Sequence record: NC_070991.1 | Length of the DNA stretch: 64,000 nucleotides | Source: Escherichia phage vB_EcoP_WFI101126 | Strand: one strand, 5' to 3' | Part shown: in pieces, positions 1-64,000 of the stretch | Layout: every line of letters starts with the position of its first letter | Position numbering within the stretch: position 1 is the stretch's first letter | Notes under the pieces: generated by a model | What the model saw: the letters and a program-made list of their open reading frames with translations, nothing else | What the model was told of the DNA's origin: nothing | The model's database searches: none | Made by a program: the position numbers and the translations under genes

Positions 1-64
1 AGCCTTTCTCTCACTCTCTAAAGGGGAACTAAATAAACGGGTAGCTAATGAATAGGATGGTATA

Positions 65-101
65 CACGGGGAAATAATTACGGGGAGTAGGCACGGGGAA
101 A
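65..101. repeat. Three closely spaced copies of YACGGGGAR (65-74, 79-87, 92-101) in the non-coding left end; ACGGGGA recurs at 323-329
   Basis: Read directly from sequence; 13-14 bp spacing. Confidence 0.5.
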
Positions 102-495
102 GGTGGAACGTTGAAAAGGAAGGTAAAGGCATTGCCAATAACCCTTTTTTAAATGAGGACTCCCCCTTTTTAGGAAACACGCGGGAAGCGGCTAGCCCCA
201 CTCGGTCAAATCAGAATTTTAAACTCTTATATATAAGGTTGAAAGAGAACTTATGTGGAAAATTAAGTTAATCATTAAGCAATTCAAATGTGATCACGAG
301 TACTATCGGATACGCAAAGCTTACGGGGATGAAAGAGTTCACACCCTTTATAAGTCCACTTGGAGATGTAGTAAATGTGGCAAGCTTAAACACAGCACAT
401 GGATGGACAGGCCTTAATGGAATGGATATTCTGGTTAGTAATAGTTTTCTGTTTATTCATCTGCTTCTCTATAGCGAGATGTATCAAGTATGACT

Positions 496-610
496 AATGA
501 CATGGCCTTAATGTGATAGTGCCTTTATGACATGCCCTTTACTTCAGCGTACACGGGTTGTTGGTGTGAGGGTGCCTTTACGGGTAGGTCTTATGATGTG
601 CCCTTTATAC
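496..610. repeat. Cluster of short direct repeats TGCCYTTTAY (520-528, 533-542, 573-581, 599-608) and ATGACATG (498-505, 527-534) upstream of first plus-strand gene
   Basis: Read directly from sequence. Confidence 0.5.
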
Positions 611-632
611 TCTTATTCAGAGGAGAAGAATT

Positions 633-899
633 ATGAATTTAGTATTAGACTTTTTATCAGAGATGGTGCCTCGGTTTAGAACGGAGAGATGTGCCTTCAT
701 TAAAGAATCCTCTGATAAGTATGGAGATGGTGAGATGATGGAACTCACTTGCATCGGTCGTCTAGTTGACTTGGATGACGATGAAGATTTTGATGTTACG
801 ATGGATGTTAGCAGTTTAGGTTGGCTATTCTTCAGAACATTCGTATCGTACAAATATGAAACATTTAAAGATTACAGTAAGGGAGAGACAGATGAATAA
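633..899 (+). CDS. hypothetical acidic protein (88 aa)
   Basis: ORF track; AGGAGAAG Shine-Dalgarno 5 nt upstream of ATG 633; stop overlaps next start (ATGAATAA). Confidence 0.45.
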   Translation: MNLVLDFLSEMVPRFRTERCAFIKESSDKYGDGEMMELTCIGRLVDLDDDEDFDVTMDVSSLGWLFFRTFVSYKYETFKDYSKGETDE

Positions 900-1587
900 T
901 CAAATAATCGCAGTTAATATGGAAGGTATTTATGGAGGTAGCTTCCCTTCTGGCTCTCCTTTCCACATCAAAGCAATGGACCTTAACGAGTATAATTCAC
1001 AGCTGTGTCGCTCTGGTTGTAGCTTACAACATTTAGAGACTATGGGAAATGTTTCAGGACTGGCTGTACAAGATTTATATAGTGGAAGTATTCTTAAACC
1101 AAATATTACGGAGAAGAAAGATATGATGAGTTTAGTAGAACAATACCGTGGACTTCAAGTCGGTACTATTGGTGATAAATATGAGAACTACTACAAAGAT
1201 CGCTCAAAAGTACTTGAAGAAGTTGCACGGGCTAAGCCTTCTACTCTGGAAGTAGTTGAATACGAATCTACTAAACATGATCACCTCCCTGACTATGCTC
1301 GTGCAATGATTGAGATGATTGAAGAAGCTGAATATGAAATGCTCCATGATTACATTACCTCCAAAGATGAATGGCATCGTGATGTTCGCATCGAAGAGGA
1401 TGGTACAGAAACAATTACGTGGATTCACAAGAGTGAGCTAGTAGACGACGCACTGCGAGACTACGAAAAATTTTTGGTCGACGGCTCTATTCTTTTAGAG
1501 GAAGAGAAGGGTGCAGAACTTCCGTGGGAAGGTGAGACGATTGCTCTAGGTAAGATGTTTAACCTGTCCGTTGGTGATTGTAAGTAA
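892..1587 (+). CDS. hypothetical protein (231 aa; track ORF starts at 856 in same frame)
   Basis: ORF track 856..1587; ATG 892 preferred because GGGAG precedes it and it overlaps the upstream stop. Confidence 0.5.
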   Translation: MNNQIIAVNMEGIYGGSFPSGSPFHIKAMDLNEYNSQLCRSGCSLQHLETMGNVSGLAVQDLYSGSILKPNITEKKDMMSLVEQYRGLQVGTIGDKYENYYKDRSKVLEEVARAKPSTLEVVEYESTKHDHLPDYARAMIEMIEEAEYEMLHDYITSKDEWHRDVRIEEDGTETITWIHKSELVDDALRDYEKFLVDGSILLEEEKGAELPWEGETIALGKMFNLSVGDCK

Positions 1588-1592
1588 TGTTT

Positions 1593-1614
1593 GCCTCCTT
1601 TGGGAGGCTTTTTG
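1593..1614 (+). terminator. intrinsic terminator: GCCTCC/GGAGGC stem, 4-nt loop, T-run
   Basis: Hairpin plus TTTTTG read directly, 6 nt after stop at 1587. Confidence 0.55.
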
Positions 1615-1643
1615 TGTTGTTGATAATGTAGAAGGAGTATAAA

Positions 1644-2117
1644 ATGTTTGGAGAAAACGGAGAACTCACGCCTGCACAGGTAGCTGAGGTTACAGGAAGA
1701 TTACCCGGAGTAACGGAAGAACTCGAAAGCCGTGGTATGAACCCAAGCAATGGGAAGTTTCAAAAGGGAAATAAATTCGGACGACCCAGAGGTAGTAGAG
1801 GTAAACTGACACAATTAATGTTGGACCGTGTTGCTGCAAGTCATTTGTCTCCTGATGAAGTGTTAATTCAAATTTACGAAGATCCTAATATTCCACCCGA
1901 TCTTAGATTCAAGGCTGCATCAAAAGTTGCAGATCTGGTATATCCTAAGGCGGCCTCTGTTGAAGTTAAGATTGAGGAAGAGAATGTAATCAACGAAGAA
2001 TCATTGAATGCACAAATCAAGGACTTCTTGACTGGAGCACTTGGTATCGACGTTATGCCTCCAGAAGAAGATAACTCTGAGGACGCTGAAAAGGGGGAGG
2101 AAGCGGACGAGAGTTAA
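1644..2117 (+). CDS. putative terminase small subunit (157 aa, acidic C-terminus)
   Basis: Position immediately upstream of large terminase; AAGGAG before ATG; no diagnostic motif. Confidence 0.4.
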   Translation: MFGENGELTPAQVAEVTGRLPGVTEELESRGMNPSNGKFQKGNKFGRPRGSRGKLTQLMLDRVAASHLSPDEVLIQIYEDPNIPPDLRFKAASKVADLVYPKAASVEVKIEEENVINEESLNAQIKDFLTGALGIDVMPPEEDNSEDAEKGEEADES

Positions 2118-2186
2118 GTAAAGGAAAGAAGGGGAGGTTCTTTGACGAAGGGACTTTCCCTTTTCTATTTTTAAACTGGAGGAAGT

Positions 2187-3728
2187 ATGTCATTAGATAA
2201 ACAAATTTATGAAGCTCTAACTGGTAACAATCTTAGTGTAGAGGAAAAGAAAGCACTATTGAATATGTTGAAAGAGCGTGACCAATGGAGGAAGTATAAT
2301 AAGATTTTGTCTTTCAAGGCGTATGACTTCCAAAAGAAATTTTATGCAGCAGGATTGAAGCATCGCTTTAGATTCTTGTGTGCAGCGAACCGTGTTGGTA
2401 AATCTTACAGCGAGGCATACGAGTTTGCTTGTCATGTCACAGGTCGCTACCCAACTTGGTGGACAGGATATAAATTTAAAAGACCTATCTTAGCATGGGC
2501 AGTTGGTATTACAGGGGATTCCACAAGGAAAGTATTGCAAAAGGAATTGTTTGGTACACCTATCGGAAAGGATACAAACTTATTGGGGACAGGTGTCATT
2601 CCTCGTGATGCTATCGTCATTGACACGATAGAACGAGATGGTAACAAACTTCAAATCGTACAAATTAAACATCAAAATGAAAGAGGAGAGTTTGACGGTT
2701 TAAGTACATTAGAATTCCGTTCAACCCAACAGGGTGAACATACATTGATGGGTGCAACAGTTGACTACATTTGGTTAGACGAAGAAGATCCATACGAGTC
2801 TATGGCTATATTCGCACAGTGCGTCACACGTACACTCACAACTAAAGGTCTAGTTACAATTACAGCTACACCAGAGAACGGTTTAACTGAACTGGTAGAT
2901 AAATTTATGAAAGGCGAAGGGGATGAGAACACAGGTTCTCTATATTTCCAAAATGCTTCTTGGTGGGATGCTCATGCAGACCTAGGTGGACACATCACTG
3001 ACCAAGATATAAAAGATATGACTGAAGGTATTCCAGCGTGGCAGTTAGAGATGCGTTCGAAAGGTATGCCATTGTTAGGAAGTGGTTTGATATATGATGT
3101 ATCGGATGACACAATTAAATGTGAACCATTCGAAATTCCGGATACGTGGAAACGTGTCTGCGCAATTGATATTGGTATCGATCACCCAACTGCTGCTGTT
3201 TGGACAGCTTACGATGCAAACACGGATACTATCTATGTTTACGACTCATATAAAGAAGGTGGCTTTACTCCAGTGTATCATGCTCCAGCTATTAATGGTC
3301 GTGGTCAGTGGATTCCTGTCATCCTACCGCACGATGCGGACAATATTGAGAAAGGTAGTGGCTCATCTGTTGCTCAATTCTATAAGAATGCAGGAGTTAA
3401 CGTACAGAGTGAGACCTTCTACAACAAAATTGGAATGGATGGTAAAAAGAACTTCTTTGTAGAACCGGGAATCACAGATATCCGAGAAAGAATGATGAGT
3501 GGACGCTTTAAAATCTTTAACACAGCCGCTAACGCTAAGCTATTCGAAGAGAAAGCTAGATATCACCGTAAGGTTGGTAAGATTATTAAAGAACATGATG
3601 ACTTAATGGATGCAATGCGCTATTCAGCGTGCTCTGTTACACATCGTGGTCGCTCTAAACATGATGTTAGCTACGGAAGTGCTTCTCTGTATGAGGCAAA
3701 CGTAAGCAGATGGAATCAGAGTTACTAA
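2187..3728 (+). CDS. terminase large subunit
   Basis: 513 aa; P-loop-like AANRVGKS, acidic WLDEEDPYE (Walker B-like), C-terminal nuclease-like region with conserved Asp (CAIDIGIDHP, HDDLMDA). Confidence 0.85.
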   Translation: MSLDKQIYEALTGNNLSVEEKKALLNMLKERDQWRKYNKILSFKAYDFQKKFYAAGLKHRFRFLCAANRVGKSYSEAYEFACHVTGRYPTWWTGYKFKRPILAWAVGITGDSTRKVLQKELFGTPIGKDTNLLGTGVIPRDAIVIDTIERDGNKLQIVQIKHQNERGEFDGLSTLEFRSTQQGEHTLMGATVDYIWLDEEDPYESMAIFAQCVTRTLTTKGLVTITATPENGLTELVDKFMKGEGDENTGSLYFQNASWWDAHADLGGHITDQDIKDMTEGIPAWQLEMRSKGMPLLGSGLIYDVSDDTIKCEPFEIPDTWKRVCAIDIGIDHPTAAVWTAYDANTDTIYVYDSYKEGGFTPVYHAPAINGRGQWIPVILPHDADNIEKGSGSSVAQFYKNAGVNVQSETFYNKIGMDGKKNFFVEPGITDIRERMMSGRFKIFNTAANAKLFEEKARYHRKVGKIIKEHDDLMDAMRYSACSVTHRGRSKHDVSYGSASLYEANVSRWNQSY

Positions 3729-3733
3729 AGTAA

Positions 3734-3763
3734 GGGGGAGGTTTGTCCTCCCTTCTTTTATTT
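3734..3763 (+). terminator. terminator-like hairpin GGGAGG/CCTCCC with T-rich tail between terminase and portal
   Basis: Read directly; may act as attenuator. Confidence 0.45.
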
Positions 3764-3789
3764 AAGCTATCAACCGAGGGAGAGAATCG

Positions 3790-6033
3790 ATGGCTAAGCA
3801 AAAATATAGTGAAGAGGTGTTGGACGAATTACGTGTTGACCTTCAACGTCGTTTTAATTACGCTCAAGGCTACGTAGATATGGCTGTTAAGGGCTATGCT
3901 CGTGAAGCTTGGGAATATTTCTATGGTAACTTACCTGCACCAGTAACTGCTGGCAGCTCTAGTTGGGTAGATCGTACTGTTTGGGAATCTGTTAACGGTA
4001 CATTGCAAGATATTATTAACGTATTCTGTTCTGGTGATGAAGCAGTTACTTTCGTAGCTGACAACCAACAGGATTCTGATGCTGCTGATGTAGCAACTAA
4101 ATTAGTTAACCAAATTCTTCTGCGTGACAATCCGGGATACAACATTATCTCTTCTGCTGCACAAGAATGTCTGGTTACTCGTAACTCTTTTATCAAGTAT
4201 TATTGGGATGAACAAACTTCTACTCAAACCGAAGAGGCTGAAGGTGTACCACCGGAAGCATTGGCTGCATATGTTCAGGGATTAGAAGCTGGTGGACTCA
4301 AGAATCTGGAAATCTTCACTGAAGAAAATGAAGACGGTACAGTCGATGTTAAAGTTACTTATGAACAAACTGTTAAACGTGTGAAAGTTGAATACGTTCC
4401 TTCAGAGCAAATCTTTGTTGATGAACATGCTACCTCTTTTGCAGATGCACAATACTTCTGTCACCGTGTACGTCGTTCTAAAGAAGATCTGGTTGCTATG
4501 GGCTTCCCTAAAGATGAGATTGAAGCATTCAACGACTGGACAGACACGATGGATACCACTCAATCTACAGTTGCTTGGTCTCGTACTGACTGGCGTCAGG
4601 ATATTGATGCTGATATTGGTACAGATACCGAAGACATTGCTTCTATGGTTTGGGTTTATGAGCACTACATCCGTACTGGTGTTCTAGATAAGAATAAAGA
4701 GTCTAAACTCTATCAAGTTATTCAAGCTGGTGAGCATATCCTTCACACTGAAGAAGTAACTCATATCCCGTTTGTAACCTTCTGTCCTTATCCGATTCCG
4801 GGTTCCTTCTATGGTCAATCAGTCTATGACATTACGAAAGATATTCAGGATTTACGTACCGCGTTAGTTCGTGGTTATATTGATAACGTCAACAATGCTA
4901 ACTATGGTCGATACAAAGCTCTTGTTGGTGCATATGACCGTCGCTCTCTGCTTGATAACCGTCCCGGTGGAGTGGTTGAAATGGAACGTCAGGACGCTAT
5001 TGACCTGTTCCCATACCATAACCTACCTCAAGGTATTGACGGACTCCTAGGTATGTCTGAGGAGCTTAAAGAGACACGTACAGGTGTAACTAAACTTGGC
5101 ATGGGTATCAACCCTGATGTGTTTAAGAATGATAACGCTTATGCAACTGTAGGCTTGATGATGAATGCTGCACAGAACCGTCTCCGTATGGTATGTCGTA
5201 ACATCGCTCACAACGGTATGGTTGAATTGATGCGTGGTATTTACAACCTTATCAGAGAGAACGGTGAAGTACCTATTGAGGTACAAACCCCTCGTGGTAT
5301 GATTCAGGTTAACCCGAAACAATTACCAGCTCGTCATAATCTTCAAGTTGTTGTAGCTATCTCCCCTAACGAGAAAGCAGAACGTGCACAGAAACTGATT
5401 AGCTTGAAACAGCTGATTGCAGCAGATGCACAGTTAGCACCTCTCTTTGGTTTGGAGCAAGACCGTTACATGACTGCACAGATCTTTGAGTTGATGGGTA
5501 TTAAGGACACACATAAATACCTTCTGCCTCTGGAACAGTATCAGCCTCCAGAACCTTCTCCGATGGAAATCCTCCAGCTTGAGATGACTAAAGCACAGGT
5601 TGAGAACGTACAGGCTTCTTCTCAGAAGATGATTGCTGATGCATTCGACCAACGTGAACGTACTACATTCGAACAGCAGAAAGCTGCGGATGAATTAAGT
5701 CTGCGTCAGGAAGAGTTGCAGTTCAAGCAAGAAAATGCAGCAGATGCTATGACTCTGGAAAACCGTAAAGAAGATAACAATGCTACTCTGGAACAAGCTA
5801 AACACAAATTAGCTCTTATGCAACAGCAGGTCCGTCAGTATGAATCTGTACTGAAAGAATTGCAGATGGTTATGTCTCATCAGGTAGACCAAGAGAAGAT
5901 TGTTCAGCAATCTCGTGTTCAGGATAAAACTTTGGAACTCCAAAAGAAAGAAGCTAATGTACCTAAGAAAGAGCAACAAGCTACTCTCAAAGATTCACGG
6001 ATTCCAGGCAAACGTCTTGGAAGTAAAAACTAA
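3790..6033 (+). CDS. portal protein
   Basis: 747 aa directly downstream of large terminase; Q/E-rich coiled-coil C-terminus; call by position and size. Confidence 0.7.
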   Translation: MAKQKYSEEVLDELRVDLQRRFNYAQGYVDMAVKGYAREAWEYFYGNLPAPVTAGSSSWVDRTVWESVNGTLQDIINVFCSGDEAVTFVADNQQDSDAADVATKLVNQILLRDNPGYNIISSAAQECLVTRNSFIKYYWDEQTSTQTEEAEGVPPEALAAYVQGLEAGGLKNLEIFTEENEDGTVDVKVTYEQTVKRVKVEYVPSEQIFVDEHATSFADAQYFCHRVRRSKEDLVAMGFPKDEIEAFNDWTDTMDTTQSTVAWSRTDWRQDIDADIGTDTEDIASMVWVYEHYIRTGVLDKNKESKLYQVIQAGEHILHTEEVTHIPFVTFCPYPIPGSFYGQSVYDITKDIQDLRTALVRGYIDNVNNANYGRYKALVGAYDRRSLLDNRPGGVVEMERQDAIDLFPYHNLPQGIDGLLGMSEELKETRTGVTKLGMGINPDVFKNDNAYATVGLMMNAAQNRLRMVCRNIAHNGMVELMRGIYNLIRENGEVPIEVQTPRGMIQVNPKQLPARHNLQVVVAISPNEKAERAQKLISLKQLIAADAQLAPLFGLEQDRYMTAQIFELMGIKDTHKYLLPLEQYQPPEPSPMEILQLEMTKAQVENVQASSQKMIADAFDQRERTTFEQQKAADELSLRQEELQFKQENAADAMTLENRKEDNNATLEQAKHKLALMQQQVRQYESVLKELQMVMSHQVDQEKIVQQSRVQDKTLELQKKEANVPKKEQQATLKDSRIPGKRLGSKN

Positions 6034-6042
6034 GGACGTCGA

Positions 6043-6279
6043 ATGAACATTAGACATCAATTTAATAAAGAGCACGCCGCCGCTTTGGCGGCTCTCAACC
6101 TTAACGGCAGTCTTGACGCAGCATTAGAGGCATTGAAAGAAAGACTCATGACAGAGATAGTTCAAACAGAACCTCATGAGAATAAGAAACGCGAAGATTG
6201 TTATCAAAAGTATAAAATGGTTGGTAGCTTAAAAGAGGTCATAAAAGCTGCTATCAATAGTGCAGGAGATGTTTCATAA
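6043..6279 (+). CDS. hypothetical protein (78 aa)
   Basis: ORF track; between portal and scaffold genes. Confidence 0.4.
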   Translation: MNIRHQFNKEHAAALAALNLNGSLDAALEALKERLMTEIVQTEPHENKKREDCYQKYKMVGSLKEVIKAAINSAGDVS

Positions 6280-7364
6280 TGCCACAAGATAATTATATTG
6301 ACCCGAACGATTTTAAATCTTTCCTCCAACTGGATGACCTGAAAGGTTCTTTCAAAGAAGAACTCGGTCGATTAGAATCTGAACAAGAACCAGAAGTGGA
6401 CATTGACGATGAGTTCCCGGAAAAAGACGGTGACGATTTCGACTTTGATACCGACCTTCTCGGTGAAAGCGATGTGCTTAAGTTCGAAGATGAAGATGGT
6501 TGGGAAGATCATGACGAGGAAGGCGAAGTCGAAGAAGATGAGGACGACTCCGATGAAGGTGCTGAAGACACTGAAGCAGATGAGGAAGACTCAAGCGATG
6601 CAGGATATGAAGATGATTCTGCTGACGGTGATGGTGAAGTCTTTGATGTAGACTACGAAACCGTTATCACCCTTCCTGATGGACGTGAGATGACTATTGA
6701 AGAACTTTCTAATGGCTATCTTACTGGTGCTGATATGACAGAACGAGAGACTACTCTTCAGCGTCATATGGAAGCATTCGAGGAACGTGTAGTAGGTTTG
6801 AAGGATGTATTAGAACTAGCGTCTTTAGAAGCAGACCGAGTAATTGAAGATTATAACGGTTTTGATTGGGACAAGCTTGCAGTAGAAGATCCTCAAGCGT
6901 ATGTTGAAAACAAACGTTTCCTAGAGAAGTACACAGCTCGCCGTCAACAGCTTGAACAGGCTCAGGTCCGTATTAAGCAGGAAGCAGCAGCTAAAGAGCA
7001 GGAAGCTTTCCAAGCCAAGAGCATTGAATGTGTTAATATTCTGAAACGTGAGATTCCAAATTGGGATGAAAACTTATATCAAAACTTAATGCAATACGCA
7101 ATTGACTTAGGTGCTACTGAAGAAGAAGTATTGAAGGAAAACCGTCCGTCTATTTTCCTAGCTCTCCATAAAGCATACCAATTTGATAAAGGTAAGCAAC
7201 AGGTGATGGCTAAGATTAAACGTCCCGGTGCTCCACGCAAGGTTGTGAAGTCTGATGCTGCAAAGTCTCGCACTTCCAATAAGCCAGACAACGCTAAGGT
7301 TGCCAAGGCATTCGCAGAGGGTCGCGTTAGTCACGAAGACGCATTCAAATTCCTCGTAGATTAA
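6279..7364 (+). CDS. scaffolding protein
   Basis: 361 aa; extremely D/E-rich N-terminal third, coiled-coil-like remainder, located between portal and capsid genes. Confidence 0.6.
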   Translation: MPQDNYIDPNDFKSFLQLDDLKGSFKEELGRLESEQEPEVDIDDEFPEKDGDDFDFDTDLLGESDVLKFEDEDGWEDHDEEGEVEEDEDDSDEGAEDTEADEEDSSDAGYEDDSADGDGEVFDVDYETVITLPDGREMTIEELSNGYLTGADMTERETTLQRHMEAFEERVVGLKDVLELASLEADRVIEDYNGFDWDKLAVEDPQAYVENKRFLEKYTARRQQLEQAQVRIKQEAAAKEQEAFQAKSIECVNILKREIPNWDENLYQNLMQYAIDLGATEEEVLKENRPSIFLALHKAYQFDKGKQQVMAKIKRPGAPRKVVKSDAAKSRTSNKPDNAKVAKAFAEGRVSHEDAFKFLVD

Positions 7365-7405
7365 TCGACAAATTAATTATTTAATAGTATAGGAGCTAAC
7401 ATAAC

Positions 7406-8464
7406 ATGGCTAATCCAACTTTATTTGTATCGTATGACCAGAATGGTAAAAAACTTTCTTTTGCTAACTGGATTTCTGTTCTGTCCCCTCAGGATACCCC
7501 GTTCGTATCCATGACCGGTAAAGAGTCTATCAACCAGACTATCTTTAGCTGGCAGACCGATGCATTGGCAAGCGTTGACGCTAATAACGCACACGTCGAA
7601 GGCTCTCGTGCTGAAGACGGCGAAATGAAACCGACTGTTATCAAATCTAACGTTACTCAGATTCTGCGTAAGGTTGTTCGTGTTTCTGATACTGCTAACA
7701 CCACCGCTAACTATGGTCGTGGTCGTGAACTGATGTATCAGCTGGAGAAGAAAGGTAAAGAGATCAAACGTGATCTCGAGAAGATCCTTCTGTCCGGTCA
7801 GGCTCGTACCGACGTTCTGGCTGACCAGTACCTGACTAACTCTGCAACTGATCCTGATGTTGTTGGTCTGAACGACACCCATGCAGCTCGTAAGACTGGT
7901 GCTTTCCAGTTCCTGTGTGCTCACGGCGGTCTGTCTGGTGGTTTTGTTGACAAGACCAAAAATGGTCCTGCTGACCCGGATACTGGTGCAGTAACTGTTA
8001 AAGTTGCACAGAATGCTTCTAACCCGACCACTAACATTGGTTTCGACGAAGCTGATATCTTTGATATGACTCTGCAACTGTACACCGCTGGTTCTGAAGC
8101 AGATATCATCATGATTAACCCGGCTCATGCTAAGATCTTCGCTGGCCTGCAAGAAAATACTCAGGGTTCACGTAAGCGTATCTTTGAGAACACCAAGCAG
8201 TTCATCTACGAAGTTAACAGCATCACTGACCCGCTGGGCCAGAGCTACAAAATCATCGTTAACCGTTGGATGCCTACCGATGCAGTTTACTTCTTCCGTA
8301 GCGCTGACTGGACCCAGATGGTTCTGCGTGCTCCGAAACGTACTGAACTGGCTAAAGATGGTTCTTACGAGAAGTGGATGATTGAGATGGAAGTTGGTCT
8401 GCGTCACCGCAACCCGTACGCTTCCGGCGTTCTGTTCACTGCTGCGGGAAAGGCGGCGGCGTAA
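7406..8464 (+). CDS. major capsid protein
   Basis: 352 aa; position after scaffold; followed by Ig-like ORF and strong terminator. Confidence 0.8.
   Translation: MANPTLFVSYDQNGKKLSFANWISVLSPQDTPFVSMTGKESINQTIFSWQTDALASVDANNAHVEGSRAEDGEMKPTVIKSNVTQILRKVVRVSDTANTTANYGRGRELMYQLEKKGKEIKRDLEKILLSGQARTDVLADQYLTNSATDPDVVGLNDTHAARKTGAFQFLCAHGGLSGGFVDKTKNGPADPDTGAVTVKVAQNASNPTTNIGFDEADIFDMTLQLYTAGSEADIIMINPAHAKIFAGLQENTQGSRKRIFENTKQFIYEVNSITDPLGQSYKIIVNRWMPTDAVYFFRSADWTQMVLRAPKRTELAKDGSYEKWMIEMEVGLRHRNPYASGVLFTAAGKAAA
8446..8452 (+). promoter_or_regulatory. candidate -1 ribosomal slippery heptamer G_GGA_AAG in capsid frame
   Basis: GGGAAAG with codon phasing G|GGA|AAG, 13 codons before capsid stop; -1 frame open into the 8476..8988 ORF. 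Confidence 0.5.
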
Positions 8465-8475
8465 CAGTAGACAGT

Positions 8476-8988
8476 GTGACTGTTAGCCCTGCGTCTTTAG
8501 CAAGTCTAGAGACAGGGGCTACTCGGCAGTTCACTGCAAGCGCGGAGAAAAGTGATGGTTCTACCGAAACAACTGGCTTTACTTGGTCAGTGACAGGCGG
8601 TGGTTCTATCACTCAGTCGGGTTTGTATACTGCTCCGAGTGCGTCTCAATCCACTGATGTATCCATTACTGCAACTTTAGAAGGTGTTTCTGGTACAGCA
8701 ACCATTTCTGAAATTGTTGCTCCTGCTCCTACTATTGTAGCTAAGGGTCCAATTACGGGTAAAACTGGTGGTTCCTCCACTAATTTCACTACCATGTTTA
8801 CTGTAACTAATTCTGCTGCTGCGGATTACACGTTTGTTGTAACTCCTACAGAAGCTGGTACAGTGAGCGCCGCTGGTGCGTTAACCTTAGATGCTGCTGC
8901 AAGTGGCGAAGTTACTGTTAAAGCAAGTCTGACAGCTGACCCATCCATCAATGCAACATGCACTTTTACTGGTGTAACACCTGCTTAA
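8476..8988 (+). CDS. Ig-like (Big_2-type) domain; predicted C-terminal extension of capsid protein via -1 frameshift rather than an independent gene
   Basis: GTG start with no Shine-Dalgarno; in -1 frame relative to capsid; VTVSPASLASLETGATRQFTA resembles Big_2 domain starts. Confidence 0.55.
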   Translation: MTVSPASLASLETGATRQFTASAEKSDGSTETTGFTWSVTGGGSITQSGLYTAPSASQSTDVSITATLEGVSGTATISEIVAPAPTIVAKGPITGKTGGSSTNFTTMFTVTNSAAADYTFVVTPTEAGTVSAAGALTLDAAASGEVTVKASLTADPSINATCTFTGVTPA

Positions 8989-8994
8989 AACTAG

Positions 8995-9019
8995 ACCCTG
9001 CCTTCGGGCGGGGTTTTTT
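8995..9019 (+). terminator. intrinsic terminator: 8-bp stem ACCCTGCC/GGCGGGGT, TTCG loop, T6
   Basis: Read directly, 7 nt after stop at 8988. Confidence 0.7.
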
Positions 9020-9047
9020 CGTTTTAAGACCTATACAAGCTAGTGTG

Positions 9048-9057
9048 TAATGTATAT
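9048..9057 (+). promoter_or_regulatory. TAATGTATAT motif, about 33 nt upstream of ATG 9090
   Basis: One of at least six near-identical copies upstream of gene starts on both strands. Confidence 0.4.
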
Positions 9058-9089
9058 TCTTTGTCTACATATAACAAGGAGGACAACCT

Positions 9090-9842
9090 ATGGCAATGCC
9101 AGATGTTCAATACCCCATCAATACCTATGGGTGGCTAAAGAAGGCCGTGGCCCTCTGGGCAGATAGGGACGATGACGAATTTGTTAATCAAATTCCAAAC
9201 TTTATTAACTTTGCAGAGAAAGAGATTTATCGTAACTTACGTATCCCTCCTCTGGAAAAAGAAGTATATCTCAGTATTAAAAATGGAGTGGCTTTTATCC
9301 CTCCGGATTATTTACAAGCTCAGTGGATGATGAGAGCTAAAGATGGAGCAATATTCCAAGTAACTTCTCCAGAAGAGATAAGCTATCGTAAACAGCATGG
9401 AACAATTAACCCCTCTCACTGGAATAATCAACCTGTTAATTTTGCTCGTTTCGGAAGTCGTTTCTTGTTCTATCCACTGATTGATGCTGATACCCCTGTT
9501 TACCCTGAAGATGGAAGTCCTGCTATTCCAGCAGAGAACTCTGTAATTCTAAGCTATTATGCAGATCCTCCGGAGTTTCACGCAGACGAAGATACTAGTG
9601 CAATACTTACGATTGCTCCAGAACTTCTTCTATACTTTACCCTTAGGCATGCATGTCTTTTTGTTCAGGATGATAACGGTGTTCAAAAATGGTCTGCGTT
9701 AGGTAAGGCTATTCTTGATGAGATGGTTGAGCAAGATAAGAAACAGGAGTACTCAGGCTCTCCTATTGCGATACCTAATAATATGACCAGACTTCAGAGT
9801 AGCCTACCGGATATTTATGGAATACGTACCTCTAGAGTATAA
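9090..9842 (+). CDS. virion structural protein (possible head-tail adaptor)
   Basis: 250 aa; AAGGAGG Shine-Dalgarno; position between capsid and tailspike. Confidence 0.5.
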   Translation: MAMPDVQYPINTYGWLKKAVALWADRDDDEFVNQIPNFINFAEKEIYRNLRIPPLEKEVYLSIKNGVAFIPPDYLQAQWMMRAKDGAIFQVTSPEEISYRKQHGTINPSHWNNQPVNFARFGSRFLFYPLIDADTPVYPEDGSPAIPAENSVILSYYADPPEFHADEDTSAILTIAPELLLYFTLRHACLFVQDDNGVQKWSALGKAILDEMVEQDKKQEYSGSPIAIPNNMTRLQSSLPDIYGIRTSRV

Positions 9843-9851
9843 GGAGATTTT

Positions 9852-12800
9852 ATGATCAGTTACAACAACTCAGCACCTAATGCAGTTAATAACGTAGGTC
9901 AGTTTGGTGCTACAGAAGGCTCTATCGGTGCTTACAAATCAGCAGCTGAATATGCATCTGATTCCAAGTATTGGGCGATGCTTTCTCAAAAGAACTATAA
10001 CAACATTGGTGAGATTCTTAAAGAAGTAGAAAGACTTTATGCAGAAGGTAATTTATTAAAAGAAGATATTGAACAACTCAAATCTGATTTTGAAAACCAA
10101 AACCAAATACTTCTCGGACTCATTCAGCAAACCGGTGAAGCCATTGACAACACTAATACTGCTATTGGCGAAGCTAATGCAGCAACAGATCGAGCTAACC
10201 AAGCAGTGCAAGATGTTCTTGCTCAATTAGATAAGATTTCTAACATGTCTGTTGTTGCTACAACCCTTCCTCCGGGAACCCCTGCAACTGGGAGTTTTGA
10301 TAACAGTACAGGTGTTTTCTCTTTTGGTATCCCCGAAGGACAACCCGGTAAAGACGGCAAAGATGGAACGGACGGTACAATCTCTGATATTGGGGATGTT
10401 GCCATAAGCACCCCTGTGTCTGATGATTACGGATTCTTTGTGGATAAAGATGATGGTGGTTTGTATCGAACTCCGATGAGTGAGATCGCTAAGTTAGTTC
10501 CGGCAGTGACCAGTTTCAATGGTCGTACTGGTCCTGTTGTTCCAGCTGCTGGAGACTACACAGTAAGTCAAGTTACTGGCGCAGCTGCTTCTGGTGTTAA
10601 CAACGATATTAACCAGATTCGCGGGTTAACCACTGCCTTATCTGTAGCTCAGGGTGGTACAGGTGCTAAGAATGCAGATGACGCTAGAACTAACCTATCT
10701 GCAATGCTTGACTCTAAAACAGGGCTTGACGGAACAACAAATCTCAATGACTTAAATGGATTAAAAGCTGGGTTTTATTACCAACCTGCTTCTGCTAATG
10801 CAAAACCAGAACTTAACTACCCTACACAACTGGCAGGTTCTTTAGTAGTAGTCAAGACAGGTGCAGGTACAGGATATTCATGTAAGCAGGTTTATAGTTT
10901 ATACAACAACCCTAACGTAACCTACTCTCGTGTACTTAACGCCAGTGCAGGCCCAACCTCTCCTTGGTCTGAATGGGTAAGACATGTGGCCCTAAGTAGA
11001 GTAGAAGAGGGATCTTCCGCTACTTACATGTACTCCTCTTACGCTCCGGATGCTCCTAGACTTCAGGTTTGGACTAGTGGTTTGTGGGGGTGTCATAACG
11101 GTACTAACTGGGTTCCTTTGTCCTTAGCTCAAGGTGGCACTGGAGCAACATCAGCAGCTGGTGCTCGAGCTATTTTAAACTTGGATAGGTTTGTAGCAAC
11201 AGCATCAGAAACTCAGATGCTCTCCTCTTCTGGAGACAAGAAGGTTTTCATTAACAGTAATAATAACACATGGGGATGTTATGACATTACCAACTCTCGC
11301 TTTATCCCACTAGGGATCAATCAGGGAGGTACTGGAGCAACCACTGCTGATGCAGCTCGTATGTCTCTTGTTGCTGCTAAGAGTGGTGCTAACTCTGACA
11401 TAACCTCTATGACTAATGTGGTTAATTTCACTCAGTCTCCAACAATCCCCGATGCAGTGTCTTCTAATGAGCCTGTTGCTCTTGGGCAACTTTCCACAGA
11501 AACTGCCGCTTTGGATACGAAGATAACAGAAGCTAAGGATGCTGCTGCTGCTGCTAACACTAATGCTAATAGCAGAGTTCTCACTTCACAACTATCAGAT
11601 ACATCTGAAGTTGCTCAAGGGGACGCTTTAGTGGGGGTTATGGCTCCTTTTACTGGTGCTACTGCTCGTACTCAGCATGATAAAAACCTTGATGTGATCT
11701 CTATAGCTGACTTTGGTGGTGGTACAAACTGGTCAGATAACGGTCCAGCTCTTCAGAGAGCAATCACATATGCAGCTTCTGCATCTGGTAACAACCGTGG
11801 TATGGTTTATATCCCTCCGGGAGTGTGGAATTTCACTTCTGGCGTAACTGTTCCGGGTAACGTTTCTATTAAAGGGGCTGGGGTTGGTTCAACCCAATTA
11901 AAAATAAATTCTGCTAACTTAGTTTTATTTGATGTTGGTAACGGAACCAATAACCCGAACAACGTCAGTATCTCTGATTTACATGTTCTTGTAAGTTCCA
12001 CTTGCACAGCAAACCCTTTATTCCGTTTTAGAAATGGATATAATTGTGGTATTGATAACATCCGTGTTGATGGGCCTTGGTATGACCTTATCCACTTCCG
12101 TGGTGGTGCTGCTCAGTTCGTCTACCGAGTCTCGGATAGTATCCTAAACGGTACTTCAGCTAGCCGTCATACGATTACCATTGGTGAATCTTCATCAGAC
12201 GGTGTTGTTCAAGATGTTTTCTTAACAAACTTAGTCCTTGGTGGAAGAACTACCGGATACGGTGTTTATGAAAAATACTCTTCTGGAGTTTATGCGACTA
12301 ATGTTGATTCTCTCAACGTTAACGTAGGTTGGGCTTGGGAACCTGCTACTGGATGTTACTGTAAAGGAAGTTTCTACACTGCAATTCTTGGTGATACTAA
12401 CTCTACAGCTGGTCTTAGAATTAGACCTCAGGCTGGTACAACAGTTAATGACTTAACTTTCAATGGATGTTGGGTAAGTTCCGCTGGGTCTAACAGTTCT
12501 CATCATGGTTTGATCATTGATAGTTCTGCTGGTACTGTAGCAAACATTAGCTTTAATGGTTTAACTGCTGTGAACAACAAAGGTCATGGTGTCTACATTA
12601 ATGGATCTACTACTGGATACGGTTATGAGTTCACAAACCTTAGTGTCTCTAATAACAGTCAAGCTGGTGCTTCTCTGTGTAGTGGTATGAAAATTGTAGC
12701 CGGTTCTTCTCACATAAACATTTCTAATGGTCATGCGGGTGGTACTCTTGGTTTAGGTACAAACAACCAAGCCTATGGTATTGACGTTGAGGCTGGTACT

Positions 12801-13142
12801 GGCAACTCTATTAAAATTGTAAACATGGAGATGCACAATAACAAGCTCGGGGCTATGAATTTTGGGGCAACCGGTCCTTACAACAGGATTGAAGGGTGTT
12901 CACCTTTTAGAACCAGGATGAAAGGGGCAGTAGAGCTTAAAAATGGTACATCCTCTATTACAGTAAACCCAGGTTTGAACAGACCATTTGGTGGTGCTGA
13001 TGTTCAGGTTACTCCTACTACAGATCTAGGCGCTTTGCGTTATTGGGTTACTCAGAGTGGTAACAGCTTTACTATCAACACCAACGCTAATGTCAGTGGG
13101 GGTCAATGGTTCTCTTGGGCTGTTGATGCATCTTATAGTTAA
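9852..13142 (+). CDS. tailspike / tail fiber with pectate-lyase-like beta-helix domain
   Basis: 1096 aa; N-terminal coiled coil; three repeats around QGGTGA (LSVAQGGTGAK, LSLAQGGTGAT, GINQGGTGAT); IADFGGGTNWSDNGPALQRAI...GMVYIPPGVW typical of beta-helix depolymerase tailspikes. Confidence 0.75.
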   Translation: MISYNNSAPNAVNNVGQFGATEGSIGAYKSAAEYASDSKYWAMLSQKNYNNIGEILKEVERLYAEGNLLKEDIEQLKSDFENQNQILLGLIQQTGEAIDNTNTAIGEANAATDRANQAVQDVLAQLDKISNMSVVATTLPPGTPATGSFDNSTGVFSFGIPEGQPGKDGKDGTDGTISDIGDVAISTPVSDDYGFFVDKDDGGLYRTPMSEIAKLVPAVTSFNGRTGPVVPAAGDYTVSQVTGAAASGVNNDINQIRGLTTALSVAQGGTGAKNADDARTNLSAMLDSKTGLDGTTNLNDLNGLKAGFYYQPASANAKPELNYPTQLAGSLVVVKTGAGTGYSCKQVYSLYNNPNVTYSRVLNASAGPTSPWSEWVRHVALSRVEEGSSATYMYSSYAPDAPRLQVWTSGLWGCHNGTNWVPLSLAQGGTGATSAAGARAILNLDRFVATASETQMLSSSGDKKVFINSNNNTWGCYDITNSRFIPLGINQGGTGATTADAARMSLVAAKSGANSDITSMTNVVNFTQSPTIPDAVSSNEPVALGQLSTETAALDTKITEAKDAAAAANTNANSRVLTSQLSDTSEVAQGDALVGVMAPFTGATARTQHDKNLDVISIADFGGGTNWSDNGPALQRAITYAASASGNNRGMVYIPPGVWNFTSGVTVPGNVSIKGAGVGSTQLKINSANLVLFDVGNGTNNPNNVSISDLHVLVSSTCTANPLFRFRNGYNCGIDNIRVDGPWYDLIHFRGGAAQFVYRVSDSILNGTSASRHTITIGESSSDGVVQDVFLTNLVLGGRTTGYGVYEKYSSGVYATNVDSLNVNVGWAWEPATGCYCKGSFYTAILGDTNSTAGLRIRPQAGTTVNDLTFNGCWVSSAGSNSSHHGLIIDSSAGTVANISFNGLTAVNNKGHGVYINGSTTGYGYEFTNLSVSNNSQAGASLCSGMKIVAGSSHINISNGHAGGTLGLGTNNQAYGIDVEAGTGNSIKIVNMEMHNNKLGAMNFGATGPYNRIEGCSPFRTRMKGAVELKNGTSSITVNPGLNRPFGGADVQVTPTTDLGALRYWVTQSGNSFTINTNANVSGGQWFSWAVDASYS

Positions 13143-13150
13143 TTCTAATA

Positions 13151-13169
13151 ACCCTCTTCGGAGGGTTTT
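13151..13169 (+). terminator. terminator-like hairpin CCCTC/GAGGG with TTCG loop and short T-run
   Basis: Read directly, after stop at 13142. Confidence 0.45.
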
Positions 13170-13238
13170 AGTAGTACTTAAGTGCTACAGCTAATGAATT
13201 CAATATGGATGAAAGGTTAATATATAGGAGACACTAAG

Positions 13239-13457
13239 ATGAAAATGATGAAACAAGCTGTATATGGTTTAGTTTGCTTAGGGGCTGGGGTTGCTGTATC
13301 AACAGCAGTTCCTGTTAGTGCAGTCCATCCATTAGTCACTACCCCTGCTCCAGTGGAGAAACTTAGTTCACAATGCAAGCAGCGAACCATTCAAAACAAC
13401 TTGGTTGTTATTTGCCCTGATGCTGAATCTAACGCTCTGAGAAAGATACTACCTTAA
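13239..13457 (+). CDS. small protein with N-terminal hydrophobic segment, directly upstream of endolysin (lysis-associated candidate)
   Basis: 72 aa; single hydrophobic stretch LVCLGAGVAVSTAVPVSAV; GGAG Shine-Dalgarno. Confidence 0.4.
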   Translation: MKMMKQAVYGLVCLGAGVAVSTAVPVSAVHPLVTTPAPVEKLSSQCKQRTIQNNLVVICPDAESNALRKILP

Positions 13458-13486
13458 TTTAAAGGGACCATGAAAGGAGGTTAGAA

Positions 13487-13978
13487 ATGGATAACGTCGC
13501 ATTGCCACCTGTACAACTAAACTTAAGCCCAGCTGGAATGGAATTCATCATGAAGCATGAGGGTATGAGAACCAAGGCTTATAAAGATTCCGCAGGTATC
13601 TGGACGATTTGTGTAGGGGCTACGCGCGATATGAATGGTTATCCGGTTAGGCAAGGATTAACATATTCTATAGAGGATTGTCTAGCTCTGCTAGATAGAG
13701 ACACACAAGACTCTGTTCGTGCTACTCAGAAAAATATAAAGGTTCCTTTGCTCATTCATGAGTTCGATGCACTCACCTCTTTCAACTTTAATGTTGGTAG
13801 TGGGGCACTGAGCACATCTAAGCTAAGGAAAGTTATCAATGGAGATGTTAAGGGTGATATATACTCAGAATTTCTACGTTGGGATAAAATTACGGTGAAA
13901 GGAGAGAAGCGGAGAAGTCAGGGTCTTCATAACAGAAGGGTTGCGGAAGCTGATCTTTATACCGAAGGTAAATATTAA
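13487..13978 (+). CDS. endolysin, T4-lysozyme-like (GH24) muramidase
   Basis: 163 aa; FIMKHEGMRTKAYKDSAGIWTICVGAT matches the lysozyme E...D...T catalytic region; no N-terminal signal-anchor. Confidence 0.85.
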   Translation: MDNVALPPVQLNLSPAGMEFIMKHEGMRTKAYKDSAGIWTICVGATRDMNGYPVRQGLTYSIEDCLALLDRDTQDSVRATQKNIKVPLLIHEFDALTSFNFNVGSGALSTSKLRKVINGDVKGDIYSEFLRWDKITVKGEKRRSQGLHNRRVAEADLYTEGKY

Positions 13979-13990
13979 TGGAGGTGCCTT

Positions 13991-14794
13991 TTGGCTATTG
14001 AAACTAATGCGGTCGTGATTACCGACCTGAACCCGCTCTATCCCAGAGATAGGGATTATATCTACGAAGGGGCGGCCCAAATCCGCCTCATTAAACAAAC
14101 ATTAAAGAACACATTCCCTAATGTCACTGAGCCTGTTGAGATTGATTCTGATACCTTTAAGATTATGTCAGAGAAACTCAAATTCACTGGTGATGCGATG
14201 GATGTTGGCGGTCTTATGATTAAGAATGCTGCTCCGGGAACTGGAGATAAAGATGTTGTTACTAAAGGCCAGATGGAGGCTTTTATGAACAACTGGATGG
14301 AAAATAAAGTATTCCGTATTGGGTCTTACTATATCACTGAAGAAGATGTTAATCCGGGTGATTCTATCTCTCTTGGGTTTGGCTCTTGGGCTAAAGTTAC
14401 TGGCGTTATCATGGGTACTGGTGTGGTCAACCCTGATGGTACAGTTCCTAATGCCTCTAGGGTTGAGTTTACTTCTGGGGCTACTGGTGGTAGGATCTTC
14501 AACACAGTTCAGACAGAGAACTTACCGTTGATGACTATTAATGGTTCGAGCTTTTCTGTTTCCAGTAACACTCACGCACACAACATTAACTTTGGTCGTG
14601 GGGATGCTAGCGGTCACAACAGTTCCCCTAACTGGTATAGTCCCGGTTCTGGATTTACCCACAGAACAGAGTCTGATACTCACACCCACACAATATCTGG
14701 TTCTGTTAGTTTTGGACGTGACGACATATCTCGTCAACCTATTAACACTTTGCCACCATTCAGAGCGGCTCACATTTGGAGACGTATTAGCTAA
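13991..14794 (+). CDS. tail fiber-like / tail-associated protein (TTG start)
   Basis: 267 aa; GGAGG 6 nt upstream of TTG; Gly/Ser/Thr/Asn-rich, fiber-like composition. Confidence 0.5.
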   Translation: MAIETNAVVITDLNPLYPRDRDYIYEGAAQIRLIKQTLKNTFPNVTEPVEIDSDTFKIMSEKLKFTGDAMDVGGLMIKNAAPGTGDKDVVTKGQMEAFMNNWMENKVFRIGSYYITEEDVNPGDSISLGFGSWAKVTGVIMGTGVVNPDGTVPNASRVEFTSGATGGRIFNTVQTENLPLMTINGSSFSVSSNTHAHNINFGRGDASGHNSSPNWYSPGSGFTHRTESDTHTHTISGSVSFGRDDISRQPINTLPPFRAAHIWRRIS

Positions 14795-14803
14795 GGAGGA
14801 ATT

Positions 14804-17800
14804 ATGGCGTTGTATCCAATAAAATCACTCGGTGCTGTCGGTGTTATTGCTGACCAAGCACCTACTGATTTAGCTCCTAATGCTTTCACTAACGCTATAA
14901 ACGCTCGGTTTGTTGAGCAGAGAGTTTTTAAGACGGGGGGCAACGCCCCTCTTTCTTACGTAGATGAAGATAAAGACTTAACCCCTCTGTCTTTCATATC
15001 TATGCCTTTCGATTACTATAGTGCAGGTAATAGCTTTCTTATTGTAGGCACTGACAAGAAGCTATATAAACTGACAGATGAAAGCTTGACTGATATCAGC
15101 AGAAAAGTCGCTACGGTGACTAAAAAAGCCTCTGCTACTATCAAAATATATCCTGTGGTCTCTAGGATTACTCCTAAAGAGTCTACTATTTCCATGAACT
15201 TCAATCAAACTAAATCTTTAGAAGTTACAATCTCTCCGGAAGATGCTAATAACCCTGAACTTGTTTGGAGTGTTAGTAACTCTTCTTACGGTCAGATTAC
15301 TGTAGACCCTACTGACTCCAAGAAAGCCTCTTTAACCTCTTTGAATAAAGAAGGCAATCTCGTAGTTACAGTTCAGACTAAAGACGAGTCTGTATCAGCT
15401 CAAATTGCTGTCAACATCATCGATGGAGATTCAGGTATCTTCTTGAGTCAAGATACTGTAACAGTTCGTAAAGGTGGTAATACCACAATAACTGCGGTGA
15501 CTGGTAAAACTCCTGTAAGTTGGTCCACTACTAACGGTTCTATCGTTTCTGTGACTCCTAATGCTAACACACTCACGGCAGTGCTTGTTGCTAATGGAGA
15601 AGGAACAGCAACTATCACAGCGGATAACGGAACTAAAACTGCATCATGCGTTGTTAATGTAATACCACAGATTGACAGTATCACTCTGAGTCAAACAGAT
15701 GTTACCATTAACAGAGGGACTCAATATATTCTTACAGCTACAGTATCTCCAACGAATGCTCCTAATAAAAACATAACATGGACTTCCTCTAACCCGAATA
15801 TTGCTACAATATCTGGTACAGGTACAGAGGCAACCATTACTGCGATTACAGCTGGCTTCACTGAGATTACCGCTACTACTCAAGAAGGCAGCAGAACCGC
15901 TGTCTGTACAGTTCGTGTAGATTTGTCTGGAAGGATGATGAGAACCTCTCTTATGGCTATGTCTTCTACTGAACCAGATGCTCCAGAAGTGGTTGAGGAT
16001 GTAGTAGTTCCTGAGTCAGAAGAGGTTTTGTATTTTGCATCACCTTCCTCTGGGATAGATACTACTGGAATGTCTGAAGGGAATAGCTTCTATGATTATT
16101 CAAACGTGGATGACATGGAGGGTTTTGCAAGAGCTTCTCTTTTTGCCACCCCTTTAGATTCTGTAACGTTAGATGTAGTTAGTGCTTCTTTGGATGTAGG
16201 AGAGGAGATTGTTATTACAGCTACAGCTTCTCCAGAGGGTGATTATTCTTACTTGTGGTCTGTTGATAAGACTGGGTATGTATCGACTACTTCTGTAACT
16301 GGCAAGTCTATCAAACTTACAGCTCTTCGTAAAGGTGAGATTAACATAACATGTTCTGTCAGTCAAATGACACAGAGGGATTATGATGCGTTTGATGATT
16401 ACCCTTGGTATCATGCTGTTATATCAAACTGTGTTGTTGCTACTACTCACTATGAAACCCCTCAAGTAAAAGAGTTCGAATCTGAATATTTTACCGATCT
16501 TCCGGGATGGGGAGAACAAACAGTAGTGGATAACGATGGGAACCCCTCGGTTAAGAAGTTCAACTGGAAGTGTGAAAGGGTTCGCTCTTTTAATAACAGA
16601 CTCTTTGCTCTGAATATGAGGGAGTCAAACGCTTCTGGTGTTACAACTAACTACCCGCTCCGTCTTCGTTGGTCTAATTTTGCTAATGAGAACAAAGCTC
16701 CTACACTGTGGGATGACTTTGCCTATGATCGTTTAGTAACATCTGACTTAGCTTCGAATATAGTGGGACAGACTGAGGCTCTGGAAAATGGTTATGCTGG
16801 TTACATTGATTTAGCAGACTCTAACGGGAGTTTAATTGATATCCTACCTCTTAAAGATTACTTGTTCGTTTACACAGAGTTTGAAACGTACATTGGTTCT
16901 CCAACTAATAACACGTATCAACCACTGATGTTCAAGAAACTCTTTAATGACTCTGGTATCCTTGCCCCTGAGTGTGTAGTAGAAGTTGAAGGCAGTCACT
17001 TCGTTGTTACTCAGAACGACGTGATTCTACACAACGGTGCAACTAAGAAGTCAATTGCTTCCAACCGTGTCAAGAATATGTTGATTAATGAGATATGTCT
17101 GGTCAACCCGTTAGCTACCAGAGTTCACTTACATCAAGATAAAAAAGAGGTTTGGATTCTTTATGTAGGTCCGGGAGAGCCTAAGGAAAGCTATGCTTGT
17201 ACTAAAGCTGCTGTATGGAATTACGAGTTTGATACTTGGTCTTTCCGTACAATACCTTACGCTCAGTGTATTGGTTTGGTTGATCCCCCTGTTCTTGAGA
17301 GAGGTCCAATCTGGGCTGATTTCCAAGAAATCTCTTGGGATGATCCGTCAATAAAAGAGCTAGTCTGGAGGAAAGATGCAACAAACTTCCGTCAGAGGAT
17401 AACCATAGTAGGTTCTTTCTTACGTGGATTCTATCAAGTGGATATTGGTGCTTTAGATTATTTCTATGATAGACTCAATGATACTGTTATAGAAAAACCC
17501 TTGGAGATGAGGTTAGAGAGAACAGGCATTGATTTTGATAATGTCACTAATGAATGGAATCAGAAGCATGTCAACAGATTCAGACCTCAAACAACAGGTT
17601 CTGGAACTTATGTATTCGAAGCAGGAGGCAGTCAATTCTCAAACGAATATGGTCATCCACACACATCTAAAACATACACAATCGGTGTTGATAGGCATGT
17701 CTCTGTGAGACTGAACCATCCATACCTTTTCTATAATGTTATAGATAATGATGTTAACAGTAATGCTGCTATCAATGGTTTAACGATAGAGTTTGCTGTT

Positions 17801-17815
17801 GGCGGGCGGAGATAA
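14804..17815 (+). CDS. large tail structural protein with multiple bacterial Ig-like (Big_2) domains
   Basis: 1003 aa; repeated Big_2-like segments (e.g. ITLSQTDVTINRGTQYILTATVSPTNAPNKNITWTSSNPNIATISGTGTEATITA). Confidence 0.65.
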   Translation: MALYPIKSLGAVGVIADQAPTDLAPNAFTNAINARFVEQRVFKTGGNAPLSYVDEDKDLTPLSFISMPFDYYSAGNSFLIVGTDKKLYKLTDESLTDISRKVATVTKKASATIKIYPVVSRITPKESTISMNFNQTKSLEVTISPEDANNPELVWSVSNSSYGQITVDPTDSKKASLTSLNKEGNLVVTVQTKDESVSAQIAVNIIDGDSGIFLSQDTVTVRKGGNTTITAVTGKTPVSWSTTNGSIVSVTPNANTLTAVLVANGEGTATITADNGTKTASCVVNVIPQIDSITLSQTDVTINRGTQYILTATVSPTNAPNKNITWTSSNPNIATISGTGTEATITAITAGFTEITATTQEGSRTAVCTVRVDLSGRMMRTSLMAMSSTEPDAPEVVEDVVVPESEEVLYFASPSSGIDTTGMSEGNSFYDYSNVDDMEGFARASLFATPLDSVTLDVVSASLDVGEEIVITATASPEGDYSYLWSVDKTGYVSTTSVTGKSIKLTALRKGEINITCSVSQMTQRDYDAFDDYPWYHAVISNCVVATTHYETPQVKEFESEYFTDLPGWGEQTVVDNDGNPSVKKFNWKCERVRSFNNRLFALNMRESNASGVTTNYPLRLRWSNFANENKAPTLWDDFAYDRLVTSDLASNIVGQTEALENGYAGYIDLADSNGSLIDILPLKDYLFVYTEFETYIGSPTNNTYQPLMFKKLFNDSGILAPECVVEVEGSHFVVTQNDVILHNGATKKSIASNRVKNMLINEICLVNPLATRVHLHQDKKEVWILYVGPGEPKESYACTKAAVWNYEFDTWSFRTIPYAQCIGLVDPPVLERGPIWADFQEISWDDPSIKELVWRKDATNFRQRITIVGSFLRGFYQVDIGALDYFYDRLNDTVIEKPLEMRLERTGIDFDNVTNEWNQKHVNRFRPQTTGSGTYVFEAGGSQFSNEYGHPHTSKTYTIGVDRHVSVRLNHPYLFYNVIDNDVNSNAAINGLTIEFAVGGRR

Positions 17816-17820
17816 CAACA

Positions 17821-17848
17821 AGGGGCTTCGTGCCCCTTTTATTGTTTT
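17821..17848 (+). terminator. intrinsic terminator GGGGC/GCCCC with T-rich tail
   Basis: Read directly, 6 nt after stop at 17815. Confidence 0.6.
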
Positions 17849-17858
17849 GGAGGAACTT

Positions 17859-18869
17859 ATGGGTGCAGGTGGTTTTCGTAAGAACACAGGTCGCAACAAC
17901 ACCACACTCCCGTACAACGTTGGGTTTCTCAATAATGTACAGGATACAGAAAATTATAACGTGGCTGTGTATGATGAACTACAGAAAGTAAGCACAGCTA
18001 CTAATCAGATGTTCCAAGCTATAGATGAGATTCATGATGAAATTGATGTTCGTATCAAAGCTCTAAATGCGATGAATCTACAGTTTGATGAACTTGAGAA
18101 TAGAATCACTACAGAGATTGAAACTGCTATTGCAGATATTCAAACACAGATGGGTAATCTATCCACTGATGACATTTGGGATAACTCAGTACAACCACCT
18201 GTCAAGCTTGAAAGTTCTATTTCAGGGATTAAGACGAGCATTGAAGGGAATGACTTAAAGATTCAAACTGTTCAAGGCATCGTCAATGATCAAGGGGAGG
18301 AGATAGCTCTAGTCCAAACAGAACTGACTTCACAGGGGCAACAGATTACAGATGTTGATGGAAGAGTTACTACAGTACAAAACTCTCTTTCTCAATATAT
18401 GAAGTTATCCGAATATGAAGCCACTTGGGGTGTCAACTCTTCTGTAAACGGAAAATATGCTGGGGTTAAATTGACTAACAATGGAGTTAACAGCAAGTTC
18501 CAAGTAACAGCAGATAAGTTTGTTGTTGGTAATGGAACAACAGGGAACACTCCTTTTGTTTTTGAAAATGGTAGAGCAAAGATGGAGTTTGCTGATATAA
18601 AAAATGTCAACATAACTACTGCTCAGGTCGCTAATGCTAGAATACAGTGGGCCCAAATTGATAATGTCAACATCACAAACGCACAAATTCAGAGTTTGTC
18701 CGCTGATAAAATTACAGCTGGTTCTATGAGTGGGTCTAATTGGAGACTAACTGTTGGTGGTGATTTTGTCTTGGGTGGTACGGGTGGTTCTCAATTATGG
18801 ATGAATGGAAGCAGAATGGATTTTTATGATGGAAGTGGTGTTCTCAGAATAAGAATAGGGAGTTGGTAA
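17859..18869 (+). CDS. tail fiber-like structural protein (start corrected from track 17793 to ATG 17859)
   Basis: GGAGGAA Shine-Dalgarno before ATG 17859; track start lies inside upstream gene and terminator; coiled-coil N-terminus. Confidence 0.5.
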   Translation: MGAGGFRKNTGRNNTTLPYNVGFLNNVQDTENYNVAVYDELQKVSTATNQMFQAIDEIHDEIDVRIKALNAMNLQFDELENRITTEIETAIADIQTQMGNLSTDDIWDNSVQPPVKLESSISGIKTSIEGNDLKIQTVQGIVNDQGEEIALVQTELTSQGQQITDVDGRVTTVQNSLSQYMKLSEYEATWGVNSSVNGKYAGVKLTNNGVNSKFQVTADKFVVGNGTTGNTPFVFENGRAKMEFADIKNVNITTAQVANARIQWAQIDNVNITNAQIQSLSADKITAGSMSGSNWRLTVGGDFVLGGTGGSQLWMNGSRMDFYDGSGVLRIRIGSW

Positions 18870-18870
18870 C

Positions 18871-19905
18871 ATGGCTTATGGAATATGGACAAGACCTGCT
18901 GGACCTGGACCTGCGGCAGCTTCTGACATTTATATTGACAGCAATACAACTTTCCCACAACTTAAGAATAGGGTTAGTGGTAATTATAACTTTAATGGGG
19001 GCAGTAGAGATTTCCCTATTTCTGGATGGGATGGCTCAGGCCAAATCGTTGTAGTCCCTACCGGCTCTTTGTGTTGGCAATGGGAAGTCCCTCCTAACCT
19101 CGTCCCTGATGTGTATGTTGTAAACAATATCAGTATTGTAAATAACTCAACTTTCAGGGTTAGCATAAACATGAATCCCGGAAGTAACCCGCTGTTTGAC
19201 GTGGCTTTCAATGTATATCAAATATGGCCTAGAGCCAATAGAAACTATGGTATAACCTTTTCAAACACAGCTGATTACTTCTCTATATCAGATGCTGGAG
19301 TTGTTGGTCAATGCATTTGGGCTTGGGAAGGAAATATTAATGGCTCTATGCAAGTTCCTGCCATTAGTGGTTTTGATATGTCAAGAGCTTCGGTATTTGC
19401 TAACTGGTCTGGAGGGCAAGGTTTACTATACGATGCAGGTAGTCGTAATATCAGAGTTTATCAAAATAGAACATACGACAATGGAAACAACAACCAAACA
19501 GGTACAATTAACAATGTTAGGGTTGCAGTATTCTGTGATGGGGCTGGAGTCCCTACGCACAACGGTGGATTGAATATCTACTCACCTAATGGTTCTCAAT
19601 GCGTATTTTCTACTTACAGGACGCCTTTTATAGTTGATCGTTTTATGGCTATGAGTGGAGGGGATACTGGATTATCATACCCTATGATTCCTCTGACAAA
19701 TGGGGCTGGTTCGATTAGAGGTCAAGCTGGTAGTTGGTATTTCCAACACGCAAGATCCCATATAATGAACGGGTCTTCTTTTGGCACAGGGTATGGTCGA
19801 TATATGTTCCAGTGGGATAGAAGTTACGATATGGGTGGTGGTGGAGCTATCTCCCTTCAGGTTCCAGTGCTAGATGCTAGGAAGATTTTTAGAAGCATAC
19901 AATAA
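18871..19905 (+). CDS. virion structural protein (possible receptor-binding/tail tip)
   Basis: 344 aa; Gly/Asn/Ser-rich; position within tail gene block. Confidence 0.45.
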   Translation: MAYGIWTRPAGPGPAAASDIYIDSNTTFPQLKNRVSGNYNFNGGSRDFPISGWDGSGQIVVVPTGSLCWQWEVPPNLVPDVYVVNNISIVNNSTFRVSINMNPGSNPLFDVAFNVYQIWPRANRNYGITFSNTADYFSISDAGVVGQCIWAWEGNINGSMQVPAISGFDMSRASVFANWSGGQGLLYDAGSRNIRVYQNRTYDNGNNNQTGTINNVRVAVFCDGAGVPTHNGGLNIYSPNGSQCVFSTYRTPFIVDRFMAMSGGDTGLSYPMIPLTNGAGSIRGQAGSWYFQHARSHIMNGSSFGTGYGRYMFQWDRSYDMGGGGAISLQVPVLDARKIFRSIQ

Positions 19906-19914
19906 GGAGAACTT

Positions 19915-20697
19915 ATGGCAATTAGAATGGGTATAGAAGAACTAGACCCGATGGTTCAACAGGCTTCAAAGAAGTATGGTATACCAGCTGCTTTGATTCA
20001 TGCTGTAATTCAAAGGGAGTCTAGTGGTCGTCCTAAGGTGGCTTCCGGAACTGGTCCTGTTGGTTTGATGCAGATCAGTAAAGGGTTAGCCAAAGATTAT
20101 GGTTACAAGCTAGAAGATAGGCTTGACCCAGCCAAGAATATCGATATGGGTGCTCGTTACATCAGAGATAACCTGAAAGCTTTTAATGGTGATGTTAGGA
20201 AGGCAATGGTTGGCTACTCAGAGGGAACTGGTGGTGCTAAGCAGATGTTCGCTGGTAAGAAAGGATTTACCCCTCAGGCTCTTGACTCAATGAACAACAA
20301 ACACTTTCTTCCTTTCTATGGTGATGCAGCTTCTCAGATTGCTAACCCTATTGGGGCTTTACAAGCTGTTCAACCAGTTAATCAGTTTAATCCTGACTTG
20401 TTAGACAGAGAGAAGGCTGCACAAGCTCCAACTCAGGCAGAGATTGCTGCTTCTAAGACAGGTGCTTTAGGAGGTAATCCTGTAGAGTTCTACTCTGATG
20501 AAGTGCAGGAAGGAGAAGATCAGAAGCCTCAACAGAACTTTGGTAATGCAGTATTAGGGGTAGCTGCTATGCTTGCTGGTAAACCTCCTACTTCTCAAAC
20601 AGTTCAGAGGGCAAGTGCACCACATGCAGCAGGTTCTCAGTACAGTCCACAAACACAAGCAGTGCTCAGACGTTTGGCTAGCATTGGTGTAAAGTAA
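19915..20697 (+). CDS. virion-associated lytic transglycosylase (SLT domain)
   Basis: ALIHAVIQRESSGRPKVASGTGPVGLMQI matches the SLT E-S...GLMQ catalytic motif. Confidence 0.8.
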   Translation: MAIRMGIEELDPMVQQASKKYGIPAALIHAVIQRESSGRPKVASGTGPVGLMQISKGLAKDYGYKLEDRLDPAKNIDMGARYIRDNLKAFNGDVRKAMVGYSEGTGGAKQMFAGKKGFTPQALDSMNNKHFLPFYGDAASQIANPIGALQAVQPVNQFNPDLLDREKAAQAPTQAEIAASKTGALGGNPVEFYSDEVQEGEDQKPQQNFGNAVLGVAAMLAGKPPTSQTVQRASAPHAAGSQYSPQTQAVLRRLASIGVK

Positions 20698-20716
20698 TAA
20701 TCTTTAAGGAGGACTT

Positions 20717-21769
20717 ATGTCTTTATTTGGAAAATCAGCTTCTAGCAAAACCACAGTGGCTCCTTCCTCTCAGGTTGATGCCCTGCTGAAGCAGATTGTT
20801 GCTAATGCTCAGAATATGCAGAACAACGATCCGGGATTCATTTCCCAACAGCTGGCTGGGTTTAATGGCAACCAACAGGGTGCTCTGAATAATTTGGCAG
20901 CTTCTACAACTCAGAAGCAACTAGCTGATATGTACACGCCTCGTACTCAGCAAGGGTTGGACCAACTAAACTCTCTTGCCCAACAGTATCAGGATATCAT
21001 AAACGGTGGCGGTATAACTGCTGATGGTGTTAATAACTTTAATAAAGGGTTGAATAATTCAGCTCTTGCTCAAGCCACTAGTAAAGCAGCTTCCAACGTA
21101 TCTCTCGGGAATGGCTCTGATTCAGGTTCTCTTCGTAGAGCTGCTGCTCAGGGTGCTGCTTTGAATGGTGCTAATACAAACCTAGCTCGAACTATCAATG
21201 GAAAGAATATGGGAATTAATGCCCTTCAACAAGACCAAAACTTCCAGAGAGGCTTACTTGGTGCTCAGTCGGGGTTAGCTGGACAGAACCTTAATCTTGG
21301 TGCACAAGGTGTTCAGGCAACCCAACAAGCTATCCAGAATCAACTCTTGGCTGGTAATTTACAACAGCTACAAGATCAAGCTCAAGCTGACATTAATTGG
21401 CAGAATGCTATTGGCTCTAGGCAGTATGGATGGAATCAGCTTAACAACCAGCTTAATGTATTAAACAGTGTAAGTCCAATGGCTGGATATACAATTAAGA
21501 ATGCCGCTCCGGGTGTTAACACAGGACAGCAGATTCTTGGTGCTGGTATTACCGGATTAGGTATTGCAGGTCGTATGGGCGCTTTCTCTCCTAACCAACA
21601 GACTCAAAATGCTTGGAGTTCCTATAACAACTCAGGTGGTCAATCTGGAATGGCTGGTCCTATGATTGGAGGTTCTAATCTCTCTCAACAGAGAAGTCAG
21701 TCTAACTGGTTATCCACAGCAGGTAGTAATATCTTAGGTGGCGTCTTAGGGGCATTCGGAGCAAACTAA
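20717..21769 (+). CDS. Q/N/G/A-rich internal virion protein
   Basis: 350 aa low-complexity; N-terminus MSLFGKSASSKTT similar to next gene. Confidence 0.5.
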   Translation: MSLFGKSASSKTTVAPSSQVDALLKQIVANAQNMQNNDPGFISQQLAGFNGNQQGALNNLAASTTQKQLADMYTPRTQQGLDQLNSLAQQYQDIINGGGITADGVNNFNKGLNNSALAQATSKAASNVSLGNGSDSGSLRRAAAQGAALNGANTNLARTINGKNMGINALQQDQNFQRGLLGAQSGLAGQNLNLGAQGVQATQQAIQNQLLAGNLQQLQDQAQADINWQNAIGSRQYGWNQLNNQLNVLNSVSPMAGYTIKNAAPGVNTGQQILGAGITGLGIAGRMGAFSPNQQTQNAWSSYNNSGGQSGMAGPMIGGSNLSQQRSQSNWLSTAGSNILGGVLGAFGAN

Positions 21770-21781
21770 AGGAGATTTAAT

Positions 21782-22750
21782 ATGGCTTTATTTGGAGGAG
21801 GGAATAGTAAAACTACTTCCCAAATGATTCGCCCTGAATACATTCAACAGTATATTGACCAGCTTAATAAGCAGATTGGTAATACCAGTTCAGGGGATTA
21901 TGTTTATCGAGACAATGTAGGGTTTAATAACAACCAGACGGAGGCACTTAACAACTTAGCACAATCTGGTGCTCTAGGAACTCTCTCACAGCAATATATG
22001 GATGCAGCAGGTCAAGGGTTAGGGTATCTGGATAATGCCTATAAAGGTTATCAGAGCCTCTCTGGACAAGGTGGGATTACTGGAGAACAGATTGGTGCTC
22101 TCGCTGGTCAACTGTATGATGACGATGCTGTGCAAGCAGCTATTACAGCTAATAATGAGCAGGTTCAACAGAACTTGGCACGTAATGCGCTTCCTCAGTT
22201 AGCTCAACAGTTTGCTGGTCAACAAGGCTCAGGTGCTCGTATGGCTAAGTCTTTTGCCCAAGGTGATGCTCTGAATCAGATGCAAGGGCAAGCAACAGAT
22301 ATTACCAATAGTGCCTATAACTCTGCTATTAGCCAAGCTGAAAGTATCCTCTCTGGTAATAGGCAGAATCAGGCAGCTGCTCTCTCAGGTCTTTCTAATA
22401 TTGGTTCTAACCTTTCTAACCTAGGTCAGCAGGGTGCTAATTTGTCTCAACAGCAAATGATGAATCAATGGAATGCAGGGTTGCAGCAACAACAGCAACA
22501 ACAGAATGAATATGATAATGCCTACCAGAATGCTCAGAACGCAGCTAATTGGGGATGGCAGGATATCAACAACCAACTCGGTGCAGCAGGTGTACTTAAC
22601 GGTGCTCTCGGACAAACTACAACTACTAAAACATCTGGTGGCAAAGGTGGTTTCCTTGGTGGAGCTATGAGTGGTGCAGCAGCAGGTTCTTCCTTTGGGC
22701 CTTGGGGTGCATTAGCTGGGGGTGTAATCGGTGGGTTGGCTAGTACTTAA
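21782..22750 (+). CDS. Q/N/G/A-rich internal virion protein, paralog of 20717..21769
   Basis: 322 aa; N-terminus MALFGGGNSKTT; shared LNNLA...Q motifs. Confidence 0.5.
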   Translation: MALFGGGNSKTTSQMIRPEYIQQYIDQLNKQIGNTSSGDYVYRDNVGFNNNQTEALNNLAQSGALGTLSQQYMDAAGQGLGYLDNAYKGYQSLSGQGGITGEQIGALAGQLYDDDAVQAAITANNEQVQQNLARNALPQLAQQFAGQQGSGARMAKSFAQGDALNQMQGQATDITNSAYNSAISQAESILSGNRQNQAAALSGLSNIGSNLSNLGQQGANLSQQQMMNQWNAGLQQQQQQQNEYDNAYQNAQNAANWGWQDINNQLGAAGVLNGALGQTTTTKTSGGKGGFLGGAMSGAAAGSSFGPWGALAGGVIGGLAST

Positions 22751-22763
22751 TTAGGAGATAAAT

Positions 22764-23855
22764 ATGCAACAGACAACTTACGCTCAGGTTAGAAGTCGTG
22801 ACCCGAGAAATACTTTCTATGGTGTTAATCCGGGAGCGGCTTCGGCCTCTCCTTATATGGCTAGACCGACTCAGACAGCAGACATTTCTATGTACCAACG
22901 TCCTGCTGTACCTTCATCTCTTGCGGGTCTTGTCTCTCAGGCAGAAGAAGATCAGAATGCTATGATTAATCCGGGATTTCAGCAACGCCTTATGGAACAG
23001 CAGAGTCAAGGAATCCCTACCAGTCTTCAGGGTATTGATATTGGAGCACCAGCCCCTGTAGCGGCTAATCCTAACCTATCCACTGATCAAGGTTTACAAG
23101 ATGCAGGGCTTATGCCTAGTGACCCTCTTCCGGTAACACCTCCCCCTAAACCACTAGAAGCCGGTCCTATGGAATTTACTCCTTCTCAGGTGGAACAGGC
23201 ACAAGGTGTGATTAACACTCTTGCTCAAGGACAAGACACTGGTGATGGGATGACTGCTGCTACTCGTGCTAAAGATCAGGAACGTGTTAACAACGATATC
23301 TTGCAAGTTGCGAAAGCTAAAGACCCTTCGGAAGCTTGGAACAAACTACAGAAAGAACCGTTCTATCAGAACTCTAGTTTCTATACAGGTTTGATGGGTG
23401 TAGGTCTTTCAATCATGTCAGATAAATCTCCTATCGAAGCTTTCCAGATTGGTCAGGGAATGGCTAATCAGGATGAGACTAAGAAGCAACTGGAAGCTAA
23501 CCGTGATGCCCTGATTGAACAAGGTTTCTCTCAAGACTCAATCGCAGCTGCTATTGCTAACGGAGATCCTTCTCTGCTGAAGATGAAAGCTGTAGACCCT
23601 GCTCAGAAAGAAGCGTTGTATGCTGCTCGTGAAGAACGACAGAATGCTGAATGGGACAGACGTCAACAGATTCAAGAGCAGACTATGCGTGAGCGTGCTG
23701 AGGAAACTCGTCGTGCCGCTGAAGAAAGAGCTAATATGAACTTTGAACGTCAGAAAGAGTTGATTGGATATCGTGATCAAGTTAAGGCTGAACGTGCTGA
23801 ACAAGCTGCTCAGAGTTTTAACTTCAACCCGAAAGAAGTCCGTCTTGCGTGCTGA
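22764..23855 (+). CDS. internal virion protein, N-terminal portion of a gene split by a 55-bp tandem duplication
   Basis: Stop TGA 23853-23855 lies in second repeat copy; shares AEQAAQSFNFNPKEVRLA with next ORF. Confidence 0.5.
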   Translation: MQQTTYAQVRSRDPRNTFYGVNPGAASASPYMARPTQTADISMYQRPAVPSSLAGLVSQAEEDQNAMINPGFQQRLMEQQSQGIPTSLQGIDIGAPAPVAANPNLSTDQGLQDAGLMPSDPLPVTPPPKPLEAGPMEFTPSQVEQAQGVINTLAQGQDTGDGMTAATRAKDQERVNNDILQVAKAKDPSEAWNKLQKEPFYQNSSFYTGLMGVGLSIMSDKSPIEAFQIGQGMANQDETKKQLEANRDALIEQGFSQDSIAAAIANGDPSLLKMKAVDPAQKEALYAAREERQNAEWDRRQQIQEQTMRERAEETRRAAEERANMNFERQKELIGYRDQVKAERAEQAAQSFNFNPKEVRLAC

Positions 23856-24474
23856 ACAAGCTGCTCAGAGTTTTAACTTCAACCCGAAAGAAGTCCGTCT
23901 TGCTCAGAATACAGCTGAAGGTACGGTTGCTAAGCAGTGGGCAGAGAAAGGTGGCTTGTTTAACCAGTCCAATAAAGACTTGGACTTGGCTGATAAAGCT
24001 GTTAAGGACAAAGATTATCAGACGGCCCGTTCTGCTTACATGCAGGCTATCATGAACTCCGCAAGGGCTGAAATCGGTGCTACTCGTTCTCTTACCGAAG
24101 AAGACTTGGGACACTTTGCAGAAGACCCATCAATCTTCGTTCGTGTTGGTAACAAGTTTGCACTTAAATCTGGATGGCGTCCTACTGATTCTGCTCTTGC
24201 TTATGCTCGTAAGCAGGCTAACGTTGGTCACACCTCTGCAATGAAAGGTGTTGCTGATGCTAAGAGAGCTACGATTGAAGCTTATATCGGTTCTGGTATG
24301 GATAAGAAGAGAGCTACTGCATTGGTCAACCGTGCAATCCCTTCTGGTGGTTTCTATGACCCTCTAGGTGTTTTCTCTGAACAAGCGGAGGAAGCAGTTG
24401 GTGGTGCAGCAACCAATCCTAAGCTTAATGGTGCTTTATCGGCTGTAGAAGATACTAGCTGGTTCACGCAATAA
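23764..24474 (+). CDS. C-terminal portion of the split internal virion protein (track ORF, TTG start; first ~47 codons probably not native)
   Basis: Frame continues from second repeat copy to 24474; would join upstream ORF if one copy were removed. Confidence 0.45.
   Translation: MDIVIKLRLNVLNKLLRVLTSTRKKSVLRAEQAAQSFNFNPKEVRLAQNTAEGTVAKQWAEKGGLFNQSNKDLDLADKAVKDKDYQTARSAYMQAIMNSARAEIGATRSLTEEDLGHFAEDPSIFVRVGNKFALKSGWRPTDSALAYARKQANVGHTSAMKGVADAKRATIEAYIGSGMDKKRATALVNRAIPSGGFYDPLGVFSEQAEEAVGGAATNPKLNGALSAVEDTSWFTQ
23794..23903 (+). repeat. perfect 55-bp tandem duplication (23794-23848 and 23849-23903)
   Basis: Read directly; the two units are identical base for base. Confidence 0.85.
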
Positions 24475-24481
24475 GACCTAA

Positions 24482-24516
24482 GTCCTGCCTTCTATAATGT
24501 ATATAGGGGGTAGGAC
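24482..24516 (+). promoter_or_regulatory. 8-bp stem hairpin (GTCCTGCC/GGTAGGAC) whose loop carries TAATGTATAT (24495-24504); T-rich tail follows
   Basis: Read directly; about 38 nt upstream of ATG 24542. Confidence 0.4.
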
Positions 24517-24541
24517 ATTTTTATTTATAAAAGGAGACGTT

Positions 24542-27500
24542 ATGGCTAACATTAAACCGTGGGAAGAAGCTTCCAAAGCTCCTGCGTATCTGAATGCCTC
24601 TCCGGAGCAACAAGCTCAAATGAGAGAACAATATAAGGCAGCAGGTGGCTCTATTCCTGAGGAACAACCAGTAGCACAACCACAACAAGAAGAACGTGGT
24701 GCTATAGGTGAGTTTGCTCAAGGTGTGTCAAATGCTCTTCAATCTGGTGGTGCAAATATTGCAGCTAGTGCTGCTAAAGGTATTGGTGGTTTAGTTGAGA
24801 TTGGTGAGAATCTAGCTGGAACACAAACTAGTTATGGTAAGCGTATCCAAGAGAACTCTCAGAACCTTCTGAAAGAACGTATGGATAAGATTGAGGATGG
24901 GGTTGGTAAAACTGTTGGTCAGTATGCTGGCGTTGCTGGTGATATTGGTATGACTGTTGCTAATCCATTGGCTGCTGCTGCTATCATCGCAGGTCGTGAG
25001 ACAGGTCGTGCGTATGCAGACCAAACACCTGAAGAGGGAGAAGATAAATCTATTCTAGATGCGGCCTTAGTTGGTGGTGCTAACTATGCGGCTCAGAGAA
25101 TCCTTCCGGGTGCTGTTGGTACAGCTGAGTCCACACTTGGACGTATCGGTCAGAACGTTGCTAGTAACGCAGTGGCTGGTGCTAAAGGTGGCGCTCTTGT
25201 AGGTGCTGCTGAAGCTCAGAACAAGCATGGAGATGATACAACCTTTGCTAATGTATTAGAGGGTGCTATCGAAGAAGGTGCTATGGGTGCTGCATTTGGT
25301 GGTGCAGTTGGTGGGGTTCATGGTTTGATTAGCCGTCCAGACTCTGCTGTCTTCAAGAATACTCCAGAGTATGCGAAGACTGATATTGCTGCTGATGACG
25401 AACTAATTCGCAGTGCTAAGAATATTGATGAATTGAAAGAAGCCTACTCTAAAGCTGAAACTGCTAACGCTGCTTCTGCTCTGAATCTTCTGGATGAGAA
25501 TGGATTCCGTATTACAGATGCTGTTGCTGTAGATTCTCCTGCTGCTCAGCGTATTCTCAATACTGACCAAGCTCGCGCTGAGAAAGCTGCTTCCATTCAG
25601 AAAGAACATTCCAACATTCCGGGCCTTAACCCTTTAGCTTCTCCTGCTAAGACTCGTGGTAAAGCATTCGCTGATAACGAGCACAACCAGAAGCAGGCTG
25701 TTGCTATGAAGGATGCAATGGCTGATTACACCAAAGACAACACGAAAGCTCTTACAGATGTTCTAGATAATCTAGACCGTGAATTAACATCTCTCCGAGC
25801 TTCTGGTGATTTTACTGGTAGTCCGATTGATATTAAGAATCGTACACAAGCCGACCGTGACTTCATTGATGCTTACAAGACTTTCTACAACGAAGCAAAT
25901 CGATTCAAAGCTCGTGATGGTGAAGACTTTAATAACTTTGTAGAGAAAGCTGCTGAACTACAGAAGATGGCTGATAATGTTTCTCCAGAGATGAAGAAAG
26001 CTATTGGTGGGTTGAAGAAACTGAAAGGTATGCCTGAAGGTTTTAATCCTATCCAAGATGCTTACACTCTGAACAATACAGCTAAGTTCATGAGCAACCA
26101 AGATCGTGGTTGGACTTCCCTGACTGATGATGGATTCCGTGAGGCTTCTTCACCTAGTCTGGTAATGAACACTCTTGGTGCTGCTAAGTATGCTCTGAAT
26201 CGCTTCTCTTCTCAGCGTGCTCGCTCTCAACGTGTTAAGCAACAAGAGTCTAACAGTGAAGCTATCCGCTCTCTTGCTCGTGGTGATTTGGAAGTTGCTC
26301 GTGCTAAATCTACTGCCGAGGAAGCTCGTGCTAGGATGGAAGAAGAACCAGTTGTTGATGACATTAAATTTAAGACGCAAAATGACGTAGAAACCGAACC
26401 GGTTCGGGAGCCTTCTTCTAGTACTGTGACGGAAGAAAATCTTCCTTCTTCTGCTCCTCAAGAAACTCCTCTTACAGCTCGTGATTTAGTTGCTCAAAGA
26501 CGTGCTATCCGTCAGGCTGAACAGCGTCGCGCTGAAGAAGAGGCATTGGCTGCTCAAGAAGCTCCGGTCGAACAAGCTCCACAGGCTGAACCTCTCCCTG
26601 CTCGTAACCCTTTAGAGGAACGTCGTGCAATGGAACAGCAACGTGCTCAAGAAGAGGCCGCACAGGCTCCAGAACCCACCGTAGAGGAACCAACAGTCAA
26701 AGCTGAGCCATTACCTGCCCGTGCTCCTAAAGCTCCTAAGGAGGCTGTACAGGACGTTAAACCGGCAAGTGGTGTAGAACGTTTAGCTGCTATGTCTAGT
26801 GCTGCTCGTCAGGCTACCAAAGATCGTGCAGAACGTTTTGCTCGTTCTCTGTACTCTAAGGCTGCTAAGGCTAAAGCTACTGCTGAAAACTTCTTGGCTT
26901 ATAAAGGTGATCCTAAGGAATTGATGCGTCGTATTCGTCAGGAAGATAATGCTATCAACACTGAACGTCATGAAGAAATGGCTCGTAACCAGCTGGCTTC
27001 TCAGCAAGGTATTGCTACTGCTAAGAACAACACTGTACGAACTAATTTTGCTGAATGGGTTAAAGAACGTGGTCTGCCAGAAGACATTGCTACTAAGGCA
27101 TTACGTGCTGAAGAGAAAGGTTTAGGTGGGAACGTAACTAACTTGGATAGTCTGAAACGTCGTGCTGAAAGGTTGTATCAGAAGCAGCGTGAGGATGAGT
27201 TTGATAGACTGTACCAACAAGCTCTAGAAGAGAATAAAGCTTTCGATAACAAGAATGCTCCTAAGCTGGCTGACCAGAAGAAAGAGCTTCAGTCTGAGAT
27301 TGATGCTTTGATTGATTCAGAACCTTTACGTCCTGCTCAGAAAGATGCTATGCGTAAGCTGATGAATGATTTTGTAGATGGGAAGTTTAAATCTTCAGAG
27401 AAGGCTGGTAGGGAAGAGGCTTTGGAAGTTGGTCAGATGAAGGATATTTGGGATGGGTTTATTAATACCTATAACAGAGAGGTGAATGCCTTCAACAAAG

Positions 27501-28963
27501 CTAACAAGAACTCTCAGTACGAAGCTGCTGCTAAGCATTTACAGGCTCGTGAAGAACGTCTTGCTACACTCAGGAAAAAGGCTCAGGCTCGTTCGGATGC
27601 TAAAGCTGCTGTTGAGAATGAACGTAAAACTCTAGAGGCTATTGCAGCTCAGAAGAGTGAGATTGAGAAGATGATGGAGGGTTTACCTAAACCTGTTCGT
27701 GAGGCTCAGGAATCTCGTACACTGAAACAGTTGGCTGCTCACCACGATAAGAACTCTCCAGTTCCTCCAGAGAAGTTCCGTAGTTATATTGAACGTATTC
27801 ACAACGCCGAGTCAGATTACCTTGATCGTCAGCGTCGTTTAACTGATGCAGAGGAAGATGCTCGTCAGGCTAAGTGGAATAAGATGTATGAGCAAGCGGA
27901 AGAGATGAACCGTAAGTTTGATGTGGACAAGAGAGTTAAGCGCAGTGAAGAGCTTAAAGCGGCCCAAGAACGTGAGAATGACCTTATGGCAGTACAACGT
28001 CAACGTGATGACATTCATCGCCGCCTGATGCGTACTATGGAAGATAAGGGCATATCTAGAGAGGATGCTGAAGCGTTTGCTGGTTCCTACATGGATAACC
28101 GTTATGCACTTCTCGAGAAGCCTATGACTCCAACTGAACATCAGAATGCTCGCTCTCGTATTGAAGCTGATGTTGAGAAGTTCGCTAAGAAGTATGAATC
28201 AATGACTCCTATCGAGAAAGAGATTGTTAAGGTTACTGGAGATACTGAAGGTAAGCTTGATAACTTGGATGCGGATACTAGGAAGGCTATTGAGGAGGCT
28301 CAGAAGGTTGACTCTGATATTAAGAAACTGCAAGAGGAAGAGATGGAGATGGAGAAGATTCGTTCTGCTCTGCCTGATGATGAAAGATCTCAAGCAAATT
28401 CTGATATCTTGGAAAGCATTAAACAACAGGAAGAGGTCTTTGCTGATAAAGTAGAGAAAGCTTTCTTGAGTGGGAAAAGCTTGGATGAGTTGGTTAGTGT
28501 GGCTGAAGTTTTAGACAGGGTTCATGGTGCAGATAAGGCTGGTAACAACCGTCGCTTTGTACGTGCATTGCAGACTGCTGCTGAAAACAAGAAGAAGTAT
28601 GGTGATAATCCAGTAGCTTGGTTTAGTGCTGATGATTACTCTGCCATTGCTAAACTTGGTGCTTCTTCCGCAGGTGGTAACAAATCCAGAGCACTGGAGA
28701 AGATCTTTGGTTCTACAGCTGAACAGGCTAAGAGTAAGTTGCTTGGTAGGGATGATGTAGCGAAGATGAGACGTGTGATTGAAGAAAACCCTGATATCAA
28801 GATTCCTTCTTACAAGACAACGAATCGTACTGAGTACTTGCAGTTCTTGGAGAAGTTTAATGACGAAGGGAAGCCGAAGATTAAACGTGGCTCATTGTCA
28901 GAGAAGCTTGAACGCAGTAAGCGTCAATCGAGACTCCGTGTAAGAGTTCGACCTAAGGAGTGA
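24542..28963 (+). CDS. large internal virion / ejection protein (1473 aa; start corrected from track 24497)
   Basis: AAAGGAG before ATG 24542; Ala/Glu/Lys/Arg-rich, long coiled-coil-like regions; last gene of virion block. Confidence 0.6.
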   Translation: MANIKPWEEASKAPAYLNASPEQQAQMREQYKAAGGSIPEEQPVAQPQQEERGAIGEFAQGVSNALQSGGANIAASAAKGIGGLVEIGENLAGTQTSYGKRIQENSQNLLKERMDKIEDGVGKTVGQYAGVAGDIGMTVANPLAAAAIIAGRETGRAYADQTPEEGEDKSILDAALVGGANYAAQRILPGAVGTAESTLGRIGQNVASNAVAGAKGGALVGAAEAQNKHGDDTTFANVLEGAIEEGAMGAAFGGAVGGVHGLISRPDSAVFKNTPEYAKTDIAADDELIRSAKNIDELKEAYSKAETANAASALNLLDENGFRITDAVAVDSPAAQRILNTDQARAEKAASIQKEHSNIPGLNPLASPAKTRGKAFADNEHNQKQAVAMKDAMADYTKDNTKALTDVLDNLDRELTSLRASGDFTGSPIDIKNRTQADRDFIDAYKTFYNEANRFKARDGEDFNNFVEKAAELQKMADNVSPEMKKAIGGLKKLKGMPEGFNPIQDAYTLNNTAKFMSNQDRGWTSLTDDGFREASSPSLVMNTLGAAKYALNRFSSQRARSQRVKQQESNSEAIRSLARGDLEVARAKSTAEEARARMEEEPVVDDIKFKTQNDVETEPVREPSSSTVTEENLPSSAPQETPLTARDLVAQRRAIRQAEQRRAEEEALAAQEAPVEQAPQAEPLPARNPLEERRAMEQQRAQEEAAQAPEPTVEEPTVKAEPLPARAPKAPKEAVQDVKPASGVERLAAMSSAARQATKDRAERFARSLYSKAAKAKATAENFLAYKGDPKELMRRIRQEDNAINTERHEEMARNQLASQQGIATAKNNTVRTNFAEWVKERGLPEDIATKALRAEEKGLGGNVTNLDSLKRRAERLYQKQREDEFDRLYQQALEENKAFDNKNAPKLADQKKELQSEIDALIDSEPLRPAQKDAMRKLMNDFVDGKFKSSEKAGREEALEVGQMKDIWDGFINTYNREVNAFNKANKNSQYEAAAKHLQAREERLATLRKKAQARSDAKAAVENERKTLEAIAAQKSEIEKMMEGLPKPVREAQESRTLKQLAAHHDKNSPVPPEKFRSYIERIHNAESDYLDRQRRLTDAEEDARQAKWNKMYEQAEEMNRKFDVDKRVKRSEELKAAQERENDLMAVQRQRDDIHRRLMRTMEDKGISREDAEAFAGSYMDNRYALLEKPMTPTEHQNARSRIEADVEKFAKKYESMTPIEKEIVKVTGDTEGKLDNLDADTRKAIEEAQKVDSDIKKLQEEEMEMEKIRSALPDDERSQANSDILESIKQQEEVFADKVEKAFLSGKSLDELVSVAEVLDRVHGADKAGNNRRFVRALQTAAENKKKYGDNPVAWFSADDYSAIAKLGASSAGGNKSRALEKIFGSTAEQAKSKLLGRDDVAKMRRVIEENPDIKIPSYKTTNRTEYLQFLEKFNDEGKPKIKRGSLSEKLERSKRQSRLRVRVRPKE

Positions 28964-28970
28964 TAAAAGA

Positions 28971-28998
28971 AAAGCCCCAACCGAAAGGAAGGGGCTTT
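28971..28998. terminator. bidirectional terminator at the convergence of the two gene blocks
   Basis: AGCCCC/GGGGCT stem with T-rich tracts on both sides. Confidence 0.6.
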
Positions 28999-29153
28999 AT
29001 TTGTTTCTAAGTTTTAAAAACCATCAAATTCGTCATACATCCCAATTTTCTTCAGAGGTCTGGACGTTCATCTTCAAAGCACCCTGAGATTCCTCCGTAG
29101 AACCAATCTGATTTACTTCCAAGAATAACAACCTATTCATTCATATAACCCCC

Positions 29154-29315
29154 TTAGATTGTGTTTATAAAATTAATAAGCTTCTCTTCACTTTCATCAA
29201 AAGCTTTTCCAGCTGCTTCCATCTCCCAAGTATTGGCATTGTCAATAAAGCTCTGAGCTTCTAATAGATCGTGGATTAAGTCGAAGAGTTTATTTTTATC
29301 TGCTTGTGTGATCAT
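29154..29315 (-). CDS. hypothetical small protein (53 aa)
   Basis: Hand-translated; AGGAA Shine-Dalgarno; below ORF-track size cut-off. Confidence 0.3.
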   Translation of the reverse strand: MITQADKNKLFDLIHDLLEAQSFIDNANTWEMEAAGKAFDESEEKLINFINTI

Positions 29316-29323
29316 GTCAGTTC

Positions 29324-29551
29324 CTAGATTAAATCGTAATACTGAATAATGTCAGAGAGTTTGAACTCTCGAATCTCATCTTTCTCTACATCTATCGCTG
29401 TCATAATCCAACAAGGTTTGCCACCGTTATGAAAACGGGAGCTAGCAACGGAGGTTCGGAGTGGAATAACGGACCGGTCAGCAACCTCGCCTCTCCAATT
29501 GCGATAGCGAAAGCGAAGCACTTGTTGCGTAGATTTTTGATCATCACTCAT
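29324..29551 (-). CDS. hypothetical protein (75 aa; internal start of track ORF 29324..29692)
   Basis: ATG 29551 is 2 nt upstream of the HNH stop codon (8-nt gene overlap); longer track version would overlap the HNH gene by 149 nt. Confidence 0.4.
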   Translation of the reverse strand: MSDDQKSTQQVLRFRYRNWRGEVADRSVIPLRTSVASSRFHNGGKPCWIMTAIDVEKDEIREFKLSDIIQYYDLI

Positions 29552-29945
29552 TTCCTTTTTTGAATTGTTTTCTTGCATCATTCTCTTCTTTTGTTTTAAT
29601 CTTATGACAAGGGTCTTTACACAGAACCTGAAAACCTTCTTTCTCACACAGAGCACGAGAGATGATTTCATCCCAAGTTGCTTCATGGTCAAGAGGAACT
29701 ATAGGCTCTATGTGGTCAATAGCCATATCCTTTACAGGGTGGTCAGAACCACACATGGCACACTTAAAGTGCATTGCCAGTCTACCTGTCTTTGGATTAA
29801 TCTTCTGCTCTGTCTTGGCGTCTGCTAGTGCATCGAACATGGGCTTCCACTTTCTAGTCAGAGAACGAATCCCTGACTTGATGAAAGAATTATAACGAGC
29901 TTCAGTCCACATTCCACTACAGCGAGTCTTCTCAGACTTCGCCAT
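29544..29945 (-). CDS. HNH endonuclease
   Basis: CAMCGSDHPVKDMAIDHIEPIV...CKDPCHKIK: Cys pairs flanking H-N-H core. Confidence 0.7.
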   Translation of the reverse strand: MAKSEKTRCSGMWTEARYNSFIKSGIRSLTRKWKPMFDALADAKTEQKINPKTGRLAMHFKCAMCGSDHPVKDMAIDHIEPIVPLDHEATWDEIISRALCEKEGFQVLCKDPCHKIKTKEENDARKQFKKGNE

Positions 29946-30111
29946 AATCAGCTTCTTCCCAAACTCGTTTGTTTACACGATGGCTCACCTTACCCTCACG
30001 AGGAATACGACCAGTTCTCTGATCAAACAGTTGATGCTTGATCTTTTGATCTTTACGAGATTCACGATTGGAAGAGTTTTCATCATATGAACGATAATCA
30101 AATTTACCCAT
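29932..30111 (-). CDS. hypothetical small basic protein (59 aa)
   Basis: Hand-translated; AAGGA Shine-Dalgarno; overlaps HNH start by 14 nt. Confidence 0.3.
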   Translation of the reverse strand: MGKFDYRSYDENSSNRESRKDQKIKHQLFDQRTGRIPREGKVSHRVNKRVWEEADYGEV

Positions 30112-30124
30112 TATAATATCCTTA

Positions 30125-30943
30125 TTACCAAGATTTATCTAACCATGTCCAGTCGAACAGGTCTTCCGGAGTCTGACCAACAAAGAGCAGACGAGCATTC
30201 TCAAGCATCTTCTCTTCATCTTCAGTATCGAACTTCTTATAATATTCCATTCGTACTATATGATACATGGTCCACTTATCTGTAACACCAGCTAGTAATT
30301 TAGCTGCTGCCTTCTTCCCTATGCCTTGACGTCGAAGCTGAAGCTTACCGCCCCACATAACCTCTTTACGTTCCCCACATCCGGGGATATTATCCGTACC
30401 GTCTCCAATCAACATTTGATAGAAGAAATTTTGCCATGAAACTAAATCGGATACGTAGTGAGGGGGAACCTCTTTTTGCCTTTCTCCACAAGCCCAACGA
30501 TAATGCCATCCGGGAGTTATCAACAAATCTTTGTCTCTAGTACAGATGATAGTGTTCTTATCCCTACGTTGCCTTTCAGCTAGTGCATCATCAGCCTCTC
30601 TCCCAAATACATCTATGTATTCATATTTACCTTTAATGTAATCACCAACGTTTTGCCAGTGAAAAGGTCTTTCTCCGGGAGGTCTGTTTGCCTTGTAGTC
30701 TTGCTGTTTAGCAACATCGAAACGGAAGTTACCACCTTCGCTGAAGTAGAACACGATCTTGCTACAACCCGAGCGAGCTATGATTGTATCAATCTTATAC
30801 TGAAGTCGTTCAATCATGAAATTGTAATCAACTGGAACACGTCCTGTGTCAAGGAAGGGATGCTCCTGAGTAAGAGCACCTACTTCATATCGAAGAACGT
30901 CAGCATCCACTATAGCTACTTCAGGGAGCTTAACGTCTTCCAT
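30125..30943 (-). CDS. 5'-3' exonuclease / flap endonuclease
   Basis: FGREADDALA (classic GxEADD active-site motif) and LIGDGTDNIPG helix-hairpin-helix. Confidence 0.8.
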   Translation of the reverse strand: MEDVKLPEVAIVDADVLRYEVGALTQEHPFLDTGRVPVDYNFMIERLQYKIDTIIARSGCSKIVFYFSEGGNFRFDVAKQQDYKANRPPGERPFHWQNVGDYIKGKYEYIDVFGREADDALAERQRRDKNTIICTRDKDLLITPGWHYRWACGERQKEVPPHYVSDLVSWQNFFYQMLIGDGTDNIPGCGERKEVMWGGKLQLRRQGIGKKAAAKLLAGVTDKWTMYHIVRMEYYKKFDTEDEEKMLENARLLFVGQTPEDLFDWTWLDKSW

Positions 30944-30944
30944 A

Positions 30945-31471
30945 TTATTCTCCTAACAGCTTACGTATTCCATTGCGGAAATTATCGTACTCTTCAGGGT
31001 ATTCAAACCCACACTCAAGAAGAGCATAGTGAACAACCTTCAACAAATCCTGAACCTTATTCTTATCTTTGTGTCGATAAGCATATTTGATCATATTGGT
31101 TTGTTGGAAGTTCAACTGTGGGTTTGCATGATAAAACTCAATAGGTTGAATGATTTTAGATTCCGGGTTATAGTGTGCACCGCCAACCATAGTGTCTAAA
31201 GCTGGACTTCTTTTGCTGGTTTGTTTAGTTGTGGACTTAAAACTGACCACAGGAACAGAAGAGTAAACTATATACTCTTCCCCTACTGGTGGTTTTATTC
31301 TTAGTCCGCGCATGGCATATTCAATCTTCGTGTCAGTGGAACCTGAAGCAATCTCTTCAACAGACTTGCGATAGCTGTCAATAACTGCCCGTAGCATAGA
31401 GATTGTTTTGGTCATATCTTTTACTTTCTCATTAAGTACAACAACCTCTGATTCTTTGAAATCAAACAAAT

Positions 31472-31481
<10 letters not shown>
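30945..31481 (-). CDS. hypothetical phage protein, DUF3310-like
   Basis: GGAHYNPESKIIQPIEFY...NMIKYAYRHKDK...DLLKVVHYALL fits remembered DUF3310 pattern; recollection only. Confidence 0.45.
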
Positions 31482-32765
<1,284 letters not shown>

Positions 32766-33058
32766 AATGCATCTCTTTATAAACAGTTTCCGTGTTCTTC
32801 TTCCAGTTAGATAAACCGGTAAGAACTCTCTGAGCAACTTCATCAGCTGCCCTACTTCTTTCAATCTCTAACTCTTGTTGATGCTTTTCTTTATCCAGAT
32901 TGTTACTGTCTGTTCTGTACTCATTAAACTTCATGCCACCAAAGAATACAAGAGCTGAAAAGATAACAAATCCTAGATTATCACTTAAAGTGCTTTGCAT
33001 ATTGACTCCAACGAAAAAAGCCACCCGGAGGTGGCTAAGCTATAACAAGGAGAGTTAT

Positions 33059-33472
33059 TTATATGAATTTCTGCATACCTTTGATACGAGGGTTATCATC
33101 ACCAACTCTCGATTTACAGTAAGCGATAAAAGATTCAGTATTGAGGTTATCCTTTTGAGAACCCCACTGGAGATTGTCTGCTCTATTGTTGCTCGGATTA
33201 TCATCCAGATGCATAACAACAGCGTTAGGAAAAGGTTTCTCACCATGAAAAATCTCACACACTAAGATATGAATCCTTTTCTTAAACTTTCTTTTCCTGT
33301 TTACAAACACCATTCTTCCATCTTTCTCTCTATATCCGCTATATGGTTTTCCTACGAAAAGCCTAACTCCACCATTATTCGTTATGGCTGTGAAAGGCTT
33401 AATCTTAACTCTACCAAAAGATGATACGGAAAGGAAATCATAATAGGGGTGATCTTTCCAGACTTCTTCCAC
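33059..33472 (-). CDS. HNH homing endonuclease (NUMOD4-like N-terminus)
   Basis: HLDDNPSNNRADNLQWGSQKDNLN matches HNH_3 homing endonuclease core. Confidence 0.65.
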   Translation of the reverse strand: MEEVWKDHPYYDFLSVSSFGRVKIKPFTAITNNGGVRLFVGKPYSGYREKDGRMVFVNRKRKFKKRIHILVCEIFHGEKPFPNAVVMHLDDNPSNNRADNLQWGSQKDNLNTESFIAYCKSRVGDDNPRIKGMQKFI

Positions 33473-33481
33473 TATCTATCC

Positions 33482-34228
33482 TCAAAATGGGCTATCGTTG
33501 TCGTCTTCGTAAGTAGAGGCAGGCTCTTTATCAATCGTAGGGATTGAAGGAGTAGCTTCTTTCTGCTCTGTTTCAGAAGCACGAGTAATTTCACGACCAG
33601 CCAGAGGCATGTTCTTAGCGTCATTAGCTTGAGTAAGCAGGTTGCGCTGGAACGGGAACATCAGTTGATAAGATGCTACGTTCTCATCGGTTTCAGCATA
33701 CGGTTCGAAGAATACCAGAGGACTACGAGCTTCACCAACTGCTGCACGATATTTGGTTGGGATTGGAGAAATGGTCTTGATGGAGTTTTTAACTTCACCA
33801 GCTTTGTTAGTATAAGAGTTAACCAGAATGTTAACAGGCTGGCCTAACAGAACATCCTTGAACCAAGACAGATCACCTTTCAGTGCTTGAATACTTGGGT
33901 CAATCATCTTGCAAAGATCAAGAATACCAGAGTTCTTAGCTCGTGGGTTTACATCATAGCTCTTGAACTGGCAAGCCGGACGTGGTTCTAATGCCTTACC
34001 ATCGGAATCTTTACCAGTAGCATCAACACCAATCAGCTCGAAAGCTAAATCCATACGGAAAGCTGGATTCTTAGGAGTTACTGCTTTGGTCTTCGGGTCA
34101 ATCCAAGGGTCACGATTGTGAACACCCAAACCTACTACACGAACGATACGTGCTTCGTACTCACCATCAGGGATTACATCGTAGTTGGATTTACGGGAAG
34201 CAGTTGCGATAGTTGGAATCATAGACAT
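33482..34228 (-). CDS. single-stranded DNA-binding protein
   Basis: 248 aa; acidic C-terminal tail ending DDNDSPF, typical of phage SSBs. Confidence 0.6.
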   Translation of the reverse strand: MSMIPTIATASRKSNYDVIPDGEYEARIVRVVGLGVHNRDPWIDPKTKAVTPKNPAFRMDLAFELIGVDATGKDSDGKALEPRPACQFKSYDVNPRAKNSGILDLCKMIDPSIQALKGDLSWFKDVLLGQPVNILVNSYTNKAGEVKNSIKTISPIPTKYRAAVGEARSPLVFFEPYAETDENVASYQLMFPFQRNLLTQANDAKNMPLAGREITRASETEQKEATPSIPTIDKEPASTYEDDNDSPF

Positions 34229-34279
34229 ATTTTAATTTCCTTATTTAATTTGAAAGATTGTTGCTCTCTTTGAGCGGTT

Positions 34280-34296
34280 ATGTATAGTATACATTA
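34280..34296 (-). promoter_or_regulatory. palindrome ATGTATAGTATACAT containing TAATGTATAC on the minus strand (34296-34287), about 60 nt upstream of the SSB gene
   Basis: Read directly. Confidence 0.4.
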
Positions 34297-34359
34297 CGCT
34301 TATACCGATAAGAGTACTATATAATATAAGTATCTTTGGTAGTAGATATAACACACTAG

Positions 34360-34369
34360 TAATGTATAT
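34360..34369 (+). promoter_or_regulatory. plus-strand TAATGTATAT copy in the 416-bp intergenic region
   Basis: Read directly; no plus-strand gene nearby. Confidence 0.3.
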
Positions 34370-34464
34370 ATTGTATAGCTGATAAAGTTATTGCAGGCTT
34401 GTATATTGGGCAATTCACAGAATCCCTTGCAAGTACCGAAGGGCAGGAGCCACCTGCGAGATAA

Positions 34465-34530
34465 AAATAGAGAATTAAGGAATCCTTGATTTAGGTTGTA
34501 GGGACTCCTAGGGACTTTGATTCTCTATTT
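34465..34530. repeat. 11-bp inverted repeat (AAATAGAGAAT / ATTCTCTATTT) enclosing 44 nt that include a direct repeat TAGGGACT x2
   Basis: Read directly; no clean U-tail on either strand. Confidence 0.5.
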
Positions 34531-34774
34531 AAAAGAATATTAATTACTTATTACCTAAATAATTAACTAACTTACTTAAACCAAATTCAAGAATAATAGA
34601 TAAAAAGATTATTCCTAAGAAAGCTAAAAAGTAAAGGATATAAGTTACCATTCAAGTAAACCTTTAAAGTTAGTTTGTTCTACTATCCTCTGATAACGAA
34701 GATTAGAATCAGCTTGTTTCTTTAACATCTCATTATATTGATCTCTGATAGAGTCTTTATATACTACAGGTTCT

Positions 34775-35278
34775 TTAAATAATGAGATCTTGTTCTTTTC
34801 TTCTTTCATCAAAGACCTTCCTAATCTCTTGCAGAGAAACAGCTTTATAGTTAATTTGCTCCATTGATGTACAGAAATATCTCCAATCATCAATTACATG
34901 GTTATGAGTATGAGCATAAATATTAAACTTCCCTCTCATCTCGTCAGTGTGAATAGGAATATGAGTTACCCAAAACTCTTTATATTTATAATCACCAGAG
35001 ATTCTACGGAATACTTTCATCATATCGGGGAGAAGTTCTAACCTGTCATGGTTCCCCAAGACCAGATGCTTCTCTCCTTTTACTTCAGCGATGATATCAA
35101 GGGCATACTTTTCAAACACCCAATCACCGGTAAAGAAGATTTTATCACGCTTAGTTACATGATCAAATGCAGCTAGGATTGCTTTGTCATGCTCTTCAAT
35201 GTTTTTAAATTGCTTACGAAAACTACAGATGTTGCGATGACCTAAGTGACCATCTCCTGCAAAATAAACTTCAGCCAT
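34775..35278 (-). CDS. calcineurin-like metallophosphatase
   Basis: GDGHLGH...FTGDW...VLGNHD...HTHNH metallophosphoesterase motifs. Confidence 0.7.
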   Translation of the reverse strand: MAEVYFAGDGHLGHRNICSFRKQFKNIEEHDKAILAAFDHVTKRDKIFFTGDWVFEKYALDIIAEVKGEKHLVLGNHDRLELLPDMMKVFRRISGDYKYKEFWVTHIPIHTDEMRGKFNIYAHTHNHVIDDWRYFCTSMEQINYKAVSLQEIRKVFDERRKEQDLII

Positions 35279-35287
35279 AAAGACCTC

Positions 35288-35503
35288 TTAGATAGTGCAC
35301 CCGTCACAAGTTAAATCACCTAGAAGGGATAGAGAAAGTAATCTGGATTGCTCATCACTGTATAGTTGATCAATCTCTTCTTTAAGTTTTGCCAACTCCA
35401 TGAAATTGATAAGTTGACCATGTTCAAGACAGTCTGTTTTTAGTATAAACAAAACTTCAGCGTCTGTTGAATCTTCACTTGAATATTTATCAATGTATTC
35501 CAT
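35288..35503 (-). CDS. hypothetical acidic protein (71 aa)
   Basis: ORF track. Confidence 0.4.
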   Translation of the reverse strand: MEYIDKYSSEDSTDAEVLFILKTDCLEHGQLINFMELAKLKEEIDQLYSDEQSRLLSLSLLGDLTCDGCTI

Positions 35504-35518
35504 TTTTACTCCTATTAA

Positions 35519-35662
35519 TTATGACCAAGATTTAGCTTTCACTTCGACGTATGTTTTAACTTCACCTTTCAAAACTTCCTGAGAAGCATTTGCACTTTCC
35601 TCAGAGTGATGTACAACGGTGATCTCTTTCTTTCCAATCTTATAAGTGTGAATCCAAATCAT
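35519..35662 (-). CDS. hypothetical small protein (47 aa)
   Basis: Hand-translated; ATGA start/stop overlap with upstream gene; AAGGAAG Shine-Dalgarno. Confidence 0.35.
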   Translation of the reverse strand: MIWIHTYKIGKKEITVVHHSEESANASQEVLKGEVKTYVEVKAKSWS

Positions 35663-35826
35663 ACTTCTTCCTTATATTCCCAATTTCTTTCATAATATCC
35701 AGAGTTATAGTTTAGGGCGCACTTCTCGGCCTCTTCTATGTCGTCAGTGTTTAGGATATTTACCCATCCTCCAACTTCATCAAAACCTTCCTCTACTTCG
35801 TTAAACCATACACTATATTTCTTCAT
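35659..35826 (-). CDS. hypothetical small acidic protein (55 aa; internal start of track ORF)
   Basis: ATG 35826 overlaps stop of upstream small gene (ATGA). Confidence 0.4.
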   Translation of the reverse strand: MKKYSVWFNEVEEGFDEVGGWVNILNTDDIEEAEKCALNYNSGYYERNWEYKEEV

Positions 35827-35999
35827 CGAGAAGTTCTTCCCCAATCTTTTACATAGCATCGACCGTTAACCCACTTCGTCTCTGACTTAAATTCTTGAGA
35901 CAATCTCACTTCACAGTCTTCTCTACTGGCATCCCCTCCGATATCAATCAGATATAGGAATAGAGCTATACCTAAAGCCCAAAGAATTATCTTCTTCAT
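35823..35999 (-). CDS. small protein with N-terminal hydrophobic segment (58 aa)
   Basis: Hand-translated MKKIILWALGIALFLYLIDIGG...; ATGA overlap with upstream gene stop. Confidence 0.4.
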   Translation of the reverse strand: MKKIILWALGIALFLYLIDIGGDASREDCEVRLSQEFKSETKWVNGRCYVKDWGRTSR

Positions 36000-36388
36000 C
36001 GAATCACCAAAGGCTCCTCAGAGTACACAGGAGCGGCTATTTCTACAGGAGGTGCTGCCCTAAGGTCATTAAGTCTTACACCCTTCAGCATCCCATCTAG
36101 GTGGTCCTTTTGGGGGATTCCAACAGGGAAGTCGTCAATCCAGATATCTACAAAGAAACCTAGCTGCCGACATACCTCATCCTTTTGTACACCATTGCAA
36201 AAGATGATAGGAATCTGCAAACACTCTGCATCAATCTTAATATCGTGATTATCATACCCATTAGGCTCTGCAAAGCGATAAGTTACAAAACGTACATCAT
36301 AGCCCTTTTCTTGCATTAAAGCCACCACAGAGCGCCACAGCTTTTTATCTGAGGTGTAAGTGTCATCGTAATCTAAGCCAATATTCAT
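35996..36388 (-). CDS. hypothetical protein (130 aa; track gives TTG start at 36406)
   Basis: ATG 36388 with AAGGA Shine-Dalgarno; TTG start would sit inside the upstream terminator hairpin. Confidence 0.45.
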   Translation of the reverse strand: MNIGLDYDDTYTSDKKLWRSVVALMQEKGYDVRFVTYRFAEPNGYDNHDIKIDAECLQIPIIFCNGVQKDEVCRQLGFFVDIWIDDFPVGIPQKDHLDGMLKGVRLNDLRAAPPVEIAAPVYSEEPLVIR

Positions 36389-36402
36389 GTCAAATCCTTT
36401 AG

Positions 36403-36428
36403 ACAAGAAAAGCCGCCCGAAGGCAGCT
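36403..36428 (-). terminator. minus-strand intrinsic terminator: GCTGCC/GGCGGC stem, UUCG loop, U-rich tail
   Basis: Read directly from reverse complement. Confidence 0.55.
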
Positions 36429-36434
36429 TCTTAT

Positions 36435-36632
36435 TTAACTGTTCACTTTAGCTTCAAGTGTTTCGTTTTCAATACTCAAGTCAATCACTACACCAGTAAG
36501 CTCAACGACTGCTTGGCGAAGGGCATCTTTACCCATAGAGTGTACTTGAGATAAGAAGAAAGCTTTACCTTCTTCAGTGGATAGGGTTTCTTTCAGTTCA
36601 GTTGCAGTCATTCTTTTCCTCTCTCTTTCCAT
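36435..36632 (-). CDS. hypothetical protein (65 aa)
   Basis: ORF track. Confidence 0.4.
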   Translation of the reverse strand: MERERKRMTATELKETLSTEEGKAFFLSQVHSMGKDALRQAVVELTGVVIDLSIENETLEAKVNS

Positions 36633-36788
36633 AGTTCAGCCAGTTCTAAATAATATTGTGCTTCATCAGCACGTCCTTGTTCACTACAGATGGCGCTTTG
36701 ACGATAACACCAATCCGATGGCATCTCTTCCACTTCAATCTCCTTGTTACGAACCAATCAATAAGAATAGTTCATTCGTCTTATTTGT

Positions 36789-37025
36789 TCACTCTGCCAA
36801 TGCAGGTATCTCTAATCTCTTAATTGTGAATGCTTTGTCTGGAAACTTTCGAACTAGCTCCACTGCTTTGCTAATTGCTAAGTTCTCTGTTTCAAAGATA
36901 CAGAATTGACCATTCAGCGCGGTAATAGTGGAGCCACCACTGAAGATGGCCCAAGATTTATAATAACCACGAACGCTCATAACCCACCTTAGTGCGTATG
37001 CATCCAGTTTAGTCCAATCTGACAA
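36789..37025 (-). CDS. hypothetical protein (78 aa)
   Basis: ORF track. Confidence 0.4.
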   Translation of the reverse strand: MSDWTKLDAYALRWVMSVRGYYKSWAIFSGGSTITALNGQFCIFETENLAISKAVELVRKFPDKAFTIKRLEIPALAE

Positions 37026-38833
37026 TCAGAAGCCAGAGGACATTCCATGTTCAAATATTCACCCGCTTTCTTAACACAAAGCTCAGTGTGTTCTTTGAGT
37101 TTCTGTACATCATTACGATTCACTGAGAATTGGCCCTCATCGTGCATATCAATTACCTTAGCACAACGAACCCTATCCCTCTCAATCCACTTGTTTAGGA
37201 ACATCATAGCATATTTCATAACAACAGCACCAGCACATTGCAGGAGAGTGTTAAGTGCTTTATGAACCATAACCTTACCAGTGGCATCTCGTCTCATTGT
37301 AATCTTACGACCATCAACACCAATCAAGTATCCTTGAGCAGCTTTCTCTGTCATACGATCAATGAGGATTGCAATACATGGGTTCTCTGCCAAGAAACGT
37401 GCTCGCATCACTGAACCTTCGTCAGCCCCACCACCTACAATTGAACCAAGCTTAGCGTCTCCAGCACCGTAGTTGAATGCATAGATAAACGTTTTAGCAT
37501 TGTCACGAGTAGGAAGACCAGCAAGTTTCTGGTTGTGGGAGTGGATATCGCCTTCAAGGAGGATATCACGATACATAATAGCAGAAGCTAAACCACGTTC
37601 TGCCAGAGCTTTCTTAGCTGGATTGTTTTCTTCTATCGCTTCAGCAAGCATATCCCTACACTCTTTAATGAGGTAGTGAGCGAGCATACGAAGCTCAAGT
37701 CCAGAACCATCATACCCTAAGAATACTTCTTTACCAGCGGGTATGTAATATTTGTAAGCACCTACAGGTTTGTCTTTCTTCCCCGGCTTACCTTTCTCGT
37801 AAATTACGTTAGTACCTTTTCGTATATAACAACCATCAGGAACAACGTTAGTAATAACGAAAGGACGAGAATGATCACTGTCTGAGTTATAGTCAGACTC
37901 AAACAGACTGCGACACTCGTGACCAAACAGACCACGGGAGGGAATATTAACCACGATACGATGTTTGAATCGAAAAGTCGGAGTAGCGCAGCTGTTAGCT
38001 TCTGCCGAAAGTTTACCATCTTCGCGTTCCTTTGCTATGAGTCCACTGATAAGACCTAGCCTGTGAGCCGCTACAACGCGTCTCTTAAGCAAACTTCCGA
38101 CACTCCCTAGCTCACCCCCTAGCCCCTCTTCAAGAGTCTCCTCGAGGTTTGTAGGAGCTGTAGGCCACTTGTTTGATGTGGCTAGTGCTTTCTTAATCTC
38201 ATCAAACGTTACAGGATTACGACGATTAGGGTTCAATCCCAAACCAAATACGTAAGCCTTCATATAGTTCTTAGTCTTAAACCTGAAATGCTTTTCTAAG
38301 AACTTCTTAATATCAGCGTCAACCATCTCGGCTGTCTGCTTCTGTTTAGCATTGCCTCGCATCCAAGCAGTGTACCATGCTTGATACGTTCCATACTTTC
38401 TCATATCTTTCTTAATTTCGAAAGTATTCCAAGGCTTCTTAGATACATTAAACTCTGGAGGAAGAAAGCCCTCATCCATAAGAGCTTCTTTAACTCGAGC
38501 ATCTTTCGATGGGTCAAAGTCTACGTATTCAACACAGGTGAAAGCTCCACCAATATCTTCTCTTTTCAGCCCAACCCTATCACAATAGGCTTGAGGCCAC
38601 TTCTGTAAAGCTCCAGACTTCTTAAACGGCTTCATATAAGTAGAGCCGTCTAATCTCATCTTAGGTAAGAGAGGAATCAACTCTCTGTCAATATTAACAA
38701 TAATCTCTTTAAGGAGGTGAACATACCACCGAGCATTTCTTCGGTTGAAACTCACTCCGTGCTTTGCTTGCTTAGAGATTATATCAGCGACAGTCATCTC
38801 TGTCAAAAATGGAAGAGCGTCCGGGTTGCTCAC
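36989..38833 (-). CDS. DNA polymerase, family A, polymerase domain only
   Basis: 614 aa; RDNAKTFIYAFNYGAGDAKLG (motif B) and VIDMHDEGQF (motif C); no exonuclease motifs in this ORF. Confidence 0.85.
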   Translation of the reverse strand: MSNPDALPFLTEMTVADIISKQAKHGVSFNRRNARWYVHLLKEIIVNIDRELIPLLPKMRLDGSTYMKPFKKSGALQKWPQAYCDRVGLKREDIGGAFTCVEYVDFDPSKDARVKEALMDEGFLPPEFNVSKKPWNTFEIKKDMRKYGTYQAWYTAWMRGNAKQKQTAEMVDADIKKFLEKHFRFKTKNYMKAYVFGLGLNPNRRNPVTFDEIKKALATSNKWPTAPTNLEETLEEGLGGELGSVGSLLKRRVVAAHRLGLISGLIAKEREDGKLSAEANSCATPTFRFKHRIVVNIPSRGLFGHECRSLFESDYNSDSDHSRPFVITNVVPDGCYIRKGTNVIYEKGKPGKKDKPVGAYKYYIPAGKEVFLGYDGSGLELRMLAHYLIKECRDMLAEAIEENNPAKKALAERGLASAIMYRDILLEGDIHSHNQKLAGLPTRDNAKTFIYAFNYGAGDAKLGSIVGGGADEGSVMRARFLAENPCIAILIDRMTEKAAQGYLIGVDGRKITMRRDATGKVMVHKALNTLLQCAGAVVMKYAMMFLNKWIERDRVRCAKVIDMHDEGQFSVNRNDVQKLKEHTELCVKKAGEYLNMECPLASDCQIGLNWMHTH

Positions 38834-38849
38834 TTTATACTCCTTTGAA

Positions 38850-39272
38850 TTATTGGTAAAGTAAATCTGTAAATGCTTGGTTATCTTCTACCACACCTAA
38901 CATGGTAGCTTCATCACTATAAGCTCTAACCGACCCATTGACAACTGTCCAAGGAGGGGGCGGAGGAGGTATATGTGTAGCTCTGGCTTCACGAGGTTGT
39001 TCTCGTACCAGATGAGCCACAACTCTCTGATTAGCAACCTCTTCCCTTTCTCGAATAGCTCTTTGAATGTAAGCCAGCTTCATACCCCAAGCTTCTTCAA
39101 ATTCTTGAGGGTGCTTATCGCTGATAACCACATACTGACGTTCAGGAATACCAGAGCGAATCTCTGATAATAATTCATGGAACAGGTCCAGTTCGTGCTC
39201 AGTGAGATTCATTTCAATATCATCCCACTTGAGAACTAGGAAACGGTTTTGGTGTCTAGCTGGTAATGGCAT
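38850..39272 (-). CDS. hypothetical protein (140 aa)
   Basis: ORF track. Confidence 0.45.
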   Translation of the reverse strand: MPLPARHQNRFLVLKWDDIEMNLTEHELDLFHELLSEIRSGIPERQYVVISDKHPQEFEEAWGMKLAYIQRAIREREEVANQRVVAHLVREQPREARATHIPPPPPPWTVVNGSVRAYSDEATMLGVVEDNQAFTDLLYQ

Positions 39273-39435
39273 CCTACTCCACCTCTACTTCAATGTAAGT
39301 TCTCTCGCCAACATCGTCTTTTAAGACCCATGACTTGGCATCTTCTTCCGACTTAAAAGCTTTCACAACGCTGTATCCGCCTTCCCATTCATCACCGAAC
39401 CAGCGCTGTCCTACGTAAATGTATTCTTTCATCAC

Positions 39436-39720
39436 TCAACCTTTCGGGAATGGCATTAAAAATTCTACAGCAGATTTGATTTCGTTATTGATTCGTGAAT
39501 CACGGTAAGAGATAAACTTACCTTTGCTGTCACGTAACATCACATGGGTTCTGGCTGTTTTGTGAGGAAGCAAAGTGATACTGGTTGGGATAGTATCAAT
39601 TCCTACAGAGAATGAATTAATAGTCTTACTTTCTACTAGCAGATAAGACCAAGTACGGGGTTTCTGCTCCGGGCGGTTGGGGTATGTATCTCTAATCTGA
39701 ACCATAGCTAACTTATTCAT
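39436..39720 (-). CDS. hypothetical protein, tandem paralog A
   Basis: Shares ARTxVxLRxxxGKFxSYxxxxxxxxxxxAxExLxPFPKG with adjacent gene. Confidence 0.5.
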   Translation of the reverse strand: MNKLAMVQIRDTYPNRPEQKPRTWSYLLVESKTINSFSVGIDTIPTSITLLPHKTARTHVMLRDSKGKFISYRDSRINNEIKSAVEFLMPFPKG

Positions 39721-39721
39721 A

Positions 39722-39976
39722 TTAAACTCCTTTAGGGAATGGGATGAGGTTTTCTATTGCAACACGGAAAGATTTTTCTACATCTTTGTTTTTATAAGAA
39801 AGGAATTTACCATCAGCGCCACGAAGGATTACGTTAGTGCGAGCTGTATTTGGGTTTTGTTGAATCATAGAACGAATGATGTTCTCTGAACCTCTGTGTT
39901 TATTGGTGAATTTCCAACTGATAGTTTTACCGGTACGAGTTACATCAATGATATTTACAGATTTTACAATAGACAT
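39722..39976 (-). CDS. hypothetical protein, tandem paralog B
   Basis: See paralog A. Confidence 0.5.
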   Translation of the reverse strand: MSIVKSVNIIDVTRTGKTISWKFTNKHRGSENIIRSMIQQNPNTARTNVILRGADGKFLSYKNKDVEKSFRVAIENLIPFPKGV

Positions 39977-40045
39977 ATTTATTACCTAAGAAGTTTAATT
40001 TGGTTTATATAAAAGAAAAGGCCACCTGATTAGGCAGCCTTTGTT

Positions 40046-40339
40046 CTAGAGACGAAGACAAGTTTGGTAGTCGGCTTCAGTGTAATGGTTATTTCGAGAA
40101 TCGTTTTTCATTTCCTTAAGAGTAGCCCTCAAGTCAATGTTACGCTCTCTCCTTGTCCTATTCGGGTCTGTATCTTCTAATAGATGGGAGTGATCACTAC
40201 AAGAGTAGTGCTTATAGTGGTCCCTGTATCCCCTACTTGGAGAATACTTGGTCATTAAAGTTGCAACTCTTTTTACACCCTCTGATTTACAGAATTTACA
40301 ATAAGTGTGAATTGTACATCTTTTTGTTTCTGCTGACAC
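40046..40339 (-). CDS. Cys/His-rich small protein
   Basis: ORF track; CTIHTYCKFCK...HYSCSDHSH. Confidence 0.45.
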   Translation of the reverse strand: MSAETKRCTIHTYCKFCKSEGVKRVATLMTKYSPSRGYRDHYKHYSCSDHSHLLEDTDPNRTRRERNIDLRATLKEMKNDSRNNHYTEADYQTCLRL

Positions 40340-40349
40340 TATAACCTCT

Positions 40350-40664
40350 TTATGAGCTTAAAGCTCCTTTGCGTGCTCCAGCTGCTTTTCCAGCTCGATC
40401 ACCACTTTTGCCGCCGTTTGAACGGTTTGAGCTGACTGATTCAACACGTAAGTTGCTTGACGCATTAGAACCTTCAGACTTGACAGCTCGTTTGTGTCCA
40501 ACATCTTTACCTCTGACAGCAGCTTTTCCATCGCGCTTTTCAACGATGCGACGTGCACGGTGGCGCTGAGCATCTCCGCTCTTGCTCCCAACGCCTGTCT
40601 CACCACGGGCAATTGCGGTACGTCTTTCTTGTGCATAATCTCTCTTTCCTACATGATCTGCCAT
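40350..40664 (-). CDS. basic Gly/Lys/Arg-rich protein (104 aa)
   Basis: AAGGAG 6 nt upstream of ATG 40664; a second overlapping ORF (40358..40636) is open in another frame. Confidence 0.4.
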   Translation of the reverse strand: MADHVGKRDYAQERRTAIARGETGVGSKSGDAQRHRARRIVEKRDGKAAVRGKDVGHKRAVKSEGSNASSNLRVESVSSNRSNGGKSGDRAGKAAGARKGALSS

Positions 40665-40699
40665 TTAAAACTCCTTAATATATCAGTGTACACTAAGGA

Positions 40700-40709
40700 G
40701 TATACATTA
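40700..40709 (-). promoter_or_regulatory. TAATGTATAC motif, 35 nt upstream of ATG 40664
   Basis: Read directly. Confidence 0.4.
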
Positions 40710-40718
40710 TGAATGGTG

Positions 40719-40967
40719 TTAAAACTCTGCTAAGTACTTAATATCAGAGGCATATACCTCATCAAAGGAAATAGGCTCTCCGTTGTAGAGGAGTTCTATT
40801 TTCAGTATACCAGAGCATTTAGTGTCTTTAGAGTCAACTCTGATAGAGAGTTTATCAACTATCTGAGCTTTAATCTCTTCTATTACTGACTCTTGAGTAT
40901 TACTCACTCCACCCTCCCGGTGGTACAAAATCATCAGGAACGTCAATGATAGTAGGTTCTCCATCAT
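40719..40967 (-). CDS. hypothetical protein (82 aa)
   Basis: ORF track. Confidence 0.4.
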   Translation of the reverse strand: MMENLLSLTFLMILYHREGGVSNTQESVIEEIKAQIVDKLSIRVDSKDTKCSGILKIELLYNGEPISFDEVYASDIKYLAEF

Positions 40968-41081
40968 TCATGCAGGTGTCTTCATTGAACTCTTCACACT
41001 CAAAACATGCTCGTTCGATATTTTTGTAGAAGTCGATGGTTGCTGAACCATCACCACAATCTCGAATAACTAGAGCTACTT

Positions 41082-41825
41082 TCATTTATCTTGTTCCTTT
41101 TCCATAGCCTTAACAATAGCTTTACAGAAACCAGAACGAACAATGTCATCCGATTCGCCGTCTACAATCTCAGCGAACTCATACAGATCATGTTCATCAA
41201 TAAAGTTGGTAGCCCAAGTAAGACCGCTCTCACGACCACGCATATCATGCTGGTTAGTATCACCCATGCAGAACAGCTGAGAGGTTTCTCCCAATCGAGT
41301 CATGATTGAGAAGGCTTCATCTTTAGTGGTGTTCTGGAACTCATCAACAATAACAATAGCATCATTGAAAGAACGACCACGGAGATACTCCAGAGGTACA
41401 AATTCAATGTTACCATTTCCGATTTGGCATTCATAAAACCCTTTACCATATCGCTGAGTAATAACATCAATGATAGGCATCAGGTAGGGTTCAAACTTCT
41501 CACGCATCCCTCCCGGAAGCAACCCAAGAGAGTTGCCCATACCGACTGAAGGACGACTCAGGATAATCTTCTGAATCTTACCACTCTTCAGTGCATCAAT
41601 AACTGTGGAAGTGATTACAAAGGTCTTACCACAGCCCGCAGGAGCGTCTGTGAACACAACTTGTTTAGTCTTGATAGCATTTAGTAGTTCAGACTGAAAC
41701 TGGTTCTGAGGGACTACAGGCTTCGCTAAAACCACTTCTTCAAACTCTCGCTTACCTTTACGAGTGACAAGTGCTTCCCGACGAAGATCTTTCCGTGATT
41801 CTTTCCGTGATTGACGACGACTCAT
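41082..41825 (-). CDS. phoH: PhoH-like ATPase
   Basis: DAPAGCGKTF Walker A, PLEYLRGRSFNDA, IVIVDEFQN Walker B; PhoH family pattern. Confidence 0.8.
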   Translation of the reverse strand: MSRRQSRKESRKDLRREALVTRKGKREFEEVVLAKPVVPQNQFQSELLNAIKTKQVVFTDAPAGCGKTFVITSTVIDALKSGKIQKIILSRPSVGMGNSLGLLPGGMREKFEPYLMPIIDVITQRYGKGFYECQIGNGNIEFVPLEYLRGRSFNDAIVIVDEFQNTTKDEAFSIMTRLGETSQLFCMGDTNQHDMRGRESGLTWATNFIDEHDLYEFAEIVDGESDDIVRSGFCKAIVKAMEKEQDK

Positions 41826-42019
41826 TTACGCTCTCCAATTTCTTCGTAATGACATTCAGTAGTTAAACAATCTTTACAGATTGCTGTGTAAACTCTGACG
41901 TTAGTAAATCGTTTGTTCTTCCCTTTGGTTGGAGAGCCTTTGGCAAGCTCTCTGATAACCTTGTTACTTAAGTGAAGGTTTGTCCCTTCACATTTAGAGC
42001 ACTTCACCACAAAGTCCAT
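41822..42019 (-). CDS. small zinc-ribbon protein
   Basis: CSKCEG...CKDC Cys pairs. Confidence 0.45.
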   Translation of the reverse strand: MDFVVKCSKCEGTNLHLSNKVIRELAKGSPTKGKNKRFTNVRVYTAICKDCLTTECHYEEIGERK

Positions 42020-42204
42020 TCAGTAAGAGACCACAGAGAGTCACCTATGTTGGCATTGTCATTCCTGATGAGGTCTTTGATTTTATCAACATCAGTTAAG
42101 TGAGTCACATTCAAAATATCCTCAACATCCGGGGCATATTTAAATATGGCAACAATACTGTTGTGATCTTCAGCATATCTTTCTAGAACATAAACTGAAC
42201 TCAT
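42004..42204 (-). CDS. hypothetical protein (66 aa)
   Basis: ORF track. Confidence 0.4.
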   Translation of the reverse strand: MSSVYVLERYAEDHNSIVAIFKYAPDVEDILNVTHLTDVDKIKDLIRNDNANIGDSLWSLTEWTLW

Positions 42205-42345
42205 TTGAAATCCTCTAACTTAGTAGAGAGTTTAATGATGCTGTTAATACTAATAATCTGATCTTGAGAAAGAGTTCTACCTTTCATTTTACGGGACATC
42301 TTTCTTTTTGATTGTCTTTCTTGATAGAATCGGTTCTTTAAAGTC

Positions 42346-42669
42346 TTAACCATGACGTACACCTGTTTTAAGTCTGTAAACAGATAGGGCCATACAGGCC
42401 ACTGTTTCATTGTGTGGGAGATGCATTCCTGTAGAACCATCCCAATCTTTGAACTCGTTGTCAAAAACTCCGGTAGGTTCTGGATAGAGGTCTTGCAACT
42501 CAACCAAATCGTTAGCAACTTGTTGCCATTTATCATCAGACCAGATAGGGTCATCCAACCAGTAATACAAATAGGAATGGATGATCAATTGCCTTCTATG
42601 CCGATTGATTACTTCAGCGGGACTTATCTCACTTCCATTTGAAGTCCTAAATGTATTACTGTCAATCAT
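42346..42669 (-). CDS. hypothetical protein (107 aa)
   Basis: ORF track; overlapping 42201..42554 ORF judged less likely. Confidence 0.4.
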   Translation of the reverse strand: MIDSNTFRTSNGSEISPAEVINRHRRQLIIHSYLYYWLDDPIWSDDKWQQVANDLVELQDLYPEPTGVFDNEFKDWDGSTGMHLPHNETVACMALSVYRLKTGVRHG

Positions 42670-42920
42670 TTCACAACCTTAAATTTGAATGTTGTTGGGT
42701 GATAATAGTGCAACCTGTTAATGGTGTGCTTTGTTTCAAGATATATCCTACAAGAGTGACACATAACATGAGATAAACCAGTCACAGGGTTGGGTTTGAA
42801 GTTGGCGATAGGCTTCTCTTTCTTACAGAAACTACAGACTTTCTTTTCCATCTTTTCTCCAGTGGTCAACGAATTGCTGAAACACTTTATGGTCGAATGT
42901 GAAACCTCGAGCAATCCCAC
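42666..42920 (-). CDS. hypothetical Cys-rich protein
   Basis: CSFCKKEK...CHSCRIY. Confidence 0.4.
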   Translation of the reverse strand: MGLLEVSHSTIKCFSNSLTTGEKMEKKVCSFCKKEKPIANFKPNPVTGLSHVMCHSCRIYLETKHTINRLHYYHPTTFKFKVVK

Positions 42921-43214
42921 ACTCTATGAAAGTAGAAGGCATATAGTCTACATCATCTTTAGATGTATGACCATAAACTTGAATAAGCTTTTTAATCCTA
43001 TCCTTCTCTCTTCGAGGAAGCATTCTAAATGCCTCCTGAATATCTGTAATGTGTTTGATTTTCATCAGAAATTCCTGCTAATCCTCTGAGTTGTGGGAAC
43101 AGCAATATTCACATACTCCACAACAAGGGCAAATATCTACACTTGGGTCGTATGCATCATCAACTGTCATCCCACACTTGGTGCAGAACACATCATCATC
43201 TTCCTCTTCCAATA

Positions 43215-43469
43215 TTAGCCCTCCAAACAAGAACCATTAGACAGTAATTCCACGCTGTCAAGTGTGTAATAATAACCAAAGAATGGGGATGTTAACTTGG
43301 AAACCTTTTTATCAAAAAGAGATTGAGAAACACTCTCTTCTACTCCAACATCTTCAAGCTGTTGTTTTGTAGGATAGTCAGTGAAAGAGCAAAGCACTTC
43401 TATGTCCTCCCCTATGTCCGTGTCTTCAACACGGCTCAGAATCCAAATATCCTTCTTAACCATTTCCAC
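43215..43469 (-). CDS. hypothetical acidic protein (84 aa)
   Basis: ORF track. Confidence 0.4.
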   Translation of the reverse strand: MEMVKKDIWILSRVEDTDIGEDIEVLCSFTDYPTKQQLEDVGVEESVSQSLFDKKVSKLTSPFFGYYYTLDSVELLSNGSCLEG

Positions 43470-44121
43470 TCTCCAAAGTTTTCTTCAGAGCTGCCCACGA
43501 GATAGGGTAGAGCTTCGCCATCTCTTCGTCTACGGATTTAGCAAATACTCGAACTTCGTATTGAGCGTGAGAGGAGAGTCGCTGACGACACAACTCAAAC
43601 CATCCATACAAAGAACCAGTCCACACCCACTCAGTGATCATCCCCTGAGGGAGTACAAATCGGGCTTGCTCTGGTGCAATAAATTCAATCAACTTGTCAT
43701 ATGCTGCTAGAGAAGCTTCATATGCATCGTTAATTAACATTAATGCTTCAGCTCGCTCTCCGTCGATGAGCTGAACCCCTGAACCTGCATGGAGGTCCGA
43801 AGGTCTCGCAAAAATCTCTTTAGGGATGAAGACTTCAACTGCTCCATCTTTATACCGCCGGGACATTTCGTTCCACGAGAATCCAACCTGATGCTTGCCC
43901 AGCTGTCTCGCAATTGCGATAGGTGCTTTGCATCGGAAACTGACTTGCGGGTGTCGGAATGGGGTAACATGCTTCTCTCTTGCGAGGAAGTTGATGAGAC
44001 GTTCATCACGTTCATTTAAATCACCTTCACGGGTTACGCCAAAGGAAACTCGAGCTGCGTTTACTACGCTACGATCACTTCCCATAGCTTCGATTAATGT
44101 TGCTTGTAATTGTTCATTCAT
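43456..44121 (-). CDS. thyX: flavin-dependent thymidylate synthase (ThyX family), divergent motif
   Basis: AARVSF...TPFRHPQVSFRCKAPIAIARQ...NEMSRRY...SHAQYE resembles ThyX; canonical RHR appears as KHQ. Confidence 0.65.
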   Translation of the reverse strand: MNEQLQATLIEAMGSDRSVVNAARVSFGVTREGDLNERDERLINFLAREKHVTPFRHPQVSFRCKAPIAIARQLGKHQVGFSWNEMSRRYKDGAVEVFIPKEIFARPSDLHAGSGVQLIDGERAEALMLINDAYEASLAAYDKLIEFIAPEQARFVLPQGMITEWVWTGSLYGWFELCRQRLSSHAQYEVRVFAKSVDEEMAKLYPISWAALKKTLESGNG

Positions 44122-44136
44122 CCGTGAATTTCCTTA

Positions 44137-44346
44137 TTAATATTCCTTGATTGGGGATACCACAAAACCACCAAGAGGTGAGGTAAAAGATTTATGTAAG
44201 CTTATTTTGCTATAAATCTTTGGAGCCATCTTAAGAGCCTTCTTAAAACGACGAGCATCTTTACGAGTAGCAAAATGCTCTGTAACAGGTATAGAATGGT
44301 CTTGGTAGATATAATACATCACCGTCCAGTATTTTCCCATAATCAA
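44137..44346 (-). CDS. small basic protein, member of a 4-gene paralog family
   Basis: Shares F.TR..AR..KK ... S.H ... KV.Y pattern with 46201..46816 genes. Confidence 0.5.
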   Translation of the reverse strand: MIMGKYWTVMYYIYQDHSIPVTEHFATRKDARRFKKALKMAPKIYSKISLHKSFTSPLGGFVVSPIKEY

Positions 44347-44615
44347 ACACCTAGTGCAGTAGTTAAAAATGCTTTCAGGTTTGCCTCAGTCTGCATACCA
44401 GAGAGGCTGTAGTGTGCACCACTGTTACGGTCAGGTACGACGAAAGCAGGTATGCTTCGTACACCATATTTAACAGCTTGTTCACGACCATCTCCTTCAA
44501 GGATGTTAATCTCTTCCACTTCTACATCAAACTCCCTAACAACCTTCTCAAAGGTAGGAGCCATTGCTTTACATGGAGCACACTGATCACTATAAAACTT
44601 AATTACTTTACTCAT
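44343..44615 (-). CDS. thioredoxin (start trimmed to ATG 44615)
   Basis: FYSDQCAPCKAMAP: CxxC active site in thioredoxin-fold context. Confidence 0.7.
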   Translation of the reverse strand: MSKVIKFYSDQCAPCKAMAPTFEKVVREFDVEVEEINILEGDGREQAVKYGVRSIPAFVVPDRNSGAHYSLSGMQTEANLKAFLTTALGV

Positions 44616-44805
44616 TCTATTCCTTGTTAATAAACAGATTGATATGACGCTGGGTAGCAGGAACAACAATAAAAGATTTATACTGACCTTTTGCTAAGTC
44701 ATGAGCAATCTTCTTTGTCTGACCAAGACCCATCACACAGCCACTAACGATAATGGCATGTGCTTGTAATTCTTCAGGTAGGTTTAGTTTCACTCTTTGG
44801 GTTCC

Positions 44806-44991
44806 TTATAGCATACAAAGAATAATAACAAGAGGTAGTGTTATAGCAAAATGTACCAGAACAACACTACCTAGCTTGATAGCTTTAACATCCTCTTCTG
44901 CTGGGTTTTCTTTAATTGCTAAATTTCGAGCTTTATATATAACAGTACCAACTATTAACGACCACACGGCCCACACAATCAGTGAAATCAT
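44806..44991 (-). CDS. small two-TM membrane protein (61 aa)
   Basis: MISLIVWAVWSLIVG...; paralogous to 45001..45180. Confidence 0.45.
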   Translation of the reverse strand: MISLIVWAVWSLIVGTVIYKARNLAIKENPAEEDVKAIKLGSVVLVHFAITLPLVIILCML

Positions 44992-45000
44992 ATCAAATCC

Positions 45001-45180
45001 TTATGCAGTCAGGAGGTGAAGCAGGAATGGGATAACAACAGCTACGATAACCATGATAGTTGATGCTGTTTGAATCTCACCTTTCTTATCAGGAGTTTCT
45101 TCAATAAGCTTACCAGAAGCCCAATAAATACCACCACCAATAAAGATAGCCCAAATACCCCATACGATTGCTGATAACAT
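45001..45180 (-). CDS. small two-TM membrane protein (59 aa), paralog of 44806..44991
   Basis: Hand-translated MLSAIVWGIWAIFIGGGIYWA...; AAGGA Shine-Dalgarno. Confidence 0.45.
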   Translation of the reverse strand: MLSAIVWGIWAIFIGGGIYWASGKLIEETPDKKGEIQTASTIMVIVAVVIPFLLHLLTA

Positions 45181-45241
45181 ATATCTATATCCTTATAAAT
45201 AAGTTCGCCCCACCTCGGGTTAGGAGACAGGGCGGAGGTTT

Positions 45242-45853
45242 TTAGTAAGACACGTCACCACTTGAATGGGACATGTTGCTCTTGACGAAGTAGCAATACT
45301 TGCCAAGACCTTCATTAATTTCTTGAAGCATACTCTGATCGACAGGGTAGGATGCTAAATCGCCATCAAACTCATCCATCTTCTCAATAATACACATCAA
45401 GGTCATGCACATATCAGAGAGCATACCGTCCATATCCAGATCAGCATTACCCTCTGAGAACCAAGCATGGGAGAGGTAGTTAGCTGCTGTAGCATCCACC
45501 TTAACACAATGGTATCGCATACGCTCAGCAATACGATCTCCTACTTGTCGTGCGTAATCTTCCAGCTCATCAAACATACCATGAACACCCTGAAATCCTG
45601 CACCAGAGACATTCCAGTGGTAGTTCTTAGCTTTGATATGCAAGAGTTCCATGTTAGTTTGTAAGCAGCTTAGGATGTGTTCTAGGCTGTTTCCACTAAT
45701 CATACCCTGCATAGTTTCAAGGCGAGAGATTGAAAGCTCAGACCGGTCTAACATGTTATATTCTGCACGACCCATCTCAGGTAAATCAAAGACATTCTTA
45801 TGCATTTGGGTTTTCTCCATCAAGTTCAACTGAGTTAGCAACGTTACGTGCAA
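45242..45853 (-). CDS. Dps/ferritin-like protein (true start possibly 45820 or 45805)
   Basis: HWNVSGAGFQGVHGMFDELEDY matches the Dps ferroxidase-site pattern HWN..G..F..H..DE. Confidence 0.6.
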   Translation of the reverse strand: MHVTLLTQLNLMEKTQMHKNVFDLPEMGRAEYNMLDRSELSISRLETMQGMISGNSLEHILSCLQTNMELLHIKAKNYHWNVSGAGFQGVHGMFDELEDYARQVGDRIAERMRYHCVKVDATAANYLSHAWFSEGNADLDMDGMLSDMCMTLMCIIEKMDEFDGDLASYPVDQSMLQEINEGLGKYCYFVKSNMSHSSGDVSY

Positions 45854-46127
45854 TATTATCCATTACCTGCTGGGTAATTACGATGCAGTTCTGTGGGTCT
45901 ACTGACTTAGAACGCCCCATTTCAGGGTCATACACCTTAACTCGCTTAGCAGTTGAACCTGTAACCTGAAGAACCTTCAACAGATATCCCTGATTACCAA
46001 TAGACCAAGCAACAACATCACGATTCTTGATAAAGCGACCAAGCATATCACGATGATAAAACTGTTGCATCACCTTGGATTTTGTAATCTCTTCAGTGGG
46101 CGGGGCCACTTTACTCAAATCTAACAT
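45798..46127 (-). CDS. hypothetical protein (109 aa)
   Basis: ORF track. Confidence 0.45.
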   Translation of the reverse strand: MLDLSKVAPPTEEITKSKVMQQFYHRDMLGRFIKNRDVVAWSIGNQGYLLKVLQVTGSTAKRVKVYDPEMGRSKSVDPQNCIVITQQVMDNIARNVANSVELDGENPNA

Positions 46128-46165
46128 AACTCTCTCCTGTAAAAATACAAATTCTTATTGTACTC

Positions 46166-46175
46166 TATATACATT
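46166..46175 (-). promoter_or_regulatory. AAATGTATAT motif variant, about 39 nt upstream of ATG 46127
   Basis: Read directly. Confidence 0.35.
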
Positions 46176-46200
46176 TGAGAGTTACCATATCTACTACCAA

Positions 46201-46410
46201 TCAGTAATAAATTACTTTAGACATAAAAGAACCCGAGCTAGGGTCTTCGTACCAGCGATGAATGTCAGCACTTTTAACAGTTCCTATTAGAGCTTTCATG
46301 TTCTTTTTAGCGACACGAGCCTCTTTGCGAGTGTTAAACAGTTTGATATTATCTTTACCTAAGTGTTGTTTCTGTTCCCAAACAACACGAACAGCCCACA
46401 TCTTTTTCAT
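46201..46410 (-). CDS. small basic protein, paralog family member
   Basis: Tandem with two further copies; conserved TR..AR..KK and C-terminal KV.YY. Confidence 0.5.
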   Translation of the reverse strand: MKKMWAVRVVWEQKQHLGKDNIKLFNTRKEARVAKKNMKALIGTVKSADIHRWYEDPSSGSFMSKVIYY

Positions 46411-46619
46411 TAGTAATGTACCTTTCCGCTGATATAAATACGACCAGAAGAATACTCTTTGGCCTTATGGATACTGATACTGTTGACCACGTCACCAATA
46501 AGCATAGTCTTTTTAAAATCTCTAGCTTGTTGGCGAGTGGGCAGTGCAGTCATAGTCATACCACCTGATGCCCACTTAATCTTTGCTAACCAAAATTGTC
46601 TCATAGTGATTGGTCTCAT
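46410..46619 (-). CDS. small basic protein, paralog family member
   Basis: As above; 1-nt overlaps between consecutive genes. Confidence 0.5.
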   Translation of the reverse strand: MRPITMRQFWLAKIKWASGGMTMTALPTRQQARDFKKTMLIGDVVNSISIHKAKEYSSGRIYISGKVHY

Positions 46620-46816
46620 TAATAATAAACCTTGCTGTTGGCAAAAAGAGCACCTTCGTTATTCACAATAGCTTTTCCTATTGTAATCTTACCTGACAGA
46701 CCTATCCCCTTAAAAAGCTTCTTAATTCGACGGGCGTGCTCTCGAGTATTAACAAAATCTACAGATTTTATATCACCTGTCTTGTTATCATGTACACGAA
46801 CAATCCACTTTTTCAT
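46619..46816 (-). CDS. small basic protein, paralog family member
   Basis: As above. Confidence 0.5.
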   Translation of the reverse strand: MKKWIVRVHDNKTGDIKSVDFVNTREHARRIKKLFKGIGLSGKITIGKAIVNNEGALFANSKVYY

Positions 46817-47019
46817 TTTACTAAACCTTTCATATAATCATAAAGAGCATTAGAAGCTTTACCCCATTCAAGGTGCTTCTTATCCATATAACTCTTACAG
46901 GTTTCTTTACTGCTTTCATCACAAATATCAAATCGATGACATGCTCGACCAAATACCATGGCTTTTAACTGAACATCGGTAGTTAGATATTTAAGTTCTT
47001 GAAACTCTTCTTTAGTCAT
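46813..47019 (-). CDS. hypothetical protein (68 aa)
   Basis: ORF track. Confidence 0.4.
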   Translation of the reverse strand: MTKEEFQELKYLTTDVQLKAMVFGRACHRFDICDESSKETCKSYMDKKHLEWGKASNALYDYMKGLVK

Positions 47020-47553
47020 TTACACACCTTTAGATGCAACTACACCTTCAGAGTTATTATAACGACCCTTCACTGCATAGGAGTGTTCCCCTGCATGAGA
47101 GTGCTCAAACATGACCATCTGACCAACACGCATACCAGCACGAACTCGTAAGCTATGATGCTTGGTTACGTTATGGAACTCAAATGTCAGCTTACTGCTG
47201 TTAAACCCTGCGTCTGCCCACCCGGCGTGGAGATGGTTCAAACCACAACGAGCCATAGACGAACGCAGAACAAACAGACTTGAGATGTTATCTGGAAGAT
47301 TAAACTCCTCCATAGAGTGAGCCAAGAAAAACTGACCCGGAGTGATAACCAAACCCTCTTCAGGAATCTTTACTTCTTTCCACTGAAGATTCTCTTTCGC
47401 ATCAATATCAACGATGCCATCAGCCTGTTCTTCAACAAGGATAGTATCACCAATACGGATATCCACACTAGCAGCGTTAACATACTTATGCTCCGCATCC
47501 AGATAGCCATTGTCAATTACATCGTGCAGTTCAACACTTCCTAGTAAACTCAT
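47020..47553 (-). CDS. dCTP deaminase / dUTPase-family enzyme
   Basis: ASVDIRIGD...HAGWADAGFNSSKLTFEFHN...RVGQMVMF matches dCTP deaminase/dUTPase trimer fold motifs. Confidence 0.7.
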   Translation of the reverse strand: MSLLGSVELHDVIDNGYLDAEHKYVNAASVDIRIGDTILVEEQADGIVDIDAKENLQWKEVKIPEEGLVITPGQFFLAHSMEEFNLPDNISSLFVLRSSMARCGLNHLHAGWADAGFNSSKLTFEFHNVTKHHSLRVRAGMRVGQMVMFEHSHAGEHSYAVKGRYNNSEGVVASKGV

Positions 47554-47562
47554 TCTTATTCC

Positions 47563-48873
47563 TTAGTTATTTGTTTCCATGTCAAAAGAGATTCCACGAC
47601 CCGCTTCATCGGCAAACCGATCATCGAGACTGTGACTGACAGTATCAGCAAGTTCTTCATGAGAGGGAATGTCAAGACTACCTACCACATCTTGAGCAGA
47701 AGCTTCATCAGTCCAGATAACACGAGAAGGGGCGTTGATATCACCAACAGCAAAACCCTGACCAGAGAACTGGTGACGGCTAACAGTCAAACCATTTGAT
47801 CGACTACGAGAAGGACTAGACATCCATCTCTCCATAGAATCACTTGTAATGCCAAGAGCTTCTTCAAAAGATGTTCTACGAGAAGAGCTTAGATTTCGTG
47901 CTTCATTTGCTCGGCGTCTTGTAGGGGCTACAAACACCCCTTCGATTGCGTTATGACGACTAGGCTCTTCTTCTCTACCAAGCAAATCACCACCCGTGTT
48001 AGTCGTTAAATTTGTCAACCCTTCAGACCAATACGCATAAATTTGACCAGACCCATGAAGACTTGACATAATCTGAATCTCTTCATAGGGGATTCCAAAG
48101 AATCGACTCATGTCACGGTTAACGCAATACTGAGCACTTGTTGTATCCTCAATAAGAGAAACCTGACCTAATCCATTAACCAGATGACTAACTGGCTGAG
48201 GTGTAGGAAGGTATCGAGTTTGGGCCATATATTGATATGCAACAGATGGAGCTGAGAATCTTAACACTTGTGAATTAGGCCACTTTTTGTGAACGTATCT
48301 GATTTCACGACTAGAAACAACCACAGGGCAAGGAGCGGTCATAGCTAAATACCCATGAGGGGTCATGAATAAGTTGTCAAGAGTCATCGCACCACGGCAC
48401 ATCATAGGAAAATTATCCAGAACCTCTTCAATAGAAGTAGGATAATTAAACATGAATTGGATACGAACCCCATTCCACTGAAACTCAATAATATCAGTGA
48501 ATGTTAATTGAGAACCCCCAGCATAGGACTCGTTTGTAGCCTCAGCAAGAAGAGATGAATACTCAATATCTTGTGACTCAAGCCATTCCTTCACGTTACT
48601 TTCAATTTCTCTTCCAAGAGCTTGCCAATGATCAGTTGATGTGAAAGTATTTTGGGTTCTTGGTGTTTGTCCTCTGACAATAAAGATATCAATGTCATGT
48701 GGAGCTGTGTTGTTAAGGACAGCATCACGAACAGCCCCACCAGTAATGATGGGACAGATACCGTCTGGAATCAAGTTGTTGTTAATCAACTGTTCAATGA
48801 AGTGACGACCAACAGTGATATCAGGTTGTTGAGCAACCTTATCTTCAATTCGGTTAATCGGGATAACAATCAT
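47563..48873 (-). CDS. pol-beta superfamily nucleotidyltransferase with CCA-adding-enzyme-like head motif
   Basis: ITGGAVRDAVLNNTAPHDIDIFIV (GGxVRD...DxD); remainder has no recognisable CCA body; start set to ATG 48873. Confidence 0.55.
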   Translation of the reverse strand: MIVIPINRIEDKVAQQPDITVGRHFIEQLINNNLIPDGICPIITGGAVRDAVLNNTAPHDIDIFIVRGQTPRTQNTFTSTDHWQALGREIESNVKEWLESQDIEYSSLLAEATNESYAGGSQLTFTDIIEFQWNGVRIQFMFNYPTSIEEVLDNFPMMCRGAMTLDNLFMTPHGYLAMTAPCPVVVSSREIRYVHKKWPNSQVLRFSAPSVAYQYMAQTRYLPTPQPVSHLVNGLGQVSLIEDTTSAQYCVNRDMSRFFGIPYEEIQIMSSLHGSGQIYAYWSEGLTNLTTNTGGDLLGREEEPSRHNAIEGVFVAPTRRRANEARNLSSSRRTSFEEALGITSDSMERWMSSPSRSRSNGLTVSRHQFSGQGFAVGDINAPSRVIWTDEASAQDVVGSLDIPSHEELADTVSHSLDDRFADEAGRGISFDMETNN

Positions 48874-48874
48874 T

Positions 48875-49432
48875 TTACATTTTCCAATATAATGAAGGTG
48901 GGTCGTAAGGGTCAAATCCTGTGAGTTCACACAAGAAAAGATAAACCTTAACAGTTAAGTTAACGTCCTGTTCACAATAAGTAAACATATCTTCAGTGAA
49001 AGCATCCCATGCTTCCTCTTGCTCGCCATAATCGCCCTTAAGTTCTCCTAAGAACTCACCCCACTGCTTCAAACCATGACCTCTTGGGCCACGTCTAGGG
49101 TCGCCTTTCGGATACTCAGGACTGTCACCAATACGGTCAGGTTTAAGATATCGACTAAGACATAAAGTGTCAAAGACGTTAAAACGATATTCAATTAGAT
49201 TAGGATACATTTTCTTCAGAGCACAAAGGTCGAAGTCAATAATATTATGACCCACGAGCACATCTGCTTCTGTCAGTTTACGAATCCCGTCTTCGATTTG
49301 GTGAGGCCGATAGCCCCACCTTTCACCAGTTTCAACATCGAAGATATAAATACACCATACTTTAGTTATGTCATCGTACAGTGCATTACTCTCGATATCG
49401 AATGCAAACACTTTCTTCTTTTTCTTTACCAC
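48875..49432 (-). CDS. DEDDy 3'-5' exonuclease, separate from polymerase
   Basis: [10 protein letters not shown] (Exo I), HNIIDFDL (Exo II), YCEQD (Exo III). Confidence 0.75.
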
Positions 49433-59619: not shown

Positions 59620-60813
59620 TTATTTTCCTAAAAATAATCCGCTCATAACACCATCCCACTCAGAGGACGGAATCACTGAATACTCCGAACTTTGGTCCAG
59701 AGTTCCACTACTAAATCGCTGAACAATGTTGTAGATGTTGAACAGGTCTTTAGCCTCGGCACGAATGCCGTAGATTAACCTGTTAGCTGTTCTCTCATTT
59801 TTAGACACGCGACGGGTAAAGTTAACCAAAAGATTATCACCTTTAAGTATCTCTGACCCATCTTTTACTAGATCGGGGTGCATCACTGGCAAGAACATTG
59901 AGTTGTTAACTCGCAATTCTGCTGTTTCGTCGTTCTCATAATGAATCCACTTAAAGTCTTCATCACGAAAGTGACCGCATCCATCTCTGTATGACTGTTG
60001 ACGCCAAGGCACTTGAAATGCTTCAGCGTATTTATCAGCCATGCCAACCGTAAATAGTGACGCTGGGAAAATACAAGCATCCCAATCGTTACCAACCAGA
60101 GTTGCTTTCGTTTCTCCCAAGAGGTTGGTGTAAGTGCTAACCATTCGTGAATAAACGTAAGCCTGAAGAATTGTCCAGCCTTCAACCAACCATTTATGAA
60201 GGAAGGTTTCAACTTGACTCTCTTCATCTTCACAATAGAAGGTTCGATCTAACATCAAATAGAACAGACAACGATCAGCAGGAACATTCTCAGTTGCTAC
60301 CCCCATAAAACCTTTCTCGTGCCAGCGTAAACAGGAGGGACGATCTTTGTCCACAAATGCTTCCATAGCTTCCAGTACAGCACGAGGTGTGGTTCGATGT
60401 TCAGGGTTTTTGTCGTTCCAACGTTCGATGTTATTTTTAAGCTCGCCTTCGTAATCAATAGCACCCCAACCTAAAGCTTCGGATACATGCTCTGCGTCAC
60501 GCCAACGTCTAAAACCTAACATCTTCATGTGAGTTCCGGAGTTCCAGATATGCTTGATTTTACACATATCCATCTCTCGGCTTAACAGGAACTCTTCCCC
60601 ATCAGCACTACGAACGTTAGCTTCTTCATGCCACACTCGAACGTGCATATTCCACCCATGAGTTGCCTCATACATGTTAGGGTCGAAGTATTCATCTTCG
60701 TCATCATCTTTATCAACGCCACCGTTATAGTTGCGAAGCTGAAGGAACCCATAACAAGGAGGGTTGACCGTTAAAACATTACCTTCAGTATCTTCTAATG
60801 TTACTGGAAACAT
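59620..60813 (-). CDS. hypothetical protein (397 aa), first large gene of the ligase operon
   Basis: ORF track. Confidence 0.45.
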   Translation of the reverse strand: MFPVTLEDTEGNVLTVNPPCYGFLQLRNYNGGVDKDDDEDEYFDPNMYEATHGWNMHVRVWHEEANVRSADGEEFLLSREMDMCKIKHIWNSGTHMKMLGFRRWRDAEHVSEALGWGAIDYEGELKNNIERWNDKNPEHRTTPRAVLEAMEAFVDKDRPSCLRWHEKGFMGVATENVPADRCLFYLMLDRTFYCEDEESQVETFLHKWLVEGWTILQAYVYSRMVSTYTNLLGETKATLVGNDWDACIFPASLFTVGMADKYAEAFQVPWRQQSYRDGCGHFRDEDFKWIHYENDETAELRVNNSMFLPVMHPDLVKDGSEILKGDNLLVNFTRRVSKNERTANRLIYGIRAEAKDLFNIYNIVQRFSSGTLDQSSEYSVIPSSEWDGVMSGLFLGK

Positions 60814-60824
60814 TATACCAACCT

Positions 60825-61187
60825 CTATTGGTTTTTAATCAACTCAATCGACTTACGGATATAAAGGATATCTCGGAAATTTCGATAGTTGTTCATAAAT
60901 TGATGCTTCTGGAAAGTAGCTTCTTCCAGAGCTTTCTTTGCTTCTGCGTAGTTTTTACGGGCAAGATGTACAACCCGCTCGGGTAACACATTTGCATGAC
61001 GGATGACATACTTGTGAGCTTTCATGTTGCTTTGCTCACGAGCAATCTTACCTTTAGCAACTTTGATACCATTTGCAATCCAAGCAAGTTCTTGCTCAAG
61101 CTCATCGTTGGACATTCCACCGAGATTTGATGCAACCTTGTTCAGAGTTTCAATATTAACGTTGCCCTTAATGGGACGTGTATTCAT
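60825..61187 (-). CDS. hypothetical coiled-coil protein (120 aa)
   Basis: ORF track. Confidence 0.45.
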   Translation of the reverse strand: MNTRPIKGNVNIETLNKVASNLGGMSNDELEQELAWIANGIKVAKGKIAREQSNMKAHKYVIRHANVLPERVVHLARKNYAEAKKALEEATFQKHQFMNNYRNFRDILYIRKSIELIKNQ

Positions 61188-61189
61188 AC

Positions 61190-61342
61190 TTACTCCTGTT
61201 GTTTACACTCGTCAATAACCCACTGATAAGTGGATTGCCCAGAAAAGAAACACTGAATAAATCCAGATGTTCTCTGCGTTACCAGTGCTAGTGCACAAAT
61301 CACTACCGCTGCTGCTAGCAGTTTTAAATCTAATTTAGACAT
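61190..61342 (-). CDS. small protein with signal-peptide-like N-terminus (50 aa; internal start of track ORF)
   Basis: MSKLDLKLLAAAVVICALALV; GAGG Shine-Dalgarno before ATG 61342. Confidence 0.35.
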   Translation of the reverse strand: MSKLDLKLLAAAVVICALALVTQRTSGFIQCFFSGQSTYQWVIDECKQQE

Positions 61343-61578
61343 ATTTCCTCTCATTGAATTTAAAAAAGGACTCTCCGAAAAGAGCCAAGCTTTAAATCCA
61401 AAAAAGATATTACCCAATATCTGTGGATAACCTGCTCTTAAAATATCTATCCGACGGATGTTCGAGGATTGTTCCTCTCCCTAGCATCGGCCCCATACGG
61501 GAAATATATTAAGATTAGGTTAGTTGAGTCAGAATAACTCACATAGCCCTCCGAAGAAGGCTATAGGCGTTACTACAA

Positions 61579-61794
61579 CTAAAAATCACTTGATTTTACA
61601 AAATCATCACTAAGGATTTCGTCAATCTCTTTGCTAGTCAAATCTTTCCTGAACCAGCAACAAGGAACATCCACCCATTGACCAGAGTTGTTTTCTACAG
61701 AGCATCTATTGCCTGTCTTACTCTTGCACTTATAGGTTTTCCCTTTGTCTAGACGATAGTGTATTCTGTAAACGATCGACACAAGTGCTATCAT
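61579..61794 (-). CDS. hypothetical Cys-containing protein (71 aa)
   Basis: ORF track. Confidence 0.4.
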   Translation of the reverse strand: MIALVSIVYRIHYRLDKGKTYKCKSKTGNRCSVENNSGQWVDVPCCWFRKDLTSKEIDEILSDDFVKSSDF

Positions 61795-62051
61795 TACTCT
61801 ATCCTAACTGAAGGGCAGTATTTCTCTTTCTTGCTGCGATACATCACAACAATCCAGTTTGAATCACGACGCTCTTTCTTACGTCGTTTCTTTTCAGCAC
61901 GAGTTTCATATGTGCTAGTTCGGTGGTCACGGTATATTCCACGAAGTTCATGAAATGCCCAACTACCACCAAACACTACACCAGCCAAAGCAGCCAAAGG
62001 TAAGGCACCAAGAGCAGGGGCAGTGAACCATGTCCACCAATTGAATGACAA
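61794..62051 (-). CDS. membrane protein (TTG start), possibly the 3' part of a frameshifted gene
   Basis: Hydrophobic N-terminus; overlaps 61976..62257 in a different frame around a T5 run. Confidence 0.4.
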   Translation of the reverse strand: MSFNWWTWFTAPALGALPLAALAGVVFGGSWAFHELRGIYRDHRTSTYETRAEKKRRKKERRDSNWIVVMYRSKKEKYCPSVRIE

Positions 62052-62257
62052 AAATTCTCATGTCCAAGGAGAGAGCCACCAATCATGGATAGTGCAGCGT
62101 ATACAATCCCTAACAGCAGCGTCAGTGCAATGAAGTGCATCACTGTACGCCAGAAGTATTCGCAAAAGTTAGTCATATTATCCCAATGAGGGTTGGGTAA
62201 ACCTGACATGGTTTTGTTTAACTTATGCAACCATCCGTTCTTGTTAATCTTGATCAT
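61976..62257 (-). CDS. membrane protein (93 aa)
   Basis: ORF track; hydrophobic segment HFIALTLLLGIVYAALSMIGG. Confidence 0.4.
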   Translation of the reverse strand: MIKINKNGWLHKLNKTMSGLPNPHWDNMTNFCEYFWRTVMHFIALTLLLGIVYAALSMIGGSLLGHENFCHSIGGHGSLPLLLVPYLWLLWLV

Positions 62258-62490
62258 TACTCACCTTTCTTGGCACGATCTTTGGCAGTTTTACCAGTGC
62301 GGATGCGATGGGAAACGTTAACCAGAGTACCACCATCAACTACGGTAACGCTCTTGTTTTTAGCCAGATCAAACACAGTCTTCTCTGTGCCACCCAAGCG
62401 AATTTGCTTAGGCTCACTGAAGGTTTGGGTTGATTTAGATTGGAACTGGAACGGTTGACGGATTGCATCGATTGCGCTTACTTTAGACAT
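62257..62490 (-). CDS. hypothetical protein (77 aa)
   Basis: ORF track. Confidence 0.45.
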   Translation of the reverse strand: MSKVSAIDAIRQPFQFQSKSTQTFSEPKQIRLGGTEKTVFDLAKNKSVTVVDGGTLVNVSHRIRTGKTAKDRAKKGE

Positions 62491-62724
62491 AGGGGAAATT
62501 CCTTAAAAAGTTATGGCTGCGTAGAGGGAATTCCCTACGCAAATTGGGACGCCCACAGAGAGGCGTCATAGTACTAAAAGGAGGAGAGAAGAGGGATTAT
62601 TTAGCTACCTTTTTCTGTCCATTTACGAACCAGATAATTGAACCGTCAGGCTGTCGTTGACCGAAGCCTTTTTGGTTAATCATATCGTCATAAGAATATG
62701 CTTTACGTCTCATTTGTTTTCCTA

Positions 62725-62937
62725 TTAACAGGCGTAGTTACGTAGGTATACATGCCGATCTCTCAGCACCTCACCAAGAAAAGATTTGTAATCTTCTGTT
62801 ATGCCAGAATAAAACTTCTCTTTAGCTTCTTCTTCGGACACTTTCCACAACTTAGAAAGTTGGTTGAACAAGATTTCCTCTGAGGAAAACAGTAGATAGG
62901 CATTCTGTATGAGTATGTCTTTCTCTTCTTGAGTCAT
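62725..62937 (-). CDS. hypothetical early protein (70 aa)
   Basis: ORF track. Confidence 0.4.
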   Translation of the reverse strand: MTQEEKDILIQNAYLLFSSEEILFNQLSKLWKVSEEEAKEKFYSGITEDYKSFLGEVLRDRHVYLRNYAC

Positions 62938-62946
62938 AGACCACCC

Positions 62947-63192
62947 TTACATTAGAGTTAAGATGATCTCTGCTTTGGCAAACTTCTCACCAACTTCAAG
63001 AGTGTCAGAAACAGGACGAGGTTCGCCTGTGCCTAAATTAACTGCTCTGCGATATCCACCAGATAGAGGCATCATCAAATAAATGACCTGACTGTCATCA
63101 TCTTTTAAAGTAAAGATGTCAGCGGTTGACAGATCTTTAACAAAGAGTTTCTTTTCTTCTTTGTTGTGAACCTTGATATGTATCGTGCTCAT
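62947..63192 (-). CDS. small early protein, possible member of paralog set
   Basis: ORF track; loose similarity to neighbours. Confidence 0.45.
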   Translation of the reverse strand: MSTIHIKVHNKEEKKLFVKDLSTADIFTLKDDDSQVIYLMMPLSGGYRRAVNLGTGEPRPVSDTLEVGEKFAKAEIILTLM

Positions 63193-63194
63193 AC

Positions 63195-63446
63195 CTACTC
63201 CTGAACCACAGACATACGAATCATCTCTACCTGATCATCAAGACTTTTAACAGATAGTACACCTGTAAAAAGGTTTACCACAGGAACCCAACCACTAGCT
63301 ATACGGATGTTACCAGAAGCATTTTCAACCCTCATATAATATTGAGGAGAAGCACTTCCGTTCTGAACTACGAAGGGGTTTCCGGGAATGATTGTTTCCA
63401 ATCGTACCGTATTATCCTTTTTCTTAGGGATGATTTTCATTAGCAA
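63195..63446 (-). CDS. small early protein, possible member of paralog set
   Basis: ORF track. Confidence 0.45.
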   Translation of the reverse strand: MLMKIIPKKKDNTVRLETIIPGNPFVVQNGSASPQYYMRVENASGNIRIASGWVPVVNLFTGVLSVKSLDDQVEMIRMSVVQE

Positions 63447-63515
63447 TCACTCACTAAAAGTTCTGCCGACACAGGAATAACTTGGCACCAGCTAGACGGT
63501 GCTGTTACGTTACCA

Positions 63516-63686
63516 TCAGATAGACGGAGAGAGTACTCGATCAGAGTTAACGGTTACATTAGGACTTTCAGATACAGTCCCTTTGACATAGAGAGTAGCA
63601 CTCTCGGGGAATTTAAATACTGCTCCGCTGGGAAGGGTGTTGAGATCAACCTTGGTCACTTCTTCTTTCTTGTGAGTAATCTTCAT
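63516..63686 (-). CDS. small early protein (56 aa), paralog of 63683..63937
   Basis: Hand-translated MKITHKKEEVTKVDLNTLPSGAVFKF...; ATGA overlap with upstream gene stop. Confidence 0.4.
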   Translation of the reverse strand: MKITHKKEEVTKVDLNTLPSGAVFKFPESATLYVKGTVSESPNVTVNSDRVLSPSI

Positions 63687-63937
63687 TTAGAATCCTTAAT
63701 AACGTTAGCTTCAACCTTAACAGGAATAACAGAGATGCCCTCAACGGGGCCACTTAAGTGTCCATCTTCCAGTCTGACACACACGACTCGATCTCGTGCA
63801 ACTTCTACCCAATTAGTAGATGCCGCAGTACAGACCATATGAATTGGACCGTTCTCTTCCAGCCGGAAGGTAGCGCCCTTCTTCAGAGTGTGGAGTTTCA
63901 CAGTCTTGATAGTTTTGTTCAATTCGTTAACTTTCAT
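63683..63937 (-). CDS. small early protein (84 aa)
   Basis: ORF track; MKVNELNKTIKTVKLHTLKKGATFRL similar to 63516..63686 product. Confidence 0.45.
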   Translation of the reverse strand: MKVNELNKTIKTVKLHTLKKGATFRLEENGPIHMVCTAASTNWVEVARDRVVCVRLEDGHLSGPVEGISVIPVKVEANVIKDSK

Positions 63938-64000
63938 ATTGATTCCTATTTAAGTTTCAGGCTAATATTAAGGTGCATACATGCCCTGTTCTGTACAGCA

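Follow-up and report, generated by a model that had tools for sequence, protein, structure and literature searches.

Polymerase and proofreading exonuclease of a T7 gp5-like replicase in two distant genes of a Kuravirus coliphage

The window analyzed here is the whole 64,000-nt stretch of Escherichia phage vB_EcoP_WFI101126 taken from sequence record NC_070991.1. Judged by its sequence, it comes from a Kuravirus coliphage (Gordonclarkvirinae; phiEco32/SU10-like) with a T7-type replication module. Its DNA is 97-99.9% identical to deposited Kuravirus genomes, the polymerase gene is 97.1% identical to that of SU10 and 99.9% identical to that of Ptacy1532, and the 16-kb replication region matches several Kuravirus genomes with 93-97% identity over 92-94% of its length. 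The features considered here are the following.

30125..30943, minus strand: separate 5'-3' exonuclease (FEN/T7 gp6-like), 272 aa (PHROG 107 'exonuclease', E 2e-64)
36989..38833, minus strand: family-A (T7-like) DNA polymerase, polymerase domain only, 614 aa
38834..48874, minus strand: intervening stretch of about 30 same-strand genes (from the ORF list, Pfam and PHROG, and annotation matches in SU10 and Ptacy1532), including the next six
41082..41825, minus strand: PhoH-like ATPase
43456..44121, minus strand: ThyX
44343..44669, minus strand: phage-encoded thioredoxin (Pfam PF00085, E 3.8e-13; PHROG 22)
45242..45853, minus strand: ferritin-like DNA-binding protein
47020..47553, minus strand: dCTP deaminase
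47563..48873, minus strand: CCA-enzyme-like nucleotidyltransferase
48875..49432, minus strand: stand-alone DEDDy 3'-5' exonuclease of 185 aa, a homologue of the proofreading domain at the N terminus of T7 gp5
49426..51216, minus strand: T7 gp4-like primase-helicase, 596 aa (Pfam DnaB_C and Toprim_2; PHROG 239, E 1e-175)

The polymerase gene comprises 614 codons, with a GTG start and an AAGGAG sequence 7 nt upstream. The only Pfam match of its product was DNA_pol_A (PF00476; E 6e-23, residues 361-611), with a score of 81.8 bits against a gathering cut-off of 34.3. Motif A was located at Y374-R382 (YDGSGLELR, with the carboxylates D375/E380), motif B at R443-G456 (RDNAKTFIYAFNYG; R443, K447, Y451, Y455, and G456), and motif C at residues 564-566 (HDE; H564, D565, and E566). 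The catalytic residues of the three motifs are invariant among 71 homologues, and Y451 aligns with Y526 of T7, the tyrosine at motif B position B3 (dideoxy discrimination). The protein matches positions 836-1233 of the PHROG 17 profile. Its best sequence match in the PDB was T7 gp5 (phmmer E 1.3e-32, compared with 1e-6 for Klenow), of which it covers residues 289-704, and a Foldseek search with its AlphaFold2 model (pLDDT 91.4) again placed T7 gp5 first (E 6.5e-26; Bst Pol I, 4e-16). Lineage-specific insertions lie at about aa 133-240, 318-365, and 392-420, and aa ~56-105 align with the thioredoxin-binding loop of T7, being about 20 aa shorter. The 614-aa product is thus an intact polymerase domain with palm, fingers, and thumb, and by its Pfam match, motifs A to C, and closest structure it is a T7-like family A enzyme whose activity is predicted.

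Does this polymerase carry its own proofreading domain? Polymerases of the T7-like subfamily usually carry a 3'-5' exonuclease domain in cis, and here it is missing. A Pfam search of the polymerase returned no match to PF01612, and a profile of 54 free-standing exonucleases scored -0.6 bits against it with the HMMER filters off, results that leave no place for a vestigial exonuclease domain. The N terminus of the AlphaFold2 model starts with two long helices and contains no RNase-H-like sheet; in alignments, the N-terminal residues fall on the stretch C-terminal to the exonuclease domain of T7 gp5 and of fused relatives. A polymerase without an exonuclease domain in cis is a known split variant of the T7-like subfamily. 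An earlier note on this DNA had read motifs B and C and no Exo motifs in the 614-aa protein. The absence of Exo motifs is borne out and both motifs are present, but the list was incomplete, as motif A is there as well.

The exonuclease motifs are found in the 185-aa protein. It matches PF01612 (DNA_pol_A_exo1) with E 2e-8 and 34.6 bits against a gathering cut-off of 23.6, and it carries Exo I as FDIE (D12, E14), Exo II as HNIIDFD (N63, D68), and Exo III as YCEQD (Y152, D156). Residues D12, E14, N63, D68, and D156 do not vary among 54 homologues, at least 90% of which conserve Y152. Its PHROG matches are 38876/403, 'DNA polymerase exonuclease subunit,' and positions 667-826 of PHROG 17; against T7 gp5, it aligns with residues 3-178 (E 1.9e-11). 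With the AlphaFold2 model (pLDDT 94.5) as the Foldseek query, the top 27 PDB matches were T7 gp5 chains with E values of about 1e-10. Other nucleases followed at 1e-5 or worse, with RNase T and RRP6 at about 1e-4 to 1e-5. The three Exo motifs, the Pfam score, and the fold are those of a DEDDy nuclease of the PolA-proofreading type, and the 185-aa product is an intact proofreading domain that is predicted to be catalytically competent. The E values of the exonuclease and polymerase matches, together with the invariant catalytic residues, are far beyond chance. The ratios of dN/dS relative to SU10 are 0.12 for the exonuclease and 0.015 for the polymerase, which, with the conserved catalytic residues, indicates purifying selection on both genes.

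The sequence and fold matches to T7 gp5 rule out that the 185-aa protein is an unrelated RNase. A different proposal is that a genuine proofreading-type domain has been repurposed, either to degrade host DNA or primers for nucleotide salvage or to trim RNA or tRNA 3' ends together with the nucleotidyltransferase, and that the polymerase works without proofreading. RNase D is among the DEDDy nucleases, and the gene that begins 1 nt after the exonuclease stop codon encodes a nucleotidyltransferase whose head domain is of the poly(A)/CCA polymerase type; the dCTP deaminase gene comes next. However, the closest relatives of the exonuclease in sequence and structure are polymerase proofreading domains and not RNases, and across the group it co-occurs with a polymerase-only gene. 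LUZ24 and locus L008 keep the exonuclease beside the primase-helicase with no nucleotidyltransferase, and the window contains no tRNA genes, so a link of exonuclease, nucleotidyltransferase, and tRNA was rejected. We consider such repurposing very improbable.

How are the two genes arranged? The exonuclease gene, which starts with GTG, shares 7 nt (GTGGTAA) with the end of the primase-helicase gene, including its stop codon. The primase-helicase has an N-terminal CxxC...CxxC zinc ribbon, a TOPRIM domain, and a DnaB-like helicase domain, and it ends in an acidic C-terminal tail whose last residue is Trp. The distance from the exonuclease stop codon to the polymerase start codon is 10,041 nt, a stretch that holds about 30 genes. 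The window holds one copy of each gene; a search of it for a second copy of either found none. Terminator-like hairpins lie between the two genes (e.g., at 45234..45206 and 40042..40017), and together with the 10-kb spacing they suggest that exonuclease and polymerase are perhaps expressed in unequal amounts. The 5' end of the polymerase gene also contains a perfect sigma-70 site, a putative promoter. The 5'-3' exonuclease is a third Pol I-type nuclease/polymerase activity in a gene of its own. Its Pfam 5_3_exonuc_N score (26.4 bits) is below the cut-off; the gene is annotated as a 5'-3' exonuclease in Ptacy1532, and the activity has been described as separate (PMC9965538). The pairing of T7 gp5 with host thioredoxin suggests the phage thioredoxin as a possible processivity partner for the polymerase; a processivity role for thioredoxin has been proposed as a hypothesis for the related phage Privateer (PMC7881722).

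Could the split be only apparent, through an assembly or frameshift artefact, a pseudogene, or halves joined by an intron or a split intein? Split DnaE inteins are an example of distant gene halves that can be joined. Close relatives also have a group I intron inside the polymerase gene, and LUZ24 has an intron in its own (PMC3517423). Against this stand the 10 kb and about 30 conserved genes between the halves, the same layout in 53-98 independent genomes, a start codon and Shine-Dalgarno sequence for each of the two open reading frames, and the purifying selection on both genes. A search for Rfam families, introns included, found none in 30000..64000. The modelled exonuclease fold takes up all but the first five and the last of its 185 residues (6-184), and that of the polymerase begins at residue 6, which leaves no room for intein halves. 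Joining by a split intein or an intron was therefore rejected, and an apparent split in any form has next to no chance of being correct.

The two proteins are complementary. Exonuclease and then polymerase cover a single PHROG polymerase profile (667-826 followed by 836-1233), and their concatenate is colinear with T7 gp5 as well as with the fused, ~600-aa relatives P0108, P0110, and P0114-P0118. The break falls in the linker between exonuclease and polymerase domains, and both folds are whole. This is the arrangement of a two-gene PolA, with separate exonuclease and polymerase genes that are jointly colinear with the unsplit enzyme. Beyond its close family, the exonuclease has its nearest relatives in the N-terminal domains of fused polymerases: of the best 150 cluster representatives, 82 exceed 550 aa in length, and motifs B and C are present in 68 of these 82. 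Both halves also resemble the fused clade and LUZ24 in a congruent pattern. Exonuclease and polymerase are, on these alignments, colinear and nonoverlapping halves of one ancestral T7-gp5-like protein. We also considered a duplicated linker, left by duplication followed by degeneration, and rejected it; the tail of the exonuclease and the head of the polymerase lie in consecutive segments of the T7 linker, and an apparent overlap in a second alignment arose from forcing the halves against shorter fused relatives.

These data agree with the earlier note on most points: a 185-aa gene with Exo I, II, and III, beside the primase-helicase gene and 10 kb from the polymerase gene. The alignment with T7 gp5 that it had proposed as a check gave colinear halves cut in the linker. 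Its suggestion of a historical fission of a T7-like polymerase gains support from these colinear halves and from the fused proteins that are their nearest relatives, and the unrelated RNase that it had named as a possible refutation did not materialize.

When did the split occur? The module runs in the order primase-helicase, overlapping exonuclease, kilobases of small genes, and polymerase in all the Kuravirus-like phages examined and in the LUZ24 group, which shows that the fission is old and not a recent accident. Synteny is conserved in SU10, Ptacy1532, LUZ24, and two metagenomic relatives; one fused relative retains the T7 order of primase-helicase, ligase, and polymerase. In a rough neighbor-joining tree of polymerases, the fused ~600-aa clade lies between LUZ24-like and Kuravirus-like polymerase-only clades, with very short basal branches, and the exonuclease tree is poorly resolved. 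This nesting of the fused clade means that a single fission event is not established.

We think it likely that a gp5-like exonuclease-polymerase was split into two genes whose products reassemble as a T7-type replicase. Exonuclease and polymerase would associate noncovalently into a gp5-like heterodimer, in which the primer end would shuttle between the polymerase and exonuclease sites as it does in T7 gp5, and proofreading in trans would be a natural consequence of the fission. Such a heterodimer would operate together with the gp4-like primase-helicase, which has the acidic C-terminal tail, and with the separate 5'-3' exonuclease, and the phage's own thioredoxin may be a further partner. Translational coupling of the exonuclease gene to the primase-helicase gene would set the dosage of the exonuclease. 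Possible unequal expression of the two genes and the three insertions of the polymerase count against this model.

The same coupling, which is to the primase-helicase gene and not to the polymerase gene, can be read in another way. The exonuclease might proofread distributively with no stable complex, the polymerase leaving a mismatched end that the free exonuclease trims, as autonomous proofreading exonucleases do, or it might ride on the primase-helicase instead of the polymerase. Its adjacency to the primase-helicase is kept in LUZ24 and distant relatives while its distance from the polymerase varies from 2.3 kb to >10 kb, and the AGFDxxNPP sequence, a conserved C-terminal tail common to the free-standing exonucleases, could serve as a docking peptide. 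We nevertheless regard this reading as unlikely. In T7 gp5, the exonuclease domain packs on the polymerase domain, and the break in the window falls exactly in the interdomain linker with both folds whole. PolAs need the exonuclease domain for stability, and another split PolA is predicted to reassemble (PMC10201439). A more elaborate version, which we rate as quite improbable, has an ancient split, independent of the cyanophage one, after which the exonuclease became a component of a primase-helicase sub-assembly (through translational coupling and docking by the AGFDxxNPP tail), where the polymerases of the leading and lagging strands would share it or its amount could be titrated. If that were true, the phage could adjust its mutation rate, which is impossible for a fused enzyme.

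A reassembling two-gene replicase would not be peculiar to this phage. The genes in phiEco32, SU10 (gp051 and gp075), and YF01 (gp49 and gp70) have the same lengths, order, and spacing as those in the window, and public Kuravirus records label the small gene 'DNA polymerase exonuclease subunit.' Differences are minor: an HNH gene separates thioredoxin from ThyX in Ptacy1532 but is missing from the window, as is the group I intron that some relatives have in the polymerase gene. The exonuclease/polymerase split of the Kuravirus group has been described in print (PMC9965538). The two-gene replicase is thus a conserved, already published, and long-annotated trait of the Kuravirus group, and as a discovery it carries little weight, being annotated in dozens of Kuravirus genomes and treated in several papers. 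The earlier note had missed this, and also that other T7-like PolA lineages have the trait. Its residual value is that of a clean natural family-A polymerase with the proofreading domain as a separate subunit. Compared with the cyanophage split that was studied in 2023, it is the older one, and its genes are much further apart. We found no biochemical work on the Kuravirus exonuclease subunit in the literature searched, so a purified pair from a well-behaved coliphage could be a convenient system; it could show how PolA domains recognize each other and whether subunit dosage can tune fidelity.

Bruynoghevirus phages (LUZ24, PaP3, and tf) carry a 'DNA polymerase exonuclease subunit' and a 'DNA polymerase part II.' Like the window, LUZ24 has GATase/RimK/GGCT genes, a primase-helicase, an overlapping exonuclease, small genes, and a polymerase, and its break lies in the same linker. 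Unlike the window, it has just 2.3 kb between the two genes and an intron in the polymerase gene. The polymerases are about 44% identical and the exonucleases about 35% identical. LUZ24 also has a 'VDWLKS/VDWRKS' repeat. The separation of exonuclease and polymerase in the LUZ24 group and its likeness to phiEco32, which is described in the same manner, have been noted (PMC3517423).

Among solved structures, both halves match T7 gp5 best, and the two systems share the Exo I to III residues, motifs A to C, the tyrosine at the discrimination position of motif B, and a gp4-like primase-helicase whose tail is acidic. In contrast, T7 gp5 is one polypeptide and the replicase of the window is two. The thioredoxin-binding loop is longer in T7 gp5, which relies on the thioredoxin of its host, whereas this phage has its own thioredoxin gene. 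The window polymerase also has its three insertions in addition to T7 gp5; these could alter the interface of exonuclease and polymerase.

In T7-like cyanophages of the S-SBP1 type, PolA is likewise split at the linker into exonuclease and polymerase genes (Czernecki et al. 2023, PMC10201439), and AlphaFold2 predicts that the two products of S-SBP1 reassemble like an unsplit PolA (PMC10201439). The S-SBP1 genes are adjacent and overlapping and were separated by a recent +1 frameshift, whereas those of the window are 10 kb apart with the exonuclease coupled to the primase-helicase. An adjacent or overlapping pair with a 1-nt frameshift is not what the window holds, and its type of split, unlike that of S-SBP1, is common to deeply diverged lineages. 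The split in the window is a different and older event. Separate subunits for polymerization and proofreading are also found in E. coli Pol III, with alpha (DnaE) and epsilon (DnaQ). Archaeal PolD, with DP2 and DP1, has been compared with split PolA before (PMC10201439). Pol III and PolD belong to families C and D and are unrelated to the window polymerase, so the comparison implies no homology of polymerase subunits. The proofreading subunits differ as well, Pol III epsilon being a DEDDh enzyme and the exonuclease of the window a DEDDy one.

The exonuclease and polymerase genes each occur once in the window, and exactly 10,041 nt separate the stop of the former from the start of the latter, in line with the ~10 kb estimated in the earlier note. 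The two genes, and the other genes considered here, are as follows.

30125..30943: 5'-3' exonuclease, a separate gene
36989..38833, minus strand: family-A DNA polymerase, 614 codons, GTG start, AAGGAG Shine-Dalgarno 7 nt 5' of the start
44343..44669, minus strand: phage thioredoxin, between the exonuclease and polymerase genes
45242..45853, minus strand: 'DNA binding protein' (PHROG 3636) with a ferritin-like domain (Pfam PF00210, E 3e-7)
47563..48873, minus strand: nucleotidyltransferase, ~436 aa, poly(A)/CCA-polymerase head domain, its ATG 1 nt after the exonuclease stop
48875..49432, minus strand: 3'-5' exonuclease, 185 aa, GTG start, GGAG 7 nt 5' of the start
49426..49530, minus strand: C-terminus of the gp4-like primase-helicase (596 aa, zinc ribbon, acidic C-terminal tail)

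On the phrog_17 polymerase profile, the exonuclease covers positions 667-826 and the polymerase covers positions 836-1233. The best match of each protein among all PDB sequences was T7 gp5, at residues 3-178 for the exonuclease (E 1.9e-11) and residues 289-704 for the polymerase (E 1.3e-32). When joined, the two proteins aligned end to end with T7 gp5, the comparison that the earlier note had proposed as a check, and with seven fused ~600-aa metagenomic relatives (P0108, P0110, P0114-P0118), with no part lost or duplicated. The break point falls in the inter-domain linker, at about T7 residue 198/199 in the alignment. AlphaFold2 models of both proteins were confident (pLDDT 94.5 for the exonuclease and 91.4 for the polymerase), and the top 27 Foldseek matches of each were T7 gp5 chains. 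Thus, four independent lines (the shared PHROG profile, the T7 gp5 matches in the PDB, the colinear concatenate, and AlphaFold2/Foldseek) agree that the exonuclease and the polymerase are two halves of one enzyme.

The 185-aa protein is, as the earlier note held, a separate exonuclease beside the primase-helicase: the two genes overlap by 7 nt (GTGGTAA, from its GTG start to the primase-helicase TAA stop), and it matches Pfam DNA_pol_A_exo1 (E 2e-8; 34.6 bits versus a cut-off of 23.6) and PHROG families titled 'DNA polymerase exonuclease subunit'. Among 54 free-standing homologues, down to 32% identity, D12, E14, N63, D68, and D156 never vary, and at least 90% retain Y152. A nuclease with a different role ranks as the second rival explanation; the Foldseek runners-up (DpoZ, family-B exonuclease domains, RNase T, and RRP6) were weaker than the T7 gp5 chains by four to five orders of magnitude. 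The free-standing exonucleases also share a conserved C-terminal tail, AGFDxxNPP (window 48875..48925, minus strand), which the short fused relatives lack and for which T7 has a similar linker segment, YFPPE. This tail could serve to dock the exonuclease onto the polymerase or the helicase.

The polymerase has a single Pfam domain, DNA_pol_A, at residues 361-611 (E 6e-23; 81.8 bits versus a cut-off of 34.3). Motifs B and C are present as first described, and motif A, left out of that description, is there as well. The reported lack of exonuclease motifs was borne out: even with every HMMER filter disabled, the polymerase scored -0.6 bits on a profile built from the 54 free-standing exonucleases. 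The model opens with two long helices whose counterparts, by alignment and AlphaFold2, are those at the start of the T7 polymerase domain, and D375, E380, R443, K447, Y451, Y455, and H564-D565-E566 are invariant among 71 homologues. Relative to phage SU10, dN/dS was 0.015 for the polymerase and 0.12 for the exonuclease. As far as sequence can tell, such conservation is the signature of two working enzymes. The polymerase is longer than the ~420-aa polymerase part of the fused relatives owing to three lineage-specific insertions, all modelled with good confidence; T7 gp5 and the fused ~600-aa relatives lack them.

Residues ~133-240: insertion 1, helical bundle
Residues ~318-365: insertion 2, beta-rich, directly before motif A
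Residues ~392-420: insertion 3, helical hairpin, after motif A

Within polymerase codons 9-19 lies an extended sigma-70 promoter that matches perfectly (12/12), TTGACA-17 nt-(TG)n-TATAAT (38806..38778, minus strand), the sole site with at most one mismatch across the 64-kb window. Because it is 3' of the start codon, its transcript could not encode the full protein. SU10 and Ptacy1532 carry exactly this site; relatives at 88% identity have synonymous substitutions in the -35 element (TTAACG) and retain the -10 element. The sequence may simply reflect the L-T...A-D-I-I codons, or it may be a genuine internal promoter.

Could the split instead be an artefact or a spliced gene? In two Kuravirus-like contigs whose polymerase is 88% identical, L006 (5354..5617) and L007, an ORF-less group I intron (in L006, Rfam RF00028, 102 bits, E 2.6e-27) interrupts the polymerase within motif B, after ...KTFIYAFN, so that gene callers give pieces of 454 and 139 aa. 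The window polymerase is uninterrupted, and an Rfam scan of 30000..64000 matched no family. The polymerase gene, whose nucleotide search matched 94 records, is 99.9% identical to that of Escherichia phage Ptacy1532 and ~97% identical to those of many other Kuravirus genomes, SU10 and ES17 among them. Across the whole 16 kb between and including the polymerase and primase-helicase genes, several Kuravirus genomes show 93-97% identity over 92-94% of the length, and 53 records contain at least 80% of this stretch. The structural models, the single copies with their dN/dS values, the Rfam result, and these 53 records rule out both alternatives.

The layout is likewise conserved. In the SU10 RefSeq record, gp075 ('DNA polymerase exonuclease subunit') and gp051 ('DNA polymerase') have the order and spacing seen in the window. 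In two metagenomic relatives (exonuclease 48-58% identical), the exonuclease directly follows the primase-helicase, and the polymerase lies 9.7 kb or >10 kb further on. Pseudomonas phage LUZ24 (polymerase ~44% and exonuclease ~35% identical) has the same module, in which GATase-like, RimK-like, and GGCT genes precede the primase-helicase, an overlapping exonuclease, and the polymerase, but only 2.3 kb of small genes separate the last two. The LUZ24 exonuclease ends ...RTVDWLKSE (9440..9483 of its locus) and the polymerase begins VDWRKSLF... (11827..11850), a short repeat at both new termini that might have been left behind when the gene was divided. A fused relative has the T7-like order primase-helicase, ligase, polymerase.

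In Kuravirus, in LUZ24, and in a metagenomic relative, the genes 5' of the primase-helicase form a cluster: amidoligase/COOH-NH2 ligase, GATase (GlmS-like), RimK-like, and gamma-glutamyl cyclotransferase.

SU10 locus, 1..2805
LUZ24 locus, 1205..6903
Metagenomic relative (L009), 1..7795

A conserved peptide- or metabolite-modification module accompanies the replication module. An HNH homing-endonuclease gene lies between thioredoxin and ThyX in Ptacy1532 (8237..8716 of its locus) and L006 (533..1024). The corresponding window interval (44122..44342) has no HNH gene, only 221 nt with a 69-aa ORF matching no family; a mobile gene of the exonuclease-polymerase interval thus shows presence/absence variation. 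The ferritin-like protein looks Dps-like, and its counterpart in another metagenomic relative (L008) has a weak Ferritin match. The nucleotidyltransferase matched PHROG 12715 (E 4e-240) and, below the cut-off, Pfam PolyA_pol (20.5 bits); an ARAGORN scan of the window turned up no tRNA genes.

With the exonuclease as query, 1.84 billion cluster representatives were searched exhaustively, yielding 1,220 matches at E <= 1e-10. Past the four closest, the nearest relatives were mostly N-terminal domains of long proteins: of the best 150 matches, 82 exceeded 550 aa, 68 of them with polymerase motifs B and C, and 35 were at most 250 aa, none with motif B. The fused ~600-aa clade was 45-49% identical to the window polymerase and 40-45% to the window exonuclease, compared with 42-46% and 35% for LUZ24-like proteins. 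This same ranking of relatives indicates that the two genes have one history, the pattern to be expected if a fused ancestor underwent fission and not if the genes were recruited separately. Rough neighbor-joining trees were compatible with one or two splits in the Kuravirus-like and LUZ24-like lineages, or with re-fusion of the fused clade; the common synteny and break point would favour a single old split. The original observation is confirmed, and its fission reading is supported by the colinear halves and the shared ranking.

These data show a T7-type replicase in two complementary halves, each intact and conserved, inside a T7-type replication module that includes the gp4-like primase-helicase, the separate 5'-3' exonuclease, and the phage thioredoxin. 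The last 35 residues of the primase-helicase (net charge -9, final residue Trp) resemble the T7 gp4 tail that binds gp5, which is likewise acidic and ends in an aromatic residue. Polymerase residues ~56-105 form a shortened counterpart, by ~20 aa, of the T7 thioredoxin-binding loop; a processivity-factor role for phage thioredoxin has been proposed in the Privateer paper (PMC7881722). A literature search for biochemical work on the Kuravirus pair found none. From the break in the linker, the need of PolA for its exonuclease domain (PMC10201439), and the predicted complex of cyanophage S-SBP1, we infer that the exonuclease would bind the polymerase non-covalently and proofread as in gp5. The likeliest rival is that proofreading is distributive, or tethered to the helicase.

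The split replicase is already on record, both in annotation and in print, for Kuravirus and related phages. The 5'-3' and 3'-5' exonuclease subunits of the YF01 DNA polymerase were described as being encoded separately (PMC9965538, 2023), and exonuclease/polymerase gene splitting was described among T7-like PolAs, with S-SBP1 as the example (PMC10201439, 2023). The S-SBP1 proteins were predicted by AlphaFold2 to reassemble like the unsplit enzyme; their genes are adjacent through a frameshift (PMC10201439), whereas those of the window lie 10,041 nt apart.

Follow-up and report, generated by a model that had tools for sequence, protein, structure and literature searches.

Two hypothetical proteins of a phiEco32-like Escherichia coli phage as ancient tandem paralogs upstream of the DNA polymerase gene

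The main finding obtained in this work is that two adjacent genes for hypothetical proteins of Escherichia phage vB_EcoP_WFI101126 are, as sequence comparison shows, ancient tandem paralogs within a middle-phase cluster of replication and nucleotide-metabolism genes. The window, that is, the whole stretch of 64,000 nucleotides analysed (NC_070991.1), comes from a Kuravirus, a phiEco32-like E. coli podovirus of the subfamily Gordonclarkvirinae, and the 1.6 kb around the pair shares 96.6% identity with Escherichia phage Ptacy1532 and 90-94% with myPSH2311, MN03, SU10, ES17 and others. Both genes are open reading frames of the minus strand, the upstream paralog encoding p84 (84 aa, 39722..39976) and the downstream one p94 (94 aa, 39436..39720). 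They lie between phi32_58-like and DNA polymerase genes in the gene order of phiEco32 (phi32_58, 57, 56, 55, 54 and 53, the polymerase), with 67% identity of p84 to phi32_57 and 99% of p94 to phi32_56; on sequence and position they are thus assigned as orthologues of phi32_57/phi32_56 (SU10_054/SU10_053). Both are catalogued, as hypothetical proteins, in PHROGs and in the GenBank records of about 100 phages. In the literature searched, no paper names phi32_56/57 or SU10_053/054 or reports a function, structure or paralogy of the pair, and the svsR paper makes no link to these genes; the preliminary description of this DNA, which had called their function unknown, agrees with the libraries and papers searched. 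The 84-aa orthologues are labelled 'autotransporter adhesin' in the GenBank records of ES17, DE5, XT73, EC.W2-6, EC.W8-1, CHD5UKE1 and 172-1, a label that finds no support in their sequences and is probably a propagated annotation error.

The preliminary description had proposed that the two genes encode paralogous small proteins sharing the motifs ART.V.LR...GKF.SY and PFPKG. Both motifs are present in both genes within 39436-39976 (as ARTNVILRGADGKFLSY with AIENLIPFPKG and ARTHVMLRDSKGKFISY with AVEFLMPFPKG), and the paralogy was borne out by a significant BLASTP alignment (20/40 identities or 50%, 75% positives, 48.9 bits, E=2e-14) and by full-length matches of both proteins to PHROG 6814, a family of unassigned function (E~1e-37; residues 1-84 of p84 on profile positions 1-86 of 86, E=7.6e-38; residues 1-94 of p94 on positions 1-85 of 86, E=6.9e-37). 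The proposed similarity across most of their length holds as homology detected by profile, but it overstates the pairwise similarity, since the BLASTP alignment is confined to the last 40 residues; the N-terminal halves have diverged beyond what a pairwise search detects and share M1, V7, I9, D11 and W21 in the family alignment. A local duplication had also been suggested, and here the paralogy and the tandem layout stand but the event was not recent in this genome: the copies are about 36% identical overall and, when 17 family members were compared in an identity matrix, each copy proved nearer to the copies of other phages than to its neighbour, so that a recent local duplication was rejected.

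The layout of the two genes is compact. A single base separates them (TAA-T-ATG), and a Shine-Dalgarno sequence of p94, AAGGAG (39727..39732, minus strand, read from the sequence), lies inside the last p84 codons (P-K-G-V), 6 nt before the ATG; its position within the end of p84 suggests that translation of the two genes is coupled. Downstream on the same strand follow a 53-aa gene 3' of p94 (39274-39435), the 140-aa gene p140 (38850-39272) and the gene of a 614-aa family A DNA polymerase (38833..36989), and from p84 to the polymerase the genes are closely packed with coupled start and stop codons. Upstream, also on the minus strand, are a 97-aa Cys/His-rich gene (p97, 40046-40339) and the 104-aa gene p104 (40350-40664).

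Alignments of 32 and 51 diverse members define a family signature made of a TARTNV..G[KR]F.S[YF] hairpin and an L.PFP tail. In p84 numbering, M1, T47, G56, S60, F80 and P81 are invariant among the 51 members, and D11, T44, A45, R46, V49, R52, F58, Y61, L77 and P79 nearly so; both window proteins carry all signature positions (D11, A45, R46, T47, V49, G56, F58, S60, L77, P79, F80 and P81). The hairpin, predicted as beta3-turn-beta4, has the consensus T-A-R-T-N-V-x-L-R-x3-G-K/R-F-x-S-Y-K/R, and R46, R52 and K/R57 are kept even in members with a pI of 4.6-5.7; the pI values of the window pair are 10.6 and 10.1. From these alignments the N-terminal half appears weakly constrained, and the hairpin and the PFP tail are nearly invariant. 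Structure prediction, one of the checks suggested for the pair, gave AlphaFold2 models of p84 (pLDDT 78, pTM 0.65) and p94 (pLDDT 82, pTM 0.72), both with the order beta-beta-alpha-beta-(beta)-alpha and a flexible C-terminal tail. Scans of both proteins against Pfam-A, NCBIfam and PADLOC returned only sub-threshold chance matches, a Pfam scan of the 51 members gave no match above the curated cut-off, and a profile search of PDB sequences gave nothing below E=0.06, the best match being a beta-hairpin in a GH18 accessory domain. The structural search with the models gave no convincing match, the weak top ones being p56, Dmd and T7 Gp2. An internal repeat of an N-terminal and a C-terminal hairpin-helix (VNIIDVTRTGKTISWKF and TNVILRGADGKFLSYKN) was also considered and found no support at family level, with an hhalign probability of 0.6% and only VxIRD aligned.

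Word-seeded searches of 5.8 billion proteins recovered only close relatives, on contigs of about 77 kb. When 1.84 billion representative proteins were searched exhaustively with a profile, 29 clusters at 50% identity were recovered, 27 of which comprise proteins of 79-103 aa; the other two hold long repetitive proteins that match through a generic beta-hairpin. Among 50,697 records of cultured phages, about 97 have the family, all of them Gordonclarkvirinae of E. coli and Shigella, and more distant members lie on metagenomic contigs of 33-107 kb. Judged from these sequences, the family is small and appears limited to phiEco32-like phages. On all contigs examined, a p104 homologue comes before the family gene or genes and a DNA_pol_A gene of about 610 aa, which encodes an exonuclease-less family A DNA polymerase, comes after them, and the distance to the polymerase gene ranges from 25 nt, as in L015, L016 and L023, to five small genes (0-5 genes between). 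This address holds also for phages whose polymerase shares no more than 69-74% identity with that of the window. LUZ24-like Pseudomonas phages have a related polymerase and p104 and no detectable family member; gp39 of DL54, considered as a LUZ24-like member, is an unrelated coiled coil and was rejected.

Several observations concern the neighbouring genes themselves. The protein p104 is very basic (pI 11.3), carries an HNH-like motif (D-x-G-H-K-x6-G-S-N-x3-N-L-x7-N), gives no match in Pfam and is strikingly well conserved, being present in 250 phage records, with 60-65% identity to those of LUZ24-like Pseudomonas phages, where the gene adjoins the exonuclease subunit of the polymerase (LUZ24 gp26, DL54 gp40). 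Its label 'Cas8 protein' in Ptacy1532 looks like a mis-annotation. The 97-aa gene, zinc-ribbon-like and placed between p104 and a terminator-like hairpin, is present in SU10, Bas90 and Ptacy1532 and absent from phiEco32, Paul and Bas91; an HNH endonuclease gene occupies its slot in SGF2 and lies just upstream of p104 in Bas86, which together point to this interval as an insertion hotspot. In some relatives the polymerase gene is itself interrupted by an HNH or homing endonuclease (L019 7044-8417 and 9440-9724; L014 from 5010 onward; L008). In L019 an HNH_3 ORF splits the polymerase into two parts, and the annotation of SU7_50 reads homing endonuclease.

The number and type of copies vary among relatives. 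The phi32_57 and phi32_56 pair is found across Kuravirus; Suseptimavirus SU7/ECBP2 and contigs L019 and L021, metagenomic relatives of 87-96 kb, have tandem pairs made of other subtypes; a single copy is found in Bas92, L009, L015-L018, L020, L022 and L023; and in KBNP1711 a phi32_57-type copy is followed by a different, acidic 92-aa subtype. Since one or two copies, of differing subtype, occupy the same slot in closely related phages, the sequences fit an old duplication with later exchange and loss of cassettes. The downstream copies of SU7/ECBP2 and L019 are 71-76% identical; horizontal transfer was considered as an explanation and rejected, L019 being a close relative (89% in both polymerase and p104).

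Divergence within the slot is also uneven. In 17 Kuravirus-like genomes compared with the window, the polymerase, p104 and PhoH are 85-100% identical, while p84 ranges over 58-94%, p94 over 37-99% and p140 over 38-99%, and phages with polymerases 98-100% identical may differ by 25-33% in p84. The p140 gene varies as much as the pair does (38-99% among genomes with polymerases 87-100% identical) and the 53-aa gene is present or absent across relatives; taken together, the genes from p84 to p140 form a variable island flanked by conserved ones. In 15 distinct sequences of p84 orthologues, codons 12-45 occur as at least six alleles, with dN of 0.51 and dS of at least 1.19 (saturated), and the stretch from TART to the end gives dN of 0.036 and dS of 0.46. 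The raised dS of codons 12-45 points to old alleles moved by recombination; positive selection is not demonstrated by a dN/dS of about 0.4 in this variable part.

As for the transcription of the pair, a pattern search found an exact TAATGTATA upstream of p104 (40701..40709, minus strand), the consensus element of the phiEco32 middle/late promoters recognized by gp36-sigma (PMC8948821). In SU10, the homologous site between CDS56 and CDS57 is listed as a middle promoter. CDS25-68 of SU10 and the polymerase cluster of phiEco32 are middle genes, a class to which the pair is assigned by homology. It is likely, on this sequence match, that TAATGTATA starts a unit that takes in p104, p97, a hairpin, both paralogs and the DNA polymerase gene. 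The hairpin was found by a terminator scan directly upstream of the pair (40017..40042, minus strand), where a spacer of 69 nt separates the 97-aa gene from p84; it is G+C-rich, with an 11-pair stem and a 4-nt loop followed by the T run TCTTTTAT, the architecture of an intrinsic terminator. An equivalent hairpin with a T run precedes the family gene directly on every contig examined, lying in the same place in 12 relatives (L005, L006, L014, L015, L017, L019-L023, L009 and L025), and the stems vary yet stay complementary (GGCTGCC/GGTGGCC, GGGAGGGC/GTTCTCCC, CCCGCTAGA/TCTAGTGGG). The SU7 record annotates the equivalent hairpin as a terminator; it is absent from the terminators listed for SU10 in S2 Table of the SU10 paper. 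The hairpin may attenuate the polymerase-proximal genes relative to p104, and we infer that middle-phase expression of the pair would come from transcription reading through it. An SU10 lysate yielded 34 proteins, which include CDS51 (the polymerase), 55 and 56 (the p104 counterpart) and neither the p84 nor the p94 counterpart; for proteins this small, such an absence is uninformative. A promoter that matches the sigma-70 consensus perfectly (TTGACA, 17 nt, TATAAT, with extended TG) was also observed on the minus strand at 38778-38806, within the first 20 polymerase codons on the coding strand.

What the pair does can at present be proposed only tentatively. The reading that we favour, as a possible one, is that p84 and p94 are non-enzymatic binding proteins of a middle-phase replication operon, with a beta-beta-alpha-beta-beta-alpha fold, and that their basic hairpin contacts nucleic acid or a replisome partner. 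That they would be non-enzymatic is suggested by their being small, featureless proteins with no enzyme family match in Pfam, NCBIfam, PADLOC or PDB sequences. The beta3-turn-beta4 hairpin, with its basic and polar residues, and the C-terminal L-x-P-F-P tail would make up the functional core, a surface that would touch a partner conserved across the whole phage clade, most likely nucleic acid or a phage replisome component, during the replication phase; the hairpin Arg, Asn, Thr, Ser and Lys and the Pro-Phe-Pro are kept across phages presumably of different hosts, which argues for a conserved binding partner. The weakly constrained N-terminal half would be swapped between phages as divergent alleles. 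Two copies might form a heterodimer or represent two variants of a single activity, and one copy seems to be enough in some relatives, given the single copy of Bas92 and several metagenomic phages.

The main rival, held to be slightly less likely than this reading, is that the proteins are host-takeover or anti-defence inhibitors, whose variable N-terminal half would track variable host proteins such as replication-triggered defence nucleases or sensors, with several subtypes and copies widening the range of targets. The variability described above speaks for such a role: p84 and p94 range among Kuraviruses down to 58% and 37% identity where the polymerase, p104 and PhoH keep 85-100%, the N-terminal half of p84 has its several alleles, KBNP1711 has a different subtype in place of the second copy and Bas92 lacks that copy, and the neighbours p140 and p53 vary too. 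The pair also consists of small proteins without enzyme motifs, and the weak top fold matches are small phage inhibitors. The location among middle genes, the basic charge of the pair, a dN/dS below 1 and the conserved polar core speak against this role.

It is improbable that the family is a dedicated accessory subunit of the exonuclease-less polymerase, for instance a processivity or tethering factor docked through its PFP tail. Replisome proteins dock on each other by short peptide motifs, such as the tail of T7 gp2.5, and the short conserved C-terminal tail of the family resembles such docking peptides by analogy; the close packing and coupled start and stop codons of the genes from p84 to the polymerase, which lies 25 nt away in three contigs and a few genes away elsewhere, would also suit a subunit. 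However, polymerases that are nearly identical are accompanied by differing p84 alleles, and the LUZ24-like phages have a homologous polymerase with no detectable family member, which together make an obligatory polymerase subunit unlikely; the copy number of one or two, and the 7-11 group discussed below, which keeps the hairpin only and lacks the PFP tail, are further arguments against it. No better odds are given to a replisome-associated counter-defence module, a similarly improbable scheme in which the family would be a new class of modulator of the replication phase, the hairpin and PFP tail would dock on the phage replisome or on replicating DNA, the rapidly exchanged N-terminal half would shield the protein from variable host factors or redirect it to them, and the paralogs would widen the host range. 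That the proteins are transcription factors, working on host RNA polymerase or at promoters and terminators of the phage, is very unlikely, for although they are small and basic, come from a phage known to reprogram RNAP and are encoded right after a conserved terminator-like hairpin, they match no helix-turn-helix or other DNA-binding family, and a relationship of the AbrB/MraZ type was rejected.

Kuraviruses are in development for phage therapy of pathogenic E. coli and serve as a model for phage transcription driven by a sigma factor, and the majority of their middle genes still lack annotation. With the present analysis, two 'hypothetical proteins' become a defined family with a signature, an address, an invariant core and a swappable half; the analysis also gives experimenters specific residues and constructs, and corrects the misleading labels 'autotransporter adhesin' for the family and 'Cas8 protein' for p104. 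The paralogy, the family signature, the address after the hairpin and upstream of a split polymerase, the link to the 7-11 group and the cassette-like evolution are new here. If the proteins were a replisome-linked factor of host range or counter-defence, the finding would bear on choosing and engineering therapeutic phages; if they are only a dispensable accessory protein, it is an ordinary one. Overall, we regard the result as solid yet ordinary, the description of an uncharacterised phage accessory family with tandem paralogs.

The family can also be set against other known systems. One of these is the 7-11/GAP52 group (Grimontviridae), in which a protein of about 89 aa (SaPh711_gp065, GAP52 gp062) occupies the same slot, upstream of a MazG-like pyrophosphatase gene and then of a polymerase gene whose product is about 47% identical. 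Only the RTNV-x-V-RD-x2-3-GRF hairpin is common to these proteins and the family (hhalign probability 92%, E=6e-7, 23 columns); in the 7-11/GAP52 proteins it stands at the extreme C-terminus, without the helix that follows it in the family and without a PFP tail, and the N-terminal part is unrelated in sequence. That the hairpin alone is common to both groups suggests that it is the conserved functional element. Three proteins of this kind (L033 2995-3264, L034 2980-3255 and L025 3604-3870) have two GRF-type hairpins, an N-terminal YREYTTKGRFVS and a C-terminal RTNVxVRDxxTGRF, which hints, from sequence, at an internal repeat in the proteins of the 7-11/GAP52/PKM.Lu.22.1 group. The 'DSKGR[FL]' turn and the beta-beta-alpha-beta-beta order of the family are superficially like the D-x-K-G-R-hydrophobic hairpin motif and the order of elements of the AbrB/MazE/MraZ swapped-hairpin proteins, but membership of the SpoVT/AbrB-MazE-MraZ superfamily was rejected, with hhalign probabilities of 1.2% for MraZ and 0.3% for AbrB and no Pfam match among the 51 members. 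The phi29 UDG inhibitor p56, T4 Dmd and T7 Gp2 are small phage-encoded inhibitors built of a three- or four-stranded sheet plus helix; their scores against the window pair are at noise level, with sequence identities of 2-13%, and they lack the TARTNV and PFP motifs. Neither an acidic DNA-mimic surface nor significant structural similarity, as expected of a UDG inhibitor of the p56 type, was found for the pair, and p56 and Gp2 are acidic, whereas the pI of the window proteins is 10.1-10.6.

Follow-up and report, generated by a model that had tools for sequence, protein, structure and literature searches.

A variant RHR motif in the ThyX of a phiEco32-like phage appears to be the signature of a conserved, mostly viral subfamily

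Introduction

Does a phage protein that resembles the flavin-dependent thymidylate synthase ThyX in every respect but its hallmark motif still convert dUMP to dTMP, or have its substrate or its chemistry changed together with the motif? The literal signature of ThyX proteins is RHR-X7-S (Myllykallio 2002, quoted in PMC2826268). In the 64-kb stretch of phage DNA that was analysed here (the window), a ThyX-like open reading frame reads KHQ where RHR would stand. The group to which the phage can be assigned, Gordonclarkvirinae, was reported to be resistant to restriction–modification (RM) systems, the cause of the resistance being left unexplained (Humolli et al., PMC11990801). In the same study, the presence of deoxyuridine in the DNA of these phages was speculated from their dCTP deaminase and nucleotidyltransferase genes, and thyX was not mentioned (PMC11990801).

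Results

Identity and genomic setting of the phage thyX gene

The 6-kb stretch around the gene shares 92–95% DNA identity with Escherichia phages NJ01, Paul, 172-1, MN05 and others, and the annotated ThyX proteins of phiEco32, SU10, Paul and the BASEL phages Bas90 and Bas91 are 98–99% identical to the window protein. As judged by these identities, the window is therefore part of a Kuravirus genome, and represents most of the ~77 kb of a phiEco32-like podophage (Kuravirus, Gordonclarkvirinae). Its G+C content is ~42%, and in its part beyond ~29 kb transcription is from the minus strand. The gene and the motif under study are located as follows:

43456..44121, minus strand: thyX, predicted flavin-dependent thymidylate synthase of 221 aa, of the [K/R]-H-x...X8...S-R-R-Y subfamily (assigned by ORF, Pfam, TIGR02170, PDB search and AF2/Foldseek)
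43852..43896, minus strand: variant motif K76-H77-Q78-V-G-F-S-W-N-E-M-S87-R88-R89-Y90 (assigned by translation check and alignments)

The open reading frame starts with ATG, which is preceded by AAGGA ~10 nt to its 5' side. The four blocks by which the initial annotation had recognised a ThyX-like protein (AARVSF, KAPIAIARQ, NEMSRRY and SHAQYE) are all present in the translation, in the form of NAARVSFG, CKAPIAIARQ, WNEMSRRY and SSHAQYEV. The protein matched Pfam Thy1 (PF02511) with an E-value of 2e-43 and 148.8 bits (cut-off 24.8) over profile positions 1–190 of 191, and scored 128.9 bits with the NCBIfam thyX equivalog TIGR02170 (cut-off 87.9). Its top solved relatives in a HMMER search against PDB were Thermus thermophilus Thy1 (6j61, 8.8e-32) and Thermotoga maritima TM0449 (4e-25). 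The AlphaFold2 model of the protein, calculated with 50 homologues, was of high confidence (pLDDT 94.7, pTM 0.89); in Foldseek it matched T. maritima ThyX with a TM score of 0.76–0.81, and all 50 PDB matches listed for it were ThyX chains. By all testable criteria but the literal RHR-X7-S, the phage protein belongs to the ThyX family. The gene as such is already known, as it is annotated as a thymidylate synthase gene in more than 100 related phiEco32-like genomes.

KHQ and an inserted residue at the RHR site

In HMMER pairwise alignments and in two independent MAFFT alignments, R78-H79-R80 of T. maritima ThyX correspond to K76-H77-Q78 of the phage protein (43888–43896). HMMER and MAFFT also placed a single inserted residue, F81, between the K-H-Q triplet and the conserved N-E-x-S, while S88-G89-R90-Y91 of T. 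maritima correspond to S87-R88-R89-Y90 (43852–43863). Thus, the phage protein, which reads K76-H77-Q78-X8-S87, does not conform to the family signature RHR-X7-S, and the initial reading of KHQ at the RHR site with a one-residue insertion was borne out, the insertion being F81. The possibility had been raised that a canonical RHR is placed elsewhere in the protein; when the whole 221-aa translation was read and the HMMER and MAFFT alignments were inspected, no second RHR was found at any other site.

To follow the remaining functional positions, we traced those of T. maritima ThyX through 119 close and 126 more distant relatives of the phage protein (245 sequences, down to ~40% identity). The T. 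maritima residues R74, Q75, E86, S88, R90, Y91, R147, R174 and H53 have R72, Q73, E85, S87, R89, Y90, R154, R181 and H51 as their phage equivalents, all of them kept, and the equivalents of the dUMP-binding or dUMP-activating residues and of H53 are invariant or nearly so among the 245 relatives. Position 78 (T. maritima numbering), which is K76 in the phage protein, is basic in 244 of the 245 sequences (lysine in 219, arginine in 25), and position 79 is histidine in 228/245 and serine in 16/245. The next position, 80, is unconstrained (Q, K, T, H, V, E). At position 89, where the canonical enzymes have G, Q, A or S, 236/245 sequences have arginine. Departures from T. maritima ThyX (UniProt Q9WYT0) were also seen at N163, R165 and N169, which we take to be FAD contacts and which are replaced by S170, Y172 and E176 in the phage protein. 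The solved T. thermophilus Thy1 also departs from T. maritima ThyX at these three positions (D, H and H), and they are therefore not diagnostic.

Spread and conservation of the variant signature

Among the 120 closest clusters of relatives (90%-identity clusters, 54–92% identity), which take in Suseptimavirus, Salmonella phage SeKF_80 and Yersinia phage PYps23T, the triplet is KHQ in 119 and KSQ in one, the spacer has eight residues in all 120, and the downstream block is SRRY in 117 and SMRY in three. In the alignment of the 119 closest full-length proteins out of these 120 cluster representatives, K and Q of the triplet are present in 119/119 sequences, H in 118/119, and the arginine equivalent to R88 in 116/119. 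When the distant relatives are included, the signature [K/R]-H-x...X8...S-R-R-Y is still near-invariant across ~245 sequences.

When 1.84 billion proteins were searched exhaustively with HMMER, ~6,900 ThyX-like clusters were found, 356 of them with E<1e-30. The best 150 representatives were inspected, and the motif could be read in 133 of them: 62 of these carry the exact KHQ/X8/SRRY combination, and S-R-R-Y is present in all but five. Extrapolated from the best 150 of the ~6,900 clusters, the variant type is estimated to form a minority branch of ThyX, at a few percent.

The states of the triplet and of residue 89 appear to covary. In a small phage sample, RHR occurs with S[G/A/Q]RY (T. maritima, Thermus phage TMA, the mycobacteriophages Myrna and Theia, and the cyanophages S-ESS1 and S-TIM61), and K[H/Y]x with SRRY (SIO1, Rheinheimera phage Barba2S, Geobacillus phage PK5.1, Streptomyces phage Yaboi, Bacillus phage Curly and the present phage), so that the two states of the triplet segregate perfectly with residue 89. 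The covariation is imperfect on the larger scale, as a few representatives from the HMMER search show the mixed states KHQ/S-G-R-Y or RHR/S-R-R-Y. As to the genomic contexts of the distant members of the subfamily, one lies on a giant-virus-like contig and another on a large-phage contig.

Taken together, these comparisons indicate that KHQ, the inserted residue and SRRY form a conserved signature of a whole, mostly viral ThyX subfamily of hundreds of clusters, and are not a local oddity of one phage. We found no description of [K/R]-H-x-x-G-x-x-W-[N/S]-E-x-S-R-R-Y as the signature of this ThyX branch in the literature. No solved structure of a KHQ/SRRY member was found either, all listed PDB matches being chains of the RHR type, nor was a biochemical or genetic test of a member of the subfamily found in the literature.

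The same variant in bacterial chromosomes

A scan of 185,579 species-representative genomes with a pattern derived from a 12-sequence alignment revealed at least 50 loci, a number that is limited by the pattern. All 49 loci that were readable carry SRRY with KHQ (KSQ in one case). Many of them are located on short contigs of metagenome-assembled genomes (MAGs) or in prophage-like regions (Phenylobacterium; two Nitrososphaerales MAG contigs).

Several others have a plainly cellular setting. In the closed 1.79-Mb chromosome of a member of Spirochaetia, the variant thyX is flanked on one side by genes for lipoamide dehydrogenase, citrate synthase and two oxidoreductases, and on the other side by genes for dihydroorotate dehydrogenase, OMP decarboxylase/PRTase, aspartate carbamoyltransferase and an amidohydrolase, which is likely a dihydroorotase. 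A second Spirochaete genome has a locus that is collinear with this one along 12.6 kb, and the ThyX proteins of the two are 65% identical. In MAGs of Chloroflexota, Poribacteria and Nitrospinota, the variant thyX also occupies non-phage neighbourhoods, with flanking genes for 2-oxoacid dehydrogenase subunits, an MFS transporter, an enolase-superfamily enzyme, an aminotransferase, AcrB/HlyD, IspH and MlaA. A housekeeping thymidylate synthase would be expected to be retained in just this way, next to genes of pyrimidine synthesis in free-living bacteria.

As a separate observation, a homologue search seeded with the Spirochaete ThyX revealed no cultured carrier of the variant by name, and the nearest relatives in this search are mostly encoded by contigs shorter than ~55 kb, several of them of ~43 kb, which may be phage-sized.

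Neighbouring genes and the probable route to dTTP

Two neighbours of the phage gene had been singled out in the initial annotation, a thioredoxin next to thyX and a dCTP-deaminase-like gene nearby. Both were recovered by profile searches:

44343..44615, minus strand: thioredoxin-fold protein with the active site CAPC (Pfam Thioredoxin 3.8e-13; ATG start checked)
47020..47553, minus strand: dCTP deaminase (dcd), probable supplier of deoxyuridine nucleotides for ThyX (Pfam DCD 3.5e-34; TIGR02274; PHROG)

The thioredoxin-fold gene lies upstream of thyX and is separated from it by one ORF of 69 aa. Its score with the NCBIfam thioredoxin equivalog was below the cut-off (48.7 vs. 96.8), and the protein is listed here as a neighbour of ThyX. 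A glutaredoxin gene adjoins the ThyX gene of Rheinheimera phage Barba2S, which may reflect a general clustering of nucleotide-metabolism genes.

The dcd gene, 2.9 kb upstream of thyX, scored 107.7 bits with the dCTP deaminase equivalog TIGR02274 (cut-off 92.8) and matched the PHROG dCTP deaminase family at 2.7e-60. A tblastn search of the window with ThyA and Dut of E. coli and ThyX of T. maritima as queries detected neither ThyA nor dUTPase nor a second ThyX, leaving thyX as the sole thymidylate synthase homologue of the window. Similarly, the annotation of the complete genome of Bas90, a close relative, lists no ThyA, trimeric dUTPase, second ThyX, ribonucleotide reductase (RNR) or dihydrofolate reductase (DHFR). 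By the standard route, dCTP would be deaminated to dUTP by the phage Dcd, dUTP would be converted to dUMP by the host Dut, and dUMP would be methylated by ThyX to dTMP, which host kinases would then phosphorylate. Such a route would raise the supply of dTTP for a phage genome of 42% G+C in a host of 51% G+C. An additional candidate member of the pathway, the "dNMP kinase" annotated in Bas90, was rejected, as its counterpart in the window (30945–31481) matches only Pfam DUF3310.

Restriction sites in the window

The window contains 32 EcoRV, 10 EcoKI and 103 EcoP1I sites. These numbers are near the expected frequency, with no depletion, which implies that some mechanism of protection exists. 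Other sites are strongly avoided: CCWGG was found 4 times vs. 80 expected, CTGCAG 0 vs. 17, GAGCTC 0 vs. 11, GGTACC 0 vs. 6, and GATC 130 vs. 295; EcoRI sites are strongly avoided as well. The strong avoidance of CCWGG, CTGCAG, GAGCTC and GATC indicates that the DNA has been exposed to restriction enzymes. Site avoidance was considered as the full cause of the RM resistance and rejected, because the EcoRV, EcoKI and EcoP1I sites are undepleted. Restriction profiling and subcloning have served to locate the genome ends of phiEco32 (PMC9965538), and thus the DNA of this phage can be cut and cloned.

The annotation of Bas90, in which many ORFs are hypothetical, includes no hydroxymethylase, 5-hmdU kinase, transferase or glycosyltransferase of thymidine hypermodification. 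The window contains an uncharacterised cluster of amidoligase, glutamine amidotransferase, ATP-grasp-like and gamma-glutamyl cyclotransferase genes (51436–58645).

Discussion

A relocated arginine as the simplest reading

The phage gene most probably encodes a working flavin-dependent thymidylate synthase that carries out the ordinary conversion of dUMP to dTMP; we assign this reading a probability of about 0.85. By analogy with other ThyX enzymes, the protein would be a homotetramer with bound FAD. The flavin would be reduced by NADPH, the carbon of methylene-tetrahydrofolate would be transferred through flavin N5 to C5 of dUMP, and a hydride from the reduced flavin would then complete the formation of dTMP and tetrahydrofolate. 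Since ThyX regenerates tetrahydrofolate in this way, no DHFR would be needed. As predicted by alignment, dUMP would be held by R72, Q73, K76, E85, S87, R89, Y90 and R154 and activated by R181, and the flavin/folate site would be flanked by H51 and H77.

The role of the RHR triplet in enzymes of the canonical type is more complex than had been assumed in the initial annotation, where it was taken as the site that binds the phosphate of dUMP. Its contact with dUMP is supported by the naming of R78, R80, S88 and R90 as dUMP hydrogen-bonding residues (PMC3498832). However, the triplet is not simply a phosphate site, as in reduced T. maritima ThyX the guanidinium group of R78 faces N1/C2=O of FADH- and stabilises it (PMC11940539). 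In the phage protein, K76 in place of R78 could present a positive charge to N1/C2=O of the reduced flavin, if lysine is equivalent to arginine in this respect. In the ThyX of PBCV-1, the pocket for the dUMP phosphate can accommodate the side chain of residue 89 (PMC3498832), and R88 of the phage S-R-R-Y block might reach the same pocket and replace the function of the lost R80, which is Q78 here. Thus, in the simplest reading, the flavin-facing charge would be kept as lysine, and an arginine would have been relocated from position 80 to position 89.

Alternative readings of the variant

A change in chemistry would be the most far-reaching alternative to an ordinary thymidylate synthase. The enzyme would make a C5-modified dUMP, such as 5-hydroxymethyl-dUMP, through the capture of water by the exocyclic-methylene intermediate, and this product would feed a protective modification of thymidine. 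The exocyclic methylene intermediate of ThyX is indeed open to nucleophiles (PMC8989533), and a paralogue of the Thy1 family in Bacillus phage SP-15, gp130, was proposed to be an hmdUMP synthase (PMC5977210). The unexplained RM resistance of Gordonclarkvirinae (PMC11990801), the near-expected frequency of EcoRV, EcoKI and EcoP1I sites, and the amidoligase-type gene cluster in the window would also fit. Nevertheless, we consider this reading quite unlikely. The signature is common to bacterial housekeeping loci, diverse phages, including marine ones, and giant-virus contexts, and is not tied to the restriction-resistant group; another SP-15 protein, gp9, which by its description is of the same general type as the window ThyX, was proposed to be a true thymidylate synthase (PMC5977210). 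Moreover, a second thymidylate synthase that could supply normal dTMP was not found in the window by tblastn, neither 5-hmdU kinase nor glycosyltransferase is annotated in Bas90 (many of whose ORFs are hypothetical), the avoidance of CCWGG, CTGCAG, GAGCTC and GATC is a mark of DNA exposed to restriction, and the DNA of phiEco32 could be restriction-mapped and subcloned (PMC9965538). It is very unlikely, in our view, that the Kuravirus ThyX makes a C5-modified deoxyuridylate instead of, or in addition to, dTMP, and that such a product explains the restriction resistance of Gordonclarkvirinae. If it did, the Kuravirus enzyme would be the first flavin-dependent enzyme shown to feed phage DNA modification.

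A change of substrate, to UMP, as in the methylation by PolB of polyoxin biosynthesis, or to dCMP, can be weighed against the same residues. Two arginines that bond dUMP, R78 and R80 (PMC3498832), are both changed in the phage protein, and PolB (PDB 4p5a) is detectably related to it (2e-16). Against this, the invariance of R181 (R174 of T. maritima, which binds and activates the uracil ring), R89, S87, E85 and Q73 points to uracil rather than cytosine, the top matches in structure and sequence are true thymidylate synthases and not PolB, and the product of the nearby dCTP deaminase is a deoxyuridine nucleotide, all of which makes a new substrate highly improbable. We give even less credence to the protein being a catalytically impaired relic, or a moonlighting protein that would only bind dUMP or only oxidise NADPH: of the hallmark triplet only the histidine is kept, but the motif and every catalytic residue are under extreme purifying selection among relatives that are 40–99% identical, and the gene is retained in bacterial chromosomes. 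Of the two possibilities entertained in the initial annotation, the tolerated variant is therefore favoured by the subfamily-wide signature, the kept catalytic residues and the housekeeping contexts in bacteria, whereas a changed substrate or chemistry is unsupported by sequence.

Significance

With the ordinary synthesis of dTMP as the preferred reading, the finding is overall an ordinary one: a footnote for the annotation of ThyX and a small structure–function hypothesis. The textbook signature RHR-X7-S misses a sizeable, mostly viral branch of ThyX, and genuine enzymes would probably be lost to filters like that quoted in PMC2826268. For this branch, the apparent relocation of an arginine between positions 80 and 89 offers a testable hypothesis on structure and function. 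Additionally, a conserved thyX as the only thymidylate synthase gene is evidence against DNA with deoxyuridine in place of thymidine; DNA of this type, as in PBS1, is hard to reconcile with a thyX that is conserved and apparently intact throughout the group. This counters the published suggestion for Gordonclarkvirinae, and the cause of their restriction resistance is to be sought elsewhere.

Comparison with known ThyX systems

Among homologues with a different role, PolB of Streptomyces cacaoi (PDB 4p5a) is a UMP/dUMP C5-methylase of polyoxin biosynthesis. It shares the ThyX fold with the phage protein, but it is far more distant from it than the true synthases are and is encoded in a nucleoside-antibiotic cluster, a context that has no counterpart in the window. 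A674R of PBCV-1 (PDB 2cfa, 4fzb) is, like the phage protein, a virus-encoded ThyX that supplies dTMP, and it has been characterised both biochemically and structurally, but it is only distantly related to the phage protein (E 2e-7). It presumably carries the canonical RHR together with S-Q-R-Y.

The ThyX proteins of Roseobacter phage SIO1, Rheinheimera Barbavirus, Bacillus Andromedavirus and Streptomyces phages, which are annotated as thymidylate synthases, are of the same K-[H/Y]-x...S-R-R-Y type as the window ThyX and 35–45% identical to it. They differ in the spacer, which is X7 in SIO1 and contains a long insertion in the enzymes of the Bacillus and Streptomyces phages, in contrast to X8 in the window ThyX. 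SP-15 gp9, the proposed true synthase, was described as related to the Andromedavirus and Streptomyces phage proteins (PMC5977210); we found no experimental test of any of these proteins, gp9 included, in the literature. The closest enzymes with solved structures are T. maritima ThyX (TM0449; PDB 1o26 and others) and T. thermophilus Thy1 (6j61), which have the same fold as the phage protein (TM 0.73–0.81) at 31–34% identity. Relative to them, RHR-X7-S-G-R-Y has become KHQ-X8-S-R-R-Y: R80 is lost, R78 is replaced by lysine, one residue is inserted, and a new arginine stands at position 89.

Avoidance of restriction sites and candidate modification genes

When the counts of palindromes and other sites over the whole window (1-64000) were compared with maximal-order Markov expectations, certain short palindromes turned out to be strongly and selectively avoided. 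Depletion was observed for CCWGG (4 observed vs. 80 expected), CTGCAG (0 vs. 17), GAGCTC (0 vs. 11), GGTACC (0 vs. 6), GATC (130 vs. 295) and GAATTC (5 vs. 13). Over the same 1-64000 stretch, no depletion was seen for GATATC (the EcoRV site, 32 vs. 35), GTTAAC (28 vs. 28) or AGACC (the EcoP1I site, 103 vs. 110), and 10 EcoKI sites are present. Restriction-modification resistance has been published for Gordonclarkvirinae (PMC11990801). Taken together, these site counts and this resistance imply some protection mechanism other than site avoidance alone.

The gene cluster at 51436-58645 (minus strand) is among the candidates that might encode an uncharacterised modification system. Its members are:

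51436-51855, minus strand: gamma-glutamyl cyclotransferase
52362-53558, minus strand: ATP-grasp-like protein (weak match)
54002-55693, minus strand: glutamine amidotransferase
56112-57215, minus strand: Amidoligase_2 protein
57839-58645, minus strand: 'phiEco32-like COOH-NH2 ligase'

A possible DNA-modification gene named by Humolli et al. (PMC11990801) lies directly downstream of dcd, the dCTP deaminase gene:

47563-48930, minus strand: nucleotidyltransferase, 455 aa

Its product matches the PolyA_pol/CCA-adding head domain only weakly (E 6e-4), and matches one PHROG, apparently restricted to the phiEco32-like phage group, at 798.6 bits over the full-length profile. As the relative Bas90 has a tRNA-Arg, tRNA might be the target of this enzyme as an alternative to DNA modification.

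Small ORFs and annotations in relatives

There are four small ORFs of 65-69 aa each:

44137-44346, minus strand: between thyX and the thioredoxin gene; matches phrog_4939, a family of unknown function
46201-46410, minus strand: first of three in tandem
46410-46619, minus strand: second of three in tandem
46619-46816, minus strand: third of three in tandem

Judged by sequence, they look like paralogues: a T-R-x-x-A-R-x-x-K-K core is common to all four, and the last two residues are YY, HY or EY in most of them.

Three further genes have counterparts in relatives that carry other labels:

42346-42669, minus strand: Nlig-Ia-only ORF, 107 aa (Pfam Nlig-Ia, 3e-33)
30945-31481, minus strand: DUF3310 protein, 178 aa (sole Pfam match)
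45242-45853, minus strand: ferritin-like (Dps-like) domain protein, 203 aa (Pfam Ferritin, 3.3e-7; phrog_3636)

The first, labelled 'DNA ligase' in relatives, contains nothing beyond domain Ia, the N-terminal NAD+-binding part of NAD-dependent DNA ligase, and is far below ligase size; it might modulate host LigA. The second corresponds to a Bas90 gene labelled 'deoxynucleoside monophosphate kinase' (178 aa vs. 297 aa in Bas90), a label that looks unsupported here. Counterparts of the third are labelled 'DNA binding protein'.

Related thyX genes in Spirochaetes

ThyX of the type with KHQ and SRRY in place of RHR and S-G-R-Y is also encoded in two Spirochaete genomes:

L020, 5980-6636: KHQ/SRRY-type thyX
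L021, 5980-6636: KHQ/SRRY-type thyX

In both, the gene occupies a conserved chromosomal locus adjoining pyrimidine-synthesis genes. Most of its closest relatives are found on contigs below ~55 kb (several of ~43 kb), which look phage-sized. Such contigs, together with the conserved chromosomal locus, suggest that a viral thyX was captured by this bacterial lineage.

Follow-up and report, generated by a model that had tools for sequence, protein, structure and literature searches.

The podophage phiEco32, a prolate-headed "C3" phage, is the type of Kuravirus (Gordonclarkvirinae). Its sequence record (EU330206) describes one of its products, gp67 (ABY52868.1), as "DNA-binding protein; member of the Dps family." The orthologous protein of phage SU10, CDS67, contains a Dps domain and was assigned to the middle genes and to the genes common to the five C3 phages known at the time; mass spectrometry identified it as a 21.2-kDa protein (6 peptides, 35.8% coverage) in a preparation concentrated with PEG only, for which the authors warned that early and middle proteins may be contaminants (PMC4281155). 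A homologue from the Proteus phage Privateer was found in virions purified by a CsCl step and equilibrium gradients, with its function called unverified (PMC7881722). These published proteomics show that phage Dps is made during infection, and we found no biochemical or genetic study of any phage Dps in the literature. The identification of the gene as a dps is already known and not new, since EU330206 annotates gp67 as Dps (an annotation that dates to 2008 and the phiEco32 genome paper) and both the SU10 and the Privateer papers discuss homologues.

We analyzed the orthologous locus in a 64-kb stretch (64,000 nucleotides, hereafter the window) of the genome of Escherichia phage vB_EcoP_WFI101126 (NC_070991.1). 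Judged from its sequence, this phage is a phiEco32-like Kuravirus: the region has 92-95% DNA identity to Escherichia phages MN05, NJ01, Paul, and others, and the layout, in which the plus strand carries the structural genes and the minus strand the early and middle genes, fits the phiEco32 genome type. The window's Dps protein is 96% identical to phiEco32 gp67 and is encoded, as in phiEco32 and SU10, by a 564-nt coding sequence in the same middle-gene module, with the same neighbors (gp68 upstream; gp66, thioredoxin, and ThyX downstream). The few substitutions relative to gp67 fall mostly in a variable N-terminal extension (EMGRAEYNML here, EIGRDSYSML in phiEco32), and the window differs further in carrying a second copy of the small hydrophobic downstream ORF (phrog_9296 twice).

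Gene boundaries and constraint

The original prediction placed the gene at positions 45242 to 45853. An ORF does occupy that interval on the minus strand and encodes 203 aa when counted from its TTG, but the start needs correction: translation almost certainly begins at the ATG at 45805 and not at the TTG at 45853 (Table 1). We prefer the ATG because it is preceded by a ribosome-binding site, because the homologues all begin with MH[NK]N in the alignment, and because the 48 nt between the two candidates (45806..45853) form the 3' end of the upstream gene in a different frame; on the same three grounds we rule out the TTG. Phage Paul has a ribosome-binding site annotated at the corresponding position, and the orthologous coding sequences of phiEco32, Paul, and EcM-vB1 likewise measure 564 nt. 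Read from the ATG, the predicted product has 187 aa, a mass of 21.3 kDa, and a pI of 4.7 (4.73). Pairwise dN/dS values against phiEco32, Paul, and EcM-vB1 range from 0.04 to 0.11, which marks strong purifying selection, and the gene is therefore constrained and functional.

A terminator-like hairpin downstream of the gene is a candidate only, as the number of such sites in the consensus scan was close to the shuffle expectation. The late-promoter motif TAATGTAT occurs at 8 sites within the window, none of them near the Dps gene.

Table 1. Features of the Dps locus, in positions of the window
Feature	Position	Strand	Basis or remark
Dps-family (mini-ferritin) gene, orthologue of phiEco32 gp67 / SU10 CDS67	45242..45805	-	ORF, start/RBS, profiles, AF2, dN/dS
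Lineage-specific N-terminal extension, residues 1-45	45671..45805	-	Alignment, AF2
Ferroxidase-centre codons, including W64	45524..45619	-	Alignment, pattern
H63 codon	45617-45619	-	Ferroxidase ligand
H75 codon	45581-45583	-	Ferroxidase ligand
D79 codon	45569-45571	-	Ferroxidase ligand
D90 codon	45536-45538	-	Ferroxidase ligand
E94 codon	45524-45526	-	Ferroxidase ligand
Ribosome-binding site GGAG	45815..45818	-	9 nt ahead of ATG 45805; upstream sequence ttgatGGAGaaaacccaaATG
Upstream gene, phiEco32 gp68 orthologue, phrog_10984, 109 aa	45798..46127	-	ORF, PHROG; 8-nt overlap with Dps start
Terminator-like hairpin (candidate), 11 pairs (7 G-C), weak T tail	45206..45234	-	Starts 8 nt past Dps stop; consensus scan only

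Dps fold and ferroxidase site

The gene encodes a Dps-family protein, and the Dps/ferritin-like assignment made in the original prediction is upheld by Pfam, PHROG, and PDB matches, by the AlphaFold2 (AF2) fold, and by the ferroxidase ligands. An HMM search, one of the checks proposed at the time, placed the ferritin-like domain PF00210 above its cut-off (30.8 bits versus 24.5; E of 3.3e-7). The match spans helices A-B alone (residues 71-124 of the 203-aa ORF), which indicates that the C-terminal half is divergent in sequence but not in predicted fold. The phage family phrog_3636 matched over the full domain with an E of 3.6e-54, and 55 of the 56 phmmer matches among PDB chains were to Dps or ferritin, the best being Mycobacterium smegmatis Dps2 (E of 2.5e-9). 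The phage-clade profile retrieved 3373 representatives at E<=0.001, and those that carry names are Dps proteins.

Structure prediction, likewise proposed as a check, gave a Dps-type four-helix bundle as an AF2 monomer with a pLDDT of 89.3 (from a 79-sequence alignment). The predicted helices are A (41-65), B (71-98), C (125-150), and D (154-176), with a short BC helix (107-112) in the long crossover loop, the feature that distinguishes Dps. All of the best 50 Foldseek matches in the PDB were Dps or Dps-like, and the closest Dps structures superimposed with an rmsd of 1.1-2.2 Å over ∼134-143 residues (1.1 Å for Bacillus anthracis Dlp-2 and 1.3 Å for M. smegmatis Dps2). These two proteins (2z90 and 4m35 for Dps2; 1jig for Dlp-2) are the closest solved relatives by sequence as well, with E of 2.5e-9 to 4e-8 and TM scores of 0.8-0.88 on the target, and they share with the phage protein the motif HWNV.G...H...DE....D..AER. 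They differ from it in being cellular and stress induced, at 23-25% identity, and in having neither the N-terminal helix nor the Cys/Met enrichment of the phage protein. Escherichia coli Dps (1dps), the host's own protein, belongs to the same family and its ligands align, at 19% identity.

The peptide singled out in the original prediction as a match to the Dps ferroxidase site, HWNVSGAGFQGVHGMFDELEDY, is encoded at 45554..45619 on the minus strand, and a search of the window in all six frames with the pattern HW.[IVM].G.{5}[LV]H.{3}[DE], modeled on the PROSITE Dps signature, gave a single occurrence. Misalignment of the ligands with Dps had been named beforehand as the counter-case, and all five ligands were found in register: H63, W64, H75, D79, D90, and E94 align with H31, W32, H43, D47, D58, and E62 of Listeria innocua Dps and with H51, W52, H63, D67, D78, and E82 of E. 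coli Dps (the numbering of the two reference sequences used reproduces the published ligand numbers). All 37 phage-clade sequences, 24 of the long and 13 of the short form described below, keep the five ligands and the Trp without change. Across 42 cellular-like Dps sequences only the D79 position varies (E in 35, D in 6, and Q in 1). The acidic residues of the ferritin-like pore could be aligned only in part. We consider it quite probable that the window's Dps has ferroxidase activity.

Many Kuravirus GenBank records carry the label "integrase" for this gene, which we reject, as PF00210 is the sole Pfam match and no tyrosine- or serine-recombinase domain is found; the 188-aa "integrase" of phage IME267, for example, is 81% identical to the window's Dps and carries PF00210. 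The wrong label could cause strictly lytic therapy candidates to be flagged as temperate.

Distribution and genomic neighborhood

The original prediction called Dps proteins uncommon in phages. This is fair overall, with relatives detected by tblastn (E<=1e-5) in 137 of 50,697 phage records, but it does not hold for the prolate-headed C3 podophages (Gordonclarkvirinae and Grimontviridae), where the gene is present in every lineage sampled. Nearly all of the 137 records are C3 podophages, accompanied by a few Streptomyces and Synechococcus phages, and 486 contigs in IMG/VR encode a Dps relative. The proteins of the phage clade come in two sizes. Long forms of 169-196 aa are found in Kuravirus and metagenomic relatives. 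Short forms of 144-156 aa come from phages placed mostly in Grimontviridae, namely Salmonella phage SE131, the Proteus Privateervirus group, and phages of Cronobacter and Aeromonas. The short-form proteins of SE131 (gp090), Privateer (QIN94861), and Aeromonas phage BUCT695 belong to the same clade as the window's Dps (32-45% identity; tblastn E of 1e-11 to 1e-24), have identical ferroxidase ligands, and are encoded in the same genome module with a gp68-like gene present; they differ in lacking the 45-aa acidic N-terminal extension and the Tyr-ended C-terminal tail and in having a short basic N-terminal tail instead.

In a profile search of 1.84 billion cluster representatives only 7 matched at E<=1e-30, followed by a gap and then by the bulk of cellular Dps from ∼1e-20, and a second profile search showed the same break. 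The phage clade, at E<=1e-31, is cleanly separated from cellular Dps, at E>=1e-17. The E. coli Dps equivalog model NF006975 of NCBIfam scored 34.4 bits against a cut-off of 114. The low identity to E. coli Dps and the equivalog score below cut-off indicate an old gene of the lineage and not a recent acquisition from the host, and recent capture of a host dps is ruled out by these two observations together with the gap between phage and cellular sequences.

We also considered whether phage Dps might be fused to capsid-morphogenesis proteins and rejected the idea, since among the best 80 IMG/VR loci the Dps ORF stands alone in 79 (median, 146 aa). One IMG/VR locus (L087) has a 523-aa ORF with an N-terminal Dps domain; neither its C-terminal 350 aa nor the neighboring genes gave an informative PHROG or Pfam match. 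A 1156-aa match with 20 repeats (P0124) was discarded as a relative because it is a translated tandem repeat.

The Dps gene lies within a middle-gene module for replication and nucleotide metabolism. In Kuravirus the order is primase/helicase, exonuclease, in some cases a nucleotidyltransferase, dCTP deaminase, small ORFs, the gp68-like gene, Dps, one or more small membrane ORFs, thioredoxin, and ThyX, and synteny with dCTP deaminase, thioredoxin, ThyX, and (in relatives) NrdD/NrdG is kept in Kuravirus, a metagenomic relative, SE131, Privateervirus, and Libingvirus. The metagenomic relative, whose Dps is 47% identical to that of the window, retains the Kuravirus gene order and continues with NrdD and NrdG. 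In SE131 the Dps start overlaps the ThyX stop, and in Proteus phage P59 and in BUCT695 the Dps gene is flanked by the gp68-like gene and NrdD.

A conserved neighbor of Dps is the gp68-like gene, which lies directly upstream in Kuravirus, in the Proteus phages P59 and Privateer, in the Aeromonas phages BUCT695 and LAh_8, and in Cronobacter phage A24, and which in most lineages reaches or overlaps the start of Dps. The two genes occur in the same lineages, with a nearly identical distribution (129 phage records with the gp68-like gene versus 137 with Dps). Linkage is usual but not strict, as the two lie 1.3 kb apart in SE131, and their co-occurrence may mean no more than that both belong to a shared core genome. 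In the metagenomic relative the gp68-like protein is 83% identical to that of the window, compared with 47% for Dps, and is thus the more conserved of the two. AF2 predicts a small five-stranded beta-barrel with a C-terminal helix, at a pLDDT of 68.5; searches against Pfam and NCBIfam gave no match, and Foldseek found nothing in the PDB at E<=0.001, the best hits being generic Tudor/KOW/PWWP/SH3 barrels (best E of 0.014).

One reading of this neighborhood is that Dps acts as an auxiliary metabolic gene, hoarding host iron and donating it to iron-dependent enzymes of deoxynucleotide synthesis, whether of the phage or of the host. The intact ferroxidase center would suit such a store, nucleotide-metabolism genes are co-located with Dps throughout, and in relatives it adjoins NrdD/NrdG, the Fe-S, glycyl-radical ribonucleotide reductase. 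However, the window has no ORF as large as the 706-aa NrdD of the metagenomic relative, and we found no other iron enzyme among the window genes examined, yet the gene is strongly constrained. The link to oxygen-sensitive enzymes therefore holds for the relatives only. Dps cores are small (∼500 Fe), Dps proteins are classically detoxifiers and not donors, and little time would be available in a short lytic cycle for both storing and releasing iron. We therefore regard a role as iron store or donor as improbable.

The long form and its possible roles

The long form has several features beyond the Dps core. A median of 60 residues precedes the first ferroxidase His in long-form phage proteins, compared with 32 in short-form phage proteins and 34 in cellular Dps, so that the long forms have ∼28 extra residues in this region. 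The N-terminal extension, at a pLDDT of 61-76 (versus 89.3 for the model), opens with the conserved sequence MH[NK]NxFDLP, continues with an acidic linker that is variable, and includes an additional helix predicted with lower confidence at residues 19-37. At the other end is an 11-residue tail, SNMSHSSGDVSY in the window's Dps, that ends in Tyr in 15 of 24 long-form sequences. The protein is also rich in sulfur-containing residues. The window's Dps has 5 Cys (residues 47, 100, 133, 138, and 171) and 16 Met, and long-form medians are 7.2% Met and 2.7% Cys, compared with 4.2% and 0% in the cellular Dps proteins examined and with 2.65% and 1.0% in long ORFs of the window; no Cys position is invariant among the long forms. 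The N-terminal extension, the C-terminal Tyr, and the Cys/Met richness are unexplained by the canonical Dps mechanism and may point to partner interaction or redox chemistry.

The charge of these tails bears on the possibility that the protein is mainly a DNA-binding and -compacting factor that condenses phage DNA during replication or before packaging, as E. coli Dps does on the nucleoid. DNA is bound by E. coli Dps through a Lys-rich N terminus, and many Dps proteins, including those of L. innocua and Agrobacterium tumefaciens, do not bind DNA. The gene does lie among replication genes, and "DNA-binding protein" is the label used in phiEco32, Paul, SGF2, and others, as well as the name of PHROG 3636, but the label comes from the family name and not from experiment. 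The short-form relatives have a small basic N-terminal tail (MLTARPKR..., MNKLPLTGRK...; median net charge of +3). In the long form, in contrast, the median net charge of the N-terminal tail is -1, and the window's Dps, at a pI of 4.7, has a net negative N-terminal segment (4 K+R versus 7 D+E in 45 residues), a C-terminal tail free of Lys and Arg, and hence no Lys/Arg-rich tail of the type that binds DNA in E. coli Dps. The adjacent gp68-like protein could tether DNA instead, since it is predicted to form a Tudor/KOW/PWWP-like barrel, a fold that is often nucleic acid binding, but its fold matches are nonsignificant and the model is of limited confidence. Because the protein and both of its tails are acidic, the long form is unlikely to bind DNA directly in the manner of E. 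coli Dps. The "DNA-binding protein" label thus lacks support where this acidic form is concerned, and we think it unlikely that DNA compaction is the main function.

The published proteomics raise another possibility, that Dps is packaged in the virion, where it would shield the packaged DNA against iron-driven damage or be delivered into the next host along with the genome. The Privateer homologue, which is 41% identical to the window's Dps, was detected by mass spectrometry in CsCl-purified virions (PMC7881722), and SU10 CDS67 was present in a phage preparation; the latter was PEG concentrated and not CsCl purified, however, and DNA polymerase and thioredoxin were found in the same sample (PMC4281155). 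In a cryo-electron microscopy and mass spectrometry study of purified SU10 virions, gp20-24 are named as ejection proteins among the structural proteins listed, and gp67 goes unmentioned in the text and supplements examined (PMC9509320). Foldseek searches against BFVD found Dps-fold domains within larger proteins from uncultured Caudovirales, and three of these proteins bear the database name "Prohead protease." Against packaging, the gene sits in the middle (replication) module and not in the structural module in every lineage examined, and a stable, possibly iron-loaded 250-kDa shell could copurify with phage. On balance, packaging in the virion seems to us very improbable, the least probable of the alternatives discussed here.

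We favor a different reading, that Dps assembles into a shell that detoxifies iron and peroxide and is produced along with the phage replication and nucleotide-metabolism enzymes, and we consider this probable. Beyond family membership, the intact ferroxidase site, constraint, expression, and module location, the steps of this scheme are taken from established Dps biochemistry. Twelve subunits would assemble into a hollow shell, and each two-fold interface would bind Fe2+ through H63, H75, and D79 from one subunit together with D90 and E94 from the other. The Fe2+ would be oxidized, with H2O2 as the preferred oxidant, and stored as a ferric core. Both Fenton reagents would thereby be removed while phage DNA is copied and deoxynucleotides are made. 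The setting would be one in which the flavoenzyme ThyX and the redox protein thioredoxin adjoin Dps, joined in relatives by the oxygen-sensitive NrdD/NrdG. ThyX is known to produce H2O2 in an oxidase side reaction, and this side reaction, together with the oxygen sensitivity of NrdD/NrdG in the relatives, makes a local protective role reasonable. The roles suggested in the original prediction, protection of replicating DNA or management of iron and oxidative stress, are plausible and fit the gene neighborhood, and we hold any specific biological role with much less confidence than family membership or ferroxidase activity.

The peculiarities of the long form could mean that it is a specialized version of such a detoxifier, with features that fit it to a phage partner or target it into the prolate capsid, although we consider this unlikely. 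If it were so, one candidate partner would be the translationally coupled gp68-like beta-barrel, acting as a tether to DNA or the replisome, and another would be the phage thioredoxin, with gating by redox state. Hints of capsid targeting come from the Privateer virion proteomics and from the Dps folds found within BFVD proteins that bear the name "prohead protease"; if true, capsid targeting would be a phage parallel to the ferritin-like cargo held within the HK97-fold shells of encapsulins.

Apart from its bearing on function, the analysis yields a corrected start for the gene, an "integrase" label that is wrong and a "DNA-binding" label that is doubtful, a set of lineage-specific oddities, and a conserved gp68-like neighbor. 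The wider meaning of the gene lies in its strong constraint in a whole lineage of prolate podophages, which poses the question of why a lytic cycle of 10-20 minutes needs a mini-ferritin of its own.

Small genes around the Dps gene

The gene directly upstream of the Dps gene, an orthologue of phiEco32 gp68 that overlaps the Dps start, is the more strongly conserved of the two (83% identity versus 47% for Dps in the same relative), and its distribution among phages is nearly equal to that of the Dps gene. The product is predicted to fold into a small beta-barrel followed by a C-terminal helix, and the model gave no significant structural match. Immediately downstream of the Dps gene lie two hydrophobic ORFs of phrog_9296, which are tandem paralogues. 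Because phiEco32 is annotated with only a single ORF of this type (gp66), the window carries a local duplication or insertion at this point relative to that phage. The block containing the Dps and thioredoxin genes is further flanked by four paralogous ORFs of phrog_4939 (65-69 aa, all on the minus strand) that share a TRKxARxxKK motif and a terminal tyrosine; three of the four are arranged in tandem, with stop/start overlaps with adjoining genes of 1 nt or 4 nt (46813-46816).

Features of the window and of one IMG/VR locus
Feature	Position	Strand	Basis or remark
gp68-like gene, phrog_10984	45798-46127	-	8-nt overlap with Dps start
phrog_9296 ORF, 59 aa	45001-45180	-	PHROG match
phrog_9296 ORF, 61 aa	44806-44991	-	PHROG match
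phrog_4939 ORF	44137-44346	-	PHROG match
phrog_4939 ORF	46201-46410	-	PHROG match
phrog_4939 ORF	46410-46619	-	PHROG match
phrog_4939 ORF	46619-46816	-	PHROG match
TAATGTAT sites	9048, 21454, 24495, 25249, 34360	+	Octamer match
TAATGTAT sites	34289, 38443, 40702	-	Octamer match
Run of large ORFs	52362-60813	-	Position and size
523-aa ORF, N-terminal Dps domain	L087 55-1626 (IMGVR_UViG_3300025889_005021)		PF00210, 2.5e-17

Late-promoter octamers and a run of large ORFs

In SU10, the late promoters that the phage sigma factor uses are reported to have the consensus octamer TAATGTAT (PMC4281155). This octamer occurs at 8 sites in the window against 2.45 expected, a count reached in none of 100 shuffles. 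Phages Paul and phiEco32 carry an annotated cluster of ATP-grasp, glutamine amidotransferase and amidoligase genes, to which the run of large ORFs in the window corresponds by position and size.

Dps folds within larger proteins

BFVD contains Dps-like folds inside proteins of 290-763 aa from uncultured Caudovirales (A0A6J7XDU5, A0A6J7WPK9 and A0A6J7WIS1, among others). Three of these proteins bear the database name "Prohead protease," which hints at putative Dps domains fused to capsid-maturation proteins. In the L087 ORF, the ∼350 aa that follow the Dps domain had no match in Pfam or PHROG, and the adjoining ORFs were uninformative. A library match to the Dps profile, the 1,156-aa protein P0124, scores against the ferroxidase-motif region; it consists of ∼20 near-identical 57-aa repeats and has the appearance of tandemly repeated DNA that was translated, and we rejected it as a Dps relative.

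The integrase label in Kuravirus records

The Dps orthologue is named "integrase" or "putative integrase" in many Kuravirus GenBank genomes, including those of IME267 (protein P0004), ES17, KBNP1711, EC.W14-3 and pEC-N1203-2Af.1. We reject this identity, since a ferritin-like domain is the sole domain in the mislabelled orthologue. The annotation error could falsely imply a temperate lifestyle for these phages.

Follow-up and report, generated by a model that had tools for sequence, protein, structure and literature searches.

Three abutting small basic genes and a fourth, separate copy in a phiEco32-like Escherichia phage: one fast-evolving paralog family with a possible AP2-like core

Introduction

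Three small genes abutting each other in the genome of Escherichia phage WFI101126, and a fourth one nearby, encode short basic proteins with a similar residue pattern, which raises the question whether they are true duplicates of a single ancestor and, if so, what such a set of proteins might do during infection. A first-pass annotation, made from the nucleotide sequence, regarded them as a diversifying family of small effectors of the host-takeover or anti-defence kind. Phage phiEco32 is a model of phage-directed reprogramming of the host RNA polymerase, which involves its sigma factor gp36 and its regulator gp79; to our knowledge, most of its early and delayed-early genes are without known function. 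The whole 64-kb stretch of DNA analysed here is referred to below as the window. The DNA of the region is 91–95% identical to that of some 100 Escherichia/Shigella phages of the phiEco32 group, the annotated relatives belonging to Kuravirus of the subfamily Gordonclarkvirinae.

Results

Gene organization

The three abutting genes and the additional copy about 2 kb off, as described in the first-pass annotation, were all confirmed as open reading frames at their coordinates. Their strand had been left unstated: all four are located on the minus strand. This strand also carries the genes between about 30 kb and 64 kb, in keeping with the GC skew, whose sign changes near 30 kb. The four genes, and one adjoining gene given for context only, are the following:

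46201..46410, minus strand: paralog A, 69 aa, pI 10.1; ortholog of phi32_69; match to phrog_4939 at E 4.7e-27
46410..46619, minus strand: paralog B, 69 aa (64 aa from the ATG at 46604); ortholog of phi32_70; match to phrog_4939 at E 1.6e-27
46619..46816, minus strand: paralog C, 65 aa; ortholog of phi32_71; match to phrog_4939 at E 3.4e-25
44137..44340, minus strand: paralog D, 67 aa, between thioredoxin and ThyX; match to phrog_4939 at E 8.5e-22
46813..47019, minus strand: acidic protein of 68 aa, not a family member; predicted to be coupled to C by an ATGA overlap

In the case of D the gene itself stood, while its start had to be moved: position 44346, used previously (44137..44346), is an in-frame TTG upstream of the ATG at 44340. 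The latter (67 aa, MGKYW) is most likely the genuine start, because it is preceded by an AGGTG Shine-Dalgarno sequence, the orthologs are 67 aa long and the invariant Trp falls 4–5 residues past it. B may start at its internal ATG 46604 (64 aa, MRQFW), since its orthologs have 64 aa beginning with MKKFW or MKQFW, and the invariant Trp again follows 4–5 residues past the start. Stop and start codons overlap along the whole trio, with ATGA between the 68-aa gene and C and TAATG both between C and B and between B and A; such overlaps typically result in translational coupling, which would here extend from the 68-aa gene through C and B to A. The 68-aa gene itself matched neither the family HMM nor any Pfam model.

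Paralogy of the four genes

A, B, C and D are true paralogs, ancient duplicates of one lineage-specific protein family. Their pairwise Smith-Waterman scores were 49–71 against shuffle means of 21–25 (z = 5.1–10.6), with at most 1 of 2000 shuffles matching the observed score, and all four aligned to phrog_4939 over positions 1–67 of its 67 (E 8.5e-22 to 1.6e-27). A family HMM run against every ORF of the 64-kb window retrieved exactly A–D (E <= 4e-22), the next ORF having E = 0.68. Nine columns were invariant in the four-way alignment (M1, W5, T27, R28, A31, R32, K35, K36 and the C-terminal Y); among 35 divergent members, W5, T27, R28 and R32 were invariant, and A31, K35 and Y69 nearly so. The proteins are strongly basic (pI 9.9–10.6) and have a size of about 7.5–8 kDa. 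The motif W.V...F.TR..AR..KK...S.H...S.KV.Y, suggested earlier for all four, survived as a shared core but not in its strict wording: B reads WLA and LPTR, IH is replaced by IGK in C, and D ends with KEY. No DNA-level repeat was found among A–D, save for 20 nt shared by A and C at their 5' ends, and the duplications must therefore be ancient. Taken together, these comparisons show that A–D arose through ancient tandem duplication and have since been kept as separate ortholog groups.

Distribution and copy number

The family (PHROG 4939) is tiny and occurs only in phages, namely those of the phiEco32-like type. When 5.8 billion clusters were searched with a word index, 99 proteins were obtained, all of which fell into the four ortholog groups A–D and most of which were encoded on contigs of about 77 kb; an exhaustive HMMER profile search of 1.84 billion representatives produced 29 clusters only, all single-domain and 47–79 aa long. 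With C as the tblastn query, 87 phage records were obtained, almost all from kuravirus-like phages of Escherichia/Shigella; the distant members came only from uncultured relatives and Salmonella Gordonclarkvirinae. No bacterial or other non-phage context was seen for the family members. The fold matches among BFVD models also included small uncharacterised proteins of Salmonella SE131, Cronobacter GAP52, vB_CsaP_009 and Aeromonas LAh_8.

The members occupy two slots, the first between dCTP deaminase and the gene of a 109-aa protein (phi32_68) and the second between thioredoxin and ThyX, with the following copy numbers (slot 1 + slot 2):

Window, NJ01, Paul and KBNP1711: 3 + 1
phiEco32: 3 + 0
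EK010: 2 + 2
SU7: 2 + 0
Metagenomic relative L003: 2 + 1
Metagenomic relative L009: 2 + 0

Thus phiEco32 and SU7 lack D, and EK010 has two copies of it. The order C-B-A is kept in Kuravirus and Nieuwekanaalvirus, and all Gordonclarkvirinae genomes examined, highly divergent metagenomic relatives among them, have the A-type and B-type copies at the same position. The conserved positions persist in relatives whose members share only about 25% identity, and in the relative L012 a member about 22% identical to A is still located directly upstream of ThyX. A, B and C have their direct orthologs in gp69, gp70 and gp71 of phiEco32, which are alike in order, position (dCTP deaminase to gene 68) and length, while both D and the coupled 68-aa gene of the window are missing from phiEco32. 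The family as such has already been catalogued and is an ordinary kind of lytic-phage accessory family: its proteins, including phiEco32 gp69–71, are annotated as "hypothetical protein" everywhere, no functional data on genes of the gp69–71 type were found in the literature, and family proteins were not detected by proteomics of SU10.

An unannotated weak member at a different position was noticed in Salmonella phage 7-11 (NC_015938, about 40948–41202; L014, 4949–5203, minus strand). This ORF, placed between SaPh711_gp054 and gp055, scored 22 bits and contains the motif W.V...KTRAEARAHKK.

Evolutionary rate and selection

Compared with the same partner genomes, the paralogs had dN values of 0.15–0.24 versus <=0.025 for their neighbors, and they evolved 7–20 times faster than the latter. 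The gene-wide omega of A–D (0.03–0.43) was 3–10 times higher than that of the neighbors (0.02–0.12), yet remained below 1, and their dS also exceeded the neighbors' values, which suggests exchange with divergent lineages. In each ortholog group the substitutions were clustered in the strand 1–strand 2 loop, the helix–strand 3 loop and the strand 3–strand 4 hairpin, with W5, the TR..AR..KK helix and the 'IH' strand fixed. Judging from these rates, the family is fast-evolving and recombining, under purifying but relaxed selection. The previous description of it as diversifying therefore holds only in part, as gene-wide dN/dS values above 1 were not seen between orthologs.

Predicted structure and database scans

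The AlphaFold model of A (pLDDT 85.6) showed a beta-beta-alpha-beta-beta fold consisting of strands 2–11 and 21–25, a helix at 28–39 and strands 45–56 and 60–63. The BFVD models of the paralogs superposed with TM 0.66–0.90, and that of the 67-aa protein of WFI101126 (D) fitted the model of A at TM 0.87–0.90. Comparison of the AlphaFold model with solved structures gave no significant fold match. The top match in both fold searches was PsaD, a photosystem I subunit, below significance and with a sequence identity of 5–14%; its biology is unrelated and the likeness was treated as a generic fold resemblance. A profile search of all PDB sequences produced nothing at E <= 10, and scanning of 35 members against Pfam, NCBIfam and PADLOC gave scattered single-member matches (E 0.02–1.6), none of them consistent.

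The pattern W.V...F.T..eA...A...IH is one that we took to be DUF2188 (PF09954)-like; this candidate was rejected, with no Pfam match to it for any of the 35 members at E <= 10. The 'TR..AR..KK' stretch may resemble the arginine-rich motifs of the lambda and P22 N antiterminators.

Comparison with AP2 domains

The family pattern 'W.V.V...LF.T..EAR.A.K' resembles the strand2-strand3-helix part of the AP2/ERF-type domain (PF00847), which forms the C-terminal part of HNH_3 homing endonucleases of phages and belongs to the structural superfamily of the lambda/Tn916 integrase arm-binding domains. AP2-like tails were present in several HNH_3 endonucleases of this phage group, and one of them matched Pfam AP2 with E 4e-6. 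A comparison set was assembled from 120 HNH(+AP2) proteins collected with full-length HNH-AP2 proteins as queries (a word-indexed search with an isolated 58-aa AP2 tail found nothing); after trimming, 48 tails were used, 36 of them confirmed as PF00847.

The hhalign comparison of the family profile with the 48 tails gave a probability of 57.3% (E 1e-4) over 37 columns, placing family positions 4–42 onto AP2 strand2-strand3-helix, with 'W.V.V...LF.TR.EAR..KK' of the family opposite 'kW.A.I...lG.F.T.EEA..AY' of AP2. The default local mode and the official tool were in agreement (40–60%). As controls, the HNH domain of the same proteins reached 0.2% and the reversed family 0.09%, and 200 column shuffles scored 8.0 +/- 1.9 (maximum 18.0) versus the observed 22, a value attained by none of them. 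Four of five independent subsets of the family gave this register again: group A (52%), group C (64%), group D (5%) and a set made up of distant members alone (23%). Group B, the fifth, has a different register.

The Pfam AP2 HMM (PF00847) matched none of the 35 members even at E <= 10, and the lambda integrase arm-binding model hit a single one of them, not significantly (E 1.6). The AP2 link was also uncorroborated by the fold searches, with no AP2 structure among the matches listed, and no AP2-type sheet-plus-helix fold superposable on solved AP2 or integrase-arm structures was obtained. Multi-copy DNA motifs in the window, considered as candidate binding sites, amounted to chance-level pairs only. 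In contrast to AP2 domains, the family proteins are stand-alone, have no equivalent of the first AP2 strand and possess an extra C-terminal beta-hairpin; their helix is strongly basic, whereas that of AP2 is acidic or neutral. Overall, the profile alignments are suggestive of homology between the family and AP2, but they do not prove it.

In several relatives, genes of HNH_3 endonucleases are inserted in one or other of the two family slots (L007, 22499–22966; L008, 22277–22768; L003, 5367–5876). The slot layouts were thioredoxin-HNH-ThyX in SU7, thioredoxin-member-member-HNH-ThyX in EK010 and dCTP deaminase-HNH-member-member in L003. Such sharing of slots by endonucleases and paralogs may reflect either genome-plasticity hot spots or a functional link.

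Promoters and transcription

The published promoter motif of the phage sigma factor gp36 is a single element, tAATGTAtA (PMC8948821), and one copy of it was found between A and the 109-aa gene:

46166..46175 (motif at 46168), minus strand: gp36 promoter element, AATGTATATA, exact match to tAATGTAtA

This element is the most upstream of three minus-strand copies (46168, 40701 and 34288), a count equal to that of the middle promoters known in phiEco32 and SU10 (PMC4281155), and separates the A-B-C trio from the middle operon holding D. A is the final gene ahead of this first middle promoter; being directly upstream of it, the trio would therefore be transcribed only from upstream sigma-70 early promoters, while D, as judged from the position of the element, is part of the first gp36-dependent middle operon. 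In published work, CDS69–125 were called early (PMC4281155) and the equivalent region was counted as middle (PMC9965538).

Over the whole window, seven exact AATGTATA motifs were counted versus 2.5 expected:

9049, 19210, 24496 and 34361, plus strand: AATGTATA motifs, exact match
34288, 40701 and 46168, minus strand: AATGTATA motifs, exact match

This total is consistent with the gp36 promoters in the literature (three middle, three late) and one additional candidate on the plus strand. A strong terminator-like hairpin (45206–45234, minus strand) with an 11-bp stem, 7 G-C pairs and a T-rich tail directly follows the Dps-like gene, within the first middle operon and upstream of D; as for terminator-like sites overall, the region scanned had no more of them than expected by chance. 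In the window as a whole, Rfam models gave no match.

Neighboring genes

The 109-aa gene (45798–46127, minus strand), an ortholog of phi32_68 located just downstream of the middle promoter, represents an ultra-conserved island: its protein is 100% identical in the window, NJ01, Paul, phiEco32 and metagenomic L003, with dS of 0.014–0.028, in contrast to 0.15–0.66 for the flanking genes in the same comparisons. It had no Pfam match, and its protein has been seen in the SU10 proteome as CDS68. A second tandem pair (44806–44991 and 45001–45180, both on the minus strand), flanked by the Dps-like gene and thioredoxin, encodes predicted membrane proteins of 61 and 59 aa, which are 33% identical (pairwise E 2e-10); phiEco32 has one gene only, phi32_66, at this position. 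The 455-aa 'nucleotidyltransferase' (47563–48930, minus strand) showed a weak match to the poly(A)-polymerase head domain (E 6e-4, below the Pfam cut-off), and its L003 homolog has a 'faint' precomputed match to Gad2 (PF26128), an anti-Gabija nucleotidyltransferase family; it is possible that this gene product is an anti-defence enzyme.

Discussion

The explanation that we tentatively favor, while rating it somewhat short of an even chance, is that A–D are small proteins which bind nucleic acids and combine an AP2-like core with a basic helix; they would be made near the early-to-middle switch, the paralogs differing in specificity, and the ligand would probably be DNA. Strand 1, strand 2 and the helix would be distantly related, in truncated form, to the AP2/integrase-type DNA-binding domain of the HNH homing endonucleases of this phage group, with the C-terminal hairpin completing the sheet, and the basic stripe of the helix (R28, R32, K35 and K36), together with T27 as the helix cap, would contact the polyanion. 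Since the paralogs have a common core and three differing loop/hairpin regions, they would recognise different sites or partners. Their synthesis would take place in roughly constant proportions shortly ahead of the early-to-middle switch, and they would act around it, affecting transcription, replication, nucleoid state or similar DNA transactions of the phage or the host.

The first-pass proposal, with host-takeover or anti-defence effectors each inhibiting another host protein or defence component and with duplication and fast evolution mirroring an arms race, is a live rival, which we rate somewhat lower than the favored explanation. The paralog family on which it was built has held, and the fast evolution and the location are what speaks for it. 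For the anti-defence link there was no supporting profile or fold match: no match to any anti-defence or defence-related profile was obtained and the fold scores were at noise level. T4 Dmd, AcrIIC3 and phi29-type p56 had no significant sequence or structure match to the family, and the comparison with Ocr/ArdA/p56-like, Acr and Dmd inhibitors revealed neither a significant match nor an acidic DNA-mimic surface. DNA-mimic inhibitors such as p56 are acidic, in sharp contrast to the strongly basic family. Compared with small anti-defence or host-takeover proteins, the family has a fixed position in all relatives examined, and the constant placement of the A- and B-type copies in all Gordonclarkvirinae examined makes it more core-like than the usual anti-defence cargo. 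Moreover, omega is below 1 throughout, and the invariant basic helix stripe common to all paralogs points to one polyanionic ligand rather than to varied protein targets.

It is improbable, in our estimation, that A, B and C are coupled subunits of a hetero-oligomeric accessory factor of the replication/nucleotide-metabolism module, with D as an alternative subunit. The stop/start overlaps joining the 68-aa gene, C, B and A could fix the stoichiometry via translational coupling, the C-B-A order is conserved in Kuravirus and Nieuwekanaalvirus, and the slots are situated among dCTP deaminase, thioredoxin, ThyX and Dps-like genes with a synteny that persists at about 25% member identity; however, a copy number varying from 2 to 4 is awkward for an obligate complex, and the linkage is little informative in a phage group with generally conserved synteny. 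A still lower probability, and a very small one, is left for decaying remnants of homing endonucleases, i.e., orphaned DNA-binding modules whose function is absent or selfish only. The HNH_3 genes in the same two slots of SU7, EK010 and L003 and the AP2-like similarity to the endonuclease tails are in line with such an origin, but the ORFs are intact in every genome examined, an omega of 0.03–0.43 indicates purifying selection, the family-specific invariant residues and the added C-terminal hairpin have been kept over deep divergence, and no HNH remnants are present beside A–D in the window. That the four are chance ORFs, or alike by chance, can be considered already refuted: small size alone would favor it, whereas the similarity is significant, the orthologs are conserved, the fold is predicted with confidence and selection is purifying.

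Going beyond the favored nucleic-acid-binding explanation, the proteins might constitute a hitherto unrecognised, stand-alone 'mini-AP2' class of DNA-binding proteins domesticated from homing-endonuclease tails, each member reading another site, a scenario to which we assign a low probability. One role of such proteins would be to help in setting the early-to-middle transcription/replication switch of phiEco32-like phages; another would be the shielding of the phage's own target sites from the HNH-AP2 endonucleases of co-infecting relatives, which would explain why paralogs and endonucleases are found in the same two slots.

The present analysis shows that gp69–71 and, in many relatives, a fourth copy make up one conserved, fast-evolving basic family with a possible AP2-like DNA-binding core. 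A concrete hypothesis is thereby at hand for the three to four genes that every kuravirus-type phage has. A number of phages of this type are in use, or have been suggested, as therapeutic agents against pathogenic E. coli. Should the AP2 link be false, the four genes represent one more uncharacterised small phage protein family. If it is true, they would add to the cases in which the DNA-binding module of a homing endonuclease has been put to new use as a free-standing factor, in parallel to the AP2 transcription factors of plants, for which an origin from homing endonucleases has been proposed.

Follow-up and report, generated by a model that had tools for sequence, protein, structure and literature searches.

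A putative Gad2-like nucleotidyltransferase with a class II-type head in the replication operon of a kuravirus

Introduction

The replication operon of Escherichia phage vB_EcoP_WFI101126 (NC_070991.1) encodes a protein that we tentatively regard as a Gad2-like, lineage-specific and probably active nucleotidyltransferase (NTase) belonging to a "head-only" phage branch within the class II pol-beta enzymes, with a role in protecting DNA or its ends, a combined reading that we place a little below an even chance. Judging from sequence comparison, this head-only branch also appears to hold the Gad2 enzymes, which counteract the Gabija defence, and the phiKMV gp16-type proteins. The gene itself and its annotation as a nucleotidyltransferase or CCA head have been public since 2008-2014, and the finding is in this respect mostly ordinary. 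The features discussed below are collected in Table 1, with positions counted in the window, that is, the whole stretch of 64,000 nucleotides that was analysed.

Table 1. Features of the nucleotidyltransferase gene, its product and its neighbours in the window
Feature	Coordinates	Strand	Remarks
Nucleotidyltransferase CDS, complete	47563..48873	-	436 aa + stop, counted from ATG; orthologue of phiEco32 gp73 / SU10 CDS74
Folded catalytic domain, residues 1-270	48064..48873	-	Class II-type pol-beta head and short helical "neck"; predicted structure
Motif A, GGAVRD-x9-DID, residues 45-62	48688..48741	-	Invariant in 26/26; only stretch sequence-aligned to CCA-adding enzyme 6ibp
Beta-strand VRIQFMFNYPT, residues 136-146	48436..48468	-	Invariant Q139 and M141; aligns with Gad2 "IQLI/LQMI" strand
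FPMMCRG, residues 155-161	48391..48411	-	Positional counterpart of motif B "RRDFTINA" / Gad2 "FDFTVCMG"; from hhalign, column census and canonical sequences
Helix REIRYVHKKWPN, residues 188-199	48277..48312	-	Invariant acid at 190, Y193 and K197; aligns with Gad2 "LRVQKYxxKGY"
Tail, residues 271-436	47563..48063	-	Predicted disordered; Ser/Gly/Arg/Glu-rich, net charge -10, indel-prone, non-homologous between genera
WSEGL, residues 282-286	48016..48030	-	Aromatic motif [WYF][STN]x[GSN]; in about 18/25 members by regular expression
3'-5' exonuclease, separate subunit of split family-A DNA polymerase	48875..49432	-	Upstream neighbour; stop 1 nt before NTase ATG
dCTP deaminase	47020..47553	-	Downstream neighbour
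Primase/helicase	49426..51216	-	First gene of conserved block

The Gene and Its Family

The source phage is a Kuravirus, a phiEco32-like phage of E. coli, and the window is 99% identical to Escherichia phage Ptacy1532. A longer reading frame from a GTG at 48930 was rejected because it would run into the exonuclease gene upstream and because the orthologues, all of which start MIVIPIN, do not use it. The kuravirus orthologues listed are 76-98% identical to the window protein, which is matched over its full length by PHROG 12715, "nucleotidyltransferase" (E=3e-240, residues 1-436 against profile positions 1-457 of 457), the family of the Gordonclarkvirinae-type nucleotidyltransferase, phiEco32 gp73. 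The family is rare, with only 31 representatives found among 1.84 billion proteins; word-indexed homologue searches with the window protein reach close relatives only, and a single-protein sequence search against the PDB, NCBIfam and PADLOC gave no useful match.

The Catalytic Domain

Residues 1-270 are predicted to fold like the head of class II enzymes, followed by a short helical neck, in an AF2 model of the catalytic domain that was built on an alignment with 26 diverse members. The modelled domain has the head-domain fold of class II enzymes, and each of the best 44 Foldseek matches in the PDB is either a class II tRNA nucleotidyltransferase or poly(A) polymerase I. In the sister genera conservation covers only residues 1-264, and in the most distant members it is limited to approximately residues 1-215.

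The peptide ITGGAVRDAVLNNTAPHDIDIF, residues 43-64, carries the GGxVRD...DxD signature that a first-pass annotation of this DNA had pointed out, and the PHROG 12715, Pfam head and Foldseek matches, together with conservation among the 26 members, mark it as real rather than a chance match. In motif A of such enzymes, the glycine loop and helix position the NTP and two aspartates bind metal. G45, G46, R49, D50, D60 and D62 are invariant in all 26 members at identities down to 23%, so that the catalytic aspartates, on whose conservation that annotation had made its proposal depend, are indeed retained. The Pfam PolyA_pol head profile (PF01743) matches the window protein with E=6e-4 over profile positions 3-77 of 126, its 20.6 bits lying below the gathering score of 23; weak matches to this profile occur in 15 of the 26 members (best E 2.5e-4), and those members that were scored individually all fall under the cut-off. 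Overall, sequence, profile and predicted structure agree with the earlier proposal that the protein is a divergent pol-beta nucleotidyltransferase whose head resembles that of CCA-adding enzymes and poly(A) polymerases.

Past motif A, the canonical motifs are altered. The RRD triad, which serves in recognition of the ribose 2'-OH in class II enzymes and is present in all six reference class II enzymes (6/6), is lost in the family, where the segment reads x-[F/M]-P-x-x-[C/S/A] with an invariant P156; the placing of residues 155-161 on canonical motif B is inferred by way of the Gad2 alignment. EDxxR (motif D), the protein template for C/A selection, was not found within residues 1-270, and the matching helix reads [R/T][D/E]xxYxxKK. 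No strictly conserved third carboxylate occurs in the 26 members. Q139 had been considered as this carboxylate, the glutamate of "EVTTFR", and R[D/E]xxY as the counterpart of EDxxR, and both assignments were dropped after the Gad2-bridged alignment, which makes E130 (acidic in 17/26, and thus not conserved) the likelier equivalent of the carboxylate. On the sequence evidence, the window protein is quite probably an active class II-like nucleotidyltransferase.

Probable Relationship to Gad2 and phrog_1614

Profile comparison points to a remote relationship with Gad2. Aligned by hhalign with a 13-sequence Gad2 alignment, the NTase family reaches a probability of 94.0% (E 1.5e-7, 139 columns) and a score of 54.9, against 23.9 for the reversed control and 9.9-17.3 for 20 column shuffles. 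A precomputed match to Pfam PF26128, "Gad2", is present on most kuravirus orthologues, being "weak" (E 1e-5 to 1e-3) on P0011 and P0079, the only two for which an E band is shown; SU7-type orthologues carry no precomputed PF26128 match.

Gad2 (PF26128; SPbetaL7 ORF159 and the Brevibacillus laterosporus homologue; Yirmiya et al. 2023/2024) is likewise phage-restricted, class II-like and composed of head and neck only, and both families have GG...DxD[IV][FY]F, an "IQ[LFM][MI]" strand, an "RxxxY..K" helix and variable C-terminal extensions. There are also significant differences. Identity between the two is only about 16-18%; R49 and D50 of GGxVRD are kept in the window NTase and mostly lost in Gad2, whereas the aspartate of the Gad2 "FDFT" is the invariant proline of the kuravirus family. 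The Gad2 neck motif YP...R..KY is matched in the family by P183 (12/26), R189 (21/26), Y193 (26/26) and K197 (26/26). The tail of the window NTase is disordered, whereas the C-terminal part of the 400-aa Gad2 proteins is a different sequence, and Gad2 belongs to accessory anti-defence loci of temperate Bacillus phages, in contrast to the syntenic core gene in a lytic podophage replication operon described here. Gad2 is required by SPbetaL7 for Gabija resistance, a homologue abolishes Gabija defence, and it is a predicted nucleotidyltransferase (bioRxiv 10.1101/2023.05.01.538930). Because the mechanism of Gad2 is not established (PMC12904381), the analogy supplies no chemistry.

In the PHROG collection the window protein matches only phrog_12715 and phrog_1614, and none of Gad2's own families (phrog_18122, 27100, 16176 and 4400). 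The match to phrog_1614, the family of LKD16 gp16, has E=6.3e-8 (residues 35-155 against profile positions 31-138 of 268), and this family is also matched at 8e-4 to 2e-8 by five proteins of the Gad2 family, including one that has been verified by experiment, and by LKD16 gp16 itself at 9.5e-40. The phrog_1614 proteins are of the phiKMV gp16 type. The phrog_1614 enzymes of Autographiviridae (Pseudomonas phage LKD16 gp16, 199 aa; Emajogi gp22) have in common with the window NTase a GGAxRD...DxD motif A, the lack of body and tail domains and a gene beside primase/helicase in the replication module, and Foldseek against BFVD matches several phrog_1614-type proteins with E of 1e-5 to 1e-8. However, they are much shorter and have no disordered tail, and the pairwise similarity of LKD16 gp16 to the window NTase by hhalign is confined to motif A. 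Emajogi gp22 is toxic on overexpression, and its homologues are annotated as Gad2 family. Taken together, these comparisons make it likely that the window NTase belongs to a head-only superfamily comprising Gad2 and phrog_1614.

Genomic Context and a Possible Replication Role

The NTase gene lies in a conserved block in the order primase/helicase, exonuclease, NTase and dCTP deaminase, and homologues with 25-29% identity show this arrangement too. In each of the five contexts inspected (5/5), the PolA exonuclease subunit is followed by the NTase and then by dCTP deaminase, and synteny of the NTase is kept in SU7, Bas91 and phiEco32 as well. This seat, fixed lineage-wide and separated from the exonuclease gene by 1 nt, together with core-gene behaviour and strong purifying selection (dN/dS of the catalytic part 0.07-0.14), speaks for another explanation, namely that the protein is a replication or DNA-modification enzyme working with the replisome and dCTP deaminase, either by extending the 3' ends of DNA or primers with untemplated (deoxy)nucleotides or by a covalent DNA modification that gives restriction resistance. 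Loss of the ribose-discriminating RRD would permit the use of dNTPs. Gordonclarkvirinae reportedly show remarkable resistance to restriction-modification, for which no mechanism is known, and the BASEL authors point to the NTase, proposing a modification that involves it and dCTP deaminase (PMC11990801). Sites for EcoRV (32), EcoKI (10) and EcoP1 (103) occur in the window, so that site avoidance alone cannot explain this resistance.

However, a class II-type nucleotidyltransferase is part of no DNA base modification pathway that we know of. ThyX is also encoded by the phage, which makes dU-DNA unlikely, and dCTP deaminase and ThyX are fully explained by ordinary dTTP supply in a genome of 41% GC. 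The sources consulted report no modified bases in Gordonclarkvirinae, and a literature search on digestion of kuravirus DNA by restriction enzymes in vitro gave nothing informative. Overall, a replication or DNA-modification enzyme is a somewhat unlikely explanation.

Two other associations of the gene were considered and set aside. No evidence places the NTase in the upstream amidoligase / GATase / ATP-grasp / GGACT cluster, whose proposed role, according to a paper citing Iyer et al. 2009, is cell-wall modification. Association with the virion was likewise dropped. A single NTase peptide had been detected in SU10 material prepared with PEG, and this is not borne out by the text consulted of a later SU10 virion study, which gives gp20-24 as the ejection proteins and carries no mention of a nucleotidyltransferase.

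Comparison with CCA-Adding Enzymes and Poly(A) Polymerases

The class II enzymes proper (PF01743 and PF12627; E. coli Cca and PcnB; PDB 1miv, 3aql and 4wby) resemble the window NTase in a near-identical motif A, GGAVRD-x9-DxD, and in the two-metal catalytic architecture of the pol-beta fold. They differ from it in having RRD, EDxxR and an RNA-binding body and tail, all of which the window NTase lacks, and only about 150-160 of the 270 residues superpose on their structures. Body or tail RNA-binding domains such as PF12627 were sought by Pfam, PDB and fold matching, with no match past approximately residue 160-220, in keeping with the first-pass remark that no CCA body could be recognized. The orphan "CCA-adding enzyme head domain" of Streptococcus pneumoniae (NP_344798.1; PDB 2la3) is bacterial, has 191 aa and no tail, and is a weaker match to the window NTase than are full-length class II enzymes.

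Profile comparison with the canonical enzymes gives little beyond motif A. An exhaustive profile search with the NTase family found no canonical class II enzyme at E<=1e-3; hhalign of the family against canonical enzymes aligned only 93 columns with a score of 44.0, and the global alignment has a probability of 12.8% and is unreliable past motif A. The single window sequence is scored at 22 bits by a canonical class II HMM versus 11 bits by the Gad2 HMM.

These observations bear on the suggestion, made in the first-pass annotation, of tRNA 3'-end repair against host nucleases, and more generally on a minimal enzyme for the addition of CCA, A or poly(A), which would mend nuclease-damaged tRNA or tail host RNA for decay. 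All of the nearest solved structures are of enzymes that work on the 3' ends of RNA, motif A is nearly that of CCA-adding enzymes, and the C-terminal region of E. coli PAP I is likewise disordered. However, the window NTase has neither canonical motif B nor motif D and no body or tail domain, and it scores under the Pfam threshold. Bona fide phage CCA-adding enzymes occur in 423 phage records, those listed being chiefly of large phages; they share 29-56% identity with E. coli Cca, and no kuravirus is among the genera and matches listed; a word-indexed search with E. coli Cca returned enterobacterial Cca only, at identities of at least 87%. A canonical CCA enzyme and a Gad2 homologue are encoded together in the genome of phage 4MG, and the two families are therefore not interchangeable. 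Furthermore, no tRNA gene was found within the window, and the only kuravirus tRNA, the single tRNA-Arg(TCT) of Ptacy1532, the near-identical relative, has its CCA encoded in the gene. Cca is already supplied by the host, and the neighbourhood of the NTase gene is one of DNA replication, with no RNA ligase or Pnk nearby. CCA repair thus goes unsupported, RNA 3'-end tailing or repair in general is quite improbable, and the window NTase is very probably not a CCA-adding enzyme, whereas the alternative that the same annotation left open, a nucleotidylation activity of another kind, was pitched at the right level.

The C-Terminal Tail

The tail has a pLDDT of about 20-35 in a full-length AF2 model, which was made from a shallow alignment, has a pLDDT of 45 and is informative for tail disorder only. 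The description of the C-terminus as Ser/Arg-rich holds for its S (14.5%) and R (9%) and leaves out G (9%) and E (8.4%) and the acidic net charge, which argues against simple nucleic-acid binding. The tail evolves faster than the catalytic part, still under purifying selection (dN/dS 0.28-0.41). Short Trp-containing motifs recur in it, and [WYF][STN]x[GSN] is found again and again 270-290 residues from the N-terminus, which in short members is often the extreme C-terminus; this WSEGL-type motif may be a docking motif, and we treat it as a candidate. Inspection by eye recognized no clamp-binding or SSB-tip motif in the tail.

A catalytically dead scaffold, in which the head is a structural or nucleotide-binding module (a replisome accessory or NTP sensor) and the long disordered tail with its conserved short motifs does the work, would suit the missing invariant third carboxylate and the replacement of the RRD/FDFT aspartate by proline, but it is very improbable, since a metal-binding Asp pair, GG loop and R49/D50 that are invariant at 23-37% identity are hard to explain without catalysis and the shortest members, of 274-300 aa, have almost no tail.

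A Possible Role in Protecting Phage DNA

The reading that we tentatively prefer remains that of a Gad2-like enzyme protecting DNA or its ends. An NTP or dNTP would be held at the GG/DxD site and its nucleotidyl group passed to a hydroxyl of a substrate other than the tRNA CCA end, while the tail and the conserved aromatic motif would recruit the NTase to a partner. Replicating phage DNA or its ends might in this way be shielded from host DNA-targeting defence, through nucleotidylation either of the DNA ends or of a host protein. Such a protective role is suggested as the most likely one by the Gad2 analogy and the seat in a replication operon, and the evidence favours a counter-defence or DNA-end role weakly. 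A counter-defence role as such, argued by analogy, is possible and on balance doubtful. For an anti-defence gene, it is unusual to be a syntenic and strongly constrained core gene of a replication operon, and these properties suit a housekeeping function in replication or with nucleotides just as well. A bolder proposal, which we consider improbable, is that the NTase is the catalytic core of a nucleotidylation-based immune evasion common with Gad2, for example by capping or extending phage DNA termini or by nucleotidylating a host nuclease or helicase.

The label "tRNA nucleotidyltransferase / CCA-adding enzyme" should not spread for the kuravirus gene. Isolates that infect K-12 (BASEL Bas86-93) make a knockout or active-site test easy in this notably restriction-resistant group. 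The remote relationship proposed here would link a core replication-module gene of common, therapeutically used coliphages to Gad2-like anti-defence nucleotidyltransferases. If true, nucleotidylation-based evasion would explain why Gordonclarkvirinae withstand an unusually broad set of DNA-targeting defences, restriction-modification among them, and would also disclose the mode of action of Gad2.

Catalytic Domain and Its Family

The window derives from a Kuravirus (Gordonclarkvirinae; a phiEco32-like coliphage of the C3 morphotype), and its nucleotidyltransferase gene is orthologous to that of phiEco32 gp73. The enzyme belongs to a kind that is already known, within which it forms a divergent branch with a distinctive disordered tail and genomic seat; a specialist would find little surprising in it. 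The annotation is already public, with "nucleotidyltransferase" in many GenBank records. The protein matches PHROG 12715 ("nucleotidyltransferase") over its full length (E = 3e-240) and PHROG 1614 (likewise "nucleotidyltransferase") over residues 35–155 (E = 6e-8), and these matches place the signature that the first-pass annotation had read at residues 43–64 above chance. The Pfam class II head profile PolyA_pol (E = 6e-4) scores 20.6 bits, below its gathering score of 23, and its match reaches no further than position 77 of the 126 in the profile.

Word-indexed searches returned only close kuravirus relatives (≥70% identity) and SU7-type relatives. An exhaustive HMM search of 1.84 billion cluster representatives, with a profile built on the first 289 residues, recovered only 31 proteins at E ≤ 1e-3, and no canonical CCA-adding enzyme or poly(A) polymerase was among them. 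Family members are 274–490 aa long; in the most distant, alignment is confined to roughly the first 215 residues, and C-terminal regions show no relationship from one genus to another. Across 26 members with 23–37% identity to the window protein, G45, G46, R49, D50, D60, D62, F64, I128, Q139, P156, Y193, and K197 are invariant, the catalytic Asp residues D60 and D62 thus being conserved; position 190 is D or E in all 26, and position 130 (E in the window protein) has an acidic residue in only 17.

AlphaFold modeling of the entire protein from a shallow alignment performed poorly (pLDDT 45), with residues 270–436 at about 20–35 throughout and predicted to be disordered, whereas residues 1–270 with the 26-member alignment gave a confident model (pLDDT 87.5, pTM 0.83). 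The best 44 Foldseek PDB matches of this model are all class II enzymes (the CCA-adding enzyme/poly(A) polymerase group); because only ~150–160 residues superpose, the modeled match corresponds to the class II head plus the first part of the neck. HMM and structure searches thereby recover the class II-like head, and the earlier impression that no CCA body follows it also holds.

Comparison With CCA-Adding Enzymes

In six reference enzymes (E. coli Cca, E. coli PcnB, and four phage-encoded class II enzymes), GGxVRD...DxD, RRD[FL][TS][IVM]N[AS], and [ED]DxxRxxRxxRF are present without exception. The kuravirus family retains the first of these, but has x-[F/M]-P-x-x-[C/S/A] in place of RRDFTIN and [R/T][D/E]xxYxxKK as the next helix; EDxxR is absent from its members in a column census, and body and tail domains are missing. 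Furthermore, no tRNA genes occur within the 64-kb window. Kuraviruses carry one tRNA-Arg(TCT) (PMC9965538), located in the ~13.7 kb of the genome outside the window. In Ptacy1532, to which the window is near-identical, the 3' CCA is already present in the gene for this tRNA, following discriminator G, and therefore the phage has no special need for CCA addition. These features argue against the tRNA 3'-end repair proposed in the first-pass annotation, and tailing of tRNA or RNA in general is a less likely role for the retained head. Genuine phage CCA-adding enzymes stand out readily (423 phage records, 29–56% identity to Cca) and belong mainly to large phages among those listed, with no kuravirus in the genera and rows listed; phage 4MG encodes both a canonical class II enzyme and a Gad2 homologue.

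Relationship to Gad2 and Head-Only Enzymes

Most kuravirus orthologues carry PF26128 in precomputed Pfam annotation, named "Gad2" and graded "weak" in the contig look-ups that gave a grade (P0011 and P0079). Gad2 (Gabija anti-defence 2) has a nucleotidyltransferase domain by AlphaFold prediction; phage SPbetaL7 becomes fully sensitive to Gabija once it is deleted, a homologue from Brevibacillus abolishes Gabija defence, and the SPbetaL7 copy is toxic (bioRxiv 10.1101/2023.05.01.538930). Its mechanism was still listed as unknown in a source of February 2026 (PMC12904381). Against a 13-sequence Gad2 alignment (sequences from supplementary table 10, bioRxiv 10.1101/2023.05.01.538930), the kuravirus family gave an hhalign score of 54.9 over 139 columns (query 20–198; probability 94.0%, E = 1.5e-7), compared with 23.9 for a reversed alignment, 9.9–17.3 for twenty column-shuffled alignments, and 44.0 over only 93 columns for the canonical class II alignment. 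Both families have GG...DxD[IV][FY]F and a strand IQ[LFM][MI], whose Q (Q139), invariant in the kuravirus family, is conserved in Gad2 too. The kuravirus FPMMC aligns with Gad2 FDFTVCMG, itself aligned with canonical RRDFTINA, and RxxxYxxK aligns with Gad2 LRVQKYxxKGY.

The Gad2 link should not be overstated: the window protein has no match to Gad2's own PHROGs (18122, 27100, 16176, 4400) and scores 11 bits with a Gad2 HMM versus 22 bits with a canonical-enzyme HMM, the latter driven by motif A. The kuravirus protein and five tested Gad2-family proteins all match phrog_1614 (8e-4 to 2e-8), which includes the 199-aa gp16 of phiKMV/LKD16, encoded between helicase and ligase genes. Many head-only nucleotidyltransferases of 170–270 aa, mostly podophage, are found in BFVD. 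Emajogi gp22, a nucleotidyltransferase whose overexpression is toxic, is encoded next to primase/helicase and has homologues annotated as "Gad2 family" (2026 preprint). We conclude that head-only class II-like nucleotidyltransferases probably form a superfamily specific to phages, in which at least three branches can be told apart: Gad2 proper, phrog_1614, and phrog_12715. The last of these is the branch of the window protein.

Disordered Tail

Residues 271–436 are rich in S (14.5%), G (9%), R (9%), and E (8.4%), with a net charge of −10 and many indels among close relatives; no homology to the SU7-type tail was found. The tail is still coding and constrained, with a dN/dS of 0.28–0.41, versus 0.07–0.14 for the catalytic domain (three pairwise comparisons). 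An aromatic motif, [WYF][STN]x[GSN] (WSEGL, 282–286 in the window protein), occurs in ~18 of 25 members at a constant distance from the domain, and lies close to the C-terminus in short members; other Trp-centered motifs are dispersed in long tails. We infer only that the tail could be a flexible recruitment arm.

Genomic Neighborhood

Over the 2.5 kb surrounding the gene, the window shares 99.1% identity with Escherichia phage Ptacy1532 and 91–94% with SU10, CHD5UKE1, Bas90/91, SGF2, and others among the matches listed. Genes for primase/helicase, an exonuclease subunit, the nucleotidyltransferase, dCTP deaminase, three small paralogous ORFs, and a Dps/ferritin-like protein follow one another on one strand (see table). 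The nucleotidyltransferase ATG lies 1 nt past the TAA of the upstream gene, and therefore the two are probably translationally coupled; a GTG start at 48930 was rejected, as it overlaps the upstream gene and orthologues give it no support.

Coordinates of the nucleotidyltransferase gene, its neighbors, and related features
Feature	Sequence	Coordinates	Strand	Remarks
Nucleotidyltransferase	Window	47563–48873	−	436 aa; N-terminus MIVIPINR
3'-5' exonuclease subunit (separate) of split family-A DNA polymerase	Window	48875–49432	−	185 aa
Primase/helicase	Window	49426–51216	−	Pfam/PHROG scans
dCTP deaminase	Window	47020–47553	−	Pfam/PHROG scans
Small ORF	Window	46619–46816	−	65 aa
Small ORF	Window	46410–46619	−	69 aa
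Small ORF	Window	46201–46410	−	69 aa
Dps/ferritin-like "DNA binding protein"	Window	45242–45853	−	Pfam Ferritin, E = 3e-7; phrog_3636
Amidoligase cluster	Window	~51436–60813	−	COOH-NH2 ligase, Amidoligase_2, class II GATase, ATP-grasp (RimK-like), GGACT
Gamma-glutamyl cyclotransferase (GGACT)	Window	51436–51855		In amidoligase cluster
GlmS-like class II glutamine amidotransferase	Window	54002–56032	−	ATT start, 56032–56030
Amidoligase cluster	Bas91 (L002)	1–9438
Amidoligase cluster	Locus L006	589–7242
Exonuclease subunit	Bas91 (L002)	11442–11999
Polymerase subunit	Bas91 (L002)	20085–21929
tRNA-Arg(TCT)	Ptacy1532 (L015)	2527–2601

In five distant members traced to contigs, the exonuclease-subunit gene is always immediately upstream, and dCTP deaminase is immediately downstream in four, the fifth contig stopping there; contigs reaching further have primase/helicase and GGACT upstream and thioredoxin and ThyX downstream. 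Given these constant neighbors, the nucleotidyltransferase is a lineage-specific core gene of the replication module and not a mobile accessory gene.

Several features of the surroundings are recorded here in their own right. The family-A polymerase is split, its subunit genes standing ~8 kb apart in Bas91 with the nucleotidyltransferase, dCTP deaminase, Dps-like, thioredoxin, ThyX, ligase, and PhoH genes between them. The three small tandem ORFs, abutting between the dCTP deaminase and Dps-like genes, are mutual paralogues (~30% identity) with common W4, TR..AR..KK, IG, and C-terminal Y. The Dps-like ORF of the replication module, as listed from a TTG, is ~50 aa longer at its N-terminus than the PHROG profile, so that its true start is probably further downstream. 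The upstream cluster is an amidoligase system of the Iyer/Aravind type, for which cell-wall modification has been proposed, according to a citing paper, and is kept even where the relative's nucleotidyltransferase is only 25% identical. Its amidotransferase gene has an ATT start, preceded by AGGTGGA and followed directly by Cys-Gly, the N-terminal nucleophile; Bas91 is annotated with the same start, and the mechanical ORF list therefore under-calls the protein as 563 aa from a TTG.

In phage vB-EcoP-XT32 (tblastn match H47, in two pieces), annotation divides the nucleotidyltransferase gene into two hypothetical proteins, and ENA also contains a C-terminal fragment of 283 aa (P0044); P0043 and P0044 are the protein entries tied to this observation. 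Frameshifts, assembly errors, or real disruptions could be responsible, and a real disruption in XT32 would make the gene dispensable in at least one isolate.

Proposed Function

The class II head of the window protein keeps its NTP- and metal-binding site intact, which makes a dead scaffold a less likely reading, and the protein is devoid of the elements that give class II enzymes their ribose, C/A, and tRNA specificity. Together with its fixed seat in the replication operon and its kinship with Gad2-type enzymes, this suggests that it may transfer a nucleotidyl group from an NTP to a hydroxyl of a non-tRNA acceptor. The donor might be a dNTP, whose use is possible because RRD has been lost. 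Its role would be to shield phage DNA, while it replicates, from a host system that targets DNA. Gabija is described in current work as acting on phage DNA ends without RecBCD activity (PMC12904381), and the BASEL study described Gordonclarkvirinae as "remarkably resistant" to RM systems in the absence of a known modification or inhibitor, explicitly pointing out the dCTP deaminase and nucleotidyltransferase locus (PMC11990801).

Throughout the window (1–64000), PstI, SacI, KpnI, SmaI, BamHI, and PmlI have no sites, NcoI has 1, CCWGG 4, and GATC 130 versus ~240–295 expected. Avoidance is only partial, and since sites for EcoRV (32), EcoRI (5), EcoKI (10), and EcoP1 (AGACC; 103) are present, site loss alone does not explain the RM resistance of Gordonclarkvirinae (PMC11990801).

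The chief rival to protection is a housekeeping role in replication or DNA modification, which matches the core-gene behavior at least as well, and computation cannot separate the two. Overall, the family offers an enzyme amenable to experiment that may be relevant to how Gad2 works and to why kuraviruses withstand restriction.
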